In this document: in pieces, positions 1-61,504 of the stretch
How the letters are laid out: each line of letters starts with the position of its first letter
How positions within the stretch are numbered: the stretch's first letter is position 1
Assembly: GCA_035641235.1 (NCBI GenBank)
Contig: DASQUP010000144.1
Location: forward strand, 1 to 61,504
Reading direction: 5' to 3'
Length of the DNA stretch: 61,504 bases
Source: Actinomycetota bacterium
GTDB taxonomy: Bacteria > Actinomycetota > CADDZG01 > WHSQ01
Translations under genes and position numbers: made by a program
The notes under the pieces: generated by a model
Told to the model about the DNA's origin: nothing
What the model saw: the letters and a program-made list of their open reading frames with translations, nothing else
Databases searched by the model: none

Positions 1-272
1 GTCGTGGTGGAATCGTTTGACGCGATTGTTCTCGCCCAGAGGACTCGGCGCTGCAGGAGGATTGCGACCGGCTCTTGGTCTCCTGCCGTTCGTTAAGTCC
101 GGCTAGTGCCTCGACCAGCAATGTCGGTAGGGTTCTGCGGGCGAAAAAGCTGCGCCTGTCTGCGTTCTCGGTCGGGCACGTACGCTCCAGGTACGCACCC
201 TCCCTGCGGCCTTGCCAGGCTTGTTTTTCGCGCCGCAGAACCTCGCAAACATCACTGGTCGAGGCACTAGAC

Positions 273-1553
273 GTGGTGGCCAGACTGGTTCGTTCGGAGT
301 CCGACCCTCCCCGCCACATCGCGGTGGTGGCGTATCACTCCTCGCCTCTCCACGAGCCGGGATCCGGCGATGCAGGAGGGATGACCGTCTACGTTCGTGC
401 TCTGGCGCGCTCCCTCACGGAAAGAGGCATTCGGACCGACATCTTTACTCGCGCGACGAATGACGGCCCGCTCGTTGTAGAGATCTCGCCCGAAGTTCGA
501 GTCGTATCCGTCGCCGCCGGTCCACGCGCGCCGGTCGACAAAGAGACACAGCTCGAGTTCATCGACGACTTCGTTACCGGCGTGACCGCGTTTGCGACGG
601 CGCAACGGGCTCGATACGACATCGTCCATTCTCACTACTGGCAGTCGGGCCTCGCAGCGAAGGCTCTGGCGAAACGCTGGAACGTGCCGCTCGTGCACTC
701 TCACCACACCTTAGGCAAGGTCAAGAACCGTGCCCTTGCTCCGGGAGACACCCCGGAGCCGTTGAGTAGGCTGAGCGGTGAAGCCCACGTTATCGGAGCG
801 GCCGATGTCCTCGTAGCGTCCACGGAGCAGGAATGCGAACAGCTCGCACTGTTGTACGGCGCGCCGATGGATCGTGTGAAGTGCCTACATCCGGGGGTCG
901 ACCACTCGATGTTTTCGCCCGGAGACCGGGATGAAGCTCGGGCGGAGCTCGGACTCGACGCCGAACACGCCGTCCTGCTATTCGTCGGACGGATCCAGAG
1001 GCTCAAGGGAATCGATCTCGCCATCCGGGCAATGGATCAGTTGCTGCCGGCCCTGGATCGCCCCGCCGAGCTCCTGATCGTCGGCGGCGCGAGCGGACCC
1101 GGAGGTAACGGAGAGATCGATCGGCTCAAGGATCTCGCCCATGCTCTCGACGTGTCGGAGACTCTGCGCTTCACCGGCCCACAACCGCACGGCCGTCTTG
1201 TCGACTACTACCGGGCAGCGGACGTTCACCTCGTGTGCTCATACTCAGAATCGTTCGGCCTGACCGCTCTCGAAGCTCATGCCTGCGGCACGCCGGTGGT
1301 CGGGACGGCGGTGGGTGGGCTCTCGCACATCGTTGGCGATGGCTCTTCAGGATTCCTCGTCGGATCCCGCGATCCGGCTGAGTTTGCTGCGCGGCTCAAG
1401 ACTCTGCTGGCCGACGGTGAGCTGCAGGATGACTTCTCTAGGTGCGCGTACACGCGCTCTCTGTCGTACTCGTGGGATTCCACGGCGGACGAATTCGTCG
1501 ACCTCTATGAGTGTCTTCTCCGCGAAGACTTCCCAGAGGTTTGCACCTGCTGA
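273..1553 (+). CDS. mshA: D-inositol-3-phosphate glycosyltransferase (GT4, mycothiol biosynthesis)
   Basis: ORF 75..1553. N-terminal motif HSSPLHEPGSGDAGGMTVYV and C-terminal GT4 region SESFGLTALEAHACGTPVV are typical of MshA. The first ~65 codons of the ORF are S/R-rich and not protein-like, so the in-frame GTG at 273/276 is preferred. Start uncertain. Confidence 0.85.
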   Translation: MVARLVRSESDPPRHIAVVAYHSSPLHEPGSGDAGGMTVYVRALARSLTERGIRTDIFTRATNDGPLVVEISPEVRVVSVAAGPRAPVDKETQLEFIDDFVTGVTAFATAQRARYDIVHSHYWQSGLAAKALAKRWNVPLVHSHHTLGKVKNRALAPGDTPEPLSRLSGEAHVIGAADVLVASTEQECEQLALLYGAPMDRVKCLHPGVDHSMFSPGDRDEARAELGLDAEHAVLLFVGRIQRLKGIDLAIRAMDQLLPALDRPAELLIVGGASGPGGNGEIDRLKDLAHALDVSETLRFTGPQPHGRLVDYYRAADVHLVCSYSESFGLTALEAHACGTPVVGTAVGGLSHIVGDGSSGFLVGSRDPAEFAARLKTLLADGELQDDFSRCAYTRSLSYSWDSTADEFVDLYECLLREDFPEVCTC

Positions 1554-2023
1554 CGACCATCCAATAAGTGAACGCCGTTAAAGAACTCATTCGCCGACGA
1601 GTTTCTACAAAGGAATTTGCCAGCTCGCGAAGAAATCTTGAGTTCGTCTGACCTGCGTTTTTGTTCTCCTATCTGCACCGTCGCGTCCTTGACGCGTCGT
1701 GGCGGCGGTAGCTATGTTCTCGCTCGTTCCAATCGGGCGGGACCTGCGTTGGTTTCGTTCGATCGGAAGGCTAGGCCCCAGAAGCAGGAGTGCGGGTCGG
1801 CCTCGTGTGTGGGGAAGTGCACGAGGTGGGCCCGTCACGAGGGTTTCTGGGGCCTACCCTTTGGCTCCAGCGACCAAGTCGTAACTCTGCGATCGTCGCG
1901 CACCTGAATCCCCGATTTCTCAAGCTCAGTTGGATGGTGACGGCTTCTTCGAACCGCTGTTGAGCCCGAGCGCGGTTCCATCCCATGATCGCGACAAGGC
2001 GCGGAAGGCCCCGGTGGGTGATG

Positions 2024-2935
2024 TCATCGGCCGATCAGGGCGCGCAGGAAGAATCGGACGTTCGCCGGCCGTTCCGCCAGCCGGCGCGTTAGGTATGGGT
2101 ACCAGGTCGAGCCGAACGGAACGTAGGTGCGGACCCGGTATCCCATGCTCGCAAGTTTCTTCTGGAGATCGGTCCTGATGCCGTAAAGCATCTGTATTTC
2201 GAACCCTCGGTCTCCTACGCCGCTCAGCTGGGCGGCTCTCAGCCCATGCTCAATGAGCTCTCCATCGTGAGTCGCCAGGGCCGGATCGTCACCCTTTTCG
2301 AGCAGCCAATCCGTTAGGAAGGAGAACTGCGCCTCGATCTCCTTCTTCTTGTGAAGTGCCACGGACTCAGGTTCGGCATACGCGCCCTTGACCAATCGGA
2401 TGCGCGGCCTGATGCCCGCCATCTCCTCGAGATCAACCGGCGTGCGCCTGAGGTATGCCTGCATAGCCAGGCGGAGTTTTGGGAAGTCGGACTGCAGCAG
2501 CCGGTAGACGTCGAGGGTGTCGGAGACGTAGTCCGACTGCTCCATGTCTATTTCCACCGACGTCCCCGCCGCATCGGCCTCTGCGGCAAGCCGCCGCAGG
2601 TGGTCGATACAGGCTCCCTTGTCGAAGGCCAGCCCGAGCTGGGTGAGCTTTACGGAGACCGTTGTATCGATTCCCGTCTCTTCAATTCTCTTGATGGAGG
2701 CCCGATACTCATCGGCTGCTGCCGCCGCACCATCGGGATCGGTAACGCCCTCGCCGAGCAGGTCCAGGATGCCTCCGATGCCCATACCGTTCAGCGACTT
2801 GATGGCGTTGATCGCATCCTCCAAGTCGCTCCCCGCCACAAAACGATCCACTACTCCGCGCGTTACACCCAAGCGCCTCACGGTGTCTTCGATCCACGAT
2901 TTTTCTGCCGCCCACAACAAGATTCGTCCGAGCAT
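2024..2935 (-). CDS. proline dehydrogenase (monofunctional PutA-type)
   Basis: 303-aa ORF with proline dehydrogenase TIM-barrel signatures (LGEGVTD, VSVKLTQLG, IRLVKGAY, RRLAERPAN). Confidence 0.85.
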   Translation of the reverse strand: MLGRILLWAAEKSWIEDTVRRLGVTRGVVDRFVAGSDLEDAINAIKSLNGMGIGGILDLLGEGVTDPDGAAAAADEYRASIKRIEETGIDTTVSVKLTQLGLAFDKGACIDHLRRLAAEADAAGTSVEIDMEQSDYVSDTLDVYRLLQSDFPKLRLAMQAYLRRTPVDLEEMAGIRPRIRLVKGAYAEPESVALHKKKEIEAQFSFLTDWLLEKGDDPALATHDGELIEHGLRAAQLSGVGDRGFEIQMLYGIRTDLQKKLASMGYRVRTYVPFGSTWYPYLTRRLAERPANVRFFLRALIGR

Positions 2936-2969
2936 CGTCCTCCTCGACGGTGAATCAGTTCGATCGGCG

Positions 2970-3012
2970 CTTTCATTTCGCGCCCGATACGGACGCTACG
3001 GCGAAATGAAAG
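2970..3012. promoter_or_regulatory. 12-bp perfect inverted repeat in the divergent proline dehydrogenase/proC intergenic region (candidate operator)
   Basis: CTTTCATTTCGC (2970-2981), 19-nt spacer, GCGAAATGAAAG (3001-3012). It lies 35-77 nt upstream of the minus-strand start at 2935 and about 95 nt upstream of the proC ATG. Confidence 0.35.
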
Positions 3013-3105
3013 GGCCGACATCTCTACCCGGGAGTCCAGACAATCGTAGATTTATCCCGAGTATCGGGCTCGGCCGCGCTCCCGACCTGCCATCATAGGC
3101 ACGCT

Positions 3106-3924
3106 ATGAAGAAGCTAGCCGTACTCGGTGGCGGAAAGATGGGTGAGGCGTTGATCGCCGGACTCCTCGCCTCTGGATGGCGGTCGCCCGACGAGATCGT
3201 CGTGACGACGCGTGGCGAGGAACGCTGCAAGGAACTCGAAGCCAGGTACGGCGTGGGGAGTTCATTGGACAACGCCGTCGCGATCGAAGGCGCTCACGTG
3301 ATCGTTGTCGCCGTCAAACCTCAGGACATCGAGCCGCTGTTGTCTTCGATCTCGGACCACGCCGGAACCCAACAGACCCTCTTGTCGATCGTGGCCGCAA
3401 TACCAACTTCGTTTATAGAAGCTCGGTTGATTCAGCCTGTGCCCGTCGTACGCGCGATGCCAAATACACCATCGGTCGTCCACGAAGGGATGGCCGGCCT
3501 CTCCAGGGGACGCCATGCCGGTGAGCAACACCTGGCTCTGGCGCGAGATGTCCTCGAGCATGTGGGACGCGTTGTGACTGTGCCGGAGAACTACTTGGAC
3601 GCCGTGACCGCCATTTCGGGTTCGGGTCCCGCCTACTTTGCGTTGTTGGCGGAGGCAATGATCGAGGCCGGAATCCTGTTGGGACTGGCGCGGGAGGTTT
3701 CAACGGAGCTCGTCGTCCAGACCATGCTGGGGTCGGCGAAGCTGCTGCGCGACGAACAGATGCATCCCGTCGAGTTGCGGGAGATGGTCACGTCCCCCGG
3801 GGGGACGACGACCCGGGCGATTCAGGTGCTCGAACAATCCGGTGTGCGAGCGGCCTTCTTGAACGCGATCGAGGCGGCAATGGAACGAGCGATCGAACTA
3901 GCGGGCGGCGCGCCGGAAGCCTAG
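3106..3924 (+). CDS. proC: pyrroline-5-carboxylate reductase
   Basis: 272 aa. N-terminal Rossmann motif LGGGKMGEAL, plus AMPNTPSVVHEGM and VTSPGGTT motifs. Confidence 0.93.
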   Translation: MKKLAVLGGGKMGEALIAGLLASGWRSPDEIVVTTRGEERCKELEARYGVGSSLDNAVAIEGAHVIVVAVKPQDIEPLLSSISDHAGTQQTLLSIVAAIPTSFIEARLIQPVPVVRAMPNTPSVVHEGMAGLSRGRHAGEQHLALARDVLEHVGRVVTVPENYLDAVTAISGSGPAYFALLAEAMIEAGILLGLAREVSTELVVQTMLGSAKLLRDEQMHPVELREMVTSPGGTTTRAIQVLEQSGVRAAFLNAIEAAMERAIELAGGAPEA

Positions 3925-3929
3925 GCATT

Positions 3930-3982
3930 CCGAACTGTCTGCTCTGGCCTTCGGATTCCGAAGGTGACAGCAGACAGTTCGG
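3930..3982. terminator. nested double hairpin (type A, copy 1) between convergent proC and GNAT genes
   Basis: Outer stem CCGAACTGTCTGCT/AGCAGACAGTTCGG (14 bp). Inner stem CCTTCGG/CCGAAGG (7 bp) with loop ATT. Starts 6 nt after the proC stop. No T-tract. Confidence 0.5.
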
Positions 3983-3992
3983 CGAGGTTGCC

Positions 3993-4487
3993 CTACAGTA
4001 GGCGGCCCATTACCACCGAGTCCCAGATCTCGCCGCTGCGGCGGCGCCAGTGACGCTTTAAATAGCCTTCTTCCTCGAAGCCGTATTTGCGATACAGCGC
4101 CCGCGCCGGCTCGTTGTGAGGCCACACTTGAAGGGTGATCTTGTGGGCGCCCTGCTGCTCTGCCCACTTAATGCACGCCTCGACCAGTGCACTCCCGGCA
4201 CCTCGGCCGCGATGCTCGGTGCCGATCCACATGCCGAGTTCGTACAGTCCCGAGCCGCATGCCCCTTGCGGACGCAGGACCGCGGCGCCGGCGATCTCGG
4301 CATCCGCCTCGACGAGGAACATGACCGAGCCTTCCTCCCCTAGGAATGTTTCGTTCCATTTCGCCAGCCGCGCGGCACGCTCGACCGGAGCCTCGGCCCC
4401 GATCCACACGCCTTCGGCGGCGACGTCGGCATAGACGTCGAATGCGGCGGCGAGGTCGTCTTCGGTGGTGGCGGTTCTGATCATCAT
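3993..4487 (-). CDS. GNAT family N-acetyltransferase
   Basis: Only the last 164 codons of ORF 3993..5264 are protein-like. They start at ATGATG (4487) and carry the acetyl-CoA motif GTEHRGRGAGSALVEA and the YRKYGF tail. Confidence 0.85.
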   Translation of the reverse strand: MMIRTATTEDDLAAAFDVYADVAAEGVWIGAEAPVERAARLAKWNETFLGEEGSVMFLVEADAEIAGAAVLRPQGACGSGLYELGMWIGTEHRGRGAGSALVEACIKWAEQQGAHKITLQVWPHNEPARALYRKYGFEEEGYLKRHWRRRSGEIWDSVVMGRLL

Positions 4488-4529
4488 GCTCTGACAGTAT
4501 CGGTCCGGCGCTCGCCGGAGCAGGCAAGC

Positions 4530-5135
4530 ATGGGAGCATACGCGGCGTGACCCCGGCAACGAGCGTGCGTCATCGACCGTAGAGCTATCGGCCTTCTGGC
4601 CGCGTTCGGCGTCTTCGGTGTTTTCTGGGGCGGATGGGCGGCGGTGCTGCCCGACATAAAACGAGCGGTAGATGCCTCGGACGGAGCATTCGGGCTGGCG
4701 CTTCTCGGTGTCGGTATTGGGGCACTTCCCGCCATGCTCGCCATGGGCGCGATCTACGACCGCTTCGGCGATCGGACCGTGGCCCCGATACTGGTCGTCT
4801 TCGGGCTCTCCACCATGCTGCCCGGCGCAGCGCCGTCGGTGTCGTGGCTTTTCGCGACCCTGCTCGCGGTGGGGGCTTTGTCGGGCTTGCTCGACGTCGC
4901 GATCGACACCGCGGCGGTGCAATGGGAGGCCGACACAAGCCGCCGTCTGTTGAACCTTCTCCATGCCGCGTTCTCCGGATTCTTCTTGGTTGCGAGCATC
5001 TCGGTGGGGCCTCGCACGGAACGCCGGTGCCGCCCGATGGCGGTCCTCGTCAGCCTGGCGATCGTGGCCGTGCTCACTCGTTCTTTTCTTGCACATGCGT
5101 CTGACAGACGCATGGAGGAGAAAAGAACGGGCTAG
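4530..5135 (+). pseudogene. MFS transporter remnant (N-terminal 6-TM half, in-frame TGA after codon 6)
   Basis: ATG at 4530 (MGAYAA) is followed by an in-frame TGA at 4548. The same frame then reads RRAIGLLAAFGVFGVFWGGWAAVLPDIK... into ORF 4644..5135. About 6 hydrophobic helices are present, then a stop 22 nt before the next gene. A full MFS would need roughly twice this length. Confidence 0.4.
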
Positions 5136-5157
5136 GGTCTCCGTGAAGGGAGGGCAC

Positions 5158-6648
5158 ATGGGACAAGACTTTGGGAACTTCATCGACGGCGCCTGGGTCG
5201 ATTCTGCTGCGGGGGACACGTTCGAGAACCTGAACCCCGCCGATCGCAGGGAGGTCATCGGCACCTTCGCGAGGTCCGGCGCCGAGGATGTGGACAGGGC
5301 TGTCCGGGCCGCAGCCGCTGCCTATCCGGAGTGGATGCGTACGCCCGCGCCGGAGAGGTCGGACTATCTGCTGCGCGTCGCGCTCCTGCTCGAGGAGCGA
5401 AAGGAAGAGTTGTCGAAAACGATGACGCGCGAGATGGGAAAGACCCTCAAGGAGTCGCGCGGCGATATTCAGGAGGGTATCGACTTCGCTCACTACATGG
5501 CGGGCGAGGGGCGCCGCCTCTTCGGGGAGACGATGCCGTCCGAACTAAGGAACAAGTTCTACATGACCGTTCGCCACCCGATCGGGCCCGTCGCGCTGAT
5601 AACCCCCTGGAACTTCCCGATCGCGATCCCGCTGTGGAAGATCTGTCCCGCCATAGTTTCGGGTTGCACGATGGTGTTCAAACCGGCCGAGGACACCCCT
5701 CTATGCGCCGCCCTGCTCGTGGACATGTTCCGAGAGGTCGGCCTCCCGCCCGGAGTGATCAACTTGGTCAACGGCTTCGGGGAGGAAGCGGGGGCTCCTC
5801 TCGTAGACCACCCGGACATCCGGGGGGTTTCCTTCACGGGTTCCCTCGAAGTCGGTCGGATGATCAACGAGAAATGCGCACGAGCGATGAAGCGCTGCTC
5901 GTTGGAGCTCGGTTCAAAGAACGCTCAGATCATCATGCCGGACGCCGAGTTGGATCTCGCGGTGGAAGCAGCTGCGTGGGGCGCATTCGCCACGTCCGGA
6001 CAGAGGTGTACCGCGACTTCTCGACTCATCGTCCACGACGAGATCAAGGCCGACTTCACGGACGCGCTGCTCGACCGCGTGGGCACCATGAAGGTGGGCA
6101 ACGGACTCGATCCGGAGGTCGAGCTCGCGCCGGTGATCAATGAGAAGCAAAAGAACCGGATTCTCGAATACATCGGTGTCGGGCAACAGGAGGGAGCGAA
6201 GCTGCTGACGGGAGGCGAGGAGCTGACCGGAGGCGACTATTCCAACGGGTACTTCGTGGCACCGACCGTGTTCGACGACATGACTCCGGACATGCGCATC
6301 GCACAGGAGGAGATCTTCGGTCCGGTCACCGGAATGATACGAACCGATTCGGTTGATGAGGCGCTCAGGATGGCGAACTCCGTTCAGTACGGGCTGTCGT
6401 GCTCCATCTACACGCATGACATCGGCAACGTGTTCAAAGCGGTGCGGGAGCTCGAATTCGGTCTCGTGTACATAAACGCGCCCACCATTGGTGCTGAGAT
6501 ACAGGTTCCCTTCGGGGGTTTCAAGAACACTGGCAACGGGCACCGAGAAGCGGGACCTCAGGCTCTGGACGAGTTCACCGAGTGGAAGACGGTAGCGATC
6601 GACTACTCCGGCAAGCTCCAGAAGGCGCAGATGAGTGAAGACGAGTAG
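5158..6648 (+). CDS. NAD(P)-dependent aldehyde dehydrogenase family protein
   Basis: ATG at 5158 preceded by GAAGGGAGGG. ALDH motifs PWNFP, FTGSLEVG, ELGSKNA and catalytic Cys in GQRCTATSR. Specific substrate not assignable. Confidence 0.9.
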   Translation: MGQDFGNFIDGAWVDSAAGDTFENLNPADRREVIGTFARSGAEDVDRAVRAAAAAYPEWMRTPAPERSDYLLRVALLLEERKEELSKTMTREMGKTLKESRGDIQEGIDFAHYMAGEGRRLFGETMPSELRNKFYMTVRHPIGPVALITPWNFPIAIPLWKICPAIVSGCTMVFKPAEDTPLCAALLVDMFREVGLPPGVINLVNGFGEEAGAPLVDHPDIRGVSFTGSLEVGRMINEKCARAMKRCSLELGSKNAQIIMPDAELDLAVEAAAWGAFATSGQRCTATSRLIVHDEIKADFTDALLDRVGTMKVGNGLDPEVELAPVINEKQKNRILEYIGVGQQEGAKLLTGGEELTGGDYSNGYFVAPTVFDDMTPDMRIAQEEIFGPVTGMIRTDSVDEALRMANSVQYGLSCSIYTHDIGNVFKAVRELEFGLVYINAPTIGAEIQVPFGGFKNTGNGHREAGPQALDEFTEWKTVAIDYSGKLQKAQMSEDE

Positions 6649-6654
6649 CGCGCG

Positions 6655-7788
6655 GTGAGCGATTCCGTCGCCCTCGTAACGGTCGAGGACATCGCGCGCA
6701 TCTACGACTTCGGCTCATCCCATCCTCTGAGACCCGAACGCGTCCTCCTCACATACGAGCACATCCGGGCTCTAGACCTCCTGTACCGGCCGAACGTGAC
6801 GCAGGAGAAGTCGAGGGCTGCTACCGATGACGAGATCGCAGCAGTGCACGACCGTGACTTCATCAAGACCGTCAAGGGAATCGACTCGGGGCAACTCTCG
6901 GAGCGACAGGGGTTGCCTTTCGGGCTGGGGACGCCCGACGATCCCATCTTCGATCACATGCACGAGGCATCGGCTGCCGTCTGCGGAGCATCGGTCGTGG
7001 CCGCGGAGGTGGTGGCGTCGGGACAGGCGGAGCACTCCTTCAATCCGGCGGGAGGGCTCCACCACGCGCGGCGCCGTGAGGCGTCGGGATTCTGCATCTA
7101 CAACGACCCGGCCGTTGCAATCGCGAAGGTCCTCGAACTCCAGCCGGACTGGCGCGTCGCGTACATCGACGTCGATGTTCACCACGGTGACGGTGTCCAG
7201 TGGATCTTCTACAACGAGCCGCGTGTGCTCACCGTCTCCTTCCACCAGTCCGGCAGGTACCTGTATCCCGGGACCGGGTTCGAGGATGAGATCGGCAACG
7301 GCGCGGCAGAGGGGACGGCCGCCAACATCCCTCTGCTGCCGTTTTCTGGCGAGGGGGACTACCTGTGGGCCCTCGAGCGTGTCCTCACCCAACTTCTCGG
7401 AGCGTTCCAACCCCAGCTTGTGGTGACCCAGCTCGGGGCGGACACGCATCACGGCGACCCGCTGGCGAACCTTGCCCTCACGATGCCCGCATACCCTCGG
7501 ATGGCGCGCACCCTGCACGAACTGATACATCGGTTTGCCGAGGGGCGATGGGTTGCAACCGGAGGTGGGGGATATCAGTTCGACACGGTCGTGCCCAAGA
7601 TCTGGACGATTCATTGGGCCGAGATGATCGGCCATCCCGAGGTCATTCCGTCGAACTGGCTCCACGACGTTGCTGCCGACGAGGCGGCGCGCAGCTACAA
7701 GGCGGAGGTCGAACGTTCGGTGGAAACCGTACTGGAGAGGTGCGTGCCGCGTCTTCAGGCTCTGGTCGGCGCCGGCGGCTCAAGTTGA
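6655..7788 (+). CDS. histone deacetylase-like amidohydrolase (AcuC/acetoin utilisation family)
   Basis: 377 aa. GGLHHARRREASGFCIYND and DVDVHHGDGVQ metal-site motifs. Confidence 0.88.
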   Translation: MSDSVALVTVEDIARIYDFGSSHPLRPERVLLTYEHIRALDLLYRPNVTQEKSRAATDDEIAAVHDRDFIKTVKGIDSGQLSERQGLPFGLGTPDDPIFDHMHEASAAVCGASVVAAEVVASGQAEHSFNPAGGLHHARRREASGFCIYNDPAVAIAKVLELQPDWRVAYIDVDVHHGDGVQWIFYNEPRVLTVSFHQSGRYLYPGTGFEDEIGNGAAEGTAANIPLLPFSGEGDYLWALERVLTQLLGAFQPQLVVTQLGADTHHGDPLANLALTMPAYPRMARTLHELIHRFAEGRWVATGGGGYQFDTVVPKIWTIHWAEMIGHPEVIPSNWLHDVAADEAARSYKAEVERSVETVLERCVPRLQALVGAGGSS

Positions 7789-7816
7789 TGGAGGCGCCTA
7801 TTAACCTTCCCTCCGT

Positions 7817-8203
7817 ATGACGGACCTACATCGATATATCGCATACGCGATCCCGGCCGGATTCGCGCTGATGGCGTTGTGGGCGCTGTTCACATTCATA
7901 CGCAACCGCGCTCCCGGTGATTGGTTCTGGAACCTGCTGGCCGCTCTTCAGGTTGTGATCGGCATCCAGATCGTCGTCGGCGCAGTTCTGTTCATTGCGG
8001 GAGGGCGACCCGAGACCAACGGACCCCAGTGGCTGCACTACGTTTACGGCGGCCTCTTTCCCGGAGCGGTTCTTGTCACCGCACATGGTTTCGCGCGTTC
8101 GGAAAGGTTCCGGGACATCCCGTGGGTCGCCTTCGGCGTCGCAGCTCTTGTTTGTTTCGGGTTGACCTTTCGTGCTCTTCAAACCGGCCTTGGCATCGAC
8201 TGA
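7817..8203 (+). CDS. small integral membrane protein (about 4 TM), function unknown
   Basis: 128-aa hydrophobic ORF placed tightly between AcuC-like and MarP-like genes. No recognisable motif. Confidence 0.6.
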   Translation: MTDLHRYIAYAIPAGFALMALWALFTFIRNRAPGDWFWNLLAALQVVIGIQIVVGAVLFIAGGRPETNGPQWLHYVYGGLFPGAVLVTAHGFARSERFRDIPWVAFGVAALVCFGLTFRALQTGLGID

Positions 8204-8221
8204 CGCGACAGAGCGGGCTTC

Positions 8222-9397
8222 GTGAACCTCCTCGATCTGATCGTGATCCTCGTCGCCGTCGCATTGGCTTATCGCGGCTGGCACAAGGGACTCGTTGGCC
8301 AGGTTTTCGAGCTCGGCGGGGGGTTCCTCGGGCTGATTGTCGGAATCGCGGTGGGCCCTCGAATCGCCGCCGCGTTCACCGATCGCCCCGGGCTTCAGGG
8401 CGCGCTGATCTCGCTATTCGTCGTCTTCGTTCTGCTCTCGATCGGGCAGACGGCCGGCTACATCGTCGGTCACAGAGGTGGCGTCATGGCCAGGCGGGCA
8501 CGCCTGGGCGGTGTCAACCAGACCCTCGGCGCCGGTTTCGGCGTGGTCATCACCGTGATCACGCTGTGGCTCGTCGGCTCCTTACTCGTTTCCGTTCCGT
8601 CGCGCCCGCTTGCCAGGACCTTTCGGGGATCGGCGGTGCTGCGAGCGGTGAGCGACACGCTCCCGCGGCCACCCAACCTGGTCTTCTATCTGCGTCAGTA
8701 CCTCGACACATCGGGGTTCCCTCAGGTCTTTGCAGGGCTCCCCAGGCCCCTGGCCCCCCAGGTCGATCTCCCCGCTGGGCCTCAGGCGCGCGATGCAATC
8801 CGGGCTGCTCGGAGGTCAACCGTTCGGGTCGTCGTTCCCGCCTGTGGCGGGACACAGCTCGGAAGCGGCTGGGTTGCGGGGGAATCCACAGTCGTTACCA
8901 ATGCACACGTGCTCGCGGGGGGCGACACCATCACCATCGAGGACAACGCCGGGCGGCACGAGGGGCGGGTCGTCTTCTTCGACCCTCGCACGGATATCGC
9001 CGTCGTGAGGGTCGAGGGACTCGCCGGTCCGCCGCTCGACCTTGATGAGCGTGCGCTCGGCCGGGGAGAGGGGGGAGCAACCCTCGGATATCCGGGCGGG
9101 GGGCCGCTGGACGTTCACCCGGCGGCGGTGCGTGACCGGTATACGGCCGTTGGCCTCGATATCTACGGTCAGCGCGAGGTGTCGCGCGAGGTGTATGAAT
9201 TGAGATCACCGGTCAAGCAGGGAGATTCGGGCGGGCCGTTTGTGCTGCCGAACGGATCCGTTGCCGGCGTGGTTTTTGCGGCTTCCACGACTGATAGTGA
9301 TACGGGATACGCGCTCACCGGTGACGAGGTCATGGACGAGATCGAAGAGGGGCTGTCGGCGGCATCGCCCGTGCCCACGGGCCGGTGCACCCACTAG
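8222..9397 (+). CDS. marP: MarP-type membrane serine protease (CvpA-like N-terminal TM domain plus trypsin-like S1 domain)
   Basis: N-terminal MNLLDLIVILVAVALAYRGWHKG (CvpA-like). C-terminal protease with VVTNAHV (His), TDIAVV (Asp) and GDSGGP (Ser). Confidence 0.85.
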   Translation: MNLLDLIVILVAVALAYRGWHKGLVGQVFELGGGFLGLIVGIAVGPRIAAAFTDRPGLQGALISLFVVFVLLSIGQTAGYIVGHRGGVMARRARLGGVNQTLGAGFGVVITVITLWLVGSLLVSVPSRPLARTFRGSAVLRAVSDTLPRPPNLVFYLRQYLDTSGFPQVFAGLPRPLAPQVDLPAGPQARDAIRAARRSTVRVVVPACGGTQLGSGWVAGESTVVTNAHVLAGGDTITIEDNAGRHEGRVVFFDPRTDIAVVRVEGLAGPPLDLDERALGRGEGGATLGYPGGGPLDVHPAAVRDRYTAVGLDIYGQREVSREVYELRSPVKQGDSGGPFVLPNGSVAGVVFAASTTDSDTGYALTGDEVMDEIEEGLSAASPVPTGRCTH

Positions 9398-9447
9398 AGG
9401 CCAGCGCCCGGGCCGCGTGGTTGCGACCCGGGCTTCTCCGCTGAGCT

Positions 9448-10245
9448 CTATTGGAACTCGATGGTGCCCTTCATGCCGTCCGAGTGGGGGGTGCACTCGA
9501 AGTCATAGGTCCCCGGTGGTGCATCGAATGTGATGCGCTGGGCGCTGTTGCTCGGAATCTGAAGGTCGACTCCAAGCTCCTCGATCGTAAAGGTGTGCAG
9601 GGTCGTGTCCTTGTTCTCGACGAACACCGACACCTCGCCCGCCTCGGCAGTGATGTGTTCGTGGGAGAACTCGATGTCCTGGGTGACGATTTCGATATCT
9701 CCCGCCTGCACGACGGCGGACTCGTGGGTAACGCGGGCGGCCGCAGCCGTTGCAATGGAGAGCCCGATCAGGGCGAGGGCGGCGAATCCGAGAGTGCGGG
9801 CGGCCGGGGAAGGTCCCGACTCCTTCGTCCGAACCGCGGCCACGGCCGCGCTGAGGAGGACCACGAGAAAGACAAGAATGACGCTAGTCATGATGAAGTC
9901 TTCGGTCGAGGCCGGCACCCTGAGGCTTGGAACGATGAAGGGAAGGTTCAGTAGCAGCGTGAGCACCCCAACTACGCCGAGGAAGATTGCGCCCCCCTTC
10001 CGGCGCCGGCGAATGATCAGAGCTCCGATGACAAACGGCGCCGCGAATATGAGCAGAGGCGGGATGAACTCGCCGAACACCACCATGCCGCCGATCATCG
10101 CGGCGGCTACCCCCAGGGCGCTCCAGAACAGCAACTCCGTCCATCCGATCCCGGCCGCCCGAGCCGTTTCCGGTCCCGTCGGGCGGGCCTCCGTGGTCTG
10201 CATCTCGAACCTCCCGTTCATAGCGAGCTGGATGTCGAGAGCCAT
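9448..10245 (-). CDS. polytopic membrane protein with C-terminal cupredoxin (type-1 copper) domain
   Basis: About 5 N-terminal TM helices, then a cupredoxin domain with candidate ligands H (TLHTF) and C-x2-H-x3-M (ECTPHSDGM). Confidence 0.75.
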   Translation of the reverse strand: MALDIQLAMNGRFEMQTTEARPTGPETARAAGIGWTELLFWSALGVAAAMIGGMVVFGEFIPPLLIFAAPFVIGALIIRRRRKGGAIFLGVVGVLTLLLNLPFIVPSLRVPASTEDFIMTSVILVFLVVLLSAAVAAVRTKESGPSPAARTLGFAALALIGLSIATAAAARVTHESAVVQAGDIEIVTQDIEFSHEHITAEAGEVSVFVENKDTTLHTFTIEELGVDLQIPSNSAQRITFDAPPGTYDFECTPHSDGMKGTIEFQ

Positions 10246-10351
10246 GAAACGGGACCGGCGTCCGGAAATCGTTACGGAACGGCGGCCGCCCTGAGGTTCG
10301 CTACATCAAGCCGCCCTCACCGGCCTCAGGTTGCAGAGCCTCCTGGCTGAA

Positions 10352-10389
10352 ATGGCAATCAACCACGAAATATCGTGGCTGAGTGCCAT
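10352..10389. terminator. nested double hairpin downstream of the SDR gene
   Basis: ATGGCA atcaa CCACGA aata TCGTGG ctgag TGCCAT. Two 6-bp stems. Lies 40 nt beyond the minus-strand stop at 10429. Confidence 0.35.
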
Positions 10390-10428
10390 CTCGGGAGATG
10401 AGGCCGCGGGGGGCGCCCGGCGGCGCGG

Positions 10429-11181
10429 TCAGGCAGTCTGGCCGCCGTCGATGACCAGGGTCGCGCCCGTGATGAAGGAGGCGGCATCCGAGGCGAGGAA
10501 GACCGCCGCTCCCACGACCTCCTCCGCCTGTCCCCAGCGGCCCATCGGGATCGAGGACACGACCGCCCTATCCGATTCCACGTCCTCCCTCAGGTTTGCA
10601 TTGAGTTCGGTGGCGATCCATCCTGGGGCGATTGAGTTCACCCGCACTCCGGAGCCTGCCAGTTCCTTGGCGACCGCCTGGCTCATTAGGCGGATGGCGC
10701 CCTTGGCAGCGGAGTAGAAGGACAGGGTCATCGCGCCCTCAATGCCGGCGACCGAAGCCATCTGGATTATCGATCCGCCGCTCCCGTCGACCATGCGCTG
10801 TGCCGCGAGTTGCGTGGCGTGGAACGTCGCATCGGCGTTGACTCGCATAACTTTCGACCATCCCTCCGGCCTAAGGGCAAGCAGGGGTGCGGTGAATCTC
10901 GCTCCTCCCGCATTGTTCATGAGGATGTCGAGACCTCCCAGCTCGAAGACCGTGCGGTCCATGAGGTTCTCGATCTGGTCCCGCTCGTTGACGTCGGTGG
11001 GAACGACTATGGCGCGCCGCCCAAGAGATTCGATTTCCGCACCGACTGACTCAAGGTCATCCTTGCTCCGCGCAGCCAGTGAGACATCGGCCCCCGCGCG
11101 TGCAAAGCCAAGCGCTATCGCCCGGCCTATACCGCGCGATGCTCCAGTCACGATCGCTACCTTGCCCTGAAGAGAAAACAT
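10429..11181 (-). CDS. SDR family oxidoreductase
   Basis: Within ORF 10429..11316. ATG at 11181 gives MFSLQGKVAIVTGASRGIGRAI (TGxxxGIG). Also NNAG and the catalytic Y-x3-K (YSAAK). Confidence 0.9.
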   Translation of the reverse strand: MFSLQGKVAIVTGASRGIGRAIALGFARAGADVSLAARSKDDLESVGAEIESLGRRAIVVPTDVNERDQIENLMDRTVFELGGLDILMNNAGGARFTAPLLALRPEGWSKVMRVNADATFHATQLAAQRMVDGSGGSIIQMASVAGIEGAMTLSFYSAAKGAIRLMSQAVAKELAGSGVRVNSIAPGWIATELNANLREDVESDRAVVSSIPMGRWGQAEEVVGAAVFLASDAASFITGATLVIDGGQTA

Positions 11182-11240
11182 CTCGGTGCTCACGATCACC
11201 CCCGGAATCGGACGGCTCGATCCGCCTTTAGCATGCTCGC

Positions 11241-12017
11241 ATGTCTGAACTGTTGGAGAGAAGCAGAGCGGAACTGGTGTCCGCCGGCATAACTGGACCA
11301 CACCAGTCACATTCACGCGAAAACGCGATCGGTAAGATCAGGGCGATCATCTCGGATGTTACGGAGGACACCTTTGGGATCTCCGGCTTGGACAAGTATT
11401 CCGCACAGGAGATCCTGGCGTTCGTCTCCGACCTGACCGGCTGCCCGAACGACATCGCGGATATCGGCGGCTACGACGAGATCGATCCCGACAAGACGAT
11501 CGATGGGATCGTTGCCGCGGCGCGCCGGCTGAAGCGTTCGGCCGAAAACGGAGATCTGTTGTTCATCGCGACAGGACATCCAACCGGCCTACTGGAGCAC
11601 CACATCAGAGTCGCGGACGCATACCGGCGCGCCGGTGGAAAGATCCTGCGACTTAGCGAGGACGAACGCGTCGCGTGGAAGCGAGGGCGGCACCGGGAGA
11701 TCCGGTACTCGGGCGGTGTGGGATGCCTCGCCGACTGGGGAGCACTCCTTCACACGCACTCGGCCGAGCCGATGGAAGGACTGTTGGACGCCGGCCCGTG
11801 GCCCGACCTCGTCGTAGGCGACCACGGCTTCGCCGGGGCCGCGATCGAACGAGGCATTCCGACGATCGCGATCATGGACATCAACGATCCCGCGCTCGCG
11901 GTGGCATGGGCCGAAGGAAATGACGTGTCCATTGTTCCGATGGACGACAACCGCCTGCCGCGCCTCTACGAGCCTTCGTGGCAGATCTTCGAAGCGATCT
12001 TGGGAGGGGACCTGTGA
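11241..12017 (+). CDS. conserved hypothetical protein
   Basis: 258-aa ORF with protein-like composition. Its stop overlaps the GTG of the downstream aminopeptidase (GTGA). No motif I can name with confidence. Confidence 0.6.
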   Translation: MSELLERSRAELVSAGITGPHQSHSRENAIGKIRAIISDVTEDTFGISGLDKYSAQEILAFVSDLTGCPNDIADIGGYDEIDPDKTIDGIVAAARRLKRSAENGDLLFIATGHPTGLLEHHIRVADAYRRAGGKILRLSEDERVAWKRGRHREIRYSGGVGCLADWGALLHTHSAEPMEGLLDAGPWPDLVVGDHGFAGAAIERGIPTIAIMDINDPALAVAWAEGNDVSIVPMDDNRLPRLYEPSWQIFEAILGGDL

Positions 12018-12964
12018 GCGACATGCAAACTGCCGTCCAGACCGTTCTTGGAGAGTGCCTGGCCGTTCAACCGGGCGAGAGCGTGCTCGTCGTCACCGAC
12101 CCCAAGAGAAGATCGATCGCCGAGGCCCTCGTGGAACAAGCCCGCTTCATGGGCGCCGAAACCGTGCTGGCCGAGATGTCGGAGCGGGAAACAAACGGGA
12201 CGGAGCCACCTGCGACGGTGGCGGCCGCAATGCTCGAGTGCCATGTCTGCGTAGCTCCTACTACCAAATCCCTATCGCACACGCAGGCTCGACACGCGGC
12301 ATGCGAAAACGGCGCGCGCATTGCCACGATGCCCCAGGTCACTGAAGACATGTTGCTGCGCACGATGTCATCGGACTACTCAGAGGTGCGGAGGAAGTCG
12401 TCGGCCGTCGCCAAACTGCTGACCGACGGAAGGGAAGTCCACGTAACTACGGACGCTGGGACAGACGTCACCCTCCTCATCGATGGACGGCAGGGGCTGG
12501 CCGACGACGGTGACATTCGGGAGCGAGGGGGATTCGGGAATCTCCCCGCGGGAGAGGGCTTCATTGCGCCCGTGGAGAACGCGACGCAGGGACGCATAGT
12601 TTTCGACGGCTCCATGTGGCCGATGGGCAGACTTTCGTCTCCCCTCACCATCGAGATCGAAGATGGCTATGCCACGGCCATGAGCGGGGAGGCTGCCGCC
12701 GAATTCAAATCGATAGTCGAGCCGTACGGGCGTGAAGCGTTTGCGGTCGCCGAACTCGGCATCGGGACCAATGAACGTGCGACCTTGACGGGTAACGTGC
12801 TGGAAGACGAGAAGATTCTGGGCACGATTCACGTAGCCTTCGGCGACAACCACTCATTTGGGGGAACAATTCGAGTGTCGTCACATCAAGACGGCATCGT
12901 CCTCAAACCCACCGTGCGAATCGACGGGACGACGGTGCTCGAGGACGGCCACCTCCTAGTTTGA
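12014..12964 (+). CDS. M29-family aminopeptidase (AmpS/PepS-like)
   Basis: ORF 11978..12964. GTG at 12014 overlaps the upstream stop (alternative ATG at 12023). GNLPAGEGF, ELGIGTN and GTIHVAFGDN motifs are typical of thermophilic-type aminopeptidases. Confidence 0.8.
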   Translation: MSDMQTAVQTVLGECLAVQPGESVLVVTDPKRRSIAEALVEQARFMGAETVLAEMSERETNGTEPPATVAAAMLECHVCVAPTTKSLSHTQARHAACENGARIATMPQVTEDMLLRTMSSDYSEVRRKSSAVAKLLTDGREVHVTTDAGTDVTLLIDGRQGLADDGDIRERGGFGNLPAGEGFIAPVENATQGRIVFDGSMWPMGRLSSPLTIEIEDGYATAMSGEAAAEFKSIVEPYGREAFAVAELGIGTNERATLTGNVLEDEKILGTIHVAFGDNHSFGGTIRVSSHQDGIVLKPTVRIDGTTVLEDGHLLV

Positions 12965-13012
12965 GTCGGGAAGCCACGCCGATGAGGCCGACCGGGAGCC
13001 TCAGAACCCCGT

Positions 13013-13041
13013 TCTGACCAGCCCAAACTTCCCTTGTATAC
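13013..13041 (+). promoter_or_regulatory. putative sigma-70-like promoter giving a near-leaderless HTH transcript
   Basis: CTGACC (13013-13018), 17-nt spacer, TATACT (13036-13041). ATG at 13051 lies 10 nt after the -10 element. Confidence 0.3.
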
Positions 13042-13050
13042 TGCCGCCGA

Positions 13051-13270
13051 AATGACCGAGTCGACTGAAGGCACCTCCGGTATCCCCGGCATGACCGGCC
13101 GATTCCTGACCGTTGCAGAGGTTGCGCGCCAGTTGCGGGTATCGAACATGACCGTGTACCGCCTCATCAAGTCCGGCAATCTCGGAGCCGTTCGGGTGGG
13201 ACGCGGCTACCGCATACCCGACGGCGATCTGCGTAAGTACCTCAGCCAGAGGTACATGGACGCCGGCTAG
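13051..13270 (+). CDS. excisionase-family helix-turn-helix DNA-binding protein (Rv0500A-like)
   Basis: FLTVAEVARQLRVSNMTVYRLIKSGNLGAVRVGRGYRI is a classic Xis/MerR-type HTH. The ORF track start at 13034 would overlap the -10 box. Alternative ATG at 13090. Confidence 0.8.
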
Positions 13271-13294
13271 ACCGGCCGGGAGGCGCCCTCAGAT

Positions 13295-13326
13295 GACCGC
13301 TCCCATGCGGGGGGAGCGGTCTTTTT
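13295..13326 (+). terminator. rho-independent terminator
   Basis: GACCGCTCCC / GGGAGCGGTC 10-bp stem, 7-nt loop, followed by TTTTT (13322-13326). Lies 25 nt after the HTH stop. Confidence 0.8.
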
Positions 13327-13361
13327 AGTGACTTGACCGAAGAGGCTCGAGGGGAACCGGT

Positions 13362-14258
13362 ATGAGGGCAAGGACGGAGATGGCGTACGAGCGTCTCCTG
13401 GCGAACCCAGGGGTCGTAATGCTGCTGGGAGCGCTCGACACGGGCAAGACGACCTTTGCCTTCGAGCTTGCCCGGCGCGCCCTTGACGCAGACGTGCCGT
13501 GCGCGATCGTTGATGCCGATATCGTCCAGTCGACCGTGGGCCCACCCACGACGGTAGGGATGAAAATGCTGCGGTCGGAGGGCGACCTCTCGCGGGACGC
13601 ACTCCGGGGGGCGGACGGGCTCGGATTTGTCGGAACCTTGATTCCCAAGGGCCATTTGCTCCCCCTGATATCAAGCACGGGCAAGCTCGTTCGGGCGGCG
13701 GCAGCGGGGGGCGCGGAACTCGTCATAGTCGACACAACGAGCCTCGTATCGGGGATCTACGGTCAAACACTCAAGTTCTTCAAGATGGATCTCGTAGCAC
13801 CGGATTTCGTCGTGGCCTTTGAACGCGGAGGCGAACTCGAACCTGTCGTCGGCCTGGCTCAGCGGTTCACTGGGGCCGAGGTCGTGGAGCTGGAAGTGGA
13901 TCCAGAGGTGAGGGTCCGGTCCGTCGATGAACGTATGACGTTTAGAGAGGAGCAGTTTGCGGCCTACTTTGCCAAGGGTGTCTCGCGCTGGCGCGTGAAG
14001 CCGACCGTCTTCATGCCGACCCTCCCGCCGGAGTTTGATCTCGCTCTGCTGGACAGTCTGGTAGTGGGTATGGAGGACGGCAGGGGTGCTTGCGTTGGCA
14101 TCGGCGTGCTCGAGCACGATCCGGGGGAGGACATCTTGCGTATGGTGTCGCCCGTGACGGAGGGCGTTAGAGGGCTACGGATCGGCTCATTGCGTATCGA
14201 GACGTCGGGCCGCTCGAAGGGTCCTGTCGACCTCCGCCAGTTGTTTGGTAGTGAGTGA
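13362..14258 (+). CDS. Clp1/Grc3-like P-loop NTPase (putative polynucleotide 5'-kinase)
   Basis: VMLLGALDTGKTTFAFELARRAL (Walker A) followed by VDADIVQSTVGPPTTVG. This resembles the D-x-D-x-GQ...PG signature of Clp1-family kinases. Confidence 0.55.
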   Translation: MRARTEMAYERLLANPGVVMLLGALDTGKTTFAFELARRALDADVPCAIVDADIVQSTVGPPTTVGMKMLRSEGDLSRDALRGADGLGFVGTLIPKGHLLPLISSTGKLVRAAAAGGAELVIVDTTSLVSGIYGQTLKFFKMDLVAPDFVVAFERGGELEPVVGLAQRFTGAEVVELEVDPEVRVRSVDERMTFREEQFAAYFAKGVSRWRVKPTVFMPTLPPEFDLALLDSLVVGMEDGRGACVGIGVLEHDPGEDILRMVSPVTEGVRGLRIGSLRIETSGRSKGPVDLRQLFGSE

Positions 14259-14336
14259 CGTTCGCAGAGAGCGGTCGAGGATGTACCCTCCCTGCGCCCG
14301 TGCAAAGAGGAATTAGATGAGAGGGAAAGGAGGCTT

Positions 14337-14438
14337 ATGCCGTCGCTCGTAAAGAAACGCCGCAAGAAGATGCGCAAGAAGAAGCATCGCAAGATGCTGA
14401 AGAAGACTCGCTGGCAGAGGCGTCAGCAGGGTAAGTAG
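14337..14438 (+). CDS. 30S ribosomal protein bS22 (actinobacterial 33-aa basic peptide)
   Basis: Not in the ORF track because it is too short. ATG at 14337 is preceded by GAAAGGAGG. It encodes MPSLVKKRRKKMRKKKHRKMLKKTRWQRRQQGK, closely resembling mycobacterial bS22 (Rv0500B-type). Confidence 0.9.
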   Translation: MPSLVKKRRKKMRKKKHRKMLKKTRWQRRQQGK

Positions 14439-14479
14439 CGGCCCTTCGACCCGACGCATTGGTCGTGGCAAGGTGTGGA

Positions 14480-14773
14480 CTAAGTCATCGTCAGGGTCGT
14501 TTCCTCCTCGGATTCCCCCGGAAACTGAGCCGCCCGGCGGCGTCGCGCAATCAGGTAGCGGCGCTCCTGCGGGGTCATACCGCCCCATATTCCGAACCGC
14601 TCTCCGGCGGCCAGGGCGAACTCAAGACATTGCTCCCGGACGGAGCACGTAAAACAGATCGCCTTCGCTTCGTCTCCGTCCTGATCCGTCGGCGGATAGA
14701 AGCTCTCCACCGAGAACTCGCGGCAGGCAGCTAGATCCTGCCACACAAGCTCCCGCGTTGGCGGCTCAAACAT
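14480..14773 (-). CDS. WhiB-family transcriptional regulator (4Fe-4S)
   Basis: C-x(n)-C-x2-C-x5-C (AACREF...CFTCSVREQC) and GIWGG turn. ATG at 14773 (MFEPPTRE) preferred over the ORF start at 14809. Confidence 0.9.
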   Translation of the reverse strand: MFEPPTRELVWQDLAACREFSVESFYPPTDQDGDEAKAICFTCSVREQCLEFALAAGERFGIWGGMTPQERRYLIARRRRAAQFPGESEEETTLTMT

Positions 14774-14901
14774 CCCATCCCCCCCCGATAGAGGATCGTT
14801 GATGTGCAACTTAGCCGAAATCGCGGCGGCGTTTGACCACCTCGTCGTTTTGCTTGGAGATCCGTCCGTTATGGGCGAGGACTGCTGGATAGGATCGCGG
14901 A

Positions 14902-15723
14902 GTGAAGAAGCGAGAAATCGTCACATTCCTTTCGGACTACGGCCTCGAAGACGAGTTCGTCGGCGTCTGCCACGGCGTGATGCTCGGCATCGCGCCCCAC
15001 CTGAAGATCATCGATGTGAACCACAACATCCTTCGCCAGGACATCCGGCATGGTGCAATCGTTCTCGAGCAATCGATTCCTTTTTTGCCTGATTCCGTAC
15101 ATCTTGCGGTAGTTGATCCCACCGTCGGGTCGCACAGGCGCGCAGTTGCGGTGGAAACGGGATGGGGCGAGATCTTTGTCGGTCCCGACAATGGGCTGTT
15201 GATTCCGGCCGCACGTGCGTCGGGGGGTATCCGGCGCGTTCACGAAATCGTGAATGAGAGCTTTCTCCTCCGACCCGTGTCGCGCACGTTCCATGGGCGC
15301 GATGTGTTCGCTCCGGCAACGGCTCATATTGCAAACGGCGTCGATCCCGCCGAACTCGGCCCGGCGATGGCGGAAGAAGACCTATCACAGCTCGAGATAC
15401 CTCAAGCCTGGATACACGACGATCACTTGCACGCCGAGGTCCTTCAGGTGGATCGTTTCGGCAATCTGCAGCTGAATGTCTTTCGGCCTCAGCTCGAACA
15501 GATCGGACTCGATGGAGGCATGAGAATCGAGATGCGTCTAGAGGGCCACCGTCTCGCCGTTGAATTTTGCGGCGCTTTCGCCGACGTTAAGGCGGGCGAT
15601 TACGTGCTCGTCGAAGATTCGTATCGGTACCTCTCACTGGCGGTGAACAAGGGCGACGCACGCGCCAGGCTGCGCGCTCAAGCAGGTTCGACGGTGATCG
15701 TGGGGCCTGCGGTGGAGGCTTAG
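14902..15723 (+). CDS. SAM hydrolase / SAM-dependent halogenase family protein (DUF62)
   Basis: N-terminal IVTFLSDYGLEDEFVGVCHGVM and HLAVVDPTVGS motifs characteristic of the family. Confidence 0.8.
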   Translation: MKKREIVTFLSDYGLEDEFVGVCHGVMLGIAPHLKIIDVNHNILRQDIRHGAIVLEQSIPFLPDSVHLAVVDPTVGSHRRAVAVETGWGEIFVGPDNGLLIPAARASGGIRRVHEIVNESFLLRPVSRTFHGRDVFAPATAHIANGVDPAELGPAMAEEDLSQLEIPQAWIHDDHLHAEVLQVDRFGNLQLNVFRPQLEQIGLDGGMRIEMRLEGHRLAVEFCGAFADVKAGDYVLVEDSYRYLSLAVNKGDARARLRAQAGSTVIVGPAVEA

Positions 15724-15727
15724 AGGC

Positions 15728-16777
15728 GTGGCTGAAGGTGGACGGCGGGTACTCATCACAGGGGTCTCTAGGTTTCTGGGCCTTCGCCTGGCGCGCCTTT
15801 TGGGAGAAGACGAGGACATCGAGGAAGTCTTCGGGGTGGATCTCGACGATCCACCGGGCGACGTACCGCGGCTTGAGTTCATCCGCGCCGACATACGGAG
15901 CCCGCTGATAGCTCGCGTATTGAATGCTACGCGTGTCGACACACTCGTGCATACGAACATCACGTCGAGCGAAGGGCGCGCCGGCAGCCGCTCACAAATG
16001 AAGGAAATCAATGTGATCGGGACCATGCAGCTCATGGCAGCAGCTCAGCACGCGGAACGATTGCGCCGCGTCGTCGTCAAATCTTCCGGAGCGATCTACG
16101 GTCGACTGATCGCAGAGCCGTCTATCCTGACGGAGGACCACGCATCGCGGCGCGGCGATCTCGCCGGCTACGGGAAGGACTGTGCGGAGGCGGAGACATA
16201 CGCACGTGACTTCGGCCGGCGGCGCTCCGATGTCGAACTTGTGATCCTGAGGACTCAGAACATGGTGGGTCCAACCATCGACACCAGCATGACCGAGTAT
16301 TTGTCGTTGCCAATTGTGCCCACCGCCTTGGGTTACGACCCTCGGATCCAGCTGCTCCACGAAGAAGATGCGCTGGAGGCGCTTCATAGCTCCGTCATGA
16401 GTGCCCCTCGCGGCATCTACAACCTCGCCGGAGACGGCGTCGTCTATCTGTCGCAGGCGATACGAAGGCTGGGCCGGCTCCCGCTGCCCTTGCTTCAGCC
16501 GACTGCGGCTTCGGCGGCATCGCTGCTTCGCCGTTTCAACCTCGTGGACTTTCCGCCGGACCAATTGGCCGTTCTCATGTACGGGCGGGTTTTGGATACA
16601 ACACGCGCCCGTGAGGCGTTTGGTTTTGCCCCGCGTTACTCGACGGTGGACGCGATCGAGGATCTCCGGGAGCGAAGATCACCTGAGGTGCGGCCGCGAG
16701 CGCGCAGACATCACTCGTGGGAACGAGAGCTCTTCGACTACCTCAACCGCAGGGGACGAAGCACGGAGTTCGTGTGA
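15728..16777 (+). CDS. NAD-dependent epimerase/dehydratase family protein (galE2-like position)
   Basis: RVLITGVSRFLGLRLA Rossmann motif. 349 aa. Stop overlaps the next start (GTGA). Confidence 0.85.
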   Translation: MAEGGRRVLITGVSRFLGLRLARLLGEDEDIEEVFGVDLDDPPGDVPRLEFIRADIRSPLIARVLNATRVDTLVHTNITSSEGRAGSRSQMKEINVIGTMQLMAAAQHAERLRRVVVKSSGAIYGRLIAEPSILTEDHASRRGDLAGYGKDCAEAETYARDFGRRRSDVELVILRTQNMVGPTIDTSMTEYLSLPIVPTALGYDPRIQLLHEEDALEALHSSVMSAPRGIYNLAGDGVVYLSQAIRRLGRLPLPLLQPTAASAASLLRRFNLVDFPPDQLAVLMYGRVLDTTRAREAFGFAPRYSTVDAIEDLRERRSPEVRPRARRHHSWERELFDYLNRRGRSTEFV

Positions 16778-17793
16778 CAGAAGCCGAGATAATTCGTATC
16801 GATGCGCGCATGCGCGACTTGGGTCGCGTGCGTTGCCGGGCAACAACGACATCTGGCCGTCCATGTCGCAACTATGCACTCGAGGGCGGTGATTACTGCG
16901 CGGTGCACGAGCGGGCGCGCGGGGACCGTTCGCAAACTCCCGCGGCGCATGTCGTGGAGGAACCCCAGGGCGTAGCGGACGTGTTCGGGTGGTTGAGGCG
17001 GCGACTAAGCGGCGACTATGAAGTGGACGACTTCGGCCTCGATGAGGAGCTCCTCCGCGACGTCATGGGCCCGCTCGTCAGACCGTTGTACGAGCACTGG
17101 TTCCGCGTGCAGACGTTGGGTCTCGACCGTATCCCAGCCACCGGTCCGGCTCTGCTCGTCGCGAATCATTCGGGGACCATCCCCCTCGACTCCGTGATCA
17201 TGACGTACGCCGTCGCGAACGAGCATCCGGCGCGCCGCTTGGTCCGAAACGTTGGTGCCGATCTTGTTTACCGGTTGCCTTTCGTCGGCCCTCTCGCTCG
17301 AAAGGCCGGCACGGTCGTGGCGCACGAAGACGATGCTCTCGAACTGTTGCGGCGGGGTGAGCTCGTCGGTGTGTTTCCCGAAGGCTTCAAAGGAGTTGGA
17401 AAGGGCTGGCGGGAGCGTTACCGGCTGCAGCGCTTCGGGCGCGGCGGTTTCATCGAGCTCGCGCTGCGGGCGCGGGTCCCCATTGTTCCCGTTGCGATCG
17501 TCGGAGCCGAAGAGGCGTACCCGATGATCGGCAACATCAAGCCGCTCGCAACCCTCCTTGGGCTTCCTTATTTCCCCGTGACGCCAACCTGGCCTCTTCT
17601 TGGTCCTCTCGGGGTCCTCCCGCTGCCGTCGCGTTGGATCATCGAGTTCGGGGAGCCGGTGGCCATGGACACCTATCCCGAGGACGCGGCCGAGGATCCG
17701 ATGCTGGTGTTCGATCTAACGGACGAGGTCCGCGATCGCATCCAGCAGATGCTGTTCAGGAACCTCAACGCGCGCGGCGGGACTTTCCTTTAG
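16774..17793 (+). CDS. lysophospholipid (1-acyl-sn-glycerol-3-phosphate) acyltransferase family protein with N-terminal Cys/His motif
   Basis: ORF 16717..17793, GTG at 16774 coupled to the upstream stop. Acyltransferase motifs NHSGTIPLD (H-x4-D) and VFPEG. N-terminal segment RCRATTTSGRPCRNYALEGGDYCAVHE. Confidence 0.85.
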   Translation: MTEAEIIRIDARMRDLGRVRCRATTTSGRPCRNYALEGGDYCAVHERARGDRSQTPAAHVVEEPQGVADVFGWLRRRLSGDYEVDDFGLDEELLRDVMGPLVRPLYEHWFRVQTLGLDRIPATGPALLVANHSGTIPLDSVIMTYAVANEHPARRLVRNVGADLVYRLPFVGPLARKAGTVVAHEDDALELLRRGELVGVFPEGFKGVGKGWRERYRLQRFGRGGFIELALRARVPIVPVAIVGAEEAYPMIGNIKPLATLLGLPYFPVTPTWPLLGPLGVLPLPSRWIIEFGEPVAMDTYPEDAAEDPMLVFDLTDEVRDRIQQMLFRNLNARGGTFL

Positions 17794-17795
17794 GT

Positions 17796-17894
17796 CTAGC
17801 CGACGAGGCCGTAAATCCGCAACACGCCGAGCGTGCCAGCGATTGCAATTGCGGCAAGCAGAAGGGCTATGGCGAGCAGTGTGTTTCGACGCAC
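17796..17894 (-). CDS. possible 32-aa single-TM peptide
   Basis: GTG at 17894 to TAG at 17796 encodes MRRNTLLAIALLLAAIAIAGTLGVLRIYGLVG. Weak SD. Not in the ORF track. Speculative. Confidence 0.2.
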   Translation of the reverse strand: MRRNTLLAIALLLAAIAIAGTLGVLRIYGLVG

Positions 17895-17932
17895 GCCCCA
17901 AGCCTAAAGGGCCGGCGCGCGCCGCGGTCACT

Positions 17933-17981
17933 AACCTGTGGTCACAAAACGACACATATTGTTGCTTGGTGTACTCAGGTT
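17933..17981. repeat. nested double hairpin, type B (degenerate copy)
   Basis: AACCTGTGGTCAC ... ACGACA-catat-TGTTGC ... GGTGTACTCAGGTT. Alignable with the copies at 54618 and 55685. Embedded in a larger GC-rich palindrome at about 17911-18008. Confidence 0.5.
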
Positions 17982-18014
17982 CGTGACGCGGGGCTCGGCG
18001 CGCCGGCGGCGCGC

Positions 18015-18386
18015 CTAAGCGAGGTCGCGGCACAACTCGCTGATGTGGCGCTCCAGCTGATTCAGCCCCTCGACCTTTCCGACGCATAGAGCGATGCCGG
18101 ACTGTTTTGCCCGAGCTTCGAGGTCCGGATCCATGTACGCGGTGTACAAAATGATCGCCTGGCCGGGCCGTTCGTCCTTAATGGTGCGAGCGGCTGTGAG
18201 TCCGTCCATCTTGGGCATCTTGTAGTCCATCACCACGACGTCGGGATCAGCTTCCGATGCAAGGCCGATGGCCATCTGCCCTGAGTCCGCCTTACCGACG
18301 ACGTTGAAACCATCCAACTCGAGCATCTCCACGAGCATGTTGCGGACGTGGTCCGTGTCGTCAACTACAAGTACCTTCACACTCAC
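18015..18386 (-). CDS. single-domain response regulator (CheY-like receiver)
   Basis: VLVVDD, phospho-acceptor context VVVMDYKMPKMDG, conserved T (LYTAY) and K. No output domain. GTG start overlaps the upstream stop. Confidence 0.9.
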   Translation of the reverse strand: MSVKVLVVDDTDHVRNMLVEMLELDGFNVVGKADSGQMAIGLASEADPDVVVMDYKMPKMDGLTAARTIKDERPGQAIILYTAYMDPDLEARAKQSGIALCVGKVEGLNQLERHISELCRDLA

Positions 18387-19201
18387 GTGCGGGGCAGCCC
18401 TTTCGCTACGCGCCGGCGCTTCTCGGTCAAACGACTCTCGACATACTCGCGGTTCCTTCTAAGCATTTCGACCAGTTTCGCCGGTTTTTCCAGATATCGG
18501 TAGACCGATAACTCAAGGGATACGGCGCCGGCGTACGCGCTCCTGCGGACTTCGCTCAGGAACCTGTCCAGCGGAAGGATGCCGCGTTCCATCTCCAGAT
18601 GGCCATCCTTGCCGTCACCCGCGTTGTTGGAGAGATGTATGTGTGTGAGCCGGGGGCGCAGGACATGAAATGCATCGAGGATGTCGTGGCGCCCGAGTGC
18701 GAGGTGGCTCGTGTCCAACACGACGTGTGGTGCATGGTGCTGCAAGGAAGCGGGTTCGAGCCATCGGTAGGCGCGCAGCCGCCGTCCGGCGACCCACTTC
18801 GGGTACATCGTCTCGACGGCAACCACCACACCTGAGTCTTTCGAGAACTGGGCCGATTCTTCCTCCACCCAACGCGCATATGCGCCCTCCCACAGATACG
18901 GGGGATGGACGATTTGCGAGGTCGCCCCCAACGCCTTGCACATCTCGGCGCCGCGCCGGATCTTGCCGAGCGGATCGAGGCCCCACACATTTTTCGTGAG
19001 CACGAGGAACGGCCCGTGCAGAGAGGTGATTCTTAGACCGCGTTCCTCAGCCAGTTTCGCCGGGATGTCGGGCTCCTGGGTCTTCGGGTCGCGTGTGACC
19101 ATCAGCTCGATCTCCGTGAACCCGGCCTCGGCGAGGGCGTCCATCGCCTCCTCGAGCTCCATTGCCCAGAAGGGGCCGGTCGAGCACTGGACTGTGGGCA
19201 T
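18383..19201 (-). CDS. sugar phosphate isomerase/epimerase (xylose isomerase-like TIM barrel)
   Basis: ORF 18383..19372. ATG at 19201 (MPTVQCSTGPFWAMELEEAMDALAEAGFTEIEL) preferred, alternative at 19255. Family-typical HLSN/HPPY-type metal-site segments. Confidence 0.8.
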   Translation of the reverse strand: MPTVQCSTGPFWAMELEEAMDALAEAGFTEIELMVTRDPKTQEPDIPAKLAEERGLRITSLHGPFLVLTKNVWGLDPLGKIRRGAEMCKALGATSQIVHPPYLWEGAYARWVEEESAQFSKDSGVVVAVETMYPKWVAGRRLRAYRWLEPASLQHHAPHVVLDTSHLALGRHDILDAFHVLRPRLTHIHLSNNAGDGKDGHLEMERGILPLDRFLSEVRRSAYAGAVSLELSVYRYLEKPAKLVEMLRRNREYVESRLTEKRRRVAKGLPRT

Positions 19202-19375
19202 CGCAGGCGGCTGTGCGTCTCTACTGGTGCGTGGTTCGGGAGGGGGTTGTGACATGGGGACCCATCGTCGCACGACCTCGGCGGTTTTCCGGCCTGCCCT
19301 CTGATGGCAATTGGACCCACCCAAGGTGTGCCCACTTGCCATCTCGGGGAGGGGGGCGGGCCCGGAACGCAAATA

Positions 19376-19397
19376 GCGCCCCCGTCACCGGGGGCGC
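19376..19397 (-). terminator. putative terminator downstream of crp-like gene
   Basis: On the minus strand: GCGCCCCC-GGTGAC-GGGGGCGC followed by TATTT. Confidence 0.4.
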
Positions 19398-19506
19398 CAG
19401 CAGAGTCCTTTAAGGGAGGGCCGGCTTGGGGCGGGCTGGGAGGCTCGTTGCACGGCCCGGGGGAGGCCGTGAGGTCCTTGAAGCCCTTCCTTGCGGGTAA
19501 CTCCGA

Positions 19507-20304
19507 CTATGTATTCGGGATTTCGCCGTCAAACCTTGAGTGGTTCGGACGGGCTTTTTTTCGCGCCTTTTTGTCCATCGGGTGGGGGTTTCCGGCTTGG
19601 AGGGCGAGTGGCCTTGGCACCAGGGGAAAGCCCTCAGCTCGGATCGCTTGGAGGAGGTCGGGGCGCAGGATCGTCAGTTCACTTCTCGTGTAGTCGAGGA
19701 CACCCTGCTCCTTGAGTCGCCGCAGCGCCTTGCAGGTGCTTTCCCGGGAGATACCCGCGAGCCGGCCGAGATCGGTTTGCGCCAACGGCAGCTCGAGCCT
19801 GAAGCGCCCATCGGAGCCCCGACCGATCACTTGGGCAAGGTCGAGCAGGCGACCGGCGAGCCGGGAGGACGCCGGTGCACACGTGCGCTCGAGCGCCGTC
19901 GTCCCCAGCCACCTGAGACGACCGGCCATGATCCGGGCGAGTTCGAGCGTGGCTCCGGGGTTGCCCCTCAGCACTTCGAGGAGGCGCCATGCATCAAACC
20001 CGACCACGCTGCATTTGGTGACCGCCACGGCGTCGGTGACCTGCGGGATCCCCTCGATAGCGGCGGCGTCCCCAAGCAGATCCCCCGCAACGGCTAGACC
20101 CAGGATCGTCTCCCGGCCGTCAGCGTCCCGGGCGGTCAGCTTCACGATGCCCGACGAAACCAGGTGCACCCGCGGGGCCGCCTCGCCTGATAGATGGATG
20201 AACGAGCCGGGGTCGAGCCGCCGGGGGACCGCCTTTTCGAGAAGACAGGCCCGTTCGTCCGGAGAGAGGTGAGCCAGAAGAGGGGCGATGGACGAAGAGG
20301 GCAT
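19507..20304 (-). CDS. Crp/Fnr-family transcriptional regulator (cNMP-binding plus HTH)
   Basis: cNMP-binding beta-roll and HTH RESTCKALRRLKEQGVL. ATG at 20304 is preceded by GGAGG. No N-terminal Cys cluster, so not FNR-type. Confidence 0.85.
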   Translation of the reverse strand: MPSSSIAPLLAHLSPDERACLLEKAVPRRLDPGSFIHLSGEAAPRVHLVSSGIVKLTARDADGRETILGLAVAGDLLGDAAAIEGIPQVTDAVAVTKCSVVGFDAWRLLEVLRGNPGATLELARIMAGRLRWLGTTALERTCAPASSRLAGRLLDLAQVIGRGSDGRFRLELPLAQTDLGRLAGISRESTCKALRRLKEQGVLDYTRSELTILRPDLLQAIRAEGFPLVPRPLALQAGNPHPMDKKARKKARPNHSRFDGEIPNT

Positions 20305-20447
20305 TTCCGTAACCTCCGCTGCGAGCCATCCCCTCCTCCGTGGGTAAGAATAGCGTAAGCTTCTTAATACGTCCATTTACCTTCGTTTGCGTTATATAGC
20401 ATCTGGAACTGGCCGGCGTAGTCGACTCCGGGTGCGAAGATGAGCCC

Positions 20448-21002
20448 ATGCACGACGGCACCCCAGCACCCCCTTCCTCTCACTCGAGGATGCTCCGGCG
20501 CGCCTGGATTCTGGTCCCGGCGGCTGCTTTTGTCGGCCTTCTTACGTTCGGTTTGCTGCGTGCGGGGGAGGCGCCGGGAATCGGCGACACGGCGCCCGAG
20601 TTCACGGCGGAGCGCCTAAACGACGGCGGCTCTCTCTCGCTGAACGAGCTCCGCGGGCGCCCCGTGCTCCTGAACTTCTGGGCCTCCTGGTGTGTCCCCT
20701 GCGAGGACGAGGGACCGATGCTGCGCGCCGGCTTCGAGCGCTACGGCAATCAAGTTCACTTCGTCGGCGTCGATATACGTGACGCTCGAGGAGATGCTCA
20801 GGAGTTCGTTCGCCGCCACAAGCTCGACTATGAGCATGTTCGTGATGAAAGGCTTCAGATCTACGACGACTACGGATTAACCGGACAGCCCGAGACCTTT
20901 CTCATCGATTCGGACGGCAGGATCGTCCAGCACATCTCCGGGCCACTGCTGAGCGAGGACGATCTGTTCGTGTTGCTCGAGGAGCTCGTAACCCGTGGTT
21001 GA
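20448..21002 (+). CDS. TlpA/ResA-family thiol:disulfide oxidoreductase
   Basis: N-terminal TM anchor and thioredoxin motif FWASWCVPCEDE. Confidence 0.88.
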   Translation: MHDGTPAPPSSHSRMLRRAWILVPAAAFVGLLTFGLLRAGEAPGIGDTAPEFTAERLNDGGSLSLNELRGRPVLLNFWASWCVPCEDEGPMLRAGFERYGNQVHFVGVDIRDARGDAQEFVRRHKLDYEHVRDERLQIYDDYGLTGQPETFLIDSDGRIVQHISGPLLSEDDLFVLLEELVTRG

Positions 21003-21732
21003 TCCGACCGCCCCTCTCGCATTCGTCGCCGGGCTGGTTTCCTTTCTGTCGCCGTGCGTGTTGCCGCTAGTGCCGGGTTACCTCTCGTACATGTCGGGGA
21101 TCGGCAACTCCGAGCAGGGTAGGCGGCGCACCGTTCATACCGGCGCGGTCGCCCTCACTTTTGTCCTCGGCTTCACGCTCGTTTTTGTAGCTCTGGGAGC
21201 AACGGCGACCTACCTCGGAACCTTCTTGCGCGACAACCAGCAGGAGTTCGCCCGCGTTGGCGGTGTACTCATCATCTTGATGGGGCTGGTTTTCATGGGC
21301 GCACTCAAGGTTCCCTGGTTGTACCGGGAAGCGCGCTTTCATCCCTCACCCGGCGCCGGCGTGTCGGGCAGCCTTCTGCTCGGGGTCGCCTTTGCCTTTG
21401 GGTGGTCCCCATGTATCGGCGCAACGATGGGAGCCGTGCTCACCATGGCGGCCGGTCGGGGGAGCACCGGCGGCCCCGCGGAGGGCGCCTTCCTCCTGGC
21501 GGTTTATTCGTTCGGGTTGGGGCTCCCCTTCATACTGTCGGGGCTCGGGGTCTCGAAACTGACCGGCGCGGTCAAATGGCTCCGCAACCACACCAGGACG
21601 CTGAACCTCGTGAGCGGCGCTCTTCTGGTGGCGGTTGGCCTGCTGTTTGTCACGGGAGACCTATTCCGACTGTCTATATGGATGCAGAGGACGCTCACGG
21701 CCTTGGGCCTGGATTTCTGGAGTGACATCTGA
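20995..21732 (+). CDS. ccdA: cytochrome c biogenesis thiol-reductant transporter CcdA
   Basis: FLSPCVLPLVPGYLSYM and SPCIG motifs. 6 TM. Confidence 0.9.
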   Translation: MVDPTAPLAFVAGLVSFLSPCVLPLVPGYLSYMSGIGNSEQGRRRTVHTGAVALTFVLGFTLVFVALGATATYLGTFLRDNQQEFARVGGVLIILMGLVFMGALKVPWLYREARFHPSPGAGVSGSLLLGVAFAFGWSPCIGATMGAVLTMAAGRGSTGGPAEGAFLLAVYSFGLGLPFILSGLGVSKLTGAVKWLRNHTRTLNLVSGALLVAVGLLFVTGDLFRLSIWMQRTLTALGLDFWSDI

Positions 21733-21834
21733 CCGGCTTCCGATCAGACGTTCGGCGGGTCGCACAAATTCACGACCCTGGGTTTGTGGCCCCCACAGAG
21801 ACCTAAAAGTCCAGGTAGGAGCGCTCTTCGTCGT

Positions 21835-21852
21835 TTGTGATAGCAGTCACAA
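21835..21852. promoter_or_regulatory. Rex operator (ROP) upstream of rex
   Basis: TTGTGA-TAGCAG-TCACAA, with perfect half-sites of the TTGTGAA-N4-TTCACAA consensus. Lies 23 nt upstream of the rex ATG. Confidence 0.75.
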
Positions 21853-21874
21853 GCTCAGATAGGATGGTCCACGT

Positions 21875-22579
21875 ATGCCAAATCGACCCATCCCCGACGC
21901 AACCGTAGGCCGGCTTCCCATCTACCTCCGAGCCCTACTGGACCTTGCCGAGACGCGTCCGGAGACCAAGGTCTCCTCGGACGAGCTTGCTCGGCTCGCC
22001 GGTGTGAACGCCGCAAAGGTCCGCAAGGACCTCTCGTACCTCGGCTCGTACGGCACACGCGGCGTTGGCTACGATGTCGAATACCTCCTCTATCAGATTA
22101 CTCGTGAGCTCGGACTGACCCAGGACTGGCCGGCTGCGCTCATCGGTGTTGGAAACCTCGGGCGCGCACTCGCCTCATATCGTGGGTTCTCGGAACGGGG
22201 CTTCCGCATCGCTGCGTTGTTCGATATCAAAGACAGCGTGATAGGCGCTGAGGTAGGCGGTCAGTATGTGCGTCACCTCGACGAACTGAAGGATATCGTG
22301 ACCGACGAAGGAATCTCTATCGGGATAATCACCACGCCGCCGACCGCAGCCCAAGAGGTTGCTGAGCGCCTCGTCGACGCCGGCGTGAAGTCGATACTGA
22401 ACTTCGCTCCCGCCGTCGTAAACGTGCCTCCGGACGTCAACGTCCGCAAGGTCGATCTCTCGATCGAACTCCAGATCCTCTCGTTCCACATGCAGCGCAT
22501 GCAGGCCATCGCCACCGCGCGTGAGGCCAATCGCCGGCTCGGCGCGACCAATCGTCCGCCGGCCGGAAGGAGTCTCTAG
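21875..22579 (+). CDS. rex: redox-sensing transcriptional repressor Rex
   Basis: N-terminal IPDATVGRLPIYLRAL winged helix plus Rossmann GVGNLGRAL. Confidence 0.93.
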   Translation: MPNRPIPDATVGRLPIYLRALLDLAETRPETKVSSDELARLAGVNAAKVRKDLSYLGSYGTRGVGYDVEYLLYQITRELGLTQDWPAALIGVGNLGRALASYRGFSERGFRIAALFDIKDSVIGAEVGGQYVRHLDELKDIVTDEGISIGIITTPPTAAQEVAERLVDAGVKSILNFAPAVVNVPPDVNVRKVDLSIELQILSFHMQRMQAIATAREANRRLGATNRPPAGRSL

Positions 22580-22592
22580 ATCGTTGACTCCC

Positions 22593-23858
22593 ATGTCGCT
22601 TGTCGTCGTGGGGCTCAACCACAAGACCGCTCCCATTTCGCTTCTCGATCATCTCGCCATTTCTGAGGAGCGGCTCGGCAAGGCATTGCAGCACCTCAGC
22701 GGCTACGAACATGTTGCCGAGGGCGTGGTCCTTTCGACATGCAACCGCATCGAGGTATACGCGGCGGTAACCAGATTCCATGCGGGCGCCCAGAACCTTC
22801 GCAACTTCCTCGCGGAGTTCTGCCACGTTGCGCCCGAGGACTTCGCCGACCATCTGTACACGTATTACGACGAGGGTGCCGTTCGACACCTGTTCCGAGT
22901 CGCCGGAGGGATCGATTCGATGGTGATAGGCGAGTCCGAGATCCTCGGTCAGGTCCGGCGCGCCCATCAGTTCGCGGCCGATGAGAACCGCGTGGGGCCT
23001 CTGCTCGGGATGGCGTTCCGCCGGGCCCTGCGAGTTGGAAAACGCGCCCGCTCGGAAACAGCCATCGGCCGGAATCCCGCGTCTATTTCGTCCGCTGCCA
23101 TTGAGCTTGCCCGGAGGGCATTCGAAGAGGGAACGCTCTCCGGGCGCACCGTTGCCATTGTCGGAGCCGGCAAGATGGGCCGGTTGGCTGCCGCGGCTCT
23201 TGGCTCCGCAGGGGCGTCTGATGTAGTCATCCTCAACCGGAGCGAAGAACGAGCGCGCGCCGCAGCCCACGCGTTCGACGCGACCCCGCGTCCGTTCGAG
23301 GACCTCCCCGACGTGCTGGCGTCGGTCGACATCGTTATCTCCTCCACGACCGCTCCGCGCACGGTTATCGATCGCGAGATGGTCGCCGAGGCCGTAGGCA
23401 AACGTCCCCCGGAGCAACCTTTGTTTATCGTGGATATAGCCGTCCCGCGCGATGTCGATCCCGAAGTTGCTGCCCTATCGGGAGTCGTGCTGCGCGACAT
23501 CGAGGATTTGCGCGATGTGGTCGAGACAACCATCGGGACCCGAATCTCCGAGGTGTCGAAGGTGGAGGAGATCATCGCCGCGGAGATCGACTACTTCGCA
23601 CAGTGGCAGCGAGCACAAGAAACTGCACCGACGGCTGCCGCTCTGGTGAGCAAGGCAGAGTCACTTCGTGCCGCCGAACTTGAACGTATCCGTTCGCATC
23701 TCGAGGCAATGACGCCGGAACAGCGGAACGCAGTTGCGCACATGTCCCGCCGACTCGTTGCGAAGATCTTCCACACTCCGCTGAGCAAGACACGCGACCT
23801 GAGCGGCCCCGAGCTCGAAGCGCTGCGCGCCCTGTTCGAGCTCGACGATGGCGAATAG
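22593..23858 (+). CDS. hemA: glutamyl-tRNA reductase
   Basis: ATG at 22593 (MSLVVVGLNHKTAPI). Catalytic Cys context STCNRIEVY. NADPH motif GAGKMG. Confidence 0.93.
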   Translation: MSLVVVGLNHKTAPISLLDHLAISEERLGKALQHLSGYEHVAEGVVLSTCNRIEVYAAVTRFHAGAQNLRNFLAEFCHVAPEDFADHLYTYYDEGAVRHLFRVAGGIDSMVIGESEILGQVRRAHQFAADENRVGPLLGMAFRRALRVGKRARSETAIGRNPASISSAAIELARRAFEEGTLSGRTVAIVGAGKMGRLAAAALGSAGASDVVILNRSEERARAAAHAFDATPRPFEDLPDVLASVDIVISSTTAPRTVIDREMVAEAVGKRPPEQPLFIVDIAVPRDVDPEVAALSGVVLRDIEDLRDVVETTIGTRISEVSKVEEIIAAEIDYFAQWQRAQETAPTAAALVSKAESLRAAELERIRSHLEAMTPEQRNAVAHMSRRLVAKIFHTPLSKTRDLSGPELEALRALFELDDGE

Positions 23859-23873
23859 CGCGGTTCGGATACC

Positions 23874-24833
23874 GTGGCGCTCGACCGCCTTGTAATCGCA
23901 AGCCGCGGATCTACACTGGCGCTCCGCCAGGCAGGGATCGTGGCGGAACTCGTGGGTTCCGTGTCCGGCGACATCGACGTTGACGTTCGTACCGTGAAGA
24001 CTCGCGGGGACAGCGACAAGCGCGCCTTTGCCCACATCGGAGGCAAGGGCCTGTTTGTTGCCGATGTCGAGCGCGAGGTCGCCGAGGGACGTGCCGACAT
24101 CGCCGTCCACTCGGCCAAGGACCTGACGGCCGACCTCGGCCCGGGATGCGCAATCGTTTGTGTTCCGCCGCGCGCGTCGGTGCACGACGTGGTGGTTGGG
24201 GGGACCGGCGATTCGGGCGAAGAACGACTTGGCCGGCTCCCCGAAGGAGCGACCGTCGGAACATCGAGCATGCGCCGGCGAGCCCTACTGTCCGAAGCTC
24301 GCCCCGAGCTGAAGGCCGTCGAGTTTCGGGGAAACCTCGACACCCGCCTGAGAAAGGTGGCCGACGGGCAGGTCGACGTCGCGGTCCTGGCCGCCGCAGG
24401 AATCGAACGTCTCGACGCGGATGTGTCCATCGCTCCCCTCGATCCGGCTTGGTGGATCCCCCCACCTGGTCAGGGCGCCCTGGCCATCGAGGCTCGCTCC
24501 GACCGCAACGATCTGATCGATCTGTTTGCCGGGGTGACAGACCCCGCGGCAGCCGCCGAGGTCGCCTGCGAGAGGGCATTCTCGGCGCGCCTCGAAGGGG
24601 GCTGCTCGGTGCCGCTCGGGTGCCTCGCCAGGGCATCCGGTTCGGAGCTCGTCGCCACCGGATTCCTCGGGCATCCGGAGGGTGCGGAGTCGATACGGGA
24701 CCGCATCTCCGGCGGAGTCTCAGAGGCCGAAGCTCTGGGGCGGGAGCTGGCCGAAGCGATCCTCGCCGGAGGGGGCGGCGACCTGCTCGAGGAGATCCGG
24801 GCCGGAACTCCACCGAGCATCTCCCCGCCGTGA
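23874..24833 (+). CDS. hemC: hydroxymethylbilane synthase (porphobilinogen deaminase)
   Basis: IASRGSTLALRQA and GNLDTRL motifs, plus the cofactor Cys in GGCSVPLG. Confidence 0.93.
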   Translation: MALDRLVIASRGSTLALRQAGIVAELVGSVSGDIDVDVRTVKTRGDSDKRAFAHIGGKGLFVADVEREVAEGRADIAVHSAKDLTADLGPGCAIVCVPPRASVHDVVVGGTGDSGEERLGRLPEGATVGTSSMRRRALLSEARPELKAVEFRGNLDTRLRKVADGQVDVAVLAAAGIERLDADVSIAPLDPAWWIPPPGQGALAIEARSDRNDLIDLFAGVTDPAAAAEVACERAFSARLEGGCSVPLGCLARASGSELVATGFLGHPEGAESIRDRISGGVSEAEALGRELAEAILAGGGGDLLEEIRAGTPPSISPP

Positions 24834-25591
24834 TCGACCGCCCACTAGGTGGGATCCGCGTTGCGGTAACGCGCCCGGAGCATCAGGCGCAGCCGCTCGT
24901 CGCTGAACTGAAGGCTGCCGGAGCCGATGTACTTGTGGCTCCGCTGATCGTTATTGCCGACCCCGAATCATTCGAGCCGCTGGATGCCGCTGTGCAACGT
25001 TTAGTGGAGGGCCACTATCACTGGGTTGTGTTCACGAGCGTCAACTCGGTCCTAAAGGTCCTGACCCGCTTGGGGGCATTGGGCAGCACGTGGCAAATCC
25101 GGGCCGATATAGCGGCGGTCGGACCGGCCACCGCCGACGTGCTTCAAAGCCATCAGGTGCCGGTAAGAGTCATTCCTCAGCGGTCCACTGGTGTCGAGGC
25201 GGCCGCAGCCATTGGGCCCGGTCCCGGCGCGGTGCTGTTGCCGAGGGTCGAGGGTGGGCCACGCGACATCGTCGAAGCCTTGGCTGCACTCGGATGGGAT
25301 ATTGACGAAGTCCCGGCCTATCGGAACCTGCCGGCCGGCCCCGAGTCGCCTGGTATCGATCGGATTATTGCCGGTGAGTTCGATGTGATTACGCTGACCA
25401 GTGCATCGGCAGCTCGGAGCCTCGCTGCGTTTGCACAACCGCTGCCGGACGCCGTCGTCGCCTGCATCGGTCCATCCACTGCTGTGGGGGCGCGCGCCGC
25501 CGGCCTTCGGGTGGATGTCGTCGCCGATGAGCACACCGCACCCGGCCTGGTAAATGCGATCATCGACCACGTCCGGGGAATGGCACGATAG
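24830..25591 (+). CDS. hemD: uroporphyrinogen-III synthase
   Basis: 3' part of ORF 24146..25591. GTG at 24830 overlaps the hemC TGA. HEM4-like repeats (VAVTRP..., VVFTSVN, ITLTSAS). Confidence 0.8.
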   Translation: MIDRPLGGIRVAVTRPEHQAQPLVAELKAAGADVLVAPLIVIADPESFEPLDAAVQRLVEGHYHWVVFTSVNSVLKVLTRLGALGSTWQIRADIAAVGPATADVLQSHQVPVRVIPQRSTGVEAAAAIGPGPGAVLLPRVEGGPRDIVEALAALGWDIDEVPAYRNLPAGPESPGIDRIIAGEFDVITLTSASAARSLAAFAQPLPDAVVACIGPSTAVGARAAGLRVDVVADEHTAPGLVNAIIDHVRGMAR

Positions 25592-25595
25592 GCGC

Positions 25596-26570
25596 ATGAG
25601 TTCATACCCGGATTTCCGTCCGCGCCGCCTGCGGCGCACGGCCGCTATGCGGCGCGCCTTTGCCGAGACGAGCCTTTTGCCGTCGGATCTGGTGGCGCCG
25701 TTGTTCGTCAAGGAGGGTATCGACGAGCCGGTCCCAGTGGCGTCGATGCCGGGCCAGTCGCAACACACCCTCGAGTCGCTCCTCAAGGAGAGCCGCGAGA
25801 TCGTCGAGCGCGGCGTCGCCGGGCTGCTCGTCTTTGGAATCCCGGCCTTTAAGGATGAAGGTGGCTCTGAGTCCTTCAATCCGGATGGGATCGTTCAGGG
25901 CGCGTTGAGGGCGCTCAAGGACGAGTTCGGAGACGACGTTCTGCTGATCGCCGATCTGTGTCTTTGTGAGTACACATCGCACGGTCACTGCGGTGTGTTG
26001 AGCGGCCAGACGATCGACAACGACGCGACGCTCGATGTGTACCGGCGCATCGCCGTGTCGCAGGCGGAGGCCGGCGCCGACATCATTGCTCCGTCCGGAA
26101 TGATGGACGGACAGGTGGGAGCCATCCGCTCGGCACTCGACGCCGGTCACTCCGAGCGAGCGATCCTCGCGTACGCGGCAAAGTACGCGTCGAGTTTCTA
26201 CGGCCCGTTCCGAGATGCCGGCGAGGGTGCGCCGCAGTTTGGGGATCGTCGCTCCTATCAGGAGGACCCACCGAACGTTGACGAGGCGCTTCGTGAGGTG
26301 GCTCTCGACATCGCCGAAGGCGCCGATGCGGTGATGGTCAAACCCGCAATCGGCTATCTCGACGTGCTGCGTGCCGTAAAGGAACGATTCCGGTATCCCA
26401 CCGCGGCGTACAACGTGTCGGGCGAATACTCGATGCTGATGGCTGCTGCCGAGCGGGGCTGGATCGATGAGCGCGCCGCCACACTCGAGACGCTAACGGC
26501 CATCCGGCGCGCCGGAGCCGACCTTGTGATCACGTACCACGCCAAAAAGGCGGCCGAATGGCTGACGTGA
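25596..26570 (+). CDS. hemB: porphobilinogen synthase (Zn-type)
   Basis: ATG at 25596 (MSSYPDFRPRRLR). Cys-rich metal site DLCLCEYTSHGHCG. Active-site Lys in VMVKPA. Confidence 0.93.
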   Translation: MSSYPDFRPRRLRRTAAMRRAFAETSLLPSDLVAPLFVKEGIDEPVPVASMPGQSQHTLESLLKESREIVERGVAGLLVFGIPAFKDEGGSESFNPDGIVQGALRALKDEFGDDVLLIADLCLCEYTSHGHCGVLSGQTIDNDATLDVYRRIAVSQAEAGADIIAPSGMMDGQVGAIRSALDAGHSERAILAYAAKYASSFYGPFRDAGEGAPQFGDRRSYQEDPPNVDEALREVALDIAEGADAVMVKPAIGYLDVLRAVKERFRYPTAAYNVSGEYSMLMAAAERGWIDERAATLETLTAIRRAGADLVITYHAKKAAEWLT

Positions 26571-27841
26571 ACGACAAAATTCTCGCCGAGGCGCGGTCCC
26601 TCATGCCCGGCGGGGTGTCGTCACCCGTCCGGTCTTTCGACGCTGTAGGTGCGCATCCGTTCTTCGTTGCGCGCGCCGAAGGCGCCACCATCACCGACGT
26701 TGACGGCAACACCTGCATCGACTTCGTCCAGAGCTGGGGAGCGCTCCTGTTCGGACACGCCCATCCGCAGATCGTCGCCGCGGTTCAGGAAGCGGCCGGG
26801 AAGGGAACCTCGTTCGGCACTCCGAGCGAACTCGAGGTCGAGCTGGCGCGCCTCGTCGTCGATATGGTGCCCGGGATCGACAAGGTGCGCTTCGTCTCCT
26901 CCGGCACCGAGGCCGGGATGACCGCAGTGCGTCTGGCGCGCGGGGTGACGGGCCGCAACAAGATCCTCAAGTTCGAGGGGTGTTACCACGGCCATTCCGA
27001 CGCGCTACTCGTCGAAGCCGGATCCGGTGTGGCGACGCTCGGCATCCCGGGAACACCGGGGGTGACGGCGGCGGCCACGTCCGACTCCGTTGTCGCTGCT
27101 TACAACGATCTCAACGCGGTGCGCTCGGTCGTCGATCAATTCGGTGACGACCTTGCCGCGATCCTCGTCGAACCGGTTGCCGCCAACATGGGGCTTGTTT
27201 TGCCGCACGACGGCTACCTCGAGGGCCTGCGTGCGATCGCGGACGAGTGCGGCGCGCTGCTCATTTTCGATGAGGTGATCACGGGGTTCCGGCTTGGTCC
27301 CGGGGGAGCTCAGGAGCGGTTCGGCGTCACCGCCGATTTGGTCATGCTCGGCAAGGTCCTCGGCGGCGGGCTCCCCGCCGCGGCCGTCGCTGGTCCCGCC
27401 CGAGTGATGGACGGGCTTGCGCCTGTGGGTCCCGTCTATCAGGCCGGAACGTTGTCCGGGAATCCGGTGGCGATGGCCGCCGGCGTCGCGGCGCTGTCGA
27501 TGATCAAGGGCGACCCTGGGCTCTACGAGCGGCTCCAGAACCGGGCGCGCGATCTCGTCCGGGGGCTGGTCGGCATCGCCGATGTGGCGGAGGTCCCGAT
27601 GGTTGCGGCGGCTATCGGTGGATTGGCCGGGTTCTTCATCTCGGGCGACGAGGTCAACAACTACGCCACCGCGCGCGCTACCGACGCCGACACGTACGGC
27701 CGGTTCTTCCGCGGAATGCTGGCGCACGGAATCTATCTCCCGCCGTCGCGCTTCGAGGCGCTGTTCCTATCAACAGCGCATACGGCAGAACACATCGAGC
27801 GGTTCCTCGGCGCGGCCGAGCACGTCTTCGCCACCCCTTAA
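26558..27841 (+). CDS. hemL: glutamate-1-semialdehyde 2,1-aminomutase
   Basis: PLP aminomutase motifs (FVSSGTEA, IFDEVITGFR, GKVLGGG). The alternative GTG at 26567 would give a GTGA overlap with hemB. Confidence 0.93.
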   Translation: MADVNDKILAEARSLMPGGVSSPVRSFDAVGAHPFFVARAEGATITDVDGNTCIDFVQSWGALLFGHAHPQIVAAVQEAAGKGTSFGTPSELEVELARLVVDMVPGIDKVRFVSSGTEAGMTAVRLARGVTGRNKILKFEGCYHGHSDALLVEAGSGVATLGIPGTPGVTAAATSDSVVAAYNDLNAVRSVVDQFGDDLAAILVEPVAANMGLVLPHDGYLEGLRAIADECGALLIFDEVITGFRLGPGGAQERFGVTADLVMLGKVLGGGLPAAAVAGPARVMDGLAPVGPVYQAGTLSGNPVAMAAGVAALSMIKGDPGLYERLQNRARDLVRGLVGIADVAEVPMVAAAIGGLAGFFISGDEVNNYATARATDADTYGRFFRGMLAHGIYLPPSRFEALFLSTAHTAEHIERFLGAAEHVFATP

Positions 27842-27844
27842 CGC

Positions 27845-27895
27845 CGAACTGTTCGCGTTGGCTCACGCATACCGTGAGTGAACGCGAACAGTTCG
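27845..27895. terminator. nested double hairpin (type A, copy 2) between convergent hemL and the bc-operon tail
   Basis: Outer stem CGAACTGTTCGCGTT/AACGCGAACAGTTCG (15 bp). Inner stem CTCACG/CGTGAG (6 bp). It fills almost the whole 56-nt gap between the two stop codons. Confidence 0.5.
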
Positions 27896-27897
27896 CC

Positions 27898-28077
27898 TTA
27901 GTCCTCGCGGCCGAGGAAGTAATAGAGGATTGCGATCGTGACGATCAGCATTCCGGTGAAGGCGATGAACGCGACGCCGCCTTCTTCGCCCGCGTTGATA
28001 CCTCCGGTGCACGCGCCGAGCAGCAGCATCGAAGTTATCGCTGCTGCCACCCGGAGCCTCGAGATCAACACGCGCAT
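27898..28077 (-). CDS. small lipoprotein-like membrane protein (59 aa), last gene of the Rieske/cyt b operon
   Basis: Not in the ORF track. ATG at 28077 with AAGGAG 9 nt upstream, 18 nt after the preceding stop. Encodes MRVLISRLRVAAAITSMLLLGAC (lipobox-like) and a C-terminal TM helix. Confidence 0.5.
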   Translation of the reverse strand: MRVLISRLRVAAAITSMLLLGACTGGINAGEEGGVAFIAFTGMLIVTIAILYYFLGRED

Positions 28078-28095
28078 TAAGAGCTCTCCTTTTAG

Positions 28096-28797
28096 TTAGG
28101 CCGTGGTCTCCACGGGCTCGCGCGCCTTACGCTCCGACCTGCTCAGGCCGAATAGGTGCGCACCTAGAACGATAAGAACGCCGATGGTGATTGTTCGCGC
28201 AGTACCCAGTGGGTTGCCGGGATCGTACTGAAGGACCACGAGAACATTGCCTTCCGATTCGGGGTCGATATCGGGCTCCTGCTCGTCTCCGCTGCCGGTT
28301 TCCGACGATTGCACGATTACGCCGGCGTATATGACCCCGTCCTGCTCCAGCAGGCGTGTGCCGTCCGAGACGGCTGTGGCATCATCCGGAGCCTCGATCG
28401 AAGTGATGTCGCCGGCCGAGATCGCTTCGCCCACGGCCTCGGTGGCGGCCGTTTCCGCTTCGGATTTCTGGGTTGTTTCCGCGTCGTCGTCTTCGTCGGG
28501 AACTCGCCACGGCTCGTCCGGGAACGAACCCGCGGCACCGAAGTCAACATCTCCGCCCTCTCCGAGGGCTTCCGGCGAGAAGCTCGGAAGCTGCCCTACG
28601 GGGCCGAGCGGGCTGGCAGCGTTCGTGAACGACCACACGACGCCCATCATCAGAATGAACGCTAGCGTGACGGATGCGGTCACGAAGTATGCGAGTCGTG
28701 CCCCCAGAACAACCGTCAGCAGCAGCCAGACACTCCCGCAGAAGACGAGGACGGCCGCAATTGTCACCCCTACCCCGGTGACGAAGATCTCGTCCAT
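28096..28797 (-). CDS. membrane protein with acidic extracytoplasmic domain (function unknown, bc-operon member)
   Basis: 233 aa. Two N-terminal TM helices, a D/E-rich middle and a C-terminal TM. The start abuts the cytochrome c stop. Confidence 0.65.
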   Translation of the reverse strand: MDEIFVTGVGVTIAAVLVFCGSVWLLLTVVLGARLAYFVTASVTLAFILMMGVVWSFTNAASPLGPVGQLPSFSPEALGEGGDVDFGAAGSFPDEPWRVPDEDDDAETTQKSEAETAATEAVGEAISAGDITSIEAPDDATAVSDGTRLLEQDGVIYAGVIVQSSETGSGDEQEPDIDPESEGNVLVVLQYDPGNPLGTARTITIGVLIVLGAHLFGLSRSERKAREPVETTA

Positions 28798-29805
28798 CTA
28801 CAGGCTTCGCTCGTACTCGACGACGGCTCGTATCTGACTGTCGGTTAGCGGATACGGGGGCACAGGTATCCCCTGGGCCGGCGCTTCGGAAAAGGTAGGC
28901 ATGAACGCGAACCGACGTCCGTTGATGACGGTCAAGAGATGCTGGCTGCGCGGCAGGTGTCCCACTTTGCCCTGCCACAGCGCCATACCCTGGCGGTAGG
29001 GCTCTTCATCCTTCCCCTGACCCTCGGGACCGTGACACACGGCGCAGCGCGCTTCGAAGATCTCCTGACCGCACTGAAGTGTGTTCTCTCCGCCTATAGG
29101 ATCTGGATCCTGGCACTCCTCCGAGACCTCGGGGGCTTCAGAGTTCTCGGGCAGCGTCCGTAGCCAGTTCATAACGTCGTCGACCATCTGGTCGGTCATC
29201 GAGCCGCCGAACGCCACGCCCCACGCCGGCATGGGCGTCCCGGGGCGGCCGCGCTGAATGGTGAATCTGATGACCTCTTCGTCCCAGCGAGTGAACACGT
29301 TGTTTAGCGGGGGTGCGGCGTACTTCACGGCCTGTTCCGTGACGGGATCGAGGAAGTCGGGAGTCGCGTTCCCGCCGACCCCGTCCGCGCCATGGCAGTT
29401 GATGCACGCCTGCCCGAGAGCTATCTCCCGTTCGCGCTCCCGGAACAGAGCCGGGTCGGCGTCCTCTTCGAGTTGGGGTGGCACCGAATAGATCAGCTCA
29501 CCGCGCTCGACGGACTCCTCGTCGAAACGTTCCGCAAACGCTTCCTGGCGGTCGGCCTCCGGGAGCCAGTAGGCAGGTATGAACAGCGCCAGGGCAACGG
29601 TTGCGATTACGCCCCCAACTTGAACGCGCTGGAGTCTTCTCCCCTCCAGCTTCTCGTCGGTCTCGCCGGGCCGCAGCGCCCGCGGGATGCCGAGTTGCGC
29701 CGCCGGGCTCTTGGGTCTTGTTGTCGACCGAAGAAAGACCCCCCACAGAATGGCCGCACCGAGAATGAGAACGAGCGCGATGACGATGACATCGTTGGAC
29801 TGCAA
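28798..29805 (-). CDS. membrane-anchored dihaem cytochrome c (QcrC-like)
   Basis: Two CxxCH motifs (CINCH, CAVCH). N-terminal TM helices. Confidence 0.88.
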   Translation of the reverse strand: MQSNDVIVIALVLILGAAILWGVFLRSTTRPKSPAAQLGIPRALRPGETDEKLEGRRLQRVQVGGVIATVALALFIPAYWLPEADRQEAFAERFDEESVERGELIYSVPPQLEEDADPALFREREREIALGQACINCHGADGVGGNATPDFLDPVTEQAVKYAAPPLNNVFTRWDEEVIRFTIQRGRPGTPMPAWGVAFGGSMTDQMVDDVMNWLRTLPENSEAPEVSEECQDPDPIGGENTLQCGQEIFEARCAVCHGPEGQGKDEEPYRQGMALWQGKVGHLPRSQHLLTVINGRRFAFMPTFSEAPAQGIPVPPYPLTDSQIRAVVEYERSL

Positions 29806-29823
29806 CTCAGCCTCGCATTTCCA

Positions 29824-30642
29824 TTACGTCGGGACGCACAAGCCCCCCACCGGCTCGGAGAACCGGTCCCAAGTGTCTGTACCACGCGGCGGGCCCGTCT
29901 GGACGGCGCCGGTGTCGACGACCACCTTGCCGCCCTCGATGGCAACGGGAAAGCGGTCGAGCCCGCGCGGTGCGGGTCCGCCGAAGTACTCGCCGTTCAG
30001 CCGGTACTTCGAGCCGTGGCACGGGCACTCAAACAGCATCGAAGTCTCACAGTGCGGAACCGAGCAGCCCAGGTGCACACACTTCCGGTACAGGGCAAGA
30101 AGTTTGGTGTCTACTGCATTGACGGCCGTGTAGACGGGATCGTCTCCCGTGCCCTCGTAGAACGTAAGCCAGAAGCGCCCCTCCGCCACGAACTTGGGTT
30201 TGAATCCGTTGCCGGGGCCGACCTCGTCCAACAGGTCTTCGTAGTTGCCCGCGGTGATCGCGGTGCCGAAACCTCCGGTCAGCTTCGGCCACAGGAACGA
30301 AAGGCTGCTCATCCCAAAGAGCCCGAGGAAGGTCAGGAACGAGGCATTCCATGCACGATTGAGGAACTGGCGCCGAGAGACGGCCATCTGGTCGGGCGTC
30401 AGCGGTTTGCGTTGCTTCTCCGGCACCTTCTGAACGGTTACCTCGCGTGACCCGGCTGTTTCCTGAGTGGTTTGCGCCTGCATGGGTTCGGCCCCGGAGG
30501 TGTGCTCAACGGGGGGTGCGCCCTCCGGAGCGGCGGCAGCAGCCGCCTGCCGCTGCCTGCGGATGGTCACGTTGGCCATGAACAGTGCCCAGGCGGCGAC
30601 GCTCAACGCCACAACTATGAGTGCGATCGTGCCTGGACTCAC
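29824..30642 (-). CDS. qcrA: Rieske 2Fe-2S subunit
   Basis: CVHLGC...CPCHGS Rieske boxes. Internal twin-arginine motif SRRQFLNRAW ahead of the last TM. GTG start. Confidence 0.9.
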   Translation of the reverse strand: MSPGTIALIVVALSVAAWALFMANVTIRRQRQAAAAAAPEGAPPVEHTSGAEPMQAQTTQETAGSREVTVQKVPEKQRKPLTPDQMAVSRRQFLNRAWNASFLTFLGLFGMSSLSFLWPKLTGGFGTAITAGNYEDLLDEVGPGNGFKPKFVAEGRFWLTFYEGTGDDPVYTAVNAVDTKLLALYRKCVHLGCSVPHCETSMLFECPCHGSKYRLNGEYFGGPAPRGLDRFPVAIEGGKVVVDTGAVQTGPPRGTDTWDRFSEPVGGLCVPT

Positions 30643-30654
30643 TTCATTACCCCT

Positions 30655-31509
30655 TTACAACTCGAAGAAGATTCCGTCGTTCCACGGGAACGTGAAGTTG
30701 AACCCTGGTCCCCGGAAGAACATCCCGATGATGGTCAGCACAGCAAAAGTCAGCATGTAGAACGAGAAGATTACGATCGCCACCTTGCGGTCGTCCGGGC
30801 GAGTGGAGGGATTCCGGTCGATGTATGGCCACGCAAACATCGCAATGATGATCACCGTGGGGATCGTCACTCCTGCAACCTGCGGGTGCAGGTAACGCAA
30901 GAGCTCCTGAAGGCCGAGGAAGTACCACGGAGCCTTTGATGGGTTGGGAGTCTGGTTGAAGTTCGCGAGTTCGCGCAGTGGCGCATCGACGGCCGTGGAG
31001 AAGAAGGTCAACAATGCCATCACCACAAGCAGAGACACGAACTCGGCTGCCATTAGGTGTGGCCACACGTTGATGCGGTCCATCGGCTGGCGTTCAACCT
31101 TCTGGATGGCTTCAGGTTTGACGACAGCCAGAAGTCGCTGAACGCGTTCGGGAACGGCGGAGGCTCCGTTGCCGGCGGCCCGGCGGGCCGGCGCGCCGCT
31201 CCTGGGGGCTGCTGCGGGCTTGGATGCCGCCGGCTTGGCGGCGGCCGGAGCCTTGGCGGCAGGCGCTGCTGCCGGTGCCGCGGCGGCGGGCTGTTCGGCC
31301 GGTGTCTCAGCCGCCTCGGCGGGAGTCGCAGCCGCGGGTTCGGCTGCCGGCCTGCTCGCGGTCGACGGGTCGGGCACGTTTGGGGTCTTGGAGCCGCGTT
31401 CGGCCCGCACCCGTGCCGCCTTCGCTCGAGCCTGGGCGACGGCTGGGGAGGAGCCCTTGTCGGTCTCCTCCTTGAGTACCTGTTCGTAGACCTCGTCTGG
31501 AGTCGGCAT
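30655..31509 (-). CDS. cytochrome b C-terminal part (b6f subunit IV-like) with N-terminal conserved module and Ala/Pro-rich linker
   Basis: C-terminal 3-TM region with NPSKAPWYFLGLQELLR (position of the PEWY Qo motif). The N-terminal ~130 aa are a charged module plus an A/P/K-rich low-complexity tract. Confidence 0.8.
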   Translation of the reverse strand: MPTPDEVYEQVLKEETDKGSSPAVAQARAKAARVRAERGSKTPNVPDPSTASRPAAEPAAATPAEAAETPAEQPAAAAPAAAPAAKAPAAAKPAASKPAAAPRSGAPARRAAGNGASAVPERVQRLLAVVKPEAIQKVERQPMDRINVWPHLMAAEFVSLLVVMALLTFFSTAVDAPLRELANFNQTPNPSKAPWYFLGLQELLRYLHPQVAGVTIPTVIIIAMFAWPYIDRNPSTRPDDRKVAIVIFSFYMLTFAVLTIIGMFFRGPGFNFTFPWNDGIFFEL

Positions 31510-31531
31510 AGTCGTAGTCCTCAGTCCGCCC

Positions 31532-32305
31532 CTATATGGGGCCCGAGATGCCTCCGTCCTTTCTCACTCGCCAGAAGTGAATCGAAATGAAGATCACGAT
31601 GAGGAACGGCAAGAACAACACGTGCAGTGTGTACCACCTGATCAGTGTTTCAGGGCCGATCACGGGTCCGCCCAAGAGAGCGAACTGGACCTGATCACCG
31701 ATCACAGGTGAGTTCTTCATCATCTCCGTCCCGACGGTGACCGCCCATACTGCGAGTTGGTCCCACGGCAGCAGGTAGCCCGTAAAGGCCAGCAGCAGCG
31801 TCAACAAGAGAAGGACGACGCCGACGATCCAGTTGAACTCGCGCGGTGGTTTGTAGGCGCCGGTGTAGAAGACCCGGGCCATGTGCAGGAATACCGTTAT
31901 CACCATGAGGTGGGCACCCCACCGATGCAGGTTGCGGACGAGAAGTCCGAACGACACCTGCGTATTAAGTCCCTGCATGTCCGAGTAAACGAGATCCACC
32001 GACGGCCGGTAGAAGAACATCAGGTAGATACCTGTGATCGTCAACAGAATGAACAGGAAGAAGGTAAGTCCACCGAGGCACAACGTGTAGGAAAGCTTGA
32101 CTCCGTGCCGCTTCACCTTCACCGGATGAAGGTGGTAAAGCACCGAGTTCATTACTACGTATGCGCGGTTCCGGGGAGAGTCCGCATACCCCCGCCGAAA
32201 GATAGAACCCGGCCGGAACATAGAGCGCCAGAGCTGGCTTCCGTGGAGCTGATCGAGGCGCTCGCCTACCTTTTCTCTCGGATTCCACCCGGACTCGTTG
32301 GCCAC
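31532..32305 (-). CDS. qcrB: cytochrome b6-type subunit (N-terminal 4-TM cytochrome b)
   Basis: Haem-ligand pairs H-x13-H (HRWGAHLMVITVFLH) and H-x14-H (HVLFLPFLIVIFISIH). YTLCLGG retains the b6/Firmicute haem-ci Cys. GTG at 32305 has GGAGGG 10 nt upstream (ORF track 31532..32407). Confidence 0.88.
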   Translation of the reverse strand: MANESGWNPREKVGERLDQLHGSQLWRSMFRPGSIFRRGYADSPRNRAYVVMNSVLYHLHPVKVKRHGVKLSYTLCLGGLTFFLFILLTITGIYLMFFYRPSVDLVYSDMQGLNTQVSFGLLVRNLHRWGAHLMVITVFLHMARVFYTGAYKPPREFNWIVGVVLLLLTLLLAFTGYLLPWDQLAVWAVTVGTEMMKNSPVIGDQVQFALLGGPVIGPETLIRWYTLHVLFLPFLIVIFISIHFWRVRKDGGISGPI

Positions 32306-32321
32306 TCCGGTCTTTCCCTCC

Positions 32322-32744
32322 CTAGGATGCCTTCTGGGACTCGGGCACAGTTCCCATAGCCCGGGCTCCGCGCTTCTTTTTTCCACCTGCCACCTGGCTC
32401 TGCACAAGAGCGCCTGTGGGGCACCGCTCCACGCAGAGGTTGCAGCGGGTGCATGCGTTGTCGTCGATCAGGAACAGGATGTCGCTGGGATCCATCATCC
32501 CGGCAAGAGCCACGTTGCCGGACTCCGCCACGGCTTCGGGATCCACCATGTGGATGCAGTACCACGGGCAGATGTCTACGCACCCCTCGCAAAGGATGCA
32601 CTGCTCGGGGATGAAATCGATGAAGTTCTTGGGTTTGACGGCGCCCTTGAGCCACTCGTCGTCGACGAGTTGCATCTCGTAGTCGATCCGGAAGATGGGC
32701 TTCTGGATCGTTTCCATTTTGCGCGGCTCTGGTGGTTTGGGCAT
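32322..32744 (-). CDS. 2x[4Fe-4S] ferredoxin-domain protein, soluble
   Basis: CILCEGCVDICP and CTRCNLCVERCP cluster motifs. No TM helix or signal peptide. The stop lies 16 nt before the cyt b6 start. Confidence 0.85.
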   Translation of the reverse strand: MPKPPEPRKMETIQKPIFRIDYEMQLVDDEWLKGAVKPKNFIDFIPEQCILCEGCVDICPWYCIHMVDPEAVAESGNVALAGMMDPSDILFLIDDNACTRCNLCVERCPTGALVQSQVAGGKKKRGARAMGTVPESQKAS

Positions 32745-32750
32745 GTTCCC

Positions 32751-33122
32751 CTATTTCCCGGACATGTAGCCCTTGACGGGGTCCTGGAGACCCCTGGCGC
32801 CGGTGCGCTTCTGCTTGCCCTTCTGCCAGAAGTAGGCCATTCCCAACATCACCACGAGAGCACCGATCTGCACCGTGTTGGCGATGATGTCGCGGACCAT
32901 TGCGATCTGCTTGGGGTTGAGGCCCTCGTCGTTCACGCCTGGGATCTTCGTGGTGAAGTCGATGATGCCCGAGACCTCCTGATCGAAGTAATAAATGATG
33001 TAGGAGGGAATCTGGCCGAGCAGGATGATTGCCAGTATCCAGATGATGCTTCCGAGAACAATGGCGCGAGTCCAGGTCATCGGTTTGTCGGTGTACTTGT
33101 ACACGCGCTCTCGCATCGACAT
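32751..33122 (-). CDS. 2-TM membrane protein, first gene of the Rieske/cyt b operon (function unknown)
   Basis: ORF 32751..33158, ATG at 33122/33116 preferred. Two hydrophobic helices. 6 nt from the ferredoxin start. Confidence 0.6.
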   Translation of the reverse strand: MSMRERVYKYTDKPMTWTRAIVLGSIIWILAIILLGQIPSYIIYYFDQEVSGIIDFTTKIPGVNDEGLNPKQIAMVRDIIANTVQIGALVVMLGMAYFWQKGKQKRTGARGLQDPVKGYMSGK

Positions 33123-33206
33123 TGCGCGCCATCTTACAGTCCTCGTAGGGCCAATCAACTTAAGCGGCCGATCAAGATTCCGCCGTGTGACCTGGGACTT
33201 TGCGCG

Positions 33207-33356
33207 TTAGTGACTGCTATCAGATCGGTTGCTCGAGGAGAGTCCCTCTCGCCGGCGCTCGAGCCGTCGCCGGCGCGCGCCGAGCCACACGAGGTAGGTC
33301 CCCAGCCCAATCGCGACGGCGGAGAAAGCCACGAACATCCAGGCAAGGTCGCTCAT
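33207..33356 (-). CDS. ccmD: CcmD-like haem exporter protein D (49 aa)
   Basis: Not in the ORF track. ATG at 33356, 4 nt after the ccmC stop. MSDLAWMFVAFSAVAIGLGTYLVWLGARRRRLERRRE is a single TM followed by an Arg cluster, as in CcmD. Confidence 0.6.
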   Translation of the reverse strand: MSDLAWMFVAFSAVAIGLGTYLVWLGARRRRLERRREGLSSSNRSDSSH

Positions 33357-33359
33357 CGA

Positions 33360-34070
33360 CTACGTAGCCGCGTGAGTGGGCTGCCGTCTCGCTCCCTGAA
33401 GCTCGAGCTGCCGGATCTCGTCCTCGTCTCGCCCGAGCTTGACTCGTTGGACGAGGAGCCAGGTGAAAAGCAAGGTGAACGCCGCCAGGGAGACGAAGAA
33501 GGCGAGCAGCTCCGGCGCGCCGAGTCCCGAGCTGGCGCTCGGATCCGATGGGGTCGGGCCCGAGGGGTGAAGGGTCCGCCACCACCGCACCGAGAAATGG
33601 ACGATGGGGACATTGATGAAGCCGACGATCCCCACGACCGACGCCATCCGGCCTGCTCTGGTCGGGTCGGTTGCGAGGTTGCGGAGGAATAGGTAACCGA
33701 CGTAGGTGAGCCACATCACCGTGGTCGATGTCAGGCGGGCATCCCACTGCCACCAAGTGCCCCACACCGGGCGCGCCCAGATCGGGCCGGTGATCAGGAC
33801 CAGGGCGCCGAAGAGGACGCCGAGCTCCGCGGCCGAGTGCCCGAGCAGGTCCCACCGGCGCTCGCCGGTGCGCAGGTACACGATCGAGGCGATAAAGGTG
33901 ATGGCGAAGCCGAGGTAGGCGACCCACGCCGACGGGACGTGGAAATAGAAGATGCGCTGGAGCGGACCGCCCATCGAGTCGTCCGCCTCCCTGGCGACGA
34001 AGAAGATGAGGAACAAGGAAACGCCCACGAGCGCCCACGCCGCCACGCCGAGCCGTTTTGTCTTGTCCAT
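33360..34070 (-). CDS. ccmC: haem exporter/haem-handling protein CcmC
   Basis: WWD motif WGTWWQWDARLT. 6 TM. Confidence 0.92.
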   Translation of the reverse strand: MDKTKRLGVAAWALVGVSLFLIFFVAREADDSMGGPLQRIFYFHVPSAWVAYLGFAITFIASIVYLRTGERRWDLLGHSAAELGVLFGALVLITGPIWARPVWGTWWQWDARLTSTTVMWLTYVGYLFLRNLATDPTRAGRMASVVGIVGFINVPIVHFSVRWWRTLHPSGPTPSDPSASSGLGAPELLAFFVSLAAFTLLFTWLLVQRVKLGRDEDEIRQLELQGARRQPTHAAT

Positions 34071-34143
34071 AAGGCAGAGCCTACCGGCGCGCCGCCCCCT
34101 AGATGTCTCCTTAAATGGGCGGGGGCCCAGGGGCCTGAGGGAA

Positions 34144-34186
34144 CTTTGGTCGAAAACCTACTCGTAGCGCAGGTTTTATGCCAAAG
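34144..34186. repeat. nested double hairpin straddling the stop of DUF559 gene 1
   Basis: CTTTGG tcg AAAACCT actcgtagcgc AGGTTTT atg CCAAAG. Shares the 10-mer CGAAAACCTA with the left edge of the type B copy at 54615. Confidence 0.45.
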
Positions 34187-35141
34187 AACGTCCCAGGGCA
34201 TTTGCAATCTCTCTAGCCAGTCCGCTCGGGTCATTTTTCATCCGAGCGTAGGTGACGTGCAACACTCTTTTTCCGCTTGCGGTGAGACGGTTGCGGCGTT
34301 GCAGATCGCGCTCCCAGTCCTTGGGATTGAGGTGATGGCGTCGACTGTCGACCTCGATCACAAGATCTTCATCTGGATAAATGAAGTCCACGCGTGCGAC
34401 GAACCCAGCTTCATCACGCACGACCCGCTGGCGTACTGGCAGAGGAAGGCGCTTGCGGCGGAGCAACTGGAGGAATTTTGTTTCCAGGGCGCTCTCAGTT
34501 GGGGGCGTTAGGGGATCTCTGCCTTCGAGGACGAGTCGCAGAACGCCCGATCCTCGATGGCCGCGTCCGGATGCTTCCTCGAGACGTCTCATGAGCCGAT
34601 CGAGGTTTGTCATTCGCCGGCGCAACGCACACTCCAGCGCAAGCTCCACGACATCGGCCTCCACGACCGCGCCGAGGTCGATCAACGTTCGATGCACAGT
34701 CGACATCGGGATTCCGGCTACCTCTGCAATGTCCCTGCGCGGCACCCCGGTCATCCGATGAACAATGACGTCCGGGCGTGTCGTCCGGAAGTTGCACGAC
34801 GTACTTGCCTCGATCGTCCCCTCTGGAACTTCGTCGAGTTGCCAGAACCCTGCCGCGCCTCGATGCGATGCCCATATTTGACCCGGCTTCCACAACGTCA
34901 CCGCTTTCAGCTGTTGCTTGAAGGAACTCGGCGTTGCCGAATAGCGGTAGACCGTCGGATGCTCACGTACGATCAGGCCGCTCCTCAGGCGCCGCCCGAT
35001 CCCGTGATCCTCGATGCCGACCTCGCGTGCCTGCTTCGAGGTGAAGAGCCCATACTGATTGGCCGCTATCCGCGCTAGAGCAGCGTCGCCTCGGTCGTTG
35101 GTGTGAATCCTGCCCATAAGGGACGTTGTCGCGCCGTCCAA
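34176..35141 (-). CDS. AbiEi-like wHTH plus DUF559 (Vsr-like endonuclease fold) protein, paralog 1
   Basis: N-terminal GLFTSKQAREVGI...GLIVREHPTVYRY. C-terminal DFIYPDEDLVIEVDSRRHH...RRNRLTASGKRVLHVTY. TTG at 35141 or ATG at 35117. Sits between ccmB and ccmC. Confidence 0.8.
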   Translation of the reverse strand: MDGATTSLMGRIHTNDRGDAALARIAANQYGLFTSKQAREVGIEDHGIGRRLRSGLIVREHPTVYRYSATPSSFKQQLKAVTLWKPGQIWASHRGAAGFWQLDEVPEGTIEASTSCNFRTTRPDVIVHRMTGVPRRDIAEVAGIPMSTVHRTLIDLGAVVEADVVELALECALRRRMTNLDRLMRRLEEASGRGHRGSGVLRLVLEGRDPLTPPTESALETKFLQLLRRKRLPLPVRQRVVRDEAGFVARVDFIYPDEDLVIEVDSRRHHLNPKDWERDLQRRNRLTASGKRVLHVTYARMKNDPSGLAREIANALGRSLA

Positions 35142-35196
35142 GCCAGTGTGCTGTGAAATAGATCACAGCGAAGCGTTGCGGCGGCGGCGCGCCGGG

Positions 35197-35946
35197 TTAG
35201 TCGATTGCGAACTCGAAAGCCAGCGCGCCCGTCGTTGTCATGATTACGTCGAACGCCAGCAGGATTCCGAACCAACCCTGCTCCGTCACTGCTCCGAACC
35301 CCCCGCCCAAAAACAAGTCCGAAGACAACTCCAACCCCCCGATGAACGCAGGCACCAGGGCAGGCAGCGCCAGGATCGGCAGGATCAGCTCCCGGCTGCG
35401 AGTTCCGGCGGCGAGCGCCGAGAACAAAGTCCCGATCGCCACGAAGCCGACGTTCACGAGCAACACCACCACGGCCATCGGACCCAGTGACGACACGAGG
35501 TCGACCCCGAAGAGCAAGGCGAAGGCAGGCAGGAGAACCGCCTCAACGAGCAGGATCGAGATGAAGTTCGCCGCCGCCTTTGCAAAAAATAAACCCGTCC
35601 GATCCAGCGGAAGGAGCAGAAGAACGTCGAGCGCGCCCTCCTGCTGGTCCACCTCGAACGTTCGTGCGAACCCGATCAGCCCCGCGAACAGCACGGTCAC
35701 CCAGAAGAATCCGGCGAGCACATCGGCCAGCGGTGCTACCCCCACACCCACCACAGAGGTTGGAGCTTCGAGTCGGCCGGACGTCGGGAGTGTGAACGCT
35801 AGCAACAGAGTCACCGCGAACGAAAACGCCAGCATCGGGGGAAGGGTGTCGCGCGTCCGCAATTCGATGCGTATGTCCTTGCGGGCCAATACTGCCGTCT
35901 TTGCCACCCACCCCCGCTCTGCGCGCGGCGCAGCAATGGAGCTCAC
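35197..35946 (-). CDS. ccmB: haem exporter permease CcmB
   Basis: GTG at 35946 overlaps the ccmA TGA. CcmB-like FEVDQQEGALDVLLLLPLDR segment. 6 TM. Confidence 0.88.
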   Translation of the reverse strand: MSSIAAPRAERGWVAKTAVLARKDIRIELRTRDTLPPMLAFSFAVTLLLAFTLPTSGRLEAPTSVVGVGVAPLADVLAGFFWVTVLFAGLIGFARTFEVDQQEGALDVLLLLPLDRTGLFFAKAAANFISILLVEAVLLPAFALLFGVDLVSSLGPMAVVVLLVNVGFVAIGTLFSALAAGTRSRELILPILALPALVPAFIGGLELSSDLFLGGGFGAVTEQGWFGILLAFDVIMTTTGALAFEFAID

Positions 35947-36611
35947 GACCGCCTCACGGTGGACCGCTTCCGGGGGCCGTATCTGCCCGCCACAACCACT
36001 CGCCCATCGCGCAGGATGATCCCGCCGTCGGCATAGGCCTTCACTTTCTTGGCGCCGTGCGTTGCGATCAGCGCCACCTTCCCGGGCGCGCACCATTCCT
36101 TCACGGCGGTCGAGAGCATTTCCGATGCATCGTCATCGAGGTTTGCGTAGGGCTCGTCAAGAAGAAGCACATCCGGGTCGTGGACGATCGCCCGCGCTAC
36201 CGATGCTCGCCTCTTGAGTCCCGCAGACAGATCGCCCGCATAAGTCGATGCCCGTCCCGACAGGCCCACTGCCGCGAGCGCATCGTCGACGCGCGCCGCC
36301 GGCGCGCCGTACAACCCTGCAAACAGCTCCAGGTTCTCGGCGACGGTTAGGCGTGAATAGAGCCCTGCCGCGTGGCCCGAGTACCCGATCCGCCGCCGAA
36401 AGGATTCATCTCTCAGCGACGGCGGCTGCCCCTCGACCGCAACCGACCCCGACGTCGGTCGCTGCAGCCCGGCAATAACGCGCAGCAGCGTCGACTTACC
36501 GGAGCCGTTCGGCCCGAAGAGCCCTGTGATACCGGCTGCTACATCGAGATCGACCCCGTCGAGAGCAATAGTGCGTCCGAACGCAACCGTGAGGGAGGCC
36601 GCGGAGATCAT
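35943..36611 (-). CDS. ccmA: haem exporter ATPase CcmA
   Basis: Walker A GPNGSGKST, signature LSAGLKRR, Walker B LLLDEP. ATG at 36611 preferred. Confidence 0.9.
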   Translation of the reverse strand: MISAASLTVAFGRTIALDGVDLDVAAGITGLFGPNGSGKSTLLRVIAGLQRPTSGSVAVEGQPPSLRDESFRRRIGYSGHAAGLYSRLTVAENLELFAGLYGAPAARVDDALAAVGLSGRASTYAGDLSAGLKRRASVARAIVHDPDVLLLDEPYANLDDDASEMLSTAVKEWCAPGKVALIATHGAKKVKAYADGGIILRDGRVVVAGRYGPRKRSTVRRS

Positions 36612-36657
36612 GCCCGAACTCGGACGCGCCCGAACGCCGCCTCGCACGCGCCGCGCC

Positions 36658-37836
36658 TCACAGCGTCGGCTCCGGCTGAGCTAGGTTCGCCAGCCTCTCC
36701 TTGAGTTCGGCACGCCGCTTCGACCACTCCTGTTCAGAGATATCTCCTGCTCGATAGCGAAGGTCGAGCGCTGCGATGAGCGACAAGAGATGGTCGCGCG
36801 TCTCGGCAACGGGATGTCCGCCGTATGCGGTCAATCCCTCGACGGGGCGGGGGCCGCGTCGCCGCATGAAAGCGAAACCGACCAACCCAACTGCGAGCAC
36901 CGCAGCGATTCCGATTCCGATGTTCAGTCCGCCGCCTTCGGCCTCCGCGGTGGCCTGAACCTGCAGCCGGTCGCCCCCTTCGATGGTGTCCGTTGTCGCC
37001 CACCGTTCGTAGGTTCGGTCTCCGATCCTCACACGTTCGTCGGGAACGAGCCGGTTGCTGCGAATCGTGAGCGGCGGCTCCGCGTGCACGAGCATGTTGA
37101 GAGTCGGGTACAGCGCTGCACGATTGATGTCGAAGATACCGGCGCTCCCAGGGATCGTGTAGGTGTAGGTGAAGGTGCTCTCTCCAGGGGGAACGGCTGC
37201 GGTAATGGCTAAGCCGAAGTCGCTCTCGGTCGCCCCCGGCACATCGATGCTCGAGTCGACAAGCGGGAAGTCCGGTAGTTCGGCTCCGTCGGGTACTGAG
37301 AACCCGAGCGTGGGACGCGGTCCCTCGTCTCCTCCTCCGCCCCGTCCGATGTAGGCGCGGTTCGAGTTGTTTATGACGATGACCGACTCGATTACATCAA
37401 CGCCTCGATCCGACAATGACAGGAACATGGCATCCCGCTCTACGACGATTACGTCGGGATCGTCGGTCGGTGGCCACACTCGCAACGTGGTGTCCACAAC
37501 GGGAGGCTCGGCCGTGTCCGATGGAAGTCGAACGGCACCTCCGTAGTACCCCTGCCGGAAGTTGGCGGTGAGCGTATAGAGGTACTCGTCCCCCGTCGGA
37601 AGTTTGTCGAACTCAAAGCGTCCGCGCCGGTCGGTGGTAGTGCGTTTGACTTTGGGCTCGCTGCCTTGCTCGCTCGCTTGGGTCAACACGACCCGAACCC
37701 CACGCACACCTCTATCGGAGTCGCCGCGCAAAACCTCGCCGGTGATCGTTCCTTTCTCCGCGGCCTCGACCGGCCCGGCGATCAGCGGCAGCGCTGCCAC
37801 AGCCGCCAGGGCAAACTTCAGGATTCGTGACCGCAT
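36658..37836 (-). CDS. secreted/anchored protein with carboxypeptidase-regulatory-like Ig domain and CcmI-like cytoplasmic tail
   Basis: Signal peptide MRSRILKFALAAVAALPLIAGPVEA. GxVxxxxxxxxVxGVRVVL...TDRRGRFEF beta-sandwich. C-terminal TM, then ALDLRYRAGDISEQEWSKRRAELKERL. Confidence 0.65.
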   Translation of the reverse strand: MRSRILKFALAAVAALPLIAGPVEAAEKGTITGEVLRGDSDRGVRGVRVVLTQASEQGSEPKVKRTTTDRRGRFEFDKLPTGDEYLYTLTANFRQGYYGGAVRLPSDTAEPPVVDTTLRVWPPTDDPDVIVVERDAMFLSLSDRGVDVIESVIVINNSNRAYIGRGGGGDEGPRPTLGFSVPDGAELPDFPLVDSSIDVPGATESDFGLAITAAVPPGESTFTYTYTIPGSAGIFDINRAALYPTLNMLVHAEPPLTIRSNRLVPDERVRIGDRTYERWATTDTIEGGDRLQVQATAEAEGGGLNIGIGIAAVLAVGLVGFAFMRRRGPRPVEGLTAYGGHPVAETRDHLLSLIAALDLRYRAGDISEQEWSKRRAELKERLANLAQPEPTL

Positions 37837-38216
37837 TTGCTGCATGCCTCTCCCGGAACTCTTGGCCCCCCGCACTCGGGACACTCCATTCGAGCTCGAA
37901 TCGCAGCTATCTCCGCTTCGAACTCGTCATCATCGGCCTCACCCCGTTCGATTGCGTCGAGTTCCTTGAGAGCGGCGAGAGCTTCGGCTTCGTACTCGTC
38001 GCGCAGGATCTCGAAGTCGGCCGTCGACAGCTTGCCGATAAGCCGTTCGTTCTCAATGTCCACAAGGGCGCCAAGCGCAGCCTCTTTGCGCGCTCCGGCT
38101 TCCTCCAGCCGGATTGAAACAGAATTAGCCTCCGGCCGCGCCCCGCGCACAAGGGGGATTGAGATGTAGATCCCTGCGACGGTGATGAAAAGGAGGATCA
38201 GTACGATTTCCATCAC
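37818..38216 (-). CDS. CcmI-like N-terminal module protein with C-terminal zinc ribbon
   Basis: N-terminal TM. ALVDIENERLIGKLSTADFEILRDEYEAEA resembles the CcmI/CycH N-terminal motif. C-terminal CPECGG...CSKCG. Confidence 0.55.
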   Translation of the reverse strand: MMEIVLILLFITVAGIYISIPLVRGARPEANSVSIRLEEAGARKEAALGALVDIENERLIGKLSTADFEILRDEYEAEALAALKELDAIERGEADDDEFEAEIAAIRARMECPECGGPRVPGEACSKCGHES

Positions 38217-38671
38217 GGTTCATCCCTGAACGCCGCCAGCTCCGCTTGAACCCGAGCACGGTCCGAGTCGGCGATGCGCGGTCGATCTGCTCCGGCTGCG
38301 GGTTCTCTCTCAGAGGGTGTCCATCGCCTGGCCAGCCAGACGACCAGGGCCAAACCCGCCATCGCGAACAGCGCCGGCGTGACCCATGCGACCCCCTCTT
38401 TAGGTGTTGCTCGGATGCCCGGCCCGTATTCGGCCTCCAAACGATTCAGGATCTGGGCGTCCGTCATCCCCTCGCGTGCCATGCCGGCGATCTCTGCACG
38501 GAGCTCGTCGGACTCCTTCGAGGGGCAGTCGTGAAGTGTGACGCCGTCGCAGAAGGGCGACATGATTCGTTGCGACAGGCGCGCTGCCCTTTCCTCCGGA
38601 GTCTGTGCTGCCGCCACGTGCGTCAGAAACAAACTTCCCGCGAGTGTCAGCGCGAGCAGCCCTGCTTTCAT
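38213..38671 (-). CDS. ccmH: CcmH/NrfF-like protein with non-canonical redox motif
   Basis: ATG at 38671 overlaps the ccmF TGA (ATGA). Signal peptide. RIMSPFCDGVTLHDCPSKESDELRAEI aligns with LRCPKCQNNSIADSNS of canonical CcmH. EYG and a C-terminal TM follow. Confidence 0.75.
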   Translation of the reverse strand: MKAGLLALTLAGSLFLTHVAAAQTPEERAARLSQRIMSPFCDGVTLHDCPSKESDELRAEIAGMAREGMTDAQILNRLEAEYGPGIRATPKEGVAWVTPALFAMAGLALVVWLARRWTPSEREPAAGADRPRIADSDRARVQAELAAFRDEP

Positions 38672-40665
38672 CGTGTGACCACCGCGGGCTCGGAGGCGGG
38701 GCGGCGCGCCCCAGGACTTCTCTGAGGTACCGGCGCTCCACCGCTCATGATGACGACCATGCCCAAGAGCATCACCGCGGCGCCGGCCCAGATCCACCAC
38801 GTGAGCGGATTCACGAAGGCCCGGAGCCCGGCCGCCCCGTCTCTGTCGAGTGACGTCACAACTACATAGAGGTCTTCGACGGGCGTCGTCCTGATGGCAA
38901 CTTCGCTCTGTCGCTGGCCCTGAGCGAAATGGAAGTTCAGCTGCGGTCGCAGCGTGGTGATCTGGCGGTCACCTCTGAAGACGTCGACCTGGGCGGCGTT
39001 GACTTCCTTCTCGGGCGTCGAGCCACGATCCAGTCCCTCGTAGACAAGTGTGTACTCGCCGATCTTCATCGAGTCGCCCACCGGAACAAGCGCCTGGCTC
39101 TCGGTGCGAAATGCTGCGCCCGCAAGGCCCAAAACGATCAACAACACACCAAGGTGGACGACGTAGCCGCCGTACCGGCGGCGATTACGCATGAGGGTTC
39201 GTCCGAGCGCCTCCCGCCAGCCGGCGCCGCGCGTCCTGTACACGCGGCTCCCGCGCACGAACTCACCCGCGATCGCCGTGGCCGTAAATGCACACAGACC
39301 GAACGCCAGCAGTGCGCCCGCGCTGCGCGTGCCCATCGCCGCGACGACGAGCGTGACCCCCGCTCCGGCCAGCAGCGGGATCTGCACCACCCTCAAGAAG
39401 GCTCCTCTGCTCATCCGGCGCCACGAGATCAGGGGTCCGATGCCGGTCAGCGCCACTATTGCGAGTGCGACGGGGATGAAGACCGAATTGAAGAAGGGTG
39501 GTCCCACCGACAGCCGAACTCCAGAGAACGCTTCCGCAACTATCGGGTACATGGTTCCCCACAGGACGGTGAAGGCCGCAGCGAGGAACAGCACATTGTT
39601 CAGTAGGAAAGCGGACTCGCGCGACAACAAAGAGTCGAACCGGTTCTCGCTCCTAAGCCGCTCCCCGCGAGCCACTACAACTACCAACCCGCCGATCAAC
39701 ATGAAGCCAAGGAACGGCAGAAACCATTTCCCCGTTGTGCTCTCCGTGAAGGTGTGGATGCTCGAGAGGATTCCGGAGCGAGTGAGGAACGTGCCGAAGA
39801 GGGCAAGCACGTACGTGAGCAGGATCAAGACTACGTTCCAGACCTTGAACATCCGGCGCTTCTCTTGGATGACCACAGAATGCAGGAATGCAGTCGCCGT
39901 GAGCCATGGCATGAACGAGGCGTTCTCCACCGGATCCCAAGCCCAGTAGCCGCCCCAACCGAGTTCCGTGTAGGCCCAGGCCCCTCCGAGGACGATGCCG
40001 ATAGACAACGAACTCCACGCGAAAAGCGTCCATCGCCGTGTGGACGTGAACCACGAGTCATCCAACCGCCCTGAGAACAGAGCGGCCATCGCGAACGCGA
40101 ACGGCACCGAGAAACCCACGAATCCGGCGTACAACAGCGGTGGGTGTATGAGCATGCCCGGAGACTGAAGCAGCGGGTTCAGCCCCTGGCCGTCCGTGGG
40201 AACGTCGGCCACTTTCGTGAAGGGATCGGCGGGCCCCACAAGCAGCGCGAGGAAAAAGACGGCCACTCCCGCCAAGACGGCGCCCGCCCACGCAACGAGG
40301 CGGTCGGTGCGGGCGCGCGCCCGGATCAGGGCAACTGCAGCAAAGGCGGTTAGGAGGAAGGTCCAGAACAAAAGGGACCCCTCCATGCCGCCCCACAACG
40401 CTGCGAATGTGTACCGGAAACTGAGCGAGCGGGAGGAGTAGTTGACGGCGTACTGGAGGGAGAAGTCGTGAACGAGGAGTGCATGTAACAGCGCCACCAT
40501 CCCGATGGTGACCAGAACGCCTGTGGCAACCATCGCCCTGACGCCGGCCTTGGTGAGCTCGCTGCGCCGCCGCAAGGCGCCGAGCGTGCACAACGCCCCG
40601 GCCGCCAGCGCCACGATCGCTGCAGCGACCAATGACGGGCGTCCCAGGGCAGCAAGCGAATTCAC
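38668..40665 (-). CDS. ccmF: cytochrome c haem lyase subunit CcmF
   Basis: 665 aa polytopic protein. WWD motif WGGYWAWDPVENAS. Confidence 0.93.
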   Translation of the reverse strand: MNSLAALGRPSLVAAAIVALAAGALCTLGALRRRSELTKAGVRAMVATGVLVTIGMVALLHALLVHDFSLQYAVNYSSRSLSFRYTFAALWGGMEGSLLFWTFLLTAFAAVALIRARARTDRLVAWAGAVLAGVAVFFLALLVGPADPFTKVADVPTDGQGLNPLLQSPGMLIHPPLLYAGFVGFSVPFAFAMAALFSGRLDDSWFTSTRRWTLFAWSSLSIGIVLGGAWAYTELGWGGYWAWDPVENASFMPWLTATAFLHSVVIQEKRRMFKVWNVVLILLTYVLALFGTFLTRSGILSSIHTFTESTTGKWFLPFLGFMLIGGLVVVVARGERLRSENRFDSLLSRESAFLLNNVLFLAAAFTVLWGTMYPIVAEAFSGVRLSVGPPFFNSVFIPVALAIVALTGIGPLISWRRMSRGAFLRVVQIPLLAGAGVTLVVAAMGTRSAGALLAFGLCAFTATAIAGEFVRGSRVYRTRGAGWREALGRTLMRNRRRYGGYVVHLGVLLIVLGLAGAAFRTESQALVPVGDSMKIGEYTLVYEGLDRGSTPEKEVNAAQVDVFRGDRQITTLRPQLNFHFAQGQRQSEVAIRTTPVEDLYVVVTSLDRDGAAGLRAFVNPLTWWIWAGAAVMLLGMVVIMSGGAPVPQRSPGARRPASEPAVVTR

Positions 40666-40690
40666 GTGCCGCTCCCGGACTTGCCGCCGA

Positions 40691-40739
40691 CTTCTGTCTG
40701 CTCAGAACCGCGGTATCCGCGGTTTTCAGCAGACAGAAG
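40691..40739. repeat. nested double hairpin (type A, copy 3) in the ccmE-ccmF intercistronic gap
   Basis: Outer stem CTTCTGTCTGCT/AGCAGACAGAAG (12 bp). Inner stem AACCGCGG/CCGCGGTT (8 bp) with loop TAT. Confidence 0.5.
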
Positions 40740-40774
40740 CGCGAGTCCGGCGGGTGTGGGCCGGCGCGCCGAGC

Positions 40775-41221
40775 TCAAGCCTTGGCTTTGAACTTGGAGG
40801 GACACTTTGCGAGTACCTCTGAAGCGGAGAAGATCTCGCCGTCGAAGGACCCCCGAGCCACGACCTCGGTATCTGCGTCGTCACGGAAGGCGTCCGGAAG
40901 CGGCCGGTCTGTTAGCACCGTGACATCGGTGTCTCCGTCCGTGATTGCGAAGGTCGTCTCGAGGCCCCGGCGGTCCACCGTGCCCTCAACGACGTTGCCG
41001 TTTATCCGGACTTCCTCGGCTCCCGTCGTGGGCCCCCGGTCAGAGACCTCGCTGGTTGTGAGGTAAAAGGCGGTGGAACCGGGCCGGGTGGTAGCCCACA
41101 ACACAAGGCCGATCACCGTCACGACGATGATCGCTCCGCCGGCATAGAACTTTACGTTTGTTTTGCTGTTGCCCGCCCCGGGTTTGTCCGGCCACGGGGT
41201 GTCCTCTAGCTGCTGGTCCAT
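40775..41221 (-). CDS. ccmE: haem chaperone CcmE, Cys variant
   Basis: N-terminal anchor plus OB fold. The C-terminus reads EVLAKCPSKFKAKA where canonical CcmE has VLAKHDENY. Confidence 0.88.
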   Translation of the reverse strand: MDQQLEDTPWPDKPGAGNSKTNVKFYAGGAIIVVTVIGLVLWATTRPGSTAFYLTTSEVSDRGPTTGAEEVRINGNVVEGTVDRRGLETTFAITDGDTDVTVLTDRPLPDAFRDDADTEVVARGSFDGEIFSASEVLAKCPSKFKAKA

Positions 41222-41261
41222 GTCTGACCAGCGTAAATGAAACTTCGAGGTAGGCCGCGCC

Positions 41262-41840
41262 CTATTCGAGGACGTACAAGGTCACGAACAAAAAGATCCA
41301 GACGACGTCCACGAAATGCCAGTAGTACGAGACGGCTTCCGCCGTTCCATGTCTGGCAGCCGAGATTCGGCCCCCTCGAGCCGAGGCGTACACCACTCCG
41401 ATTGCCACTAGACCTCCGGCGACATGGAGTCCATGGAAGCCGGTCATCGTGAAAAACAGAGTGGCGAACTGGTTCGTGGAGATGACGAAGTCCTCGCCGA
41501 CGAGTTCTGAGTACTCCCAAGCCTGTCCACCGAGGAAGACCAACCCGAGAGTGATGGTGATCACCAGCCATCTCATCGTCCCGGCGACGTCGTCAGTTCG
41601 TAGGACGGTCACCGCCCGCTGGATTGTGAACGACGAGGCTATGAGAAAGAGAGAGAAGAAGCCGGTGCGCAGTACGGCTATCTCGGCCGTCCCCGGCGGA
41701 GGCCATGGGTCGGTGGCTGCCCGAATCGTGAAGTAGGCGCCGAACAAGCTGCCGAAGAACATCAGTTCTGAGGCGATGAACAGCATCATGCCGAGGAGGG
41801 CGCCCGGAATGCGGCGTTCTCGAACTCCCTGGACGGCCAT
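41262..41840 (-). CDS. haem-copper oxidase subunit III paralog
   Basis: FFGSLFGAYF, TGFHGLHVAGG and YYWHFVDVVW motifs. 192 aa. Confidence 0.88.
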   Translation of the reverse strand: MAVQGVRERRIPGALLGMMLFIASELMFFGSLFGAYFTIRAATDPWPPPGTAEIAVLRTGFFSLFLIASSFTIQRAVTVLRTDDVAGTMRWLVITITLGLVFLGGQAWEYSELVGEDFVISTNQFATLFFTMTGFHGLHVAGGLVAIGVVYASARGGRISAARHGTAEAVSYYWHFVDVVWIFLFVTLYVLE

Positions 41841-42409
41841 TACCCCGATCCCGCCTCGTTCAGCAGACCCTCGATCCTCGCCAGCAGTTCCTCCTCCGAG
41901 ATCTCACCGAGCACCGGATCACCGCTGAGACGACCGTTCGCGTCCATAAAGAAGGTCTGTGGCAGCGGGTCTACGTTGAGCTGCCCGGCCAGCTCCGCTT
42001 CGGGGTCTCTCAAGATGTCGTAGGTGATCTCGTATTCCTCTACGAATTCCTTCGCAGTGACCTCCGCGTCCTTGACATCGATCCCGACGATCGTCAGCTC
42101 GTCGGAGAAGCGCCGATGCATTCGCTCGAACAGCGGCATCTCCCTGCGGCACGGGATACACCACGAAGCCCAGAAATTCAGGATCGCGGGGCGACCGCTG
42201 AGATCGCTACGTGCGACCGTTCCGGGGGCGTCCAGACGAGGCAACTCGAACTCCACGAGACGGCCCGGTGCCGTCGCACTGTCTGGAGCAGGGCGCACGA
42301 GCCCGAATACGACGACGCCGATCAAGAAGGCTGCTGCAACCAACGCGGGAATCAGCCGGCGGGACTTTGAGCGTTTGTGAGCGCCTTCCACCTCGTCCCA
42401 AGGCACCAT
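41840..42409 (-). CDS. TlpA/CcmG/ResA-like thiol:disulfide oxidoreductase
   Basis: ATG at 42409 (MVPWDEV...) with TM anchor. FWASWCIPCRRE. The ORF track start at 42568 is unlikely. Confidence 0.85.
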   Translation of the reverse strand: MVPWDEVEGAHKRSKSRRLIPALVAAAFLIGVVVFGLVRPAPDSATAPGRLVEFELPRLDAPGTVARSDLSGRPAILNFWASWCIPCRREMPLFERMHRRFSDELTIVGIDVKDAEVTAKEFVEEYEITYDILRDPEAELAGQLNVDPLPQTFFMDANGRLSGDPVLGEISEEELLARIEGLLNEAGSG

Positions 42410-42483
42410 ATCGAGCAGGCTACCGGCCTTCGTTCCTTTATGCTGACGGCGTCGAAGCCAAGTTCGAACGGAACAAGGACTGG

Positions 42484-43533
42484 ATGGGAACTCCCGGAAA
42501 AGGCAGGTCTCGCATTCTGTTCGGCCTCGTACTGGCGACGTTTGCCTTGCTGGTCGCCGCGTGCGCACCCGACGCGCCGCAAGACGTGTTGAAGCCCGAA
42601 GGGCTCGGCGCCCGCGAGGCCGATCGCCTGTGGGACATCGTCTTCCCCATCGCCGCCGTGATCTTCTTTGTCGTCGAAGGAGTTCTTATCTATGCCGTCG
42701 TGAAGTACCGGCATAAGCCGGGGCGCGAGGCGAAGCAGTTCCACGGCAACACAAAGATCGAAGTCGCGCTTACCGCCATACCAGCTCTGATTCTGGCCGG
42801 CATCGCGGTTCCCACGGTGCGGACGATCTTCGACCTGGCGGAGGAACGGCCGGGATCGATGCAGGTGACGGTCATCGCCCATCAGTTCTGGTGGGAGTAC
42901 AGGTATCCGGAGCTCGGCATCACCACTGCCAATGAATTGCACATTCCCGTCGGGCAGCCCGTACGAGTGAGGCTCGAGGGCCAGGTGCGAGACCCCGTTG
43001 ATGGGACAGAGGAAGTCATCCACAGCTTCTGGGTGCCGCGCCTGATGGGAGCTCAGGATGTGGTTCCAGGGCGCGCCGAGTTTCAACTTCTTCAGGCCGA
43101 CCGTCCGGGTGAGTACTTAGGAGAGTGCAAGGAGTACTGCGGCCTCTCCCACGCCAACATGCGGCTGCGGGTCATCGCGCAACCTCAGGAAGAGTTCGAC
43201 GCGTGGGTCGAGGACATGCAAACGACCGAGGAACACGACGGTGGTCTCGACGGGGCCGATCTTTTCGTGAACGGAGCCGACAACATAGGCCAGCCGTGTT
43301 CGGCGTGCCACTCGGTTGAAGCCTCCCAGGAACAGCCGAGCCTCGGACCCAACCTGGGCGGGTTTTCCGAACGCGGCATGTTCGCGGGAGCCATCTTCGA
43401 GAACAATGAGGAGAATCTCCGCGCGTGGCTCCGGAACCCGCCCGGCGTGAAGCCCGGCGCCAAGATGCCGAACCTCAACCTCACATCGGACCAGATAGAC
43501 GCGCTGATCGAATACCTGCAATCGTTGGAATGA
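42484..43533 (+). CDS. ctaC: cytochrome c oxidase subunit II with fused cytochrome c domain (caa3-type)
   Basis: ATG at 42484. Lipobox LLVAAC. CuA site HSFWVP...CKEYCGLSHANM. C-terminal CSACH haem c motif. Confidence 0.92.
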   Translation: MGTPGKGRSRILFGLVLATFALLVAACAPDAPQDVLKPEGLGAREADRLWDIVFPIAAVIFFVVEGVLIYAVVKYRHKPGREAKQFHGNTKIEVALTAIPALILAGIAVPTVRTIFDLAEERPGSMQVTVIAHQFWWEYRYPELGITTANELHIPVGQPVRVRLEGQVRDPVDGTEEVIHSFWVPRLMGAQDVVPGRAEFQLLQADRPGEYLGECKEYCGLSHANMRLRVIAQPQEEFDAWVEDMQTTEEHDGGLDGADLFVNGADNIGQPCSACHSVEASQEQPSLGPNLGGFSERGMFAGAIFENNEENLRAWLRNPPGVKPGAKMPNLNLTSDQIDALIEYLQSLE

Positions 43534-43564
43534 TGGACGGACTCAGAGCTGGGGGAGTGAAGTC

Positions 43565-45435
<1,871 letters not shown>

Positions 45436-45439
<4 letters not shown>

Positions 45440-46047
45440 GCTCTCAGCACGCGGCGGCGCACGCCCCTCCCGAACACCACACGAGTACAGGGCTCGACAA
45501 CGTCAAGCTGGCGATGTGGGCCTTCCTGGGCTCGGAGTGCCTGTTCTTCGGCTCACTCATCTCGACGTACCTCTTGTATCGCAACCGTGTCCTGGATGGA
45601 CCGAAGCCACAAGAGATCTACGACATCCCGTATACGTCCGTCAGTTCGTTCGTGCTGCTCATGTCGTCCGTGACGATGGTCCTTGCACTCGCCGCCATCC
45701 AACGGGGCGATCACCGCGGGTTGCGCATATGGCTGCTGGCGACGGCGATGCTCGGCTCGGTCTTCATCGGCGGGCAGATCTACGAGTTCACGACTTTCGT
45801 CGACGAAGGTCTCAAGCTCTCCACGAGCACCTTCGGCAGCGCGTTCTTCGTGATGACCGGATTCCACGGTGCGCACGTGACGGTTGGAATCTTCATGTTG
45901 TTGTCTCTCGTCGGAATGTCGATGTTCGGGAGGCTGTCGGACCCCGACGGCCCTCGAAAGGTGGAATTGATCGGCCTCTACTGGCACTTCGTGGACATCG
46001 TTTGGATCGTCATCTTCACCGTCGTGTACCTGATCCCCACCAACTAG
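45436..46047 (+). CDS. ctaE: cytochrome c oxidase subunit III
   Basis: ORF 45403..46047. TTG at 45436 overlaps the ctaD TGA. FFGSLISTY, TGFHGAHV and YWHFVDIVW motifs. Confidence 0.88.
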
Positions 46048-46059
46048 CGGAGTGAACAA

Positions 46060-46410
46060 ATGACCCAGGCAGGCGTCGAACATGCTCCCAGAGAGGAAGG
46101 CGAACTCGCCCATCACCCCGAGCCGCGGCAGTACGTGGTGGTTGGGGTCTGGCTGGCGATCGTCACGGCACTCGAGGTCGCCATCTACTACATCGACAGC
46201 ATGCGCGACATCATCGTGCCGTTCCTATTGGTGTTCGCGTTCATTAAGTTCTTTCTGGTTGCGACCTGGTTCATGCATCTCAAGTTCGACAGCCCACTAT
46301 TTCGCAGGCTGTTCGTCAGTGGCCTCGTCCTCGCTCTTGCCATCTTCGCCATCGTGTTGACCGTGTTCCTTGCGCGCGGCGGCGCGGTGCCTGAGATCGC
46401 AGGCGGATGA
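46060..46410 (+). CDS. ctaF: cytochrome c oxidase subunit IV (bacterial CtaF/COX4_pro type)
   Basis: 116 aa, 3 TM, FIKFFLVATWFMHLKFD motif. Confidence 0.85.
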   Translation: MTQAGVEHAPREEGELAHHPEPRQYVVVGVWLAIVTALEVAIYYIDSMRDIIVPFLLVFAFIKFFLVATWFMHLKFDSPLFRRLFVSGLVLALAIFAIVLTVFLARGGAVPEIAGG

Positions 46411-47276
46411 TTTCCGCAGCGCAAGAGGCAACCGCTGTGCTCGTGTGGCACCCGCACCCTGACGTGTGGCTGCTCGTTGTGGGGCTGCTTGTCGGCTATG
46501 TGTGGGCCGTCACCGTCCTGGGCCCGCGTCGGGCCGCCCCCGGCAAACCCATCGCAACGACCGGACAGAAGGTGTCGTTTCTGCTCGGAGTAATCGCCCT
46601 GTTGATCGCGGAGGACTGGCCGCTCCACGAGCTTGCGGAGGACTACTGGTTCTCAGCGCACATGGTCCAGCACCTGATGTTCGCGTTTGTGATTCCGCCG
46701 CTGTTGCTGCTCGGCACGCCTACATGGCTGCTGAGAGGTCTGTTGGGGAAGGGGGCCCGTTTCAAGGCCTTCCGAGTTCTGACCCGGCCCTTGATCGCCC
46801 TCGTTCTGTTCAACGGCGCAGTGGTCGCCATGCACTGGCCGTTGGTGGTCGACCTCCAATCGAACAGCGCGGTGTTCCACCTCGCATTTCACTCATTCCT
46901 CTTGGGCGCCGCGCTGGTCATGTGGTCGGTTGTGGTGTCGCCGCTTCCGGAGCTCAATCGACTTTCGGAGCCGGCGAAGATGCTCTACTTGTTCCTCCAG
47001 TCCGTCGTTCCCACGGTCCCCGCATCGTTTCTTACGTTTGCCGATCGGCCCCTGTATTCGTTCTACGAGTCGGCGCCTCGGCTGTGGGGCCTGTCGGCAG
47101 GAACCGATCAGATGATGGCGGGGCTGCTCATGAAGCTCGGTGGCGGTTTGCTACTGTGGTCCGTCATCGCGGTGATGTTCTTTAGATGGAGCGCAAAAGA
47201 AGACGCTGACGTTGGACACGAAGTCGGTTGGGATGACTTCGAGCGTGAACTCGAAGTCTGGGATATGAGGAAGTGA
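46407..47276 (+). CDS. ctaG: cytochrome c oxidase assembly factor CtaG (Bacillus Caa3_CtaG type), paralog 1
   Basis: HMVQHLMFAFVIPPLLLLGTP motif. Polytopic. ATGA overlap with ctaF. Confidence 0.85.
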   Translation: MISAAQEATAVLVWHPHPDVWLLVVGLLVGYVWAVTVLGPRRAAPGKPIATTGQKVSFLLGVIALLIAEDWPLHELAEDYWFSAHMVQHLMFAFVIPPLLLLGTPTWLLRGLLGKGARFKAFRVLTRPLIALVLFNGAVVAMHWPLVVDLQSNSAVFHLAFHSFLLGAALVMWSVVVSPLPELNRLSEPAKMLYLFLQSVVPTVPASFLTFADRPLYSFYESAPRLWGLSAGTDQMMAGLLMKLGGGLLLWSVIAVMFFRWSAKEDADVGHEVGWDDFERELEVWDMRK

Positions 47277-47941
47277 TGAGCCAGCAAGATCCGATGCTGG
47301 GAGAGGTACGTTTCAGGGTCCCGCTCCCGGTTCTGATTCCGGTCACGGCGGTCGTGGTCATCGTTCTGTTGACCTTCGGCTTTTCGCGTGTGCTGCTTGC
47401 ACTCCCTGCGGAGGCCGCTACGGCCGTCGCCACGGTGACTGCCTTGAACATCCTCGGCGCCTGCGCCGTGCTGGCCTCACGACCAAACATCTCACGCAAT
47501 GGGATGGTTGAGCTGGCCGTCGTCGTGATCTATCCCGTGATCATCGGCATCGCGATCGCACAACTGGGTATCGGGGCGGAGGAGCACGCGGAAGCAGCGC
47601 CGCCAGCGGCCGAGGAGGGAGCGCCGGCAGGTGACTCGGGCGGCCCGGTTGCCAGCGGGGGGACTATGGTCGCGGAGGACGTTCAGTTCGCGTCCGACAC
47701 CATTGAGTTAACTGCCGGGGAAGATGTCTCGATCACCTTCGACAACCGCGATGAACTCCAGCACAACGTCGCGATCTATGCAGACGAGGCCGATGCCGAC
47801 GCGCAGGAGAACCCCATCTTCCAGGGGGAGATCATCACCGGGACGACCGTCACCTACGAATTCACGGCCCCGGACGCGGGGGAGTACGTATTCCAGTGTG
47901 ACGTGCATCCCGCGATGGGCGGCACCGTAGTTGTGGAGTAG
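47273..47941 (+). CDS. membrane-anchored cupredoxin (type-1 Cu, amicyanin-like loop)
   Basis: 3 N-terminal TM helices, an A/E/G linker, then a cupredoxin with H (LQHNVAIY) and C-x2-H-x2-M (QCDVHPAM). Confidence 0.8.
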   Translation: MMSQQDPMLGEVRFRVPLPVLIPVTAVVVIVLLTFGFSRVLLALPAEAATAVATVTALNILGACAVLASRPNISRNGMVELAVVVIYPVIIGIAIAQLGIGAEEHAEAAPPAAEEGAPAGDSGGPVASGGTMVAEDVQFASDTIELTAGEDVSITFDNRDELQHNVAIYADEADADAQENPIFQGEIITGTTVTYEFTAPDAGEYVFQCDVHPAMGGTVVVE

Positions 47942-47979
47942 CACTGGAATCGGCCGGAAGGTAGCCGGGAGGTAGGCAT

Positions 47980-48825
47980 TTGATTCTGGCGCACGGTCCG
48001 GCTCCAGATCCCGGTATCTGGTTCCTCCAATGGGCCTTTGAACCGCTCGTCTGGGGCGCTGGTGCCGCCTCAGCGTGGTGGTACATACGAGCGGCGCGCC
48101 GGGTACATGGATGGTCTGTGTGGCGCAGCCGCAGCTACATCGCTGGGATCGGGGTGGCTGTGTTCGCGTTGTCCGGTCCACCGGCGGTTTTTGACACAGC
48201 GCTCTTCTGGGTCCACATGGTGCAGCACCTGCTCCTGGTGATGCTCGCCGCTCCGCTGTTATTGCTCGGCGCGCCGGTGACGCTGGCGCTGCGATCCGGT
48301 TCGGATCGGCTGCGGCGGAGGCTGCGCGCCCTTATAGAGATGCCTCCCATAAAGTTCTTCGGGCAGCCGGTAGTCGCATGGATGTTGATGGCGGCCGTCG
48401 TGGTTCTCACCCACTTCTCGGCCATCTACAACGCGGCACTCGAGAACGAACTCGTACACATCGGCGAACATGCTCTGTACATCTCCGCAGCCCTCCTGTT
48501 CTGGTGGCCGGTGGTGGGGTTGGATCCAGGGTCATCACGCCTGGCACGGCCCGTGCGTGTGGTGTACGTGGCTCTCACGATGCCCGTCCAGGCATTTGTA
48601 GGACTGGCTTTGTATTCCGCGGACCGAGTTCTTTACGAGCACTACTCCACGCTCCAGCGGTCGTGGGGGCCTGCTCCTCTGGCGGATCAGCAGCTCGCCG
48701 GCGTTGTGATGTGGGTTGGTGGCGAGCTCCTTGCGGGGGCGGCGCTGGCCGCCGTAGTAGTCGCCTGGATGCGCGAAGAAGATCGGCTCGCCGCCAAAGA
48801 GGATCGCCGCCTGGGGCTCACCTAG
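47980..48825 (+). CDS. CtaG-type oxidase assembly factor, paralog 2
   Basis: HMVQHLLLVMLAAPLLLLGAP motif. Polytopic. Confidence 0.82.
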   Translation: MILAHGPAPDPGIWFLQWAFEPLVWGAGAASAWWYIRAARRVHGWSVWRSRSYIAGIGVAVFALSGPPAVFDTALFWVHMVQHLLLVMLAAPLLLLGAPVTLALRSGSDRLRRRLRALIEMPPIKFFGQPVVAWMLMAAVVVLTHFSAIYNAALENELVHIGEHALYISAALLFWWPVVGLDPGSSRLARPVRVVYVALTMPVQAFVGLALYSADRVLYEHYSTLQRSWGPAPLADQQLAGVVMWVGGELLAGAALAAVVVAWMREEDRLAAKEDRRLGLT

Positions 48826-49026
48826 CTCTCCGTCGACGACCTTCGACCGACGCATTCGCCTACTTCTCAATAGTTCCTTGCCCCTGGCTGGAATCTTCAG
48901 GATTGCCCAGACGGCGTGCATATGCGTAACTTGTACCGGAGTGCTGATCCGCCGGGCCGGCGAACGGTTCAGCGTTTTGCCGGCCGGGTGGATGCGGGTT
49001 TACCGGTATGGCTCGAGGAGGTCCCG

Positions 49027-50193
49027 ATGGCCCAGACGAGTGCCTTTGATCCCGTCACCCAGGATGACATCCGCGACCTCCTTGCCCCTCGATCGGCTCC
49101 GGCGGTATCGATCTATCAGCCATCGCATCGCGCCGGGCCCGAGGCGGAACAGAACATCCTTCGCTACAAAAACCTGCTCTCCGATGCTGAGGCGAAGCTC
49201 TCTCAACAGGGCGTGGGCAATTCTGAAACGGGGGGGATCCTTCGCCCTGCGCGTGCACTCCTGGATCGGTCCGAGTTCTGGCGGCATCAACTTGACGGCC
49301 TTGCGGTATTTGCGGCTCCGGAGTTCTTTCGCGTGCTGAAGCTCCCACATGAGGCCGAGGAGCTTGTTGTCGTCGGCGAAACCCTGCATGTCACCCCCTT
49401 GCTTCCCGCGATGACCCAAGGGCACTTTTACATCCTTGCGGTGAGCATGGACTCGCTTCGCCTTATGCGCGCCACGCCTCACAGCATCGAGGAGGTTGAC
49501 ATCACCGACGTACCGAGAAGTCTGGCTGAGGCAACTCGCTACGACGACTACCAGAAGAAGAACCTGCAACGCCATCCCACATCGCGGGCCGGTGTGGGCG
49601 GCCGCACCATGCAGCATGGTCATGGGCCGGGTGACGAAGACCTCAAAGAGGAGATCAAGCGGTACTTCCAGGCCGCCGACGCCGGAGTCTGCCGAATGTT
49701 GACTACGGACGGCGCGCCGCTAGTCGTTGCGGCCGTCGACTATCTGATCACGATGTACCGGCATGTGACCGACTACCGGAACGTCGTGAACAAGGGCATC
49801 GAGGGGAATCCCGACCAACTGTCGCCGCGGCAATTGCTCGAACGCGCCCGCCCGATCGTTGATCCGATCTTTCGTGAGCCCCTCCTCAAGGCCAAAGACA
49901 AGTACGGCCGAGGTGAGGGTGTCGGACTCGCATCCTGTGCCCTACTCGACGTGGTGCGTGGCGCACACGCTGGAAGGGTGGAAAGCCTCATGGTGGCAAA
50001 AGGTGAGCGCCGCTGGGGGGCCTACGTTGCGGACGCCGACGCACTCGAGGTCCATGACGACCCGTCGCCGGGAGACGGGGACTTACTCGATCTCGCAACA
50101 CGCCAGAGCCTTCTTCACGGCGGATCCGTCTACCTCGTGGAGCGCGACGAGATGCCCTGTGCGGAGCCAATCGCAGCGGTGTTTCGCTACTGA
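49027..50193 (+). CDS. bacterial eRF1-like (baeRF-family) protein
   Basis: ATG at 49027 preceded by GAGGAGG. The features VSIYQPSHRAGPEAEQNILRYKNLL, HFYILAVSMDSLRL, HGHGPGDEDLKEEIKRYF, GNPDQLSPRQL and the C-terminal IAAVFRY match my recollection of baeRF3-type proteins. Needs HMM confirmation. Confidence 0.45.
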   Translation: MAQTSAFDPVTQDDIRDLLAPRSAPAVSIYQPSHRAGPEAEQNILRYKNLLSDAEAKLSQQGVGNSETGGILRPARALLDRSEFWRHQLDGLAVFAAPEFFRVLKLPHEAEELVVVGETLHVTPLLPAMTQGHFYILAVSMDSLRLMRATPHSIEEVDITDVPRSLAEATRYDDYQKKNLQRHPTSRAGVGGRTMQHGHGPGDEDLKEEIKRYFQAADAGVCRMLTTDGAPLVVAAVDYLITMYRHVTDYRNVVNKGIEGNPDQLSPRQLLERARPIVDPIFREPLLKAKDKYGRGEGVGLASCALLDVVRGAHAGRVESLMVAKGERRWGAYVADADALEVHDDPSPGDGDLLDLATRQSLLHGGSVYLVERDEMPCAEPIAAVFRY

Positions 50194-50354
50194 CACTGAA
50201 CGCTGGGCACAGACAAACATCGTGTATGAGGCGAAATCGGGCGACGGCATCGTCGTGACAGTTCAGGCCAGAGCTCAGTCGGGTGTTCCCGGGGGAACCG
50301 GGCCAACCGACACCGAAGTCGTTACCGATCAGCCGATCACGATCACCTGATTGA

Positions 50355-51326
50355 TCAGATCCGAATGAACTGATCGGCTGCTGCCGCCACGAACAGCAGC
50401 GCCAGGTAATAGATCGAGAACCGGAACAGGTCCCAGGCGACGCGCGGTTCGGGCCTTCGCCACAGTCGGATCGCGAGGTAGATAAACGCGCCGTTCAGCA
50501 CAAGTGCAGACCCGAGGTACAGCATTCCCATCCGTCCGACGGAGAAGAAGGCCAGGCACATCGCCAGAAGCAGTAGTGAGTACAGGAGGATGTGTTTGGT
50601 CGTCTCCTCCCGGCCATAGATGACGGGCATCATCGGCACGCCGGCGGCTGCGTAGTCGCGCTCGTAGCGCAGCGCCAATGCCCAGAAGTGGGGCGGCGTC
50701 CAGTAGAAGATGATTGCAAAGAGGGCGAGTGCCGGAAGCTCAAGTGTTCCCGTTACGGCCGCCCATCCGACGAGAGCAGGAACGGCACCTGCGGCGCCTC
50801 CGATGACGATGTTCTGTGGCGTCGTTCGTTTGAGTCCGATCGTGTAGACGAAGACGTAGAACAGCAGACCGGCCAGTGCGAGAGCCGCGGCGAGGGCGTT
50901 CACCGTCGTCCACATCTGAAGGAAGGAGACGGCGCCGAGAACCGTCCCGAATACCAATGCGCTGCGCGGCGCAACGCGGTGAGAGGGCAGGGGTCGCCGC
51001 CGAGTGCGCGGCATGATCCCGTCGATATCTCGGTCGACGTAGCAGTTGATCGCGTTGGCGCCGCCGGCGGCCAGAGTGCCACCCAGCAAGGTCCACAGGA
51101 CGAGGGCCGTCGACGGCCACCCCTTCGCCGCCACGACCATCGAGGGAACTGTTGTTACCAGCAGCAGCTCGATGATGCGCGGCTTGGTCAGCGCGATATA
51201 GGCCGCGACTCGTTCTCGGACGGAGAGGCCTGTATATACCGGCGGTTCGGCGTCACCGGAGTGCCGCCGGCCCAGTTGCTCGTCGATGCCGACGGCAGGT
51301 GAACGTGAGGCCATGTCGCTCTGCAT
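50355..51326 (-). CDS. ctaB: protohaem IX farnesyltransferase (haem O synthase)
   Basis: UbiA-family motif NCYVDRDIDGIMPRTRRRP. ATG at 51326 or 51314. Confidence 0.92.
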   Translation of the reverse strand: MQSDMASRSPAVGIDEQLGRRHSGDAEPPVYTGLSVRERVAAYIALTKPRIIELLLVTTVPSMVVAAKGWPSTALVLWTLLGGTLAAGGANAINCYVDRDIDGIMPRTRRRPLPSHRVAPRSALVFGTVLGAVSFLQMWTTVNALAAALALAGLLFYVFVYTIGLKRTTPQNIVIGGAAGAVPALVGWAAVTGTLELPALALFAIIFYWTPPHFWALALRYERDYAAAGVPMMPVIYGREETTKHILLYSLLLLAMCLAFFSVGRMGMLYLGSALVLNGAFIYLAIRLWRRPEPRVAWDLFRFSIYYLALLFVAAAADQFIRI

Positions 51327-51327
51327 C

Positions 51328-52263
51328 CTAACGGCCGGCCTCAACTGCGGCAGTGGATGATGCGGCCATCCCCTTGGCGGCCCCAAGCTCCTCGATCACA
51401 GGACTCGTTGCGGCCGCAATCGCCACCAAGGCAGCCCATATCCCGGCTCCTGCGGCGAGGTGGAACATCACAACGATCGGGTTCAGCACGGTCCACACGT
51501 TCAGGGCACCGATGAAGATCTCCACTATGAAGAGCGCTGCTGCAATGCGGGCAAGGCGCCGGACGAGCTCCAGACGGCTCCGGCGGACTATCTGGACTGC
51601 CACCCACACGACGATCACCGCGACAACCACTGCGAGTATCCGATGAAGGAAGTGAACTGCCTCGCGCTCGACCCCGATGTTGGGGACGAAGCGTCCGTGT
51701 TGAAGCGGCCATCCCGGCATGTAGCCGTAGTCGCTCGTGTACGAGCCCACGATGAGCAGAACGAACACGGCGGATGACGCCCATGCGGCGAGCCGGGCGA
51801 CAGTCTGGTCGGGTGGCCCATCGACTCCCCCCTCCGCCCGAGTCGAGGCCGCGACCACCCCAATCAGAGCAGCCAGGAACACCATCGCCGTTGCGAGGTG
51901 ACCGACCACGAGCAGCACCTCAAGTTCGCCCTTCACAACCACACGACCGAGGAGTCCCTGGAAGATGACGAGAGCCAGTGCCGCCCCCGACAGTTTCACC
52001 AGGCCCGGACGGTCTCGCAGGTACCGAAGCGCTTGCACGAAGAGTGCCAGGACCAGCAGGCCCACGATCATGGCGACAGCACGATGGGTCCACTCGATGA
52101 TGACCGGCCGCGCGTTCAGGACGGGAATGAGTTTGCCGTTGCAGTCGGGCCAGTCGTCTCCACATCCGAGGCCCGAGTCGGTGGCGCGAACGAGCCCTCC
52201 AACAGCCACCAGAAGAAGCGTCGCGACCGTCGATGTGGCCGCAAGCCGGCGAAAAGAATGCAT
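51328..52263 (-). CDS. ctaA: haem A synthase (COX15/CtaA)
   Basis: GCGDDWPDCNG Cys pair and conserved His-containing helices (EWTHRAVAM, GHLATAM, HFLHRILA). Confidence 0.9.
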   Translation of the reverse strand: MHSFRRLAATSTVATLLLVAVGGLVRATDSGLGCGDDWPDCNGKLIPVLNARPVIIEWTHRAVAMIVGLLVLALFVQALRYLRDRPGLVKLSGAALALVIFQGLLGRVVVKGELEVLLVVGHLATAMVFLAALIGVVAASTRAEGGVDGPPDQTVARLAAWASSAVFVLLIVGSYTSDYGYMPGWPLQHGRFVPNIGVEREAVHFLHRILAVVVAVIVVWVAVQIVRRSRLELVRRLARIAAALFIVEIFIGALNVWTVLNPIVVMFHLAAGAGIWAALVAIAAATSPVIEELGAAKGMAASSTAAVEAGR

Positions 52264-52368
52264 GGGCAGGCGATGCTACCTGTTCTTTTCTCCCCTATAC
52301 GCCGTGGGGGCGGTTGCAGAAGAAATGAACGCTTTAAGCCGCTCGGGCGGCCGTAATCTACACTCCGA

Positions 52369-53382
52369 ATGCGCGATTTCTCTCCGTCACTCCCAGAGTT
52401 GCGGACCGCTGTGGACGTCGAACTCCATCGCTTTCTCGACGATAGGTTCAAAGCAGTTCCCGATGCGGCCGACTTGATCGATGAGATCGCCCGCGTCATC
52501 TCGGCGGGTGGAAAGCGCCTGCGGCCGGCCTTTTGTTACTGGGGATTCAGGGCCGCGGGCGGACGCCACGGGCCGGCGATCGTGCGCGCCGCTGCGAGTC
52601 TCGAACTGCTTCACACATTTGCGATCGTCCACGACGACATCATGGATGACTCCGACGAGCGACGGGGGGAGCCGACCGTCCACGTCCGGCACGGTTTGGG
52701 TTTTGCCCTCCTGACCGGTGATCTGGCGTTGGTGCTGGCCGATGCGCTGTTTTTCTCCGCAGGCTTCGACCCAGCGGTGGTCTTGCGGGCATTTGGCGCC
52801 TATTCACTCATGCGGCAGGAGGTGATCGCCGGCCAACACCTCGACGTCAAACACGCCTCACGCATCGACATGTCGGAACAGGAAGCGCGGCACATAGCCG
52901 TTCTCAAGTCCGGCCGCTACTCGATCGAGAAGCCGCTCGTCATAGGTGCGCTGCTCGCCGATGCACCTGGAGGTCTGGTTGCCGGGTTGTCGGCGTTCGG
53001 GGACCCCCTCGGGGAGGCCTTTCAGCTTCGAGACGACCTTCTCGGGTCCTTCGGAGACCGCTCGAGCCTGGGTAAGCCGGTGGACTCCGATATCCGGGAG
53101 GGAAAACGAAATGTGCTCTTCGCCGCAACCGCTCGTCTTCTGAACGGGTCGGATCGAGAGTTCTTCGTCTCGCGCTGGGGGGCCGGGGAGTCGCTGACTG
53201 CAGACAACGTTCAGCATCTGCGTGATCTGGTGGAGCGTTCAGGTGCTCGCGCGGTCGCTGAGGAGATGCTTCGTGCTCGAGCAGACGAAGCGGCGAGCGC
53301 GATCGTGGGTTTGGATGTCGATGACCAAGCGCGCTCGGCGCTTCGAGCACTCGCCCACGAGGCGACGGACCGTGATTTTTGA
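52369..53382 (+). CDS. polyprenyl diphosphate synthase
   Basis: First and second Asp-rich motifs HDDIMDDSDERRG and FQLRDDLLG. Confidence 0.9.
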   Translation: MRDFSPSLPELRTAVDVELHRFLDDRFKAVPDAADLIDEIARVISAGGKRLRPAFCYWGFRAAGGRHGPAIVRAAASLELLHTFAIVHDDIMDDSDERRGEPTVHVRHGLGFALLTGDLALVLADALFFSAGFDPAVVLRAFGAYSLMRQEVIAGQHLDVKHASRIDMSEQEARHIAVLKSGRYSIEKPLVIGALLADAPGGLVAGLSAFGDPLGEAFQLRDDLLGSFGDRSSLGKPVDSDIREGKRNVLFAATARLLNGSDREFFVSRWGAGESLTADNVQHLRDLVERSGARAVAEEMLRARADEAASAIVGLDVDDQARSALRALAHEATDRDF

Positions 53383-53478
53383 TTGCGGCCGGGATGACTT
53401 GTGAGGGTTGTGCCGGTTACCGTTCCGGCCAGGTAGATTTCGACCATAGAAGCTGAGCACATAGGGGAGCGCAGGGGC

Positions 53479-54564
53479 TTGGATCCAGAGCAGATCTATC
53501 AGGAAGTGCTACAGGAAGAGCAGGGCAAGGGAAGCAGCTCGCCGGTCGCCGAGGGCCGCGCCAAGGCGGCGCGCCAGAGGGCCATCGAGGGGTCACCCCA
53601 TCCGAAGGAGCCGAAGTGGTGGCCTGGGTCCCAGCCGCAGTTCGAGGGCGGTGAGGCAGCGGCGCCGGCCGAGGCCCCCGCCGAAGAGGTAGTGGAGGCC
53701 GCTCCGGCGGCCGAGGAAGCTCCGGCCGAGGCTCCCGCTCCCGCCGCCGAGGCTCCCGCTCCCGCTGCCGAGGCACCGGCTCCCGCCGCCGAAGCACCCG
53801 CGGCGGAAGCACCCGCGGCGGAAGCACCCGCGGCGGCTGCACCCGCGGCGGCTGCGCCCGCCGAGGCCCCCGCCCCGGCGGCTCCTGCGGAGCAACCAGC
53901 TGAGGCCGCTCCGGCTGCTGCTGCTACGGTTCCTCCCGCCGAGACGGTTGGGGTGTCTCCGGGACAGCCCGGGGGAACGCGGCTCCGACCCGAGGACGCT
54001 GTGACACCGCAGGCGCAGTTCGACGGCCAGGCCGCGATGCGGGAGCGCCGCAAGATGATCGACGAGTTGGTGGCCACCGGCGTGCCGGCCGTAACGGCGG
54101 CCCGGGCCGGGCGAGAGCGGTCGCCGATGCTGTCGGTGCTGCTCCTTATCGTTCCGCTCGTCGCCGTTCTGATCCTTGTTGCGCAGTACGGGGACGGGGA
54201 GACTTCCGCAGGAGGCGGCGGAGGCGGCGGCGGTGAGAACGGCGAAGGCGGCGGTGGAGGCGGTGGTGGAGGCGGTGGTGGCCTCACCGTCACGGCAAGC
54301 AACGTTCAGTTCGACACCGACCGGATCGAGCTGACCGCCGGCGAGGAGACGGCCATCGAGTTCGTCAACGACGACCAGCTCGTGCACAACATCGCGATCT
54401 ATCCCGACCAGGCAGCGGCGGACAGCCAGAGCGATGCGCTCTTCGACGGCGAGGACATCACCGGGACGACGGTCACCTATCAAGTGCCGGCAATTGAGGC
54501 GGGCGAGTATCCGTTCCAGTGCGACACGCACCCGGCAATGAACGGCACGACGGTAGTGCAGTAG
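53479..54564 (+). CDS. membrane-anchored cupredoxin with N-terminal conserved module, Ala/Pro/Glu repeat linker and poly-Gly linker
   Basis: TTG start. The N-terminal 40 aa are homologous to the subunit IV N-terminus. EAPAPAA/EAPAA tandem repeats, one TM, a G-rich tract, then a cupredoxin with H (LVHNIAIY) and C-x2-H-x2-M (QCDTHPAM). Confidence 0.8.
   Translation: MDPEQIYQEVLQEEQGKGSSSPVAEGRAKAARQRAIEGSPHPKEPKWWPGSQPQFEGGEAAAPAEAPAEEVVEAAPAAEEAPAEAPAPAAEAPAPAAEAPAPAAEAPAAEAPAAEAPAAAAPAAAAPAEAPAPAAPAEQPAEAAPAAAATVPPAETVGVSPGQPGGTRLRPEDAVTPQAQFDGQAAMRERRKMIDELVATGVPAVTAARAGRERSPMLSVLLLIVPLVAVLILVAQYGDGETSAGGGGGGGGENGEGGGGGGGGGGGGLTVTASNVQFDTDRIELTAGEETAIEFVNDDQLVHNIAIYPDQAAADSQSDALFDGEDITGTTVTYQVPAIEAGEYPFQCDTHPAMNGTTVVQ
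53728..53850 (+). repeat. in-frame tandem repeats (3 x 21 nt, then 4 x 15 nt) encoding EAPAPAA / EAPAA
   Basis: gaggctcccgctcccgccgcc x3 (53728-53790), then gaagcacccgcggcg x3 plus gctgcacccgcggcg (53791-53850). Confidence 0.85.
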
Positions 54565-54568
54565 CACC

Positions 54569-54622
54569 CCGGCGCGCCGAACACTCCCGGCGCGCCGACC
54601 ACTCCCGGCGCGCCGAAAACCT
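54569..54622 (+). repeat. 3 x 18-nt tandem repeat
   Basis: ccggcgcgccgaacactc / ccggcgcgccgaccactc / ccggcgcgccgaaaacct. Immediately 3' of the cupredoxin stop and running into the type B hairpin. Confidence 0.8.
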
Positions 54623-54666
54623 ATGTACACCACACGACAATCCTTGTCGTTCTGTGTACACAGGTT
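54618..54666. repeat. nested double hairpin, type B copy at the 3' end of DUF559 gene 2
   Basis: AACCTATGTACAC cac ACGACAA tcc TTGTCGT tct GTGTACACAGGTT. Ends 3 nt before the minus-strand stop at 54670. Confidence 0.7.
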
Positions 54667-54669
54667 CGA

Positions 54670-55608
54670 TCAGAGCGTGCGTGCGAGGGCGCGCCGGAGC
54701 CGGTTGGCAACGCGATCGGGGTGGCGCTCGATTTCGCGAAGCGTCGTTTGGATGATGATCCATCCGAGGCTTGCGAACTCGCTGATGCGCGCGCGGTCCC
54801 GTTCGAACGCGGCTCTGCCCGAGTGCCATTCGAACGAGTCGGCCTCGATTCCCACAAGGACCTCCGGATAGGCGAAGTCCAGGCGAGCGGGTCCGTAGTC
54901 CGGAAGCGTCACCCAGTGCTGGAATACCGGCTGTGGGAAGCCGTAGCGCCGCCGCCACTCATTGACCAGCGTCTCGAGTTCGGTATCGGTCATCGCTCGA
55001 TCCGGATCGCGGTCGTCGAGGAACTCGTTGAGCAGAGTGAGCCCGGGCAGCCTCATGCTCCTCAATTCCTCGGCGCGCCGGCGAAAGGCAGCGGGGGAGG
55101 CCCCCCTTCGAAGCGCCTGATCGAAGGCCATCTCCGCGGTCCGGTTCTCAACCTGGCCACAGAGGTCAATGACGGTGCGGCAAAGACCAGTCGTGGGGAG
55201 GGAGCCGAGTCGGGTTACGTCTCGAGCCTCCAGGCTGCCGCACCTCCGGGCGATGATCTTGGATCCGGCTCGGCGGAGGTTTCGCGGGCTCGAGATCTCC
55301 GGAGGATCCCACCGTCCACCGGCGAGATCCCAAGCTGCGGCCGCGCAGCGCCCGTACACCACCGCCTCGGGGCCCCCGTACAGAACTGCCGCCATGGCCC
55401 GTTGTTCGCGGGTGGTTGGCGTCCCCGCCTGGCGGAAGACGGAGGGGTGGAGTACCTCCCACCGACCGGTTCGGATTCTGTAACGGATCATGCGGGGAGT
55501 CATCCCCGCCCTCTGTGCCTGCCTTTCGTGGATGACGCCGAACTGGGACCGCATGATTGCCACACACTCGGCTTCGGCCCGATGGTTGACTTCCGCGTCC
55601 AGGGACAT
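54670..55608 (-). CDS. AbiEi-like wHTH plus DUF559 endonuclease-fold protein, paralog 2
   Basis: ORF 54670..55707. ATG at 55608 (MSLDAEV...) is preferred by alignment with paralog 1. C-terminal DFAYPEVLVGIEADSFEWH...RARISEFASLGWIIIQTT. Confidence 0.8.
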   Translation of the reverse strand: MSLDAEVNHRAEAECVAIMRSQFGVIHERQAQRAGMTPRMIRYRIRTGRWEVLHPSVFRQAGTPTTREQRAMAAVLYGGPEAVVYGRCAAAAWDLAGGRWDPPEISSPRNLRRAGSKIIARRCGSLEARDVTRLGSLPTTGLCRTVIDLCGQVENRTAEMAFDQALRRGASPAAFRRRAEELRSMRLPGLTLLNEFLDDRDPDRAMTDTELETLVNEWRRRYGFPQPVFQHWVTLPDYGPARLDFAYPEVLVGIEADSFEWHSGRAAFERDRARISEFASLGWIIIQTTLREIERHPDRVANRLRRALARTL

Positions 55609-55684
55609 TGGGTGATCAAGCCACGCAACCGAACCTCGAGCTGTGGCGCGCGCCACTTTTTCGGAAAAAATCCTCGGTCCGCCA

Positions 55685-55733
55685 GACCTGTGTACACAAA
55701 CCGACAATCCTTGTCGTCCTGTGTACGCAGGTC
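55685..55733. repeat. nested double hairpin, type B copy at the 5' side of DUF559 gene 2
   Basis: GACCTGTGTACAC aaac CGACAA tcc TTGTCG tcct GTGTACGCAGGTC. Same orientation and about 85% identical to the 54618 copy. Confidence 0.7.
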
Positions 55734-55792
55734 GCGGCGCGCGCCGGGCGCGTCCAGGTGAGCTTTGGTACTAAACTCGCTCTCGCAGGGGC

Positions 55793-55810
55793 TCGTGAAA
55801 ATTTTCACAA
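55793..55810. promoter_or_regulatory. Rex operator (ROP) upstream of the geranylgeranyl reductase-nuo operon
   Basis: TCGTGAA-AATT-TTCACAA matches 17 of 18 positions of TTGTGAA-N4-TTCACAA. Lies 47 nt upstream of the GTG at 55857. Confidence 0.7.
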
Positions 55811-55856
55811 GCGGGCAGCTCGCTCGACCGACTCGAACTTGGAGGGGCGCGAGGAC

Positions 55857-57089
55857 GTGTCAATCGAAGTCGACGTTGCGGTCGTTGGTGGTGGACCGGC
55901 CGGCGCCGCCGCGGCGCAATACCTGGCGACGCGCGGGCACTCCGTCATCGTCTGCGAGAAGAAGACCTTCCCTCGCGAGAAGACGTGCGGCGACGGCTTG
56001 ACCCCCAGGGCGGTAAAGACCCTCGACGAGATGGGACTCGGCCGCGAACTCGCCGAGTGGGAGCGCGTCCGGGGTCTGCGGGTCCACGCCGCCGGCCGCA
56101 CCCTGGAGCTCGAGTTTCCAGAACTCGACGACTGGTGCGACTACGGGCTGGTAAAACCACGCAAGGACCTCGACAAGATCGTCCTGGACAATGCCGAACG
56201 CGCCGGAGCAAAGGTGCTGTACGGCACGCAGGTCACCGAGCCCCTGTTCCATAAAGGCGTCCTCACAGGCCTCCGTGCCAAACGGAACGACGATGTCGAA
56301 GAGATCAACTCCACCTTCGTGGTGTGTGCCGAGGGCGCCGCGACCAAGTTCGCCCGGTCGCTCGGGCGCGACCGCAACGAGAAGTACCCGATGGGACTTG
56401 CCGTGCGGCAGTACTTCAACTCGCCAATGGAGCACTCGGGATGGTTCGAGGCATACCTCGACATCCGGACCGGCCCCGAAGCGGTCCCCGGATACGGATG
56501 GGTCTTCCCCGTCGGGGACGGAACCGTCAACGCCGGCGTCGGGCTCCTCTCGACGTACGGAGGATGGCGCTCGGTCAATCTCCACCACCTGCAAAACGGA
56601 TTCATCGAGCAGCTCCCGAAAGACTGGGAGGTCAACACCGAAACGGTCGCGTCCCGCCCCCGCGGTGGCCGCCTCTTCATGGGAGGGAGCGTGTGGCCCC
56701 CGCACGGCCCCGGATTCCTGATCGCCGGTGACGCAGCCGGAATGATCAACCCGTGTAACGGCGAGGGCATTGCGTACGGATACGAAACCGGACGAATGGC
56801 GGGGCGCCACATCGACGAGGCTCTGCGAAACGGCCGCAGCCCCTCTCTGGTCGACTACACGGATGAACTCAAGCAGCAGTACGGCCCCTACTACCGCTTG
56901 GGGCGGCGCTTCGTGAAGCTCATCGGGTACCCCACGATCATGGAGAAGCTCGTGTCCGCGGGCATGCGATCGAAGGCCGTCATGAGCTTTGCTCTGACAC
57001 TCCTTGCGAACCTTGAGGACTCGCGCGTCGACAACGTGGAACAGAGAGGATTCTGGTTCCTTAAGAAGCTGGCGGAGTTGAAGCCGTGA
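55857..57089 (+). CDS. geranylgeranyl reductase family FAD-dependent oxidoreductase (MenJ-like)
   Basis: GTG at 55857 with GGAGG upstream. VAVVGGGPAGAAAA FAD motif and CGDGLTPRA. Stop overlaps the nuoA GTG. Confidence 0.88.
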   Translation: MSIEVDVAVVGGGPAGAAAAQYLATRGHSVIVCEKKTFPREKTCGDGLTPRAVKTLDEMGLGRELAEWERVRGLRVHAAGRTLELEFPELDDWCDYGLVKPRKDLDKIVLDNAERAGAKVLYGTQVTEPLFHKGVLTGLRAKRNDDVEEINSTFVVCAEGAATKFARSLGRDRNEKYPMGLAVRQYFNSPMEHSGWFEAYLDIRTGPEAVPGYGWVFPVGDGTVNAGVGLLSTYGGWRSVNLHHLQNGFIEQLPKDWEVNTETVASRPRGGRLFMGGSVWPPHGPGFLIAGDAAGMINPCNGEGIAYGYETGRMAGRHIDEALRNGRSPSLVDYTDELKQQYGPYYRLGRRFVKLIGYPTIMEKLVSAGMRSKAVMSFALTLLANLEDSRVDNVEQRGFWFLKKLAELKP

Positions 57090-57457
57090 CGCTGCCGGCC
57101 TATCTTCCGATTCTCTTTCTAGTCGTACTCTCGACGCTGTTCGCCGTCCTGTCGATGCTCGTCGCGGCGCGCCTATCACCTAAGAAGTGGACGAGTTCCA
57201 AGCTCGACCCCTACGAGTGCGGGATCGTGCCGGACGAGAGCACCGCGACCGAGCGCGAGCGGTTCCCGGTCAAGTTCTATTTGATAGCGATGCTGTTCAT
57301 CATCTTCGACATCGAGACGGTGTTCCTCTACCCGTGGGCAGTTGCCTACGACGAGCTCGCGCTGTTCGGCCTCTACGAGATGCTTGCATTCATCGGCATC
57401 CTCGTGGCCGCGTATGCGTACGTGTGGAAACGAGGAGGCCTCGAGTGGGCGGAGTGA
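57086..57457 (+). CDS. nuoA: NADH-quinone oxidoreductase subunit A
   Basis: 123 aa, 3 TM, YECG and FDIE motifs. Confidence 0.92.
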
Positions 57458-57936
57458 GCGACACAATCGGGGCGAACTTCGTGACCGCGCAGCTCGACAA
57501 GGTCGTGAACTGGGCGCGCAAGTCCTCGCTGTGGCCGGTTACCTTCGGGCTTGCCTGCTGCGCCATCGAGATGATGGCCACAACGATGCCTCGCCACGAC
57601 CTTGCACGTTTCGGCATGGAGGCTTTCAGGGCATCGCCGCGGCAGGCCGACTTGATGATCGTCGCCGGCCGCGTGTCGCAGAAGATGGCTCCGGTTCTCC
57701 GTCAGATCTACGACCAGATGACAGAACCCAAATGGGTCATCTCTATGGGTGCGTGTGCTTCAACGGGGGGCGTGTTCAACAACTACGCATTGGTTCAGGG
57801 GGTCGACCAGATCGTTCCGGTCGACATCTATGTCCCGGGTTGCCCGCCGCGTCCGGAGATGCTGATCGACGGAATCATGTTGCTGCACGAGCGCATCAAA
57901 CGCGGCGAGTACCAGTCCGGCAGGGTATCGGCATGA
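57454..57936 (+). CDS. nuoB: NADH-quinone oxidoreductase subunit B
   Basis: GTG at 57454 overlaps the nuoA TGA. N2 cluster cysteines in [17 protein letters not shown] and GCPPRPE. Confidence 0.92.
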
Positions 57937-57952
57937 GGACGGGCCTCGGCTA

Positions 57953-58465
57953 GTGGGAACGACCTGGCTGCAGGCCGACGAATGGCTTGAGCGCGCCCGC
58001 GCCCTTGCGGACGAGGGCTGGGAAGTGCGCGACCTCGCAGGCGTCGACACATCGGGCCTTGAGGGATTCGAAAGCCGGTTCGAGATCGTGCTCCAGATGC
58101 TGCACGCGGAGCGCAAGGAGCGAGCGACTCTTCACGTGACGGCGACGGGCGATCCTCCCACCATTCCCTCTGTCGTGGACCTCTGGCCGACAACCAACTT
58201 CATGGAGCGCGAGGCGTACGACATGTTCGGCATCGTTTTCGAGGGGCATCCCAACCTCACGCGCATCCTCATGCCCGATGAGTGGGAAGGTCACCCGCTG
58301 CGCAAGGATTACGGAGTCGGCAAGGTGCCGGTCGAGTTCAGACCCCAACCTTTCCTGCAGATCGAGACTCCGGGCCAGGCACCCAGCTCCGAGGATGCCC
58401 GCCGCGAGGTAGATCGCCTCGGACAGGCAGTCCCCGTGCCCGAATCGGGGCCGGAGCAACGATGA
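57953..58465 (+). CDS. nuoC: NADH-quinone oxidoreductase subunit C
   Basis: FMEREAYDMFGIVFEGHP signature. Confidence 0.92.
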   Translation: MGTTWLQADEWLERARALADEGWEVRDLAGVDTSGLEGFESRFEIVLQMLHAERKERATLHVTATGDPPTIPSVVDLWPTTNFMEREAYDMFGIVFEGHPNLTRILMPDEWEGHPLRKDYGVGKVPVEFRPQPFLQIETPGQAPSSEDARREVDRLGQAVPVPESGPEQR

Positions 58466-59703
58466 GTAAAACCCAAGCGGTGGTCGAGGCCGTAGAGGCC
58501 AAAGGTCACGGCGCGTTCGTCGAGTCGTACGACGAACTCGAGGAGCGCATGGTCATCAACATGGGTCCCGTCCACCCGGCCACCCACGGTGTCCTTCGGC
58601 TTCTGCTCGAGCTCGACGCCGAGACCGTCCTCGATTGCCGGCCCATCATCGGCTACCTCCACACGGGGATGGAGAAGGAGTGCGAGGACCAGAACTGGCG
58701 CGGCGCGGTAACCATCGTTACGCGTATGGACTACCTGGCGCCGTTCTTCAACGAGCAGGCGTATTCGTTAGCCGTTGAAGAACTCCTCGGAATTGAGGTC
58801 CCCGAGCGGGGTCAGTACATCCGCATGCTGATGACGGAGCTCAATCGCTTGTCGTCCCACGTCGTGTGGTTCGGAACGCAAGGTCTCGACATGGGCGCAA
58901 TGTCGGCGATGTTTTATGGGTTCCGAGAGCGCGAGCTGATTCTTGATTTCTACGAGATGGTCAGCGGACTCCGGATGAACCACAACTACATCATGCCGGG
59001 AGGCGTCTGGGAGGACCTCCCCGATGGATGGGAGAAGGTCATCGAGGACATCCTCGATGTGCTTCCACCGCGCGTGCGTGAATACGAGGAGCTCCTGAGT
59101 CTCAATCCGATATTCCTGGAACGGACGAACGGGGTCGGCGCAATCTCCAAGGAGGAGGCTCTGGCTCTCGGCGCGACGGGACCCATCGCCAGGGCGGCGG
59201 GAGTCGATTGGGATCTGCGGCGCGACATGCCGTACGAGGCCTACTCGGACCTCGAGTTCGACGTACCGGTTGAAACCGCCGGGGACGTCTACGCGCGCTA
59301 CAAGGTGCGGATGGTGGAGATGCACGAGTCGCTTCGGTTGATTCGGCAGATCGTCGACCGTATGCCCTCCGGCGACTACAAGAACATGGACCCGAAGCTG
59401 ACGCCGCCTCCGCGCGCCGAACTCAACCGGTCGATGGAGGCGGTCATCCATCACTTCAAACTCGTGACCCAGGGGTACACGGTTCCGCCGGGCGAGACCT
59501 ATGCAGCAGTGGAGTCGCCTCGCGGCGAGCTCGGCGTCTACGCGATCTCCGACGGTGGGACGAGTCCCTACCGCGTGCACGTGCGCGACCCCTCGTTCGT
59601 GAACCTGCAGGCGCTTCCGACGATGGTCAAGGGGCAGCTCGTCGCCGATCTGATTGCGTCGATCGCATCGATCGATCCCATCCTCGGTGGTGTGGACCGA
59701 TGA
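58462..59703 (+). CDS. nuoD: NADH-quinone oxidoreductase subunit D
   Basis: ATG at 58462 (ATGA overlap). INMGPVHPATHGVLRL and the C-terminal IDPILGGVDR. Confidence 0.93.
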   Translation: MSKTQAVVEAVEAKGHGAFVESYDELEERMVINMGPVHPATHGVLRLLLELDAETVLDCRPIIGYLHTGMEKECEDQNWRGAVTIVTRMDYLAPFFNEQAYSLAVEELLGIEVPERGQYIRMLMTELNRLSSHVVWFGTQGLDMGAMSAMFYGFRERELILDFYEMVSGLRMNHNYIMPGGVWEDLPDGWEKVIEDILDVLPPRVREYEELLSLNPIFLERTNGVGAISKEEALALGATGPIARAAGVDWDLRRDMPYEAYSDLEFDVPVETAGDVYARYKVRMVEMHESLRLIRQIVDRMPSGDYKNMDPKLTPPPRAELNRSMEAVIHHFKLVTQGYTVPPGETYAAVESPRGELGVYAISDGGTSPYRVHVRDPSFVNLQALPTMVKGQLVADLIASIASIDPILGGVDR

Positions 59704-60407
59704 CACACGGCAACGGATCGCAGGCCCCCGTTCTCAACGACGACCTTCGCGACGTCGCCCAGCGCCTCATAGCGCGATACCCCAACAAACGATCGGCCGT
59801 TCTGCCTCTGCTGTTCCTGGTCCAGTCCGTTGAGGGTTACGTGACGGAGGCCGGAATGAGGGAGGTGGCCGGCCTTCTCGGCCTGACCTCTGCTCAGGTT
59901 CTCGCCGCCGCGAGCTTCTACACCATGCTCAAGAAGAAACCTCAGGGCGAATACCTCGTGTCGGTGTGTCGCAACGTCTCGTGCACCCACCGTGGGGCGC
60001 GCAAGCTCATCCCTGCCCTCGAGGAACATCTCGGCGTAGAGACCGGCGGGACGACGGCCGATGGAAAGTTTTCGCTCGAAACGGCCGAGTGCCTTGCCAC
60101 GTGCGACGGCGCCCCGGCCATCCAGGTCAACTACGAGGACTTCTACAACGTGACGCCGGAGCTGGCCGTCGAGATCTGTGAGCGTCTGGCGCGCGGTGAA
60201 GAAGTTCGGGGAGAGCGCGGCGATCCCGTGTTGACCTCGAAGGAGATCAGCTACCAGACGGCCACGACCGGGGTCCGCATTCCGTCGGGCGAGGTGGCTC
60301 CCGAACGGACCATCGGCGGGGAATCGCCGAGAGCCGACACGGCCCCCGGATTCAGGCCGAAGGAGCCCGGCACCGACGGCGAAGGAAACGGAGCCGCAAG
60401 TGGCTAG
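59700..60407 (+). CDS. nuoE: NADH-quinone oxidoreductase subunit E
   Basis: 2Fe-2S cysteines in VCRNVSC...ECLATCDGAP. Pro/Gly-rich C-terminal tail. Confidence 0.92.
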   Translation: MTHGNGSQAPVLNDDLRDVAQRLIARYPNKRSAVLPLLFLVQSVEGYVTEAGMREVAGLLGLTSAQVLAAASFYTMLKKKPQGEYLVSVCRNVSCTHRGARKLIPALEEHLGVETGGTTADGKFSLETAECLATCDGAPAIQVNYEDFYNVTPELAVEICERLARGEEVRGERGDPVLTSKEISYQTATTGVRIPSGEVAPERTIGGESPRADTAPGFRPKEPGTDGEGNGAASG

Positions 60408-60417
60408 CGAAGTCCTC

Positions 60418-61504
<1,087 letters not shown>

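Follow-up and report, generated by a model that had tools for sequence, protein, structure and literature searches.

We give an even chance to the reading that an operon in the window analysed here (61,504 nt of an Actinomycetota bacterium, contig DASQUP010000144.1) encodes a b6-type complex III of the 'APWY clade' with a ferredoxin as dedicated n-side subunit, which would wire the low-potential chain to the cytoplasm. What the sequences show is strict co-occurrence, strong constraint on the protein, and conserved motifs; from these we infer that the ferredoxin associates with the complex.

Gene content and layout of the operon

The operon comprises eight co-oriented minus-strand genes (27898-33122), and every ORF is present as first described:

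32751..33122 (-), small 2-TM membrane protein, 123 aa
32322..32744 (-), 2x[4Fe-4S] ferredoxin, 140 aa, pI 5.0 (Pfam Fer4 families)
31532..32305 (-), cytochrome b6, 257 aa (PF00033, 158 bits)
30655..31509 (-), subunit IV-like protein, 284 aa (PF00032)
29824..30642 (-), Rieske [2Fe-2S] protein, 272 aa (PF00355), with N-terminal TM helix
28798..29805 (-), membrane-anchored dihaem cytochrome c, 335 aa (CINCH and CAVCH; PF00034/PF13442)
28096..28797 (-), acidic membrane protein, 233 aa, pI 4.05, with a TM helix at each end
27898..28077 (-), small membrane peptide, 59 aa, with lipobox-like LLGAC

The gene identities claimed in the earlier note were correct by profile (Pfam/NCBIfam) and motif checks, and the tight packing it described, with gaps of 0-22 nt, matches the spacing after start correction. 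The b6 gene starts with GTG at 32305, preceded by a GGAGGG ribosome-binding site, and the apparent overlap with the ferredoxin gene is gone. The longest ORF of the 2-TM protein reaches 33158, but since its homologues measure 121-123 aa, translation probably starts at the ATG at 33122. With these starts the intercistronic gaps are, in order, 6, 16, 22, 12, 18, 0 and 18 nt, and from this spacing we infer co-transcription of the eight genes.

Haem-biosynthesis genes flank the operon on one side and ccm/caa3-oxidase genes on the other; therefore the cluster is most likely the menaquinol:cytochrome c reductase of its host. The host is a soil actinobacterium, for which the operon would represent the respiratory complex III. 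The flanking genes differ by lineage (ccm or resB/ccsA, hem, nuo, cox); in lineage L076 ctaA/ctaB adjoin the operon, and hem genes do so in several lineages. No dehydrogenase or reductase module is encoded within the operon, and no partner dehydrogenase was found in it in any lineage examined.

Conservation of the arrangement

The order 2-TM protein, ferredoxin, b6, subunit IV, Rieske, cytochrome c and membrane protein is kept in 69/69 related genome species, with ∼82% ferredoxin identity, and recurs in four deeper Actinomycetota lineages (Acidimicrobiales and three more), where the ferredoxin is only 43-58% identical. In a reciprocal test, metagenome loci were collected by their b6; in all that extended far enough upstream (62/62), the ferredoxin gene directly preceded b6. 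Over ∼150 loci the ferredoxin always lies between the 2-TM gene and b6. All eight genes are under purifying selection (NG86 dN/dS 0.06-0.38; dS is saturated, so that the ranking alone is meaningful). In this ranking the ferredoxin (0.11) is the second most constrained product of the operon after b6 (0.06), followed by subunit IV (0.13) and Rieske (0.20). Because the order is kept in ∼150 independent loci and all eight genes are under purifying selection, the conserved arrangement is far beyond chance. Ferredoxin-b6 synteny and conservation of the CLGG Cys had been set beforehand as refuting tests; the synteny was kept in every relative examined, down to 43-58% ferredoxin identity, and the Cys is invariant (149/149).

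The accessory membrane proteins follow the same pattern. The 2-TM proteins are homologous across lineages, and a counterpart of 249-342 aa occupies the position of the 233-aa protein, whose large acidic domain is predicted to be extracellular, in all of them. The 59-aa peptide is conserved in 45+ related loci (∼55% identity; dN/dS 0.38 with saturated dS), and a 34-aa TM peptide takes its place in L076. Profile searches assigned neither the 233-aa protein nor the 59-aa peptide to a Pfam or NCBIfam family.

It is very unlikely that the ferredoxin is an independent soluble carrier, merely co-transcribed and serving the CtaA haem A synthase or haem biosynthesis, or that it hitch-hikes to the p-side with the Rieske protein, which depends on Tat. 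Mitochondrial haem A synthase depends on a ferredoxin, and the ctaA/ctaB and hem genes adjoining some of the operons would suit such a carrier. However, the neighbours vary while the slot of the ferredoxin never does, and its conserved tails, together with the b6 extension that matches them, point to a constant partner. For export, the Rieske protein carries a twin-arginine motif (SRRQF, RR in 113/113), but the ferredoxin itself lacks a signal peptide, and we know of no described example of a ferredoxin exported in this way.

Cytochrome b6 and its redox partners

A split, b6f-like cytochrome b that keeps the haem ci Cys had been claimed and is indeed present. The four haem-ligand His of b6 are H127, H141, H228 and H243, and Cys76 sits in YTLCLGG, the haem ci/cn site, where it aligns with Cys35 of FYCLGG in PDB 1VF5. 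The closest solved b6 is likewise that of b6f (1VF5_A, E=1e-48), while among NCBIfam models b6 scores 296.7 bits for ExtP (above cut-off) and 212 bits for b6. A basic N-terminal extension of ∼50 aa (SQxWxSxFRPGSxxRxGY; FRPGS in 149/151) is missing from PDB b6 and from the ExtP model of NCBIfam, whose match begins at about residue 51. A Bacteroidota relative has neither this extension nor the ferredoxin. Subunit IV consists of a long Ala/Pro-rich N-terminal extension and three C-terminal predicted TM helices, scores 55 bits for ExtQ (under the NCBIfam cut-off) and carries the Qo motif KAPWYF (APWY in 125/126). The Rieske protein has the boxes CVHLGC and CPCHGSKY, and its S-Y signature (106/107) predicts a high-potential type by the rule given in PMC4122944.

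Ferredoxin and 2-TM protein could instead act as an assembly or maturation factor, an n-side reductant that keeps the haem iron and Cys76 reduced during covalent haem ci attachment. Such a system would be the bacterial equivalent of the CCB pathway (System IV) of chloroplasts. The CLGG Cys is never lost from the b6 that accompanies the ferredoxin, a co-occurrence that fits this idea equally well; cytochrome-maturation and haem-biosynthesis genes surround the operon, and in chloroplasts the attachment of haem ci requires a dedicated system on the n-side. Nevertheless, we regard it as unlikely: assembly factors usually evolve faster, whereas the ferredoxin is more constrained than Rieske and subunit IV. 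Its expression from the middle of a structural operon with short gaps suggests stoichiometric production, and the conserved b6 extension suggests a permanent docking surface. Furthermore, profile searches gave no match of the 2-TM protein to a YGGT/CCB-type or other Pfam or NCBIfam family and did not detect the CCB pathway in the operon.

The ferredoxin and its putative docking site

The ferredoxin contains the cluster motifs CILCEGCVDICP and CTRCNLCVERCP and an invariant ninth Cys (CPWxC in 142/143). It matched Fer4 but scored under all named-family cut-offs of the NCBIfam/Pfam profiles. TM segments, a signal peptide and a Tat motif are all missing from its sequence, and profile search found no flavin or nucleotide domain. 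Both the N-terminal segment (residues 10-47) and the basic C-terminal tail are conserved. In the AF2 model, with a moderate overall pLDDT of 72, the core reaches 80-90, but residues 1-40 and the C-terminal tail only 43-68; tails that are conserved yet of low confidence in the isolated model are typical of segments folding on a partner. The best fold matches, PscB (top), NuoI and NdhI, are weak (TM ∼0.38) and reflect the generic ferredoxin fold; each of the three is a 2[4Fe-4S] subunit bound to a membrane complex.

The 2-TM protein, always encoded directly upstream of the ferredoxin, has predicted TM segments at 20-38 and 79-97, with K+R counts of 5/3/7 in N-terminus, loop and C-terminus. Its basic termini are predicted to be cytoplasmic, and the loop is acidic. 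The charges would match for docking, the ferredoxin being acidic and the 2-TM termini and b6 N-terminus basic.

Relation to known complexes

The operon shares the split b6/subunit IV with the b6f complexes of cyanobacteria and chloroplasts, whose haem cn faces the n-side, a side long proposed to accept electrons from ferredoxin (Fd/FNR-dependent cyclic electron flow). However, b6f has no ferredoxin subunit and its contact with Fd/FNR is transient and debated, while here the ferredoxin cistron is part of the operon. PEWY, cytochrome f, plastoquinone, small Pet subunits and a b6 without N-terminal extension further set b6f apart. The Firmicute and heliobacterial b6c reductases (QcrABC, PetABCD) likewise are Gram-positive, menaquinol-oxidising complexes with split cytochrome b, haem ci Cys and c-type partners. 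Their Qo motif is PDWY or PEWY, in Bacilli subunit IV is fused to cytochrome c, and to our knowledge their operons hold no ferredoxin cistron. QcrCAB of the bcc-aa3 supercomplex of Mycobacterium and Corynebacterium comes from the same phylum and presumably shares the role of delivering electrons to an aa3-type oxidase. It resembles the operon in its dihaem cytochrome c, in a multi-TM Rieske protein that depends on Tat, and in small accessory membrane subunits specific to the lineage. In contrast, its cytochrome b, QcrB, is long and fused, reads PDWY and lacks the haem ci Cys, and the operon proteins remain far under the NCBIfam cut-offs for QcrB (128/500 bits), QcrA (20/275) and QcrC (27.5/200), which the cytochrome c only weakly resembles.

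By motifs and HMM scores, b6 is placed in the 'APWY clade', a published but biochemically uncharacterised group of split cytochromes b that includes Acidimicrobiia, as described in Kao & Hunte 2014 (PMC4122944). Like the members of this clade, the operon has split b6 and subunit IV proteins, APWY as Qo motif and the haem-ci Cys in CxGG. Thus, the reported replacement of PEWY by APWY stands, but it is no private oddity, since it defines this clade. The paper proposes reverse operation for the clade, whereas the caa3 oxidase, ccm and hem context here points to ordinary forward respiration. The clade likely overlaps 'subfamily G' (Dibrova et al. 2013/2017, PMC5600118). Geobacter ExtOPQ-type complexes are counted within the APWY clade/subfamily G.

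By analogy, the nearest precedent is found among the Rieske/cyt b complexes of anammox bacteria, which carry FeS/NAD(P) modules on the cytoplasmic side. Kuste4569-4574 and Kustd1480-1485 (Kartal et al. 2013; Hauser et al. 2025, PMC12954380) likewise combine a b6-type core that has a site for haem cN, a Rieske protein of high potential in an organism using menaquinone, and a proposed cytoplasmic FeS partner. In anammox bacteria this FeS protein is large, binds FAD/NAD(P) and holds about four clusters, but here it is a 140-aa ferredoxin; subunit IV has five TM helices there versus three predicted here, and the c-type partner six to eight haems versus two. An n-side FeS chain that receives electrons from haem bN/cN has been modelled for the anammox complexes (PMC12954380). 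An FeS partner beside a b6-type complex is thus not without precedent, since PMC5600118 and PMC12954380 already propose cytoplasmic FeS partners for anammox bacteria and 'subfamily G'. In the text of PMC4122944 and PMC5600118 that could be searched, neither the 2-TM protein nor a small 2[4Fe-4S] ferredoxin nor the N-terminal extension of b6 is mentioned.

Proposed role of the ferredoxin

We propose that the menaquinol:cytochrome c reductase would pass electrons via its dihaem cytochrome c to the neighbouring caa3 oxidase, with the ferredoxin as dedicated cytoplasmic iron-sulfur subunit. Three conserved basic n-side elements could hold the ferredoxin, namely the 2-TM termini, the b6 N-terminal extension and possibly the subunit IV N-terminus. 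Its two [4Fe-4S] clusters may then link the n-side end of the low-potential chain (haem bn/haem ci, quinone-reduction site) with the cytoplasm. Electrons could enter, if reduced donors at the ferredoxin level pass them through haem ci to menaquinone, much as in the ferredoxin:plastoquinone reductase activity proposed for b6f. Alternatively, they could exit, if a menaquinol-driven bifurcation pushes the second electron onto an acceptor of low potential, a scheme put forward for the anammox complexes; this is thermodynamically conceivable because a high-potential-type Rieske occurs in a menaquinone phylum.

All association evidence would apply equally to a bound subunit that offers no electron through-route. 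Such a subunit could buffer the low-potential chain, relieve it like a safety valve, or tune the complex as a redox/oxygen sensor. The hosts appear to be aerobic with a caa3 oxidase, a setting in which it is important to keep reactive oxygen at complex III in check, and the lack of an operon-encoded partner dehydrogenase in any lineage agrees with such a function. We still consider it improbable, since the two tandem classical CxxCxxCxxxCP clusters have the typical layout of an electron wire and no specific sign of sensing was seen.

Two points weigh against the proposed port: it is not obvious why an aerobic complex III should need one, and the Q cycle would become less efficient if its low-potential electron were lost through the ferredoxin. 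Even so, the constant ferredoxin gene just before b6 hints at an undescribed cytoplasmic electron port on complex III.

Operon organization and genomic setting

All eight minus-strand reading frames proposed in the earlier note are present:

Genes of the operon. Mean identity to the window and NG86 dN/dS were computed within the window's lineage; dS is saturated, so dN/dS is meaningful as a ranking only.
32751-33122, minus strand: 2-TM protein; no Pfam or NCBIfam family; identity ~65%, dN/dS 0.29
32322-32744, minus strand: 2x[4Fe-4S] ferredoxin; several Fer4 families, CILCEGCVDICP and CTRCNLCVERCP; identity ~82%, dN/dS 0.11
31532-32305, minus strand: cytochrome b6, 257 aa; PF00033, 158 bits; identity ~89%, dN/dS 0.06
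30655-31509, minus strand: subunit IV; PF00032; identity ~74%, dN/dS 0.13
29824-30642, minus strand: Rieske protein; PF00355; identity ~69%, dN/dS 0.20
28798-29805, minus strand: dihaem cytochrome c; two CxxCH motifs; identity ~58%, dN/dS 0.22
28096-28797, minus strand: 233-aa acidic protein; no Pfam or NCBIfam family; identity ~46%, dN/dS 0.30
27898-28077, minus strand: 59-aa peptide; no Pfam or NCBIfam family; identity ~55%, dN/dS 0.38

Homologues of the 2-TM protein are 121-123 aa long, which makes the ATG at 33122 its probable start; b6 starts with the GTG at 32305, preceded by GGAGGG. With corrected starts the intercistronic gaps are 6, 16, 22, 12, 18, 0, and 18 nt. The case for a single transcript comes from this spacing, with which it is compatible. 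A consensus promoter and terminator scan detected nothing promoter-like, and its terminator-like sites were no more frequent than expected by chance; Rfam and tRNA scans of the window were without match. The 2-TM protein, the acidic protein, and the 59-aa peptide match no Pfam or NCBIfam model in distant lineages either.

One flank of the operon carries hemA, hemC, hemD, hemB, and hemL. On the other flank lie ccmC, ccmB, and ccmA, interrupted by an AbiEi/DUF559 gene, then ccmH and ccmF, and beyond these a COX3-like gene, ccmG, a COX2-cytochrome c fusion, COX1, COX3, two CtaG genes, and a cupredoxin. The operon is thus set in a respiratory supercluster, which makes the menaquinol:cytochrome c reductase of the organism, passing electrons to a caa3-type oxidase, the simplest reading of its product. 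Actinomycetota use menaquinone.

Several features of this neighbourhood deserve separate mention. The AbiEi_4 antitoxin-like and DUF559 gene (34176-35141, minus strand), between ccmC and ccmB, has no counterpart in 68 of 69 related loci, with a weak match elsewhere only in one of them (L053), and looks like a strain-specific insertion. Directly after ccmC, in the position expected for ccmD, a 49-aa single-TM reading frame without Pfam match is found (33207-33356, minus strand). Two COX3-family genes are present, one beside ccmG and one after COX1 (features at 41262-41840, minus strand; 45403-46047, 46407-48825, and 48916-50193, plus strand). The cupredoxin gene is flanked by the two CtaG (Caa3_CtaG) paralogues, and a bacterial eRF1-like (baeRF) family protein is encoded downstream.

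Conservation of the ferredoxin-b6 gene order

Scanning a genome collection with an alignment of the ferredoxin yielded 69 loci from 69 species, all of them MAGs bearing no label beyond 'Actinomycetota bacterium' or 'uncultured Actinomycetes bacterium', whose ferredoxins are 77-88% identical to that of the window. Wherever the contig permits, the whole order is kept: ccmA, ccmB, ccmC, 2-TM protein, ferredoxin, b6, subunit IV, Rieske protein, cytochrome c, acidic protein, and small peptide, with hemL and hemB coming next on the other strand. An exhaustive ferredoxin search of 50%-identity cluster representatives gave ~90 clusters at E<=1e-10, and most of the closest ones share a distinctive N-terminal segment; past these, matches were only generic Fer4 domains within larger proteins. 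The biggest subfamily belongs to Acidimicrobiales (2107 clusters at 90% identity), and the source-named members of three others are labelled Actinomycetota. In four deeper lineages with a context look-up the ferredoxin is 43-58% identical, and the architecture is the same in all: a small membrane protein of 119-152 aa, ferredoxin, b6, subunit IV, Rieske protein, cytochrome c, and finally an unannotated membrane protein of 249-342 aa. The ferredoxin-bearing complex is widespread among Acidimicrobiia and the uncultured Actinomycetota related to them.

In the opposite direction, a metagenome scan with b6 retrieved 80 loci, sampled from soil, fresh water, sea, and sediment. Of these, 62 include at least 480 nt of DNA upstream of b6, and in all 62 a ferredoxin homologue is found immediately upstream, usually preceded by the 2-TM gene. 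Synteny in relatives, whose loss the earlier note had named as counting against its proposal, clearly holds in genome loci, deeper lineages, and metagenomes alike. The neighbours of the operon vary by lineage (System I ccm or System II resB/ccsA, ctaA/ctaB, cox, hem, nuoA-D), but the core gene order does not. That the ferredoxin is an unrelated, co-transcribed protein, or one located on the p-side, is unlikely, since its position is invariant amid these changing neighbours.

The cytochrome c maturation system differs among the lineages sharing the operon: System I ccmABCFH adjoins it in the window lineage (window 33360-40665) and in the related locus L077 (1533-6131), System II resB/ccsA in the related locus L075 (1775-5709). 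In the Acidimicrobiales MAG locus L072 (12148-14417), nuoA-D begin 3 nt past the last gene of the bc operon, and complexes I and III may be co-transcribed there. Two loci from Thermoflexales (L070) and Nitrospirota (L071) were rejected as unrelated; they had been retrieved by the pattern IPEQCILC alone, and their contexts are HdrA-like and NuoF/hydrogenase, with no cytochrome b. Apparent fusions of the 2-TM protein with the ferredoxin, or of both with b6, in five cluster representatives (P0260, P0270, P0275, P0278, and P0335) are frameshift-garbled sequences and were discarded as Rosetta-stone evidence.

The cytochrome b6, subunit IV and Rieske protein

The cytochrome b is split, with PF00033 on the 257-aa product and PF00032 on the adjacent one, and TM prediction gives a four-helix b6 and a three-helix subunit IV. 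PDB b6 chains align with the window b6 end to end (cyanobacterial 1VF5_A, E=1e-48). The haem ligands H127/H141 and H228/H243 align with H86/H100 and H187/H202 of 1VF5_A; these four His of haems bp and bn, on helices B and D, are invariant in five lineages. Cys76 (YTLCLGG) aligns with Cys35 of 1VF5_A and is the putative site of the covalent haem ci/cn. Motif counts across about 150 loci agree with the earlier note on both residues it had emphasized: CLGG is found in 149/149 loci, and at the Qo position of subunit IV APWY is kept in 125/126, in place of the canonical PEWY/PDWY with its acidic second residue.

In b6f structures the N-terminus of b6 is on the n-side. The window b6 carries an N-terminal extension, of which ~50 residues, many of them at invariant positions, are missing from the PDB b6 chains. 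The extension includes FRPGS (149/151 loci), and the first 79 residues of b6 hold 13 K+R against 5 D+E. The NCBIfam ExtP model does not cover the extension; its match to b6 starts near residue 51. The best plasmid-borne relative, a Bacteroidota cytochrome b with 39.6% identity matching from residue 53, has neither the extension nor an upstream ferredoxin, as a single case. The N-terminal region also contains LYHLHPVKVKRH at b6 residues 56-67, identical in 146/150 loci, with three His at positions 58, 60, and 67.

By HMM score, a proxy and not a tree, b6 is closer to the NCBIfam equivalog NF040969 (selenite/tellurite reduction operon b-type cytochrome ExtP, by its NCBIfam name a Geobacter protein; 296.7 bits, cut-off 290) than to the generic b6 model (212 bits). 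As b6 exceeds the ExtP cut-off, automatic annotation would misname a respiratory b6; present annotation would read 'ExtP selenite/tellurite reduction cytochrome' plus 'NuoI/HycF-like ferredoxin'. Subunit IV matches ExtQ below its cut-off; among PDB entries its matches are confined to long cytochromes b, in their C-terminal halves, and do not include PetD. After a short conserved helix-like N-terminal segment it has an Ala/Pro-rich low-complexity extension of ~100 residues (residues ~40-120), which is variable in length and nearly absent from the 181-aa subunit IV of L077.

The Rieske protein contains both cluster boxes, CVHLGC (CxHxGC) and CPCHGS (CxCHGS), scores only below the cut-offs of PetC models (67 bits vs 154), and has a twin-arginine motif in 113/113 loci. 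Its residues 206-213 continue after CPCH with G-S-K-Y, an S-Y type signature kept in 106/107 loci. By the published rule this signature goes with a Rieske potential above +260 mV (PMC4122944), so that a high potential is predicted for the window protein although the phylum uses low-potential menaquinone.

Relation to known complexes

A clade of split cytochromes b described by Kao & Hunte (2014) takes its name from the APWY motif. Its sequences come from Deltaproteobacteria, Chloroflexi, Nitrospirales, Planctomycetes, some Firmicutes, and deep-branching Actinobacteria, among them Ilumatobacter, and the authors list Ilumatobacter coccineus with a split cytochrome b; the clade has no characterised member, and reverse operation was suggested for it (PMC4122944). 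The window complex likewise has APWY on a split cytochrome b. In the analysis of Dibrova et al., 'subfamily G' comprises heterogeneous, mostly short cytochromes b with a CxGG motif, which often co-occur with genes for NAD(P)-binding FeS oxidoreductases (PMC5600118). For two anammox complexes, AF3 models show a path from haem bN/cN to FAD that leads over a predicted extra haem b between both b6 N-terminal regions, bound by an N-terminal His of b6, and then over four FeS clusters; the anammox Rieske proteins were measured above +300 mV (PMC12954380).

The window complex resembles the anammox complexes in its b6-type core, its high-potential-type Rieske signature, and a predicted cytoplasmic FeS partner. 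In contrast to the FAD/NAD(P)-binding FeS subunit of the anammox type, however, this partner is a 140-aa ferredoxin without flavin or nucleotide domain, accompanied by its own 2-TM protein. Subunit IV has three predicted TM helices instead of five, the cytochrome c two haems instead of 6-8, and the complex is set in an aerobic respiratory chain. Actinobacterial bcc complexes share the dihaem character of the cytochrome c, but their QcrB is long and fused (NF050120, cut-off 500), whereas the split 257-aa b6 scores 128.4 bits; the scores for QcrA (20 bits vs 275) and QcrC (27.5 bits vs 200) are also far below cut-off, and the window complex is thus not of the QcrCAB type. By motifs and HMM scores it is probably an APWY-clade b6-type complex III, with a dedicated, predicted n-side module of ferredoxin and 2-TM protein. 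A literature search for ferredoxins in bc/b6 operons of Acidimicrobiia or Actinobacteria, in an incomplete library, found no description, and a PDB sequence search no solved complex containing a relative of the window ferredoxin together with a b6.

The ferredoxin and the 2-TM protein

The ferredoxin is acidic (pI 5.0) and lacks any TM segment, signal peptide, or Tat motif. In the 2-TM protein both ends are basic and the loop is acidic, which predicts a cytoplasmic location for the N- and the C-terminus alike. The ferredoxin has the CxxCxxCxxxCP motif twice, separated by an insertion, and the motifs are kept in 68-69 of the 69 ferredoxins from the genome loci. At residues 59-63 (CPWxC) a ninth Cys, C63, additional to the eight cluster ligands, and Trp61 are invariant in all subfamilies (142/143 loci). 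The score for NuoI (TIGR01971) is 37.7 bits at a cut-off of 113, and those for the remaining named models are far below cut-off. Domain searches of the 140-aa product identified Fer4-type domains only, and no flavin or nucleotide-binding domain was found in the operon, in the window or in the four deeper lineages. In the ranking by dN/dS the ferredoxin is under stronger constraint than the Rieske subunit, and it is conserved over deep divergence.

An AF2 model from an alignment of 42 ferredoxin sequences (pLDDT 51.7) was discarded; with 101 sequences pLDDT reached 72.1. Modelled in isolation, the core has pLDDT 80-90, while residues 1-40, a conserved N-terminal region, and the tail at the C-terminus have 43-68, as expected for segments that would become ordered on a partner. 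The best Foldseek matches, all with weak scores, come from 2[4Fe-4S] subunits bound in membrane or other large redox complexes: PscB from the green-sulfur reaction centre (7z6q_B, E=7e-4, TM 0.38-0.43 for the model of pLDDT 72), NuoI, NdhI, and FwdF. Because of these scores, the likeness to bound subunits is a lead only. Binding as such would also suit a non-conducting buffer or sensor, a role we regard as improbable.

A putative ferredoxin port on complex III

The earlier note had interpreted the ferredoxin as part of an n-side electron route; the synteny and motifs behind this interpretation stand, and the function of the ferredoxin stays a prediction. Best supported, from sequence comparison, is that it is a stoichiometric cytoplasmic subunit that would connect the cytoplasm with the low-potential chain at its haem bn/ci end. 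The module is distinguished by co-occurrence, constraint, and complementary conserved n-side elements; contact with the complex, the cluster-to-haem distance, and electron transfer are what we infer. Rather than conducting electrons, the ferredoxin could be an n-side maturation factor for covalent attachment of haem ci, which also seems doubtful to us.

Taking the ferredoxin as a conducting subunit, we tentatively suggest, as a possibility short of an even chance, that a ferredoxin port on haem ci is built into complex III of aerobic Actinomycetota, namely Acidimicrobiia and uncultured classes related to them, and couples the menaquinone pool directly to ferredoxin-level redox chemistry. With electrons entering, the enzyme would act as a ferredoxin:menaquinone reductase via the Qi site, comparable to the ferredoxin-dependent entry into b6f that has long been debated. 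With electrons leaving, it would be a menaquinol-driven bifurcating reducer of a low-potential acceptor, resembling the anammox proposal. For this direction, menaquinone at ~-74 mV and a Rieske protein near +300 mV, a value taken from the S-Y signature rule, would leave the second electron at roughly -450 mV (2 x -74 - 300; membrane potential ignored), in principle low enough for a [4Fe-4S] cluster. By analogy to the anammox models, the port might use an extra haem on the invariant N-terminal His of b6.

The purpose of haem ci/cn, and whether ferredoxin feeds the n-side of b6f-type complexes, have been debated since the first b6f structures. A ferredoxin genetically hard-wired beside a b6 able to carry haem ci would offer a natural and stable model of ferredoxin-b6 contact that lends itself well to experimental work on what haem ci does, and an independent test of the electron-bifurcation idea for the anammox Rieske/cytochrome b complexes. 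Since Acidimicrobiia and related lineages abound in soil, fresh water, and the sea, a large share of environmental Actinomycetota may have this complex as their usual respiratory complex III. A built-in ferredoxin port, if true, would be a trait of a large and globally abundant group of aerobic Actinomycetota.

Follow-up and report, generated by a model that had tools for sequence, protein, structure and literature searches.

A small tethered hairpin module on respiratory-chain proteins of uncultured Actinomycetota, with a possible role in cytoplasmic docking

Two respiratory proteins encoded on one Actinomycetota contig, a subunit IV-like protein of a bc-type complex and a membrane-anchored cupredoxin, begin with related copies of a small module. 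To judge from profile searches, this module is a previously undescribed domain family and a mobile domain, found in one to four copies in proteins of at least seven different architectures, many of them parts of the aerobic respiratory chain. Our leading reading, which we hold with evenly balanced confidence, is that the module is a tethered protein-protein docking device that would join parts of the respiratory chain either to one another or to a cytoplasmic partner that they share. The window (the whole stretch of DNA analysed, 61,504 nucleotides) is a respiratory island with haem biosynthesis genes, a bc-type operon, Ccm system I genes, a caa3-type oxidase with CtaG, CtaA and CtaB, a polyprenyl synthase, a geranylgeranyl-reductase-like flavoprotein and, at its end, nuoA, nuoC, nuoD and nuoE. 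It also encodes a second cupredoxin without the module, and a search with Rfam found no RNA family in it. The features of the two module-bearing proteins and of the bc operon are collected in Table 1.

Table 1. Coordinates of the module-bearing genes, their segments and the bc operon in the window
Feature	Position	Strand	Basis
Subunit IV-like open reading frame, 284 aa, begins MPTPDEVYEQVLKEETDKGSSPAVAQARAKAARVRAERGS	30655..31509	(-)	
Hairpin module of subunit IV-like protein, residues 3-39, TPDEVYEQVLKEETDKGSSPAVAQARAKAARVRAERG	31393..31503	(-)	BLASTP to cupredoxin copy; profile match 3-44, E=3e-24
Ala/Pro-rich flexible linker of subunit IV, residues 40-118	31156..31392	(-)	Composition, ortholog alignment
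Juxtamembrane segment (VPERVQRLLAVVKPEAIQKVERQPMDR...) and three-helix PetD/subunit IV core with APWYFLGLQELLRY (PEWY-type) motif	30655..31155	(-)	PF00032, E=5.7e-10
Host operon of the subunit IV copy	28798..33158	(-)	Pfam and NCBIfam matches
Small TM protein, bc operon	32751-33158	(-)	Pfam/NCBIfam annotation of operon
2x[4Fe-4S] ferredoxin, bc operon	32322-32744	(-)	Pfam/NCBIfam annotation of operon
Cytochrome b6, bc operon	31532-32407	(-)	Pfam/NCBIfam annotation of operon
Rieske, bc operon	29824-30642	(-)	Pfam/NCBIfam annotation of operon
Dihaem cytochrome c, bc operon	28798-29805	(-)	Pfam/NCBIfam annotation of operon
Module-bearing cupredoxin open reading frame, 361 aa, TTG start, begins (M)DPEQIYQEVLQEEQGKGSSSPVAEGRAKAARQRAIEGS	53479..54564	(+)	
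Hairpin module of membrane-anchored cupredoxin, residues 2-38	53482..53592	(+)	BLASTP; profile match 2-43, E=5e-22
Cupredoxin-class-specific conserved add-on after the module (SPHPKEPKWWPGSQPQFEGG)	53593..53652	(+)	Motif also in other cupredoxins
Ala/Pro/Glu-rich flexible linker of cupredoxin, residues 59-164	53653..53970	(+)	Composition
Cytoplasmic juxtamembrane segment (165-216) and single TM helix (217-237, MLSVLLLIVPLVAVLILVAQY), RAGRER before TM	53971..54189	(+)	Kyte-Doolittle peak 3.1 at 213-240
Poly-Gly spacer (54211-54282) and extracytoplasmic type-1 cupredoxin domain	54211..54564	(+)	PF13473, PF00127, ligand motifs
Second cupredoxin, without the module	47273-47941		

The similarity between the two copies had been put at about 60% identity by eye in the original prediction. 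Residues 4-46 of subunit IV and 3-45 of the cupredoxin align without gaps at 24 of 43 identical positions (56%; BLASTP E=7e-11), a figure that bears out the estimate, and the similarity is significant in a shuffling test as well: the Smith-Waterman score of the pair, 119, stands against 24.2 +/- 4.9 for shuffled sequences (z=19) and was reached by none of 20,000 shuffles. At the DNA level the modules share 58% of nucleotides over 120 codon-aligned positions and 42% at third positions, and 15 of the 23 identical residues are encoded by different codons. The duplication is therefore old, as the original prediction had argued from the divergence of the DNA, and its reading of a tract rich in Ala and Pro followed by a TM helix also holds for both proteins by composition and hydropathy. 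The same 58% nucleotide identity rules out a recent gene-conversion copy. A tblastn search of the window found the module in these two genes only. The sequence comparisons support the view of the module as a genuine unit that was duplicated long ago and has since been kept by selection.

The host of the first copy is placed in the PetD/subunit IV family by a match to PF00032 (cytochrome b C-terminal/PetD) over residues 182-263 (39.8 bits, cut-off 20.7), by three hydrophobic segments (148-178, 207-230 and 241-266), by the APWYFLGLQELLRY motif and by an upstream gene that matches PF00033 (E=3.5e-46). Its linker is of low complexity, with 34 Ala and 15 Pro among residues 41-118 (78 positions). 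A full-length search with subunit IV returned more than 7,800 environmental relatives, which indicates that the lineage is well represented in public metagenome data, and conservation was assessed on the best 120 of these, all of which cover the module. Among these best 120 orthologs the module and the PetD core average 90% and 89% identity to the window protein, and residues 119-145 show full (100%) conservation. The linker averages 55% identity with 12% gaps, and its length ranges from 64 to 105 residues. In this alignment, then, the module is conserved to the same degree as the catalytic core and the linker is not. Two distant relatives (L081 and L082) have the identical bc operon gene order, and their subunit IV carries a divergent 'MAREDTPLDQETFDRVL...' copy of the module.

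The host of the second copy is, by its profile matches and ligand set, a type-1 cupredoxin. Residues 270-360 match PF13473 (E=1.6e-9; 38.1 bits, cut-off 27) and PF00127 (E=2.3e-8; 34.8 bits, cut-off 21.2), and the predicted copper ligands are the His in VHNIAIY and the Cys-x2-His-x2-Met in CDTHPAM. Between the module and the membrane, residues 59-170 contain 53 Ala, 24 Pro and 17 Glu in 112 positions. Orthologous module copies are present in 23 proteins of this CupN type, and the juxtamembrane segment is kept in all CupN-type hosts ('CupLinker' phmmer matches). The add-on motif that follows the module, SPHPKEPKWWPGSQPQFEGG, recurs in P0006, P0019, P0024, P0028, P0030, P0031, P0036 and P0068.

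AlphaFold2, given an alignment of 63 sequences, predicts that the module folds as a helical hairpin with helices at residues 4-18 and 22-41 (mean pLDDT 88, and 92-97 in the first three 10-residue blocks). Over its roughly 38 residues it has an acidic helix 1, a K-G-S turn and a helix 2 that is rich in Ala and in Arg/Lys. It is roughly charge-neutral; a hydrophobic stretch is absent. Three positions are invariant in profile numbering, namely the turn glycine G17, A23 and R26. Conservation in helix 2 extends along an invariant or near-invariant Ala stripe (A23-A27-A30-A34) and further along V22-R26-A29-R33 and K28, and in helix 1 it covers V5/Y6/V9/L10/E12/E13/K16. Because these conserved faces exceed what the core of the hairpin would itself need, they probably form an external interaction surface. 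Invariant, non-repetitive positions together with a confident predicted fold also rule out a low-complexity artefact as the source of the module. In a natural tandem (P0010, residues 1-132), an AlphaFold2 prediction from an alignment of only three sequences gave two hairpins (pLDDT 86-90) joined by a disordered linker (pLDDT below 50), and with a pTM of 0.36 the packing of one module on the other is not confident. The hairpin is a generic fold, and its structure thus offers no functional clue.

The original prediction could not place the module in a known domain, and searches of profile and structure collections lead to the same result. Pfam has no match to the module at E<=0.01 in either window protein, nor at E<=1 in ten module-bearing proteins that include the module-only P0039 and P0013. 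No match was found in NCBIfam, the best profile match among PDB sequences is at chance level (E=1.2), and the best Foldseek match in the PDB is not significant (E=3.4). A description of such a module was not found in the literature searched. WXG100/ESAT-6 proteins also form hairpins, yet the module has no Pfam match to PF06013, and its turn is K-G-S with an invariant Gly and no Trp.

In an exhaustive HMMER search, a 10-sequence profile was run against 1.84 billion representative proteins and returned 91 proteins at E<=1e-3, 47 of them at E<=1e-10. A renewed search of these sequences with an iterated profile marked 132 module copies, one to four per protein, in N-terminal, internal or C-terminal positions (for example at 335-377 and 454-492 in P0020 and at 267-308 and 351-392 in P0035). 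The module had been described as an N-terminal feature of two proteins, a view that the internal and C-terminal copies and the breadth of host architectures replace with a much wider one. For host assignment, phmmer comparison with reference pieces was combined with Pfam, NCBIfam and gene context, and 76 host sequences that are fragments were left unclassified. Many assemblies break or frameshift within the Ala/Pro linker. A word-indexed protein search with the module profile was unusable as a census, as it gave only proteins of 84 aa or less, mostly evident fragments.

The most numerous hosts are PetD/subunit IV proteins, with one or two N-terminal copies (54 proteins), followed by the cupredoxins built as in the window, in the order module, linker, TM helix and cupredoxin domain (23 proteins). 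Ten proteins carry two copies on a long C-terminal extension and are assigned to NuoI of complex I, from a best match to TIGR01971 that lies under its 113-bit cut-off (101 bits, E=2.5e-29) and from a locus (L021) with the gene order nuoD-nuoH-host-nuoJ-nuoL, where the host takes the place of nuoI. A second cupredoxin architecture (5 proteins) starts with a signal peptide and a cupredoxin domain, followed by a TM helix, and carries two copies on its C-terminal tail. A further 12 proteins of about 200-240 aa consist of the module, a linker, a FixP_N-like single-TM anchor (a weak match, at 22.9 bits against a cut-off of 24.9) and a short tail in which two Cys are conserved. In two loci (L084 and L086) their gene lies directly 3' of ccoN-like (COX1-like) and ccoO (FixO) genes and precedes a geranylgeranyl-reductase-like gene and nuoC/nuoD. 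CxxCH and a cytochrome c domain are absent from the protein, which by gene position sits in the place of CcoP and by domain content is probably not a CcoP. The slot that it occupies in these loci corresponds in the window to the module-bearing cupredoxin.

The remaining hosts comprise a small, uncharacterised signal/TM (bitopic membrane) protein with one or two C-terminal copies, a soluble protein in which an uncharacterised N-terminal domain of about 130 residues is followed by two or three copies, and module-only repeat proteins with up to four copies, such as P0013. The neighbours of the bitopic and soluble hosts and of the signal-peptide cupredoxins include genes for Lhr helicase, Fpg, a methyltransferase, TilS, ThyX and an L,D-transpeptidase, and they give no hint of what these hosts do. 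With such non-respiratory neighbours beside the bitopic and soluble hosts, a pattern confined to respiration is incomplete.

A scan of GTDB species-representative genomes with a 12-sequence alignment as query gave 137 confirmed matches. All of the 80 loci examined among these 137, which come from 65 assemblies, belong to metagenome-assembled genomes of uncultured 'Actinomycetota bacterium' or 'Actinomycetes', and among the same 80 loci at least 12 assemblies have two or three host classes. On single contigs (CALMBW010000020.1 and DATFFR010000046.1), NuoI, cupredoxin and subunit IV copies lie about 23 kb apart. Module identity is 66-82% within a host type and 34-68% between types, a pattern that is seen within a single genome as well. 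The copies thus group by host type and position, without concerted evolution, and are old paralogous sets, each under purifying selection.

The side of the membrane on which the module would lie can be judged from several hosts. NuoI sits in the arm of complex I that extends into the cytoplasm, the N-terminus of PetD is on the n-side, and in the cupredoxins of both orientations the cupredoxin domain and the module are on opposite sides of one TM helix. A cytoplasmic location is consistent with every host architecture whose topology can be reasoned, NuoI included, and the placement in the cytoplasm made originally for the two window proteins extends to these wider hosts.

We infer that the module binds protein and that the binding serves co-localisation. 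In the docking reading, the module would be an autonomously folding cytoplasmic hairpin displayed on a long, disordered, Ala/Pro-rich tether and attached to every segment of the aerobic chain: NuoI for complex I, subunit IV for the b6c-type complex III, the putative third subunit in the cbb3-type operon and the membrane-anchored cupredoxins as carriers. With so long a tether, the host complexes would be able to bind one shared surface, which might be offered by a hub protein in the cytoplasm or by one another's modules or complexes, and the outcome would be that respiratory components are held in one membrane neighbourhood.

A special case of docking, which is possible but rather unlikely, is that the modules associate with themselves as multivalent 'stickers' separated by spacers, homotypically or heterotypically, for example in four-helix bundles. 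The number of copies per host varies and often exceeds one (NuoI and the signal-peptide cupredoxins have two, subunit IV has one or two, and module-only proteins such as P0013 have up to four), the linkers are long and disordered, and helix 1 presents two adjacent conserved hydrophobic residues per turn (V5/Y6 and V9/L10), beyond what burial within the hairpin would require. The unpacked hairpins in the AlphaFold2 model of the natural tandem weigh slightly against stable self-association, given the three-sequence alignment behind that model, and the copies have diverged by host type and were not homogenised. Taken to its full extent, such self-association could tentatively be pictured as a network at the cytoplasmic membrane face in which hairpins and Ala/Pro tracts link complex I, the bc complex, the cbb3-type oxidase, the anchored cupredoxins and soluble multi-module cross-linkers into a two-dimensional respiratory patch, a kind of supercomplex, an outcome that we consider doubtful. 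Its contacts might then be weak, between hairpins or between hairpin and hub, with tethers rather than rigid transmembrane contacts as the organising element, a detail that is likewise speculative. It is also conceivable, if again improbable, that the module recruits a common soluble cytoplasmic factor other than a respiratory complex, perhaps a kinase, a chaperone, a regulator or a protease adaptor, so that its membrane hosts would be controlled or turned over in concert rather than co-localised. The invariance of G17, A23 and R26 in all host types despite divergence elsewhere would fit a single partner of this kind, as would the presence of the module on soluble and uncharacterised hosts, and the conserved motifs specific to host type that follow the module (SPHPKEPKWWPG; GLPIDPQEAW.AKLE; RGIKRGPTPV...PSAPTKG) may tune specificity. 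However, no conserved candidate partner gene was seen beside the module-bearing genes in 112 loci, and nothing separates a soluble factor of this kind from the form of the docking reading that has a hub as scaffold.

Readings in which the module acts within its own protein fare worse. The hairpin could fold back on the cytoplasmic face of its own complex, for instance close to cytochrome b6 on its quinone-reduction side or onto the complex I arm, and modulate activity there; a tether keeps the local concentration high, and the juxtamembrane segment of subunit IV is fully conserved. Yet one module would need to fit the unrelated surfaces of NuoI, PetD/b6, the cupredoxin anchors and the CcoP-like anchor, the tethers of 64-105 or more residues go far beyond what would be needed, and module-only proteins exist. 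It is because of the unrelated surfaces and the very long tethers that we regard such a regulator as quite improbable. Least credible of all is that the module serves at the N-terminus as a signal for targeting or membrane insertion, or that it is a generic anchor to membrane, lipid or nucleic acid. Such a role would suit the position of both window modules at the extreme N-terminus, ahead of the first TM helix, and the Arg/Lys-rich helix 2. Many copies are internal or C-terminal, however, including those of NuoI, which has no TM helix, and a near-neutral module with an acidic helix 1 and no hydrophobic stretch is unlike signal peptides and amphipathic lipid-binding helices. A role as targeting signal is excluded by the C-terminal copies and by NuoI, and the mobility of the module among N-terminal, internal and C-terminal positions likewise removes the targeting factor that had been listed among the candidate partners. 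Of the other suggestions made there, a shared docking partner or supercomplex scaffold is the most plausible, and none of the results singles out the operon ferredoxin for or against.

If the module is a docking device, it has counterparts of similar design in other systems. The peripheral subunit-binding domain of 2-oxoacid dehydrogenase E2 (PSBD; E3_binding, PF02817) is a self-folding mini-domain of about 35 residues, mainly of two helices, that sits between Ala/Pro-rich flexible linkers in a beads-on-a-string arrangement and is purely a docking site. The module resembles it in size, linker chemistry and repeated arrangement, and the likeness is one of design only: there is no match to PF02817 (E<=1), hhalign gives a probability of 0.5% against a PSBD sequence, structure prediction gives a tight antiparallel hairpin, and the hosts are membrane respiratory complexes, whereas PSBD belongs to a soluble E2 core. 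In cyanobacteria, a CpcD-like N-terminal domain docks ferredoxin-NADP reductase to the phycobilisome. Here too a flexible linker carries a small domain at the end of the protein, whose sole function is to position an electron-transfer protein at a large assembly; the domain is of a different fold and family and has one host, while the module is common to complex I-, III- and IV-type proteins and cupredoxins. The D/D hairpin of PKA RII and the docking domains of polyketide synthases are short terminal helix-turn-helix units that use flexible linkers for specific assembly. Homology of the module to either was not detected with Pfam, the PDB or Foldseek, and its self-association, unlike that of helical dimerisation domains, is unsupported in the one tandem predicted with AlphaFold2.

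How respiratory complexes are kept together, and how much this matters, is a long-standing question. Actinobacteria have an obligate CIII2CIV2 supercomplex, and supercomplex factors such as Rcf1/Hig1 and SCAF1 are known; these associations form through small membrane proteins or through contacts of transmembrane and periplasmic parts. In bacteria and mitochondria alike, the supercomplexes known so far are built on rigid contacts within the membrane or the periplasm. The theme of a quinol oxidase, an electron carrier and a terminal oxidase kept together is common to CIII2CIV2 and to the docking reading, and the phylum is the same. A cytoplasmic tethered domain common to complexes I, III and IV was not found in the literature searched. 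One module, defined by sequence and present across complex I, complex III, the cbb3-type operon and copper carriers, would offer a simple and genetically separable handle. Since it can be expressed, deleted, transplanted and used as bait, organisation by tethers becomes directly testable. For annotation, the module provides a new small domain family, and thousands of environmental proteins are 'hypothetical' or partial in the region that it covers. Its host range in this uncultured lineage, with a function that is so far deduced, is pan-respiratory and broader than first described. The lineage itself consists of uncultured, abundant Actinomycetota of soil and desert, and its respiratory chain is unusual in combining a ferredoxin-containing b6c-type operon with anchored cupredoxins.

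Immediately C-terminal of the module, the predicted helical hairpin of about 40 residues, each host type carries a short conserved motif of its own. In the cupredoxin type (P0006/P0024) this motif is SPHPKEPKWWPG, in the ccoO-adjacent type (A5) it is GLPIDPQEAW.AKLE.EGG, and in the NuoI type (P0014/P0020) it is RGIKRGPTPV..DKPVPSAPTKG...EPSGAPEA, while the soluble type (L099-L111) features a terminal variant module with a WWRPDW end. Such motifs could determine specificity, or they could be linear motifs in their own right. Proteins of the soluble family (L099-L101, L104, L105, L107, and L111) consist of an N-terminal domain of about 130 residues (PEEYFLTLVGPRVAP...VEDYRMGSF) followed by two to three modules. 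No Pfam match was found for this family, a possible cross-linker or hub. Many of the database entries for module-bearing proteins (P0001-P0009 and P0100-P0139) are partial or split, with assembly ends or frameshifts falling inside the GC-rich Ala/Pro linker. In L081, a distant relative, subunit IV (8001-8859) is called as two genes, an 81-aa module and a separate 173-aa PetD.

The window b6 protein matches ExtP (“selenite/tellurite reduction operon b-type cytochrome”) with 296.7 bits against an NCBIfam cut-off of 290, and the ExtQ match of subunit IV is weak (55 bits). The gene order of this bc-type operon is the same in the distant relatives L081 and L082. In L021 (658-7400), where the nuoI product bears the module, the genes form a nuoD-nuoH-nuoI-nuoJ-...-nuoL row with no nuoE/F/G in the D-to-H interval. 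Unlike L021, the nuo cluster of the window has nuoE directly after nuoD, and thus there may be two complex I-type operons per genome.

Features of the window, with coordinates and strand
Feature	Position	Strand	Context
Start of bc-type operon	31532-33158	-	small TM protein, 2x[4Fe-4S] ferredoxin, then cytochrome b6
AbiEi_4 + DUF559 gene	34176-35141	-	between ccmC and ccmB
Second cupredoxin	47273-47941	+	flanked by two CtaG genes
Poly-Gly tract, 24 residues, almost pure (GGGGGGGGENGEGGGGGGGGGGGG)	54211-54282	+	module-bearing cupredoxin
18-nt tandem repeats (n=3)	54568-54621		ahead of DUF559/REase_MTES_1575-like gene
47-nt internally palindromic element, two copies	54619-54665 and 55686-55732		flanking DUF559/REase_MTES_1575-like gene
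DUF559/REase_MTES_1575-like gene	54670-55707	-	between module-bearing cupredoxin and reductase genes

The second cupredoxin has neither the hairpin module nor the Ala/Pro linker, and its N-terminal region is hydrophobic and multi-helix-looking; by eye, its copper domain and that of the module-bearing cupredoxin are alike. In the latter, the poly-Gly tract lies on the outer side between the TM helix and the cupredoxin domain, so flexible spacers occur in this protein on both faces of the membrane. Downstream, the stretch from 54568 to 55732 looks like an inserted cassette, its two palindromic copies sharing 87% identity. The DUF559/REase_MTES_1575-like gene is a paralog of the AbiEi_4 + DUF559 gene (30% identity, E=6e-36), so a gene of this kind has twice come to lie within a respiratory gene cluster. 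A baeRF (bacterial archaeo-eukaryotic release-factor-like) gene (48916-50193, + strand) also lies amid the cytochrome oxidase assembly genes.

Follow-up and report, generated by a model that had tools for sequence, protein, structure and literature searches.

The minus strand of positions 33207–42409 very probably encodes a functional cytochrome c maturation operon of the Cys type ('System I*') from an uncultured Actinomycetota lineage, judging from the sequence of the 61.5-kb stretch of DNA analysed here (the window). All genes of the operon lie on this strand in the order ccmG, cox3-like, ccmE, ccmF, ccmH, X, Y, ccmA, ccmB, an inserted DUF559 gene, ccmC and ccmD (Table 1), with a caa3 oxidase operon on one side and a bc-type complex operon on the other. 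CcmA to CcmG can all be recognised, and Pfam or NCBIfam assignments were obtained for every Ccm protein. Gene content, nucleotides and alignments all agree with the original prediction of a variant System I set in which CcmE carries Cys/Phe and CcmH carries SxxC. The Ccm genes in that prediction's gene list stand, and two genes that it omitted, the COX3-family gene and the DUF559/AbiEi_4 gene, are added to it. The ATG of ccmH (38671) overlaps the ccmF stop codon (ATGA), and the X start lies on the ccmH stop. GC content is uniform (0.62–0.64), and long open frames with high GC3 are maintained in every gene. The same gene order recurs on a 2.48-Mb and a 1.0-Mb contig (CcmE identity 59–60%). Synteny with the respiratory complexes is seen on Mb-scale contigs.

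Table 1 Features of the cytochrome c maturation operon and associated genes in the window.
Feature	Position	Strand	Evidence and remarks
ccmD, alternative family, 49 aa	33207..33356	-	TIGR04391 CcmD_alt_fam, 32 bits (cut-off 24)
ccmC	33360..34070	-	PF01578; TIGR01191 1.3e-46, 158.8 bits (below cut-off 186)
AbiEi_4/DUF559 gene, inserted between ccmB and ccmC	34176..35141	-	PF13338, PF04480
ccmB, ABC membrane subunit	35197..35950	-	PF03379 at 4.1e-26; start approximate (ORF up to 36096)
ccmA, ABC ATPase	35943..36647	-	TIGR01189 equivalog, 157.6 bits (cut-off 131.6)
Accessory protein Y, 392 aa	36658..37836	-	PF13620
Accessory protein X, 132 aa	37818..38216	-	N-terminal TM helix; position after ccmH
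ccmH variant, 152 aa	38213..38671	-	PF03918, 58.1 bits; MS38PFC41DGVTLHDC49PS
ccmF, haem lyase	38668..40665	-	PF16327, PF01578
ccmE, haem chaperone	40775..41221	-	PF03100, 74.6 bits; C-terminal AKCPSKF
COX3-family paralogue, between ccmG and ccmE	41262..41840	-	PF00510 at 4.8e-31
ccmG-like, membrane-anchored thioredoxin fold	41840..42409	-	WCIPC; PF00578 at 2.5e-22, PF08534
Dihaem cytochrome c of adjacent bc-type complex	28798..29805	-	CXXCH at residues 134 and 254; PF00034, PF13442
coxII with C-terminal cytochrome c domain, divergent from ccmG	42484..43533	+	PF00116, PF02790, PF00034; one CXXCH; start approximate
Thioredoxin-like gene and ccdA	20448..21732 (ccdA 20995-21732)	+	PF00578/PF08534 and PF02683

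The CcmE C terminus reads AKCPSKFKAKA, as checked at the nucleotide level (gca aag tgt ccc tcc aag ttc aaa gcc aag gct tga). Cys140 (codon 40804-40802) aligns to His130 in the VLAKHDE motif of E. coli CcmE (PDB 8ce8/1sr3), which places Phe144 (codon 40792-40790) at the position of Tyr134. The CPSKF motif is present in all 120 of the listed closest homologues (52–99% identity) and in all 30 clade loci, defined by a CcmE phmmer score of at least 116 bits, and an alignment of 37 sequences shows no variation at C140, P141, S142, K143 or F144. More widely, CxxxF occurs in 27 of the 150 listed CcmE hits, which are representatives of 50%-identity clusters, and in at least two clades. The named relatives of CcmE and of a 408-aa protein are exclusively Actinomycetota/Actinobacteria metagenome-assembled genomes, bearing out the actinobacterial context that had been proposed. 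The Cys/Phe motif itself is already in the literature: most variant CcmEs carry CPSKY, the Tyr is replaced by Phe in four examples, and CcmH is present in about one-third of System I* bacteria (Stevens et al. 2011, PMC3601427). The novelty originally claimed for CcmE therefore falls away, both through these reports and through the frequency of CxxxF.

The motif region of CcmH reads IMSPFCDGVTLHDCPS, again checked at the nucleotide level (atc atg tcg ccc ttc tgc gac ggc gtc aca ctt cac gac tgc ccc tcg). Profile alignment with the P. aeruginosa and E. coli proteins (2hl7, 2kw0) equates Ser38 (codon 38560-38558) and Cys41 (38551-38549) with the first and second Cys of LRCPKC, and Cys49 (38527-38525) with the Ser of ADSNA. 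The protein is built from a signal peptide, a periplasmic domain of three helices, a TM helix and a cytoplasmic tail. In its AlphaFold model (mean pLDDT 77) the three-helix CcmH fold is kept, with 2hl7, a CcmH, as best fold match (TM 0.66 on target), and the loop joining helices 1 and 2 holds Ser38, Cys41 and Cys49. Against NCBIfam, CcmH matches only NrfF, weakly (27 bits, cut-off 159), and all eight CcmE equivalogs score far under cut-off for CcmE (best 59 versus 126), indicating that both proteins are divergent. SP[FY]CxGxTLHDC is found in all 18 related clade loci that reach ccmH, and in a set of 30 sequences the S, C and C columns show conservation of 90% or more. Among the loci compared, the S-type CcmH is limited to the window's clade and a CPSKM sister (L032); other CPSKF lineages have a canonical CcmH, showing that the changes in CcmE and CcmH are independent. 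The possibility that CxxxF together with SxxC was already common and characterised had been raised at the outset; CxxxF is indeed common and already reported, but no description of the SxxC...C form of CcmH was found in the literature searched. A CcmH that has lost the first Cys of its CxxC and gained a Cys eight residues downstream thus looks undescribed.

Both changes fall at residues considered functional in the E. coli system, and the operon is interrupted by a selfish-looking DUF559 gene, features that could be read as decay, with the CcmH Cys-to-Ser and CcmE Tyr-to-Phe changes reflecting loss of function or sequencing errors. This reading is exceedingly improbable and is effectively refuted by the conservation data, since the same motifs recur in the CcmE and CcmH relatives counted above, from many independent metagenomes and down to about 50% identity. 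The remaining catalytic residues are all intact, the strong GC3 bias runs throughout the operon, and Cys49 is a conserved gain rather than a loss. The Cys/Phe and SxxC motifs are accordingly real sequence, as had been maintained.

CcmH most likely still handles apocytochrome thiols. Cys41 could act alone, the CcmG-like thioredoxin then resolving a mixed disulfide, or Cys41 and Cys49 could form a relocated pair. A possible but distinctly less probable alternative is that CcmH is purely a structural partner of CcmF, that Cys41 and Cys49 are not redox-active, and that apocytochrome reduction falls wholly to the two thioredoxin-like proteins and CcdA; Desulfovibrio System I* does work in E. coli when CcmH and CcmG are absent (PMC3601427). 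Against this, both cysteines are conserved within the family at the level given above and the '+8' Cys is also kept by Cys-rich CcmH forms of other phyla, which suggests that the thiols themselves are under selection.

CcmF retains its WWD motif and its four His ligands (conserved motifs IHPPLLY, WGGYWAWDPVENASF, FLHS, SIHTF and VVHLGV), and its alignment with T. thermophilus CcmF (6zmq) reaches 7e-110. CcmC has the WWD motif and both His ligands (conserved motifs FHVP, WGTWWQWDARLTS and WWRTLHP) and aligns to E. coli CcmC (7f02). CcmB matches TIGR01190 weakly. The best NCBIfam matches of the CcmG-like protein, whose gene start faces coxII, are ResA/DsbE, under their cut-offs.

In NCBIfam, CcmF and CcmH match subfamily models of the NrfE/NrfF type best, which would suit a specialised NrfEFG-like lyase set serving particular cytochromes, for instance the cytochrome c domain of CoxII, with most maturation left to a general System II (ResB/CcsA) encoded elsewhere. 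Model Actinomycetota use System II, for example the ResB/ResC of C. glutamicum (PMC9145763), and the visible genome comprises 61.5 kb only; a System II or a further ccmE may lie elsewhere. We nevertheless consider this arrangement unlikely. The NrfE/NrfF-type matches are below cut-offs. Nrf-type sets borrow CcmABCDE haem delivery rather than encode their own, and here a complete CcmABCDE haem-delivery set is present in the operon. Neither nrfA nor a CXXCK protein is found near the operon, and the three CXXCH motifs in neighbouring genes are all standard. The actinobacterial ccdA-resB-resC linkage is broken: ccdA has the thioredoxin gene as its 5' neighbour and is followed by rex and then hemACDBL, with no resB or ccsA beside it in the window, as had been noted originally. 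No third WWD-motif protein besides CcmC and CcmF is encoded in the window. The operon's synteny with respiratory complexes also speaks for the preferred assignment as a functional System I*-type operon.

Two accessory proteins lie between CcmH and CcmA. X carries a helical motif (ALVDIENERLIGKLSTADFEILRDEYE) that is SHOCT/CcmI-N-like and a C-terminal CxxC...CxxC zinc ribbon whose cysteines are conserved in the clade; it has no match in Pfam or NCBIfam. Y comprises a signal peptide, three β-sandwich modules, of which the first is CarboxypepD_reg-like, a TM helix and a SHOCT-like tail in the cytoplasm. Its AlphaFold model (mean pLDDT 88.4) retrieves generic β-sandwich matches only (TM ≤ 0.28), its 62 homologues are mostly labelled 'hypothetical', and there is no Met among its conserved columns, nor is any Cys or His invariant. 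X stands directly 3' of ccmH in each of the 16 clade loci long enough to include this position, as it does in several other lineages; Y is conserved between X and ccmA, and both are present in all 16 clade loci that reach further, in keeping with the proposal of two genuine proteins with CcmI-like motifs. X and Y, membrane proteins whose cytoplasmic helices resemble CcmI-N/SHOCT, probably take the scaffold and apocytochrome-handling place of the missing TPR CcmI, although for Y this is a guess from gene position. Their presence in place of a TPR CcmI looks undescribed.

The COX3 paralogue, distinct from the COX3 of the cox operon (45403-46047), looks similarly undescribed within a ccm operon. 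A COX3 homologue lies between ccmG and ccmE in eight related loci (L010, L011, L012, L014, L017, L021, L027 and L031). In L016 and L022, in neither of which was a ccmG found, it immediately precedes ccmE. The DUF559/AbiEi_4 gene is outside the Ccm machinery: it has a paralogue near 54673-55770, copies of it are placed differently in L016, L019, L020 and L050, and the ccmB-ccmC slot lacks it in L003 and holds a Peptidase_M15 gene in L005.

The chemistry of the operon can be sketched from characterised homologues. CcmABCD would load haem onto CcmE, where Cys140 would bind it covalently, as in the CXXXY CcmEs of Desulfovibrio and Methanosarcina, whose Cys binds haem covalently and is required (PMC9084895; PMC3601427). 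CcmE would lack the Tyr axial ligand because Phe144 cannot ligate iron; in E. coli CcmE the Tyr is dispensable (PMC3601427). CcmF, with its four His and WWD motif, would then take the haem and attach it to apocytochromes, with reductant coming from CcdA and the two thioredoxin-like proteins; the thioredoxin-like gene and ccdA are predicted to supply it across the membrane. The operon most likely matures the CXXCH subunits of the neighbouring caa3 oxidase and bc-type complex, with the dihaem cytochrome c and the CoxII-cytochrome c protein as likely substrates.

Compared with known systems, actinobacterial System II (ccdA-resA-resB-resC; Corynebacterium, Mycobacterium) shares the host phylum and likewise has a thioredoxin-like gene and ccdA adjoining hem genes (PMC9145763), but resB and resC are absent from the window, where haem attachment is encoded by Ccm genes. 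Canonical System I (E. coli/Rhodobacter CcmABCDEFGH(I)) has the same protein families, the same CcmC and CcmF haem-ligand residues and the same logic of haem export, chaperone, lyase and thioredox branch. It differs in that His130 and Tyr134 of CcmE are Cys and Phe here, the LRCxxC of CcmH is IMSxxC, the TPR CcmI is absent and CcmD belongs to the alternative TIGR04391 family. System I* (Desulfovibrio desulfuricans/vulgaris, Methanosarcina acetivorans) has CcmABC(D), E and F in common with the operon and shares the CcmE His-to-Cys change in a C-P-S-K-aromatic motif. The window's clade, however, has Phe for Tyr throughout, and the operon contains a CcmH and a CcmG-like thioredoxin, both absent from Desulfovibrio and the archaea. 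The SxxC with a Cys at +8 in CcmH is a feature of this operon, X, Y and the COX3-like gene are extra, and the host is an actinomycetote.

Further parallels come from metagenomes. Other lineages with the same CPSKF CcmE (for example L040, L042, L045, L048, L051, L056, L060 and L065) have the same order ccmE-ccmF-ccmH-X(-Y)-ccmA, but their CcmH is canonical (LQCPVCxGxxVADSPS). One representative of these lineages is named Dehalococcoidia. Cys-rich CcmH forms occur beside CPSKY CcmE in Acidobacteriota-like loci (L001, L002, L041, L052, L055, L057 and L068), which lack Y and whose X lacks the zinc ribbon, and beside CPSKF CcmE in L036 and L043. These forms read CxCGC...C(xC) rather than the SxxC...C of the window's clade, and share with it the +8 Cys before helix 2. 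L036 and L043 also have the G-[LV]-T-[LV]-x-x-C segment in common with it, and the metagenome CcmH homologue P0150, which lacks locus context, has the His as well (GLTVHSC). At the Cys-rich loci, too, ccmH is followed by a small TM protein with the helical motif of X.

The ccm genes are closely packed on the minus strand, with several start/stop codon overlaps, one of which, at 38671, is an ATGA shared by the ccmF stop and the ccmH start (see the table of features). As in System I, the CcmABCD haem-release module is complete, with an ABC ATPase, CcmB, a WWD/two-His CcmC and a small CcmD, and CcmF contains WWD together with four His, of which two are periplasmic and two transmembrane (TM). Alignment of CcmC to 7f02 shows that FHVP, WGTWWQWD and TLHP are kept, leaving WWD and both His intact, and CcmF aligns to T. 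thermophilus CcmF (6zmq, 7e-110) with all five motifs conserved. In both identity and function this operon is likely to be the cytochrome c maturation system.

Features of the ccm gene row and its surroundings in the window
Feature	Coordinates	Strand	Family match or remarks
Thioredoxin-like gene and ccdA	20448-21732	+	Pfam-backed
Thioredoxin-like gene, ccdA, rex, then apparent hemA, hemC, hemD/cobA, hemB, hemL	20448-27841	+	rex and hem names presumed from a by-eye reading of ORF N-termini
bc-type complex	28096-33158	-	135-aa membrane protein, 2x[4Fe-4S] ferredoxin, split cytochrome b, Rieske, dihaem cytochrome c, 233-aa protein
ccm gene row	33207-42409	-	
CcmD, alternative family, 49 aa	33207-33356	-	TIGR04391, over cut-off
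ccmC	33360-34070	-	PF01578; TIGR01191 under cut-off (158.8 vs 186)
AbiEi_4/DUF559 gene	34176-35141	-	PF13338/PF04480
ccmB	35197 to about 35950	-	PF03379
ccmA	35943-36647	-	TIGR01189, over cut-off
Y, 392 aa	36658-37836	-	PF13620
X, 132 aa	37818-38216	-	no Pfam/NCBIfam match
ccmH	38213-38671	-	PF03918
ccmF	38668-40665	-	PF16327/PF01578
ccmE	40775-41221	-	PF03100
COX3-family gene	41262-41840	-	PF00510
Thioredoxin-fold CcmG-like, WCIPC motif	41840-42409	-	PF00578/PF08534
cox-operon COX3	45403-46047		
ctaA/ctaB	50355-52263		probable, presumed by eye
AbiEi_4/DUF559 paralogue	about 54673-55770	-	

The 3' end of ccmE reads gca aag tgt ccc tcc aag ttc aaa gcc aag gct tga. Alignment to the solved structure places Cys140 on E. 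coli His130, and Phe144 therefore occupies the Tyr134 position, so that the haem-binding His of the canonical H-x-x-x-Y motif is Cys and its Tyr is Phe. Re-reading of the codons bears out to the nucleotide the Cys/Phe CcmE and SxxC CcmH motifs of the original prediction. CPSKF ends all 120 CcmE homologues among the matches listed (52-99% identity), and residues C140, P141, S142, K143 and F144 do not vary in a 37-sequence alignment. When 1.84 billion cluster representatives were scanned in full with HMMER and the 150 best matches scored, the motif was CxxxY in 114, CxxxF in 27, HxxxY in two, and CxxxM, CxxxL and CxxxW in one each, and was incomplete or unscorable in four. The families nearest to the window CcmE in the representative search have CPSKY or CPSKF. 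A crude neighbour-joining tree of the representatives splits the CxxxF proteins into at least two groups, one including a Dehalococcoidia MAG protein; because this low-resolution tree was built on about 120 columns, we read it solely as placing F forms in more than one group. Other endings occur in the single representatives P0259 (CPSRL) and P0291 (CPTKW), and in the sister lineage at locus L032 (1606-2364 and 4324-5001) CcmE ends VKCPSKMEAE, with Met at the Tyr/Phe position.

AKCPSKF thus carries Cys for the haem-binding His within a CPSK[Y/F]-type motif, as in System I*. The F form of the Cys-type protein is already mentioned in passing in a passage of Stevens et al. 2011 (PMC3601427), and our literature search for CPSKF/CXXXF CcmE returned nothing specific beyond this. 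Excerpts of two papers (PMC9084895, PMC3601427) describe covalent haem binding by the CcmE Cys, and the need for it, in Desulfovibrio and Methanosarcina, and in these excerpts the covalent haem–Cys adduct is demonstrated only for the homologues from these two genera. From the motif counts, the 2011 mention and the haem–Cys work on homologues, the window CcmE can be assigned by its sequence to System I*, a class already known, and is less unusual than had been predicted.

CcmH is more distinctive. It belongs to the CcmH/NrfF family (PF03918, 58.1 bits, cut-off 25), whose hallmark is a periplasmic three-helix bundle and then a TM anchor, and its AlphaFold model (mean pLDDT 77) keeps the CcmH fold, with P. 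aeruginosa CcmH (2hl7) as the best match (TM 0.66 on target). The model comprises helix 1 (residues 25-34), a loop (35-51), helix 2 (52-66), helix 3 (71-82) and a TM helix (97-117) followed by a C-terminal helix. The motif is encoded by atc atg tcg ccc ttc tgc gac ggc gtc aca ctt cac gac tgc ccc tcg: the first Cys of the canonical LRCxxC redox motif is Ser (tcg, a codon that leads us to reject selenocysteine recoding) and the second Cys alone is kept. On alignment to 2hl7 and 2kw0, Ser38 and Cys41 fall on the two cysteines of LRCPKC and Cys49 is aligned with the Ser in the conserved ADSNA (alignments A1 and A3 have one extra leading residue, so that 38/41/49 are numbered 39/42/50 there). All three residues lie in the predicted helix 1–helix 2 loop. 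The pattern S-P-[FY]-C-x-G-x-T-L-H-D-C is found in 21 of 23 CcmH homologues and in 28 of 30 in a later set. A CcmH that is purely structural, an alternative that concerns the CcmH step only, seems rather unlikely given that both cysteines are conserved. We found no description of this motif, or of a single-Cys CcmH, in the literature, and the SxxC...C variant, with its conserved accessory gene set, is apparently undescribed. The tetrapeptide C-P-S-K stands at both the CcmE haem-binding Cys (AKCPSKF, 40790-40804) and the new CcmH Cys (HDCPSKE, 38516-38527); only its C-P-S is conserved within the CcmH family, and the resemblance is probably a coincidence.

For comparison, Ccm genes were placed by phmmer in 80 loci from metagenomes, two from acidobacterial genomes and three from exact protein look-up (on contigs of 2.48 Mb, 1.0 Mb and 1.3 kb, the last bearing the window's own CcmE). 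A CcmE scan of species genomes returned only the two Acidobacteriota loci (40-42% identity), which served as a CPSKY outgroup. The window's clade, taken as those loci whose CcmE scored 116 bits or more, has CPSKF throughout (30/30), the S-type (SxxC...C) CcmH motif in all 18 loci that reach ccmH, and X and Y in all 16 that reach further. Gene order is identical on the 2.48-Mb and 1.0-Mb contigs, where CcmE identity is 59-60%. Conservation of the motifs in homologues and clade loci rules out a pseudogene or a sequencing error, the latter having been named in advance as a refutation, and reduces the chance that decay or artefact explains the variant to almost nothing. Base composition across the window is flat, with strong GC3 bias in every gene; this flatness, and cox/bc operon synteny common to the clade, led us to reject a recent horizontal island.

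Three CcmH motif classes occur in the comparison loci. The canonical form, LQCPVCxGxxVADSPS, accompanies CcmE CPSKF in L040, L042, L045, L048, L051, L056, L060 and L065. Cys-rich forms comprise C[YDE]CGCxNLx[IV]xxC[TS]CG, found with CcmE CPSKY in Acidobacteriota-like loci (L001, L002, L041, L052, L055, L057, L068), and CQCGCGLTLASCTHxVC, found with CPSKF in L036 and L043. The S-type, SP[FY]CxGxTLHDC, characterizes the window's clade, as in L029 (SPFCPGSTLHDCSS), and its sister L032 (MSPFCPGLTLEECPS), which has EE for HD and pairs the motif with CcmE CPSKM. Because CcmH classes vary in this way, with other CPSKF lineages retaining the canonical CxxC, the Y-to-F change in CcmE and the change in CcmH are independent of each other. 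The Cys eight residues past Cys41 (the +8 Cys) is common to the S-type and Cys-rich forms, and the surrounding G-[LV]-T-[LV]-x-x-C segment is shared by the S-type, L036/L043 and the homologue P0150 (CQCGCGLTVHSC). To judge from these shared residues, S-type CcmH is part of a wider non-canonical group and no one-off.

Other arrangements were also seen. The Acidobacteriota-like CcmH-family proteins, such as those at L001:12327-12911 and L002:12366-12920, contain five cysteines in place of a CxxC pair, and L075 has yet another form (CQCGTCPKRPIATCGC). CASKY-type ccmE genes (L058, L061, L070, L074, L077-L084) form a third gene-order class, in which ccmA follows directly and neither ccmF nor ccmH was found nearby.

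The slot between ccmH and ccmA, in which a classical CcmI would be expected, holds X and Y. X has an N-terminal TM helix, the helical motif aLxalvDlExErxxGKLsxxDfxxLRxEYE and a C-terminal CxxC...CxxC zinc ribbon kept in 16 of 16 clade copies. Y has a signal peptide, three β-sandwich modules, a TM helix and a cytoplasmic helical tail resembling the X motif; its AlphaFold model (pLDDT 88) gives generic fold matches (OST1/ribophorin, Gram-positive pilins and M1 aminopeptidase N-domains, TM at most 0.28), and the columns that reach at least 90% conservation in 49 sequences include no Cys, His or Met. The helical motif of X had originally been likened to CcmI. Neither X nor Y matches a CcmI model in Pfam or NCBIfam, and the similar C-terminal tails of the Y homologues P0362 and P0363 give weak Pfam matches to SHOCT/GvpG-like helices. 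X, often with Y, also follows ccmH in other lineages (L036, L037, L042, L043, L045, L048, L051, L071, L075), and from this position and conservation we infer that the pair takes the CcmI scaffold and apocytochrome-handling role. That the two recur suggests that many non-proteobacterial Ccm systems have them as unrecognized components. A set of proteins 600-650 aa long that are distantly homologous to Y (P0362, P0365-P0370) combine two cytochrome c domains with a Y-like β-sandwich/TM/helical tail, and these fusions form a further link between the Y-like fold and c-type cytochromes.

The COX3 paralogue of the ccm operon is distinct from the COX3 of the cox operon. It lies between ccmG and ccmE in the window and eight clade loci and just upstream of ccmE in L016 and L022; both COX3 copies are present in L012 and L027. 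The AbiEi_4/DUF559 gene that splits ccmB from ccmC looks like a mobile insertion: a paralogue lies at a distance of 20 kb, related copies adjoin ccmE in L016, L019, L020 and L050, and the slot, vacant in L003, is occupied by a Peptidase_M15_4 gene in L005.

Upstream of ccmG, and divergent from it, is a caa3-type oxidase operon, whose CoxII cytochrome c domain has one CXXCH; downstream is the bc-type complex, in which the N and C parts of cytochrome b are separate genes and the 233-aa protein has no Pfam match. The make-up of this complex is unusual for Actinomycetota, and its ferredoxin–cytochrome b arrangement recurs in L003 and L005. The neighbouring CXXCH proteins are the obvious candidates for substrates of the Ccm operon. 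Genes for haem synthesis and reductant supply are thus grouped within 35 kb with the Ccm operon, those of the bc complex and the oxidase, and probable ctaA/ctaB.

After ccdA, the genes that we take to be rex and hem stand where resB/resC might have followed. A six-frame scan of the window gives two WWD proteins, CcmC and CcmF, and no others. System II (ResB and a CcsA/ResC WWD protein), whose genes typically adjoin ccdA in Actinomycetota, is absent within its 61.5 kb, and every named relative of CcmE and of Y comes from an Actinomycetota/Actinobacteria MAG. For the window, the prediction of an actinobacterial setting with no System II is thus borne out. The alternative that the operon encodes a specialized lyase beside a System II elsewhere in the genome is quite unlikely, since a full CcmABCDE set is present and the substrates are all standard CXXCH proteins. 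The model actinomycete C. glutamicum is described as using ResB/ResC in an excerpt of PMC9145763; our search for literature on ccm genes in Acidimicrobiia, Rubrobacter, Thermoleophilia and Nitriliruptoria returned nothing specific. The window indicates that Actinomycetota are not all on System II.

By analogy with known systems, CcmABCD would load haem onto Cys140 of CcmE, and CcmF would take the haem and attach it to the neighbouring CXXCH proteins, with reductant supplied by CcdA and the thioredoxin-like proteins. CcmH would act through Cys41, either alone with CcmG as resolving partner or in a putative pair with Cys49. A tentative, bolder proposal, which we hold to be possible, is a rewired holocytochrome c synthase, in which the CcmH thiols have gone from CxxC to a CX7C Cys41/Cys49 pair or a CcmG-resolved single Cys, X and Y stand in for a TPR CcmI, and a COX3-like subunit has been added. 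If so, the +8 Cys would mark an unrecognized, widespread CcmH subfamily found with Cys-type CcmE in several phyla. The original observation is thus confirmed, and its interpretation in part only.

What the CcmH thiols do, and whether CcmE needs its Tyr ligand, have long been debated in cytochrome c biogenesis. The clade offers natural experiments on both questions: its CcmE never has the Tyr, and in its CcmH the first CxxC cysteine is gone and another, eight residues away, has become fixed, in an operon that is otherwise complete. Compared with canonical System I, the operon differs in being without a TPR CcmI, no TPR match being found in the cluster proteins. It also differs from System I* as first defined, reportedly by its lack of CcmH (and of CcmG) in Allen et al. 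2006, in that it has CcmH and a CcmG-like protein. That absence is no longer defining in the 2011 review, as excerpted (PMC3601427). The operon belongs to System I*, its phylum is one normally linked with System II, and it makes a useful natural test-bed, with no new principle shown yet.

Follow-up and report, generated by a model that had tools for sequence, protein, structure and literature searches.

A cupredoxin gene within a caa3 oxidase operon

The window, i.e. the whole stretch of 61,504 nucleotides analysed here, carries a caa3 oxidase operon in which the gene order around the cupredoxin gene cup1 is coxII, coxI, coxIII, coxIV, Caa3_CtaG, cup1, Caa3_CtaG. The structural genes coxII, coxI, coxIII and coxIV (42211..46410, + strand) were assigned through matches to Pfam COX2, COX2_TM and Cytochrom_C (coxII), COX1, COX3 and COX4_pro; the true start of coxII probably lies later than 42211. 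CoxII has a fused cytochrome c, its CuA motif CKEYCGLSHANM being accompanied by a CSACH haem c motif. The gene immediately upstream of cup1, ctaG-1 (46407..47276, +; PF09678, 7e-48), encodes a Caa3_CtaG assembly factor and is translationally coupled to cup1, and a second Caa3_CtaG paralogue, ctaG-2 (47980..48825, +; PF09678, 4.8e-70), lies downstream of it. A promoter scan returned no promoter-like sites, and a terminator scan returned weak terminator-like sites only, mostly inside genes.

The cup1 reading frame is real and open (47273-47941, +), with its product matching PF13473 at 1.5e-9 and PF00127 at 1.7e-9, and full-length homologues number more than 200. The initial annotation started the gene at GTG 47273, but the in-frame ATG three nucleotides downstream, at 47276, is the likelier start since M2 is kept in 90% of the homologues, the homologues are 220-221 amino acids long, and this ATG overlaps the ctaG stop codon as TGATG with a GAGG located 5 nt 5' of it. 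The gene cup1 (47276..47941, +) encodes 221 amino acids that form a three-helix membrane module (residues 10-100; 47300..47572, +; alignments A1 and A2), a flexible linker (residues 101-130; 47573..47662, +) and a type-1 copper cupredoxin head (residues 131-222; 47663..47938, +). In the AlphaFold2 (AF2) model the helices span residues 18-43, 46-69 and 75-98 with a pLDDT of approximately 90. The linker is acidic, rich in Ala, Pro, Glu and Gly and predicted to be disordered (pLDDT below 50 over residues 103-122), and would tether the head at the outer face of the membrane; across homologues it shows 29% pairwise identity and varies in length from 18 to 47 residues.

Two further cupredoxin genes are present in the window, and all three initially annotated genes (47273-47941, 53479-54564 and 9448-10245) exist as open reading frames that exceed the gathering thresholds of Pfam Cupredoxin_1 and Copper-bind, with E-values of 1.5e-9 to 2e-15 (38.2 bits with PF00127 and 38.4 bits with PF13473 for cup1, against cut-offs of 27 and 21.2). 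That the encoded proteins are tethered to the membrane was likewise borne out: hydropathy and charge distribution predict an N-in/C-out anchor in each, with 3, 1 and approximately 5 transmembrane helices in cup1, cup2 and cup3, respectively. The product of cup2 (53479..54564, +) comprises an N-terminal cytoplasmic tag (~53479-53613), an Ala/Pro/Glu-rich linker, one transmembrane helix (54127-54183), a poly-Gly tether and a type-1 head (54286-54561) with ligands H303, C348, H351 and M354. Its tag resembles the N-terminus of the 30655-31509 product, subunit IV of the bc complex. That complex, of the Rieske/cytochrome b6 type, is encoded at 28798..32407 (- strand) and was identified from Pfam matches and motifs; it has an APWY Qo motif and a dihaem cytochrome c with two CxxCH motifs, which, like the cytochrome c fused to CoxII, agrees with the initial annotation, and is presumed to be the upstream electron donor. 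An orphan second subunit III gene (COX3b; 41262..41840, -) resembles the subunit III that is found beside a CoxII-cupredoxin fusion oxidase in another family.

While cup1 and cup2 do belong to a respiratory cluster, as had been proposed for all three genes, cup3 does not. The cup3 gene (9448..10245, -), which encodes about five transmembrane helices and a cupredoxin head, neighbours genes for a CvpA/trypsin-type protease, an SDR, a histone-deacetylase-family protein, an aldehyde dehydrogenase and proline metabolism. Nor is the number of cupredoxins in the genome three: at least nine are encoded, four of them lipoproteins. The fourth close paralogue (L003, contig C251) has a context that is not respiratory. 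A scan of genome contigs with the whole cup1 protein yielded only five loci.

The copper head and its relatives

The ligands of the cup1 head are H164 (47762-47764), C209 (47897-47899), H212 (47906-47908) and M215 (47915-47917, all on the + strand). All four are found in 114 of 115 homologues, with H164 and C209 invariant and H212 and M215 conserved at 99%. The full His/Cys/His/Met set with C-x2-H-x2-M spacing noted earlier for cup1 and cup2 is indeed present in both (HNVAIY...CDVHPAM in cup1 and HNIAIY...CDTHPAM in cup2). The head is modelled by AF2 at a pLDDT of approximately 96 as a Greek-key beta-sandwich of seven or eight strands. The best Foldseek matches are auracyanin (6kol, 1.2e-8) and amicyanin (1id2, 2e-8), with a probability of 1.00 against auracyanin, amicyanin and plastocyanin alike, and the PDB sequence matches of cup1 are plastocyanin and amicyanin. 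The head is a type-1 (blue) copper domain, and as such is predicted to bind copper.

Amicyanin of Paracoccus is the closest solved head by sequence (24-29% identity): the two share the fold, the N-R-E/D...H-N motif and the short C-x2-H-P-x-M loop, and the ligands of cup1 align with those of amicyanin. However, amicyanin is a soluble periplasmic protein that serves methylamine dehydrogenase and has neither the membrane module nor the cox context. Assignment of cup1 to the amicyanin family was rejected, the TIGR02657 score being 30.4 bits against a cut-off of 110 and the neighbours being cox and ctaG genes rather than the methylamine dehydrogenase (mau) genes. Plastocyanin was rejected similarly (TIGR02656, 30.6 bits against 87.85); the JGI label 'plastocyanin' on homologues is a generic name. 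The curated models do not place cup1 among the halocyanins. With the sulfocyanin model SoxE (PF06525), none of cup1, cup2 and cup3 gave a match at E<=0.01, and a few distant cup1 homologues matched weakly, below threshold; cup1 does share with sulfocyanins that it is membrane-anchored and encoded in an oxidase operon. AcoP is absent from the PDB sequence matches and from the top 50 Foldseek matches of cup1, and an AcoP-type assignment was rejected since no closer relationship was found and the cup1 loop is short (C-x2-H-x2-M), not long. Finally, cup1 has no Pfam match to PCuAC (PF04314) and no H(M)X10MX21HXM motif.

The same type of head also occurs fused to the oxidase itself. In at least 255 protein clusters, a CoxII bears a Cupredoxin_1 head at its C-terminus and lacks CxxCH; the fused head occupies the place of the cytochrome c of caa3 CoxII and matches the cup1-head profile at 1.4e-21, and in the example examined coxI and coxIII come next.

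Within the genome, the cup1 head has its closest paralogue in the head of cup2. The two domains had been described as near-identical, which overstates their similarity: their identity is just 60% at the protein level and 70% at the DNA level. Sister genomes show that the two heads undergo concerted evolution within a genome; in genome G017 their DNA identity is 89%, a likeness confined to the head. The divergence ascribed to the cup3 head was confirmed, since this head falls in a different clade and has a C-x2-H-x3-M loop (CTPHSDGM). We also considered cup2 as an orthologue of the second head in two-head proteins and rejected this, as the tree pairs the cup1 and cup2 heads of one genome.

A three-helix membrane module linked to cox operons

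The membrane module of cup1 is better conserved than the copper domain that it carries, mean pairwise identity being 62% for the module versus 47% for the head. Its invariant residues are P17, L18, P23, I30, L41, L42, N59, A65, E80, Y87 and P88, and the second transmembrane helix contains an Ala-x3-Ala packing motif. The module has no match in Pfam, NCBIfam, a PDB profile search or Foldseek, and in the literature on cupredoxins together with CtaG, CtaF or the deep actinobacterial classes we found no description of the cup1 family. The module was found in 512 representative clusters and in 132 of 401 sampled Actinomycetota genomes (in 120 of these at E<=1e-6). The family to which cup1 belongs is undescribed and widely conserved among deep-branching Actinomycetota: the module profile A2 matches the protein encoded in the window at 2.3e-44, and cup1 carries the residue set that we propose for the family, R13, P17-L18, P23, L41-L42, N59, E80 and Y87-P88.

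Location within an A-type cox operon is the second trait proposed for the family, and cup1 shares it with 39 of 40 relatives and with all 19 of the distant loci inspected. In those 39 relatives the cup1 orthologue is immediately preceded by a Caa3_CtaG gene on the same strand, and the order coxII-I-III-IV-ctaG-cup1 is kept among relatives at 46-53% protein identity. The placement of cup1 between two CtaG factors of the caa3 operon, to which the initial annotation had drawn attention, is correct for the window but is not a conserved feature: a second CtaG follows the cup1 orthologue in just 8 of the 40 relatives, and we rejected it as the defining context. The 19 distant loci, which span classes, encode modules with 0, 1, 2 or 3 heads. 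In type-B loci the module is encoded upstream of coxII, and in one locus (L033) coxIV and the module gene have no ctaG between them.

Some module variants have no head or lack the copper ligands (L034, L065, L067 and the Ilumatobacter-like type), which shows that the module does not depend on a copper head for all of its function; this headless role could be in assembly rather than in electron transfer. An apparent 'module-only' gene in genome G020 was rejected as a contig-end artefact.

In a long-form branch of the family the module is directly preceded by a CtaF-like N-terminal domain, i.e. a counterpart of subunit IV of the actinobacterial aa3 oxidase. This domain matches the solved CtaF structures nearly full-length (8hcr_H at 3.8e-7, 7q21_F at 1e-6 and 6adq_H at 1e-5), and the cupredoxin head is kept in 16 of the 20 long-form proteins. 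Unlike these, cup1 has no CtaF-like part. The module itself is not homologous to CtaF: relationship to COX4_pro or to the CtaF-like domain was rejected by hhalign (probability below 1%). With its conserved three-helix anchor that always accompanies cox genes and is fused to CtaF in one branch, cup1 looks like an oxidase subunit. Judging from sequence, modules of the cup1 type most likely hold blue-copper domains next to the oxidase, where these would serve as a built-in electron entry point.

Proposed electron entry to the oxidase and competing explanations

Oxidase-feeding blue copper proteins are textbook knowledge: sulfocyanin and halocyanin in archaea, auracyanin in Chloroflexi, and rusticyanin and AcoP in acidophilic iron oxidisers. 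For actinobacterial respiration the model is the cytochrome bcc-aa3 supercomplex known from Mycobacterium and Corynebacterium, in which there is no copper carrier. The initial annotation had offered three roles for the cupredoxins: halocyanin- or sulfocyanin-like electron shuttles, a branch to another acceptor, or delivery of copper to CuA. Sulfocyanin-like electron transfer is the best supported of these, on the strength of the ligands, the fold and the CoxII-fused heads, while a generic tethered shuttle is at odds with the conserved, cox-linked module. For a branch to another acceptor no evidence was found, the sole NirK-like match in the genome being a two-domain multicopper oxidase adjoining a DtxR-type repressor. 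Copper delivery is the weaker option compared with electron transfer, and what speaks for it is that Sco and PCuAC are missing from the lineage.

We consider it probable that cup1 is a blue-copper subunit bound to the oxidase, through which electrons enter the enzyme much as with sulfocyanin or AcoP. It would be an accessory subunit of the caa3-type oxidase, docked by its dedicated three-helix module, with the approximately 30-residue flexible linker keeping the type-1 copper domain at the outer face of the membrane. That cup1 physically associates with the oxidase is suggested by the module and its gene context; the partners and the direction of electron flow are putative. The head would take electrons from an upstream donor and pass them to the cytochrome c/CuA entry site of the oxidase, candidate donors being the dihaem cytochrome c of the bc complex and other tethered cupredoxins such as cup2. 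The latter carries a co-evolving copy of the cup1 head on another tether, namely one transmembrane helix plus the tag common to bc subunit IV.

Terminal oxidases are known to be fed by halocyanin and, in SoxM, by sulfocyanin (PMC3062577, PMC4122944). Sulfocyanin (SoxE) of the Sulfolobus acidocaldarius SoxM supercomplex resembles cup1 in being a membrane-anchored blue copper protein that is encoded with a terminal oxidase (PMC3062577). SoxE is part of the SoxM complex and relays electrons from its bc-analogous part to the oxidase (PMC3062577). Sulfocyanin also differs in being archaeal, in its anchor and in belonging to PF06525, which cup1 does not match, and the oxidase of cup1 keeps its fused cytochrome c. 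AcoP is a membrane-bound cupredoxin that is encoded with an aa3 oxidase and is tightly bound to it (PMC4059628); like cup1, it is a single-domain cupredoxin with an N-terminal membrane segment, lies in a cox cluster and has a possible electron-transfer role (PMC4059628). However, AcoP spans the membrane with one helix, its copper site is green and its ligand loop unusually long, and it has an additional 'region 2' and is restricted to acidophiles, while cup1 has the conserved three-helix module and a short, amicyanin-type loop. A built-in tethered one-electron donor to CuA is provided by the fused cytochrome c of caa3 CoxII and by the CoxII-cupredoxin fusions; the cup1 head is instead part of a distinct polypeptide that has a membrane module of its own, and it occurs alongside the cytochrome c fusion.

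Several points count against electron entry. The fused cytochrome c of the oxidase and the dihaem cytochrome c of the bc complex mean that an extra entry point is not obviously needed, and, in a lineage that has neither Sco nor PCuAC, this explanation leaves CuA assembly unaccounted for. We also note that cup1 lies at the end of the operon where assembly factors are encoded, and that it is coupled to CtaG. These observations bear on an explanation in which the module works with Caa3_CtaG and the head takes up or passes on the copper destined for CuA (or CuB), replacing Sco and PCuAC. Sco (PF02630) is absent from 12 of the 13 genomes of the class and PCuAC (PF04314) from all 13, while control genomes scored positive, and it is due to these absences that copper handling retains a small share of our confidence. 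Consistent with it are the translational coupling of ctaG and cup1, their adjacency in 39 of 40 relatives and the head-independent role of the module shown by headless variants, as well as the reactivation of destabilised oxidase by AcoP in vitro (PMC4059628). There is also an analogy with CopC, a cupredoxin-like copper binder working with CopD, and with C. glutamicum CtiP, which has a Caa3_CtaG domain (PMC9145763). PCuAC and CopC resemble cup1 in having cupredoxin-like folds and in being encoded near cox or ctaG/copD genes (PMC9145763), but PCuAC, Sco and CopC chaperones differ from cup1, which has a classical type-1 redox site and no PCuAC motif. The canonical buried H/C/H/M site of 114 of the 115 homologues is neither the exposed Met/His motif of PCuAC nor a CopC-type site. 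We know of no type-1 site that acts as a copper donor. Furthermore, the module is linked to cox operons rather than to ctaG, as the type-B loci and L033 attest, and the same head is found on cup2, which adjoins no assembly gene. CoxII-fused heads at the cytochrome c position and the versions with two or three heads fit a redox relay better than a chaperone. Taken together, copper handling is an unlikely function for cup1.

It is about as improbable that cup1, cup2 and the others are interchangeable tethered carriers that diffuse laterally among the bc complex, oxidases and other redox enzymes, with the operon reflecting co-regulation. The genome's complement of at least nine cupredoxins, including the four lipoproteins, and the long disordered tethers would suit roaming heads; the likeness kept between the cup1 and cup2 heads suggests shared partners; and auracyanin is the best structural match. 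The auracyanins of Chloroflexus and Roseiflexus are, like cup1, membrane-tethered type-1 carriers, theirs being a respiratory chain poor in cytochrome c. They have a lipid or single-helix anchor and an azurin-like, longer ligand loop, and we know of none that is encoded inside a cox operon. Against such roaming, a mere anchor would not outdo the functional head in conservation, would not keep invariant polar residues in its helices (N59, E80 and Y87), and would neither be fused to CtaF nor stay in cox operons in 19 of 19 loci. Least credible, and in our judgement very improbable, is a rusticyanin-like lithotrophic role, in which electrons from the extracytoplasmic oxidation of a high-potential donor (a metal, nitrite or similar) would be collected by the cupredoxins and split between the oxidase, downhill, and a reversed bc complex, uphill. 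The APWY Qo motif of the bc complex in the window, the cup2 tag shared with bc subunit IV and the A. ferrooxidans rus operon, which joins cox and cupredoxin genes (PMC8239418, PMC4059628), are in line with this role. The APWY motif was tied to reverse operation by Kao and Hunte, but no such complex has been characterised (PMC4122944). A reverse-operating bc complex is itself hypothetical. Moreover, no candidate primary oxidase is encoded near these genes, the only extra copper enzyme being the two-domain multicopper oxidase elsewhere in the genome, and the window also codes for complex I and ordinary heterotrophic functions.

An extension of electron entry through an oxidase-bound cup1, for which we have little confidence, is that a tethered copper relay replaces soluble cytochrome c. 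The same head would be borne on three kinds of leash: the three-helix, oxidase-integral one of cup1, the bc-tagged long tether of cup2 and, in sister lineages, the CoxII fusion. Self-exchange between successive heads would carry electrons from the bc complex to CuA, and gene conversion within the genome would maintain like heads, thereby preserving the self-exchange interface.

About one third of the sampled Actinomycetota genomes have this predicted copper-bearing protein family genetically wired into an A-type oxidase operon. Should cup1 be an oxidase subunit, it would represent a new class of accessory subunit and give caa3 oxidases a second route of electron entry; should it instead donate copper, the assembly of CuA in the absence of Sco and PCuAC would be explained. 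The carriers of the family are deep-branching, mostly uncultured soil lineages, and databases label the cup1-family and fusion proteins merely 'plastocyanin' or 'cytochrome c oxidase subunit II'.

Cupredoxin genes of the window and their surroundings

The initial annotation listed three cupredoxin genes, at 47273-47941 (+), 53479-54564 (+) and 9448-10245 (-), here called cup1, cup2 and cup3. All three ORFs are open, and all match Pfam Cupredoxin_1 and Copper-bind above the curated thresholds. In the cup1 product, three hydrophobic helices and an acidic linker precede the C-terminal head (HNVAIY...FQCDVHPAMGG); in cup2 a long N-terminal region rich in Ala, Pro and Glu is followed by one TM helix, a poly-Gly tract and the head (HNIAIY...FQCDTHPAMNG); and cup3 combines about five TM helices with a head that contains CTPHSDGM. 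By charge distribution, the heads of all three proteins are predicted to lie outside the cell. The C-x2-H-x2-M spacing holds for cup1 and cup2 (CDVHPAM and CDTHPAM) but not for cup3 (C-x2-H-x3-M), and the cup1 and cup2 heads, described earlier as near-identical, share 60% identity at the protein and 70% at the DNA level. Rather than the GTG at 47273, the probable start of cup1 is ATG 47276, which overlaps the stop codon of the upstream ctaG as TGATG, is preceded by a GAGG motif and fits the 220-221-aa homologues.

The surroundings of cup1 are as the annotation had them. The order is coxII (encoding a CuA site and a fused haem c), coxI, coxIII, coxIV, a Caa3_CtaG gene (46407-47276, +), cup1 and a second Caa3_CtaG gene (47980-48825, +), followed by a baeRF-family gene, ctaB, ctaA, a polyprenyl synthase gene, cup2, a geranylgeranyl-reductase-like gene and nuoA-F. 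On their 5' side, the cox genes are preceded by a ccm cluster and by the genes of a Rieske/b6-type complex that has a dihaem cytochrome c. The baeRF (bacterial eRF1-like) gene occupies 48916-50193 (+), and two related loci (L010 and L011) are without it at this place. In the split cytochrome b (30655-31509, -) the Qo motif is APWY, at residue 193; complexes with an APWY-type Qo have been hypothesised to run in reverse (PMC4122944).

Cup3 does not belong to this respiratory cluster, its neighbours being genes for a CvpA/trypsin-type protease, an SDR and amino-acid metabolism. Furthermore, the genome, a 3.0-Mb MAG that is 93% complete, codes for at least nine cupredoxin proteins rather than three, among them four lipoproteins, one more cup2-like paralogue and an additional form with several TM helices. 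Cup3 and L008, a locus on contig C212 of the same genome, represent a second, unrelated multi-TM anchored kind (about five TM helices, heads 44% identical) that groups with the four lipoproteins and has no respiratory context. Elsewhere in this genome (L062:4679-6330, contig C47) the gene for a 332-aa two-domain multicopper oxidase with a weak NirK-like match comes directly downstream of one for a DtxR/IdeR-type metal repressor that contains a FeoA domain.

The cup1 protein family

More than 200 full-length relatives of cup1 were retrieved from 5.8 billion proteins; every one of them comes from an Actinomycetota metagenome bin and bears the label 'plastocyanin' or 'cupredoxin domain-containing protein'. 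In the literature searched we found no description of a cox-operon three-helix cupredoxin family. Sequence searches with cup1 find plastocyanin and amicyanin at 22-29% identity, and its scores of about 30 bits fall far short of the amicyanin and plastocyanin equivalog models (110 and 88). The AlphaFold2 model (mean pLDDT 86) has helices at residues 18-43, 46-69 and 75-98, disorder at 103-122 and a confident cupredoxin head. When searched against the PDB with Foldseek, the head alone is matched, with auracyanin (6kol, 1.2e-8) and amicyanin (1id2, 2e-8) as the best hits. For the membrane module, Pfam, NCBIfam and the PDB yield no match, and a relation to COX4_pro or CtaF was rejected by hhalign.

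The four copper ligands are present in 114 of 115 aligned homologues, the sole exception being a truncated sequence, and N158 and D160, preceding the first His ligand, are invariant. Unexpectedly, conservation is highest in the N-terminal membrane part rather than in the head (mean pairwise identities of 62% for the membrane part, 47% for the head and 29% for the linker). Invariant in the module are P17, L18, P23, I30, L41, L42, N59, A65, E80, Y87 and P88, and TM2 carries an Ala-x3-Ala series.

Linkage to cox operons and fusions to oxidase subunits

Each of the 41 genomes sampled from the window's family and class (its own genome and 40 relatives) contains a match to the cup1 protein. The match is of the full-length type in 40, and in 39 of these Caa3_CtaG lies directly upstream on the same strand, whereas only 8 have a second CtaG downstream. 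The placement of cup1 between two CtaG genes, correct for the window, is therefore a local feature, and it is the ctaG-cup1 pair that is conserved. The order coxII-I-III-IV-ctaG-cup1 is repeated on three long contigs (46-53% identity). In one relative (G024:C3:2201501-2202116) the Caa3_CtaG profile aligns to the ctaG that lies upstream of the cup1 orthologue as two segments in different reading frames, through either a frameshift or an assembly error.

With a profile built from the module alone, the module is detected in 132 of 401 genomes sampled evenly across the phylum (120 at E<=1e-6) and in 512 representative clusters among 1.84 billion proteins. All 19 loci inspected from other families have the module-bearing gene within an A-type cox operon, at one of two positions: after coxIV or ctaG, with one, two or three type-1 heads, or immediately upstream of coxII and following a divergent coxI'/coxIII' pair, where the proteins are headless or have a C-terminal domain without copper ligands. 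Across these two positions the number of heads thus varies while the module and the cox operon remain constant. The three-headed protein (L068:6594-7925, +) is 443 aa long, with its tandem type-1 domains behind the module, and is encoded directly after ctaG.

In a long-form branch the module sits at residues ~130-220, behind an N-terminal domain that resembles, almost end to end, CtaF, the oxidase subunit IV of Mycobacterium and Corynebacterium supercomplexes (8hcr_H, 3.8e-7; 7q21_F, 1e-6; 9wcx_m, 2.6e-6; 6adq_H, 1.1e-5). Pfam Cyt_c_ox_IV weakly matches 8 of 20 long-form members, and 16 of the 20 retain a Cupredoxin_1 head; in these proteins a structural oxidase subunit therefore shares one polypeptide with the module-plus-head unit. 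Among the sampled genomes, one has a second CoxII of 348 aa (L069:316-1362, -, continued in L070; COX2 + Cupredoxin_1) with a normal CuA site and no CxxCH. This CoxII carries a type-1 head (FQCDVHGPAM) at the position of the caa3 cytochrome c, and coxI and a gene for subunit III come after it. The match of its head to the cup1-head profile is at 1.4e-21, and the identity to the head in the window is 31%. This architecture recurs in at least 255 protein clusters, all annotated just as 'cytochrome c oxidase subunit II'. Together, the CtaF and CoxII fusions argue that heads of this type act where electrons enter the oxidase.

The second tethered copy and the proposed role of cup1

Cup2 is located between the polyprenyl synthase and the reductase/nuo genes. 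In the window's family at least 15 genomes have it on one contig with cup1, and sister families have two heads on the cup1 orthologue instead. Over its first ~40 residues cup2 is similar to the N-terminal end of bc subunit IV (PDEVYEQVLKEE..KGSS...AKAAR). The phylogeny that the initial annotation called for, a maximum-likelihood tree of 43 heads, pairs the cup1 and cup2 heads of the same genome with strong support in three cases (G017 and G022 at 100/99, G011 at 99/89). DNA identity between the genes is limited to the head-coding part (47663-47938 and 54286-54561 in the window; pairs L021/L054, L019/L053 and L022/L052), reaching 89% in G017. This pattern is concerted evolution, most simply explained by gene conversion between genes 6-19 kb apart, and implies that the two heads are functionally equivalent.

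On the most likely reading, which we consider reasonably probable, cup1 provides the caa3 oxidase with an accessory subunit whose head feeds it electrons; copper binding, oxidase association and electron flow are all inferred. The three-helix module would pack against the oxidase, and the tethered head would shuttle single electrons into the cytochrome c/CuA entry site; the obvious candidate donors are the cup2 head and, in the APWY-type bc complex, the dihaem cytochrome c. Such a role resembles that of sulfocyanin in SoxM (PMC3062577) and of AcoP in Acidithiobacillus (PMC4059628). Membrane cupredoxins associated with oxidases are an already known kind. What distinguishes the present family is the conserved three-helix module, the variable head number, relatives fused to CtaF or CoxII, and a second tethered copy with which it evolves in concert.

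The main rival reading, that cup1 instead handles copper together with CtaG, has precedents in CopC/CopD and CtiP, where a cupredoxin-like protein accompanies a CtaG-type membrane protein (PMC9145763), and gains weight because Sco (PF02630) is absent from 12 and PCuAC (PF04314) from all 13 genomes of the class (the window's own and 12 relatives; control genomes were positive), despite a CuA-containing oxidase in all 13. However, the head has a classical buried redox site, the linkage follows cox and not ctaG, relatives of the head are fused to CoxII, multi-head versions occur, and an equivalent head is found on cup2, remote from any assembly gene; we therefore regard copper handling as unlikely. 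Equally doubtful is a free-roaming tethered shuttle, which leaves the conservation of the anchor and the anchor fusions unexplained. A rusticyanin-like lithotrophic entry point, for which there is no supporting donor enzyme, is very improbable.

The window also holds an orphan second subunit III gene (41262-41840, -), whose product is 45% identical to the subunit III after the CoxII-cupredoxin fusion oxidase in G166 and which might be left over from a second oxidase or work with one. It is separate from the adjacent gene for a TlpA-like redoxin (41840-42568); in one relative (L009:1934-3091, -) the two are called as a single 385-aa fusion protein.
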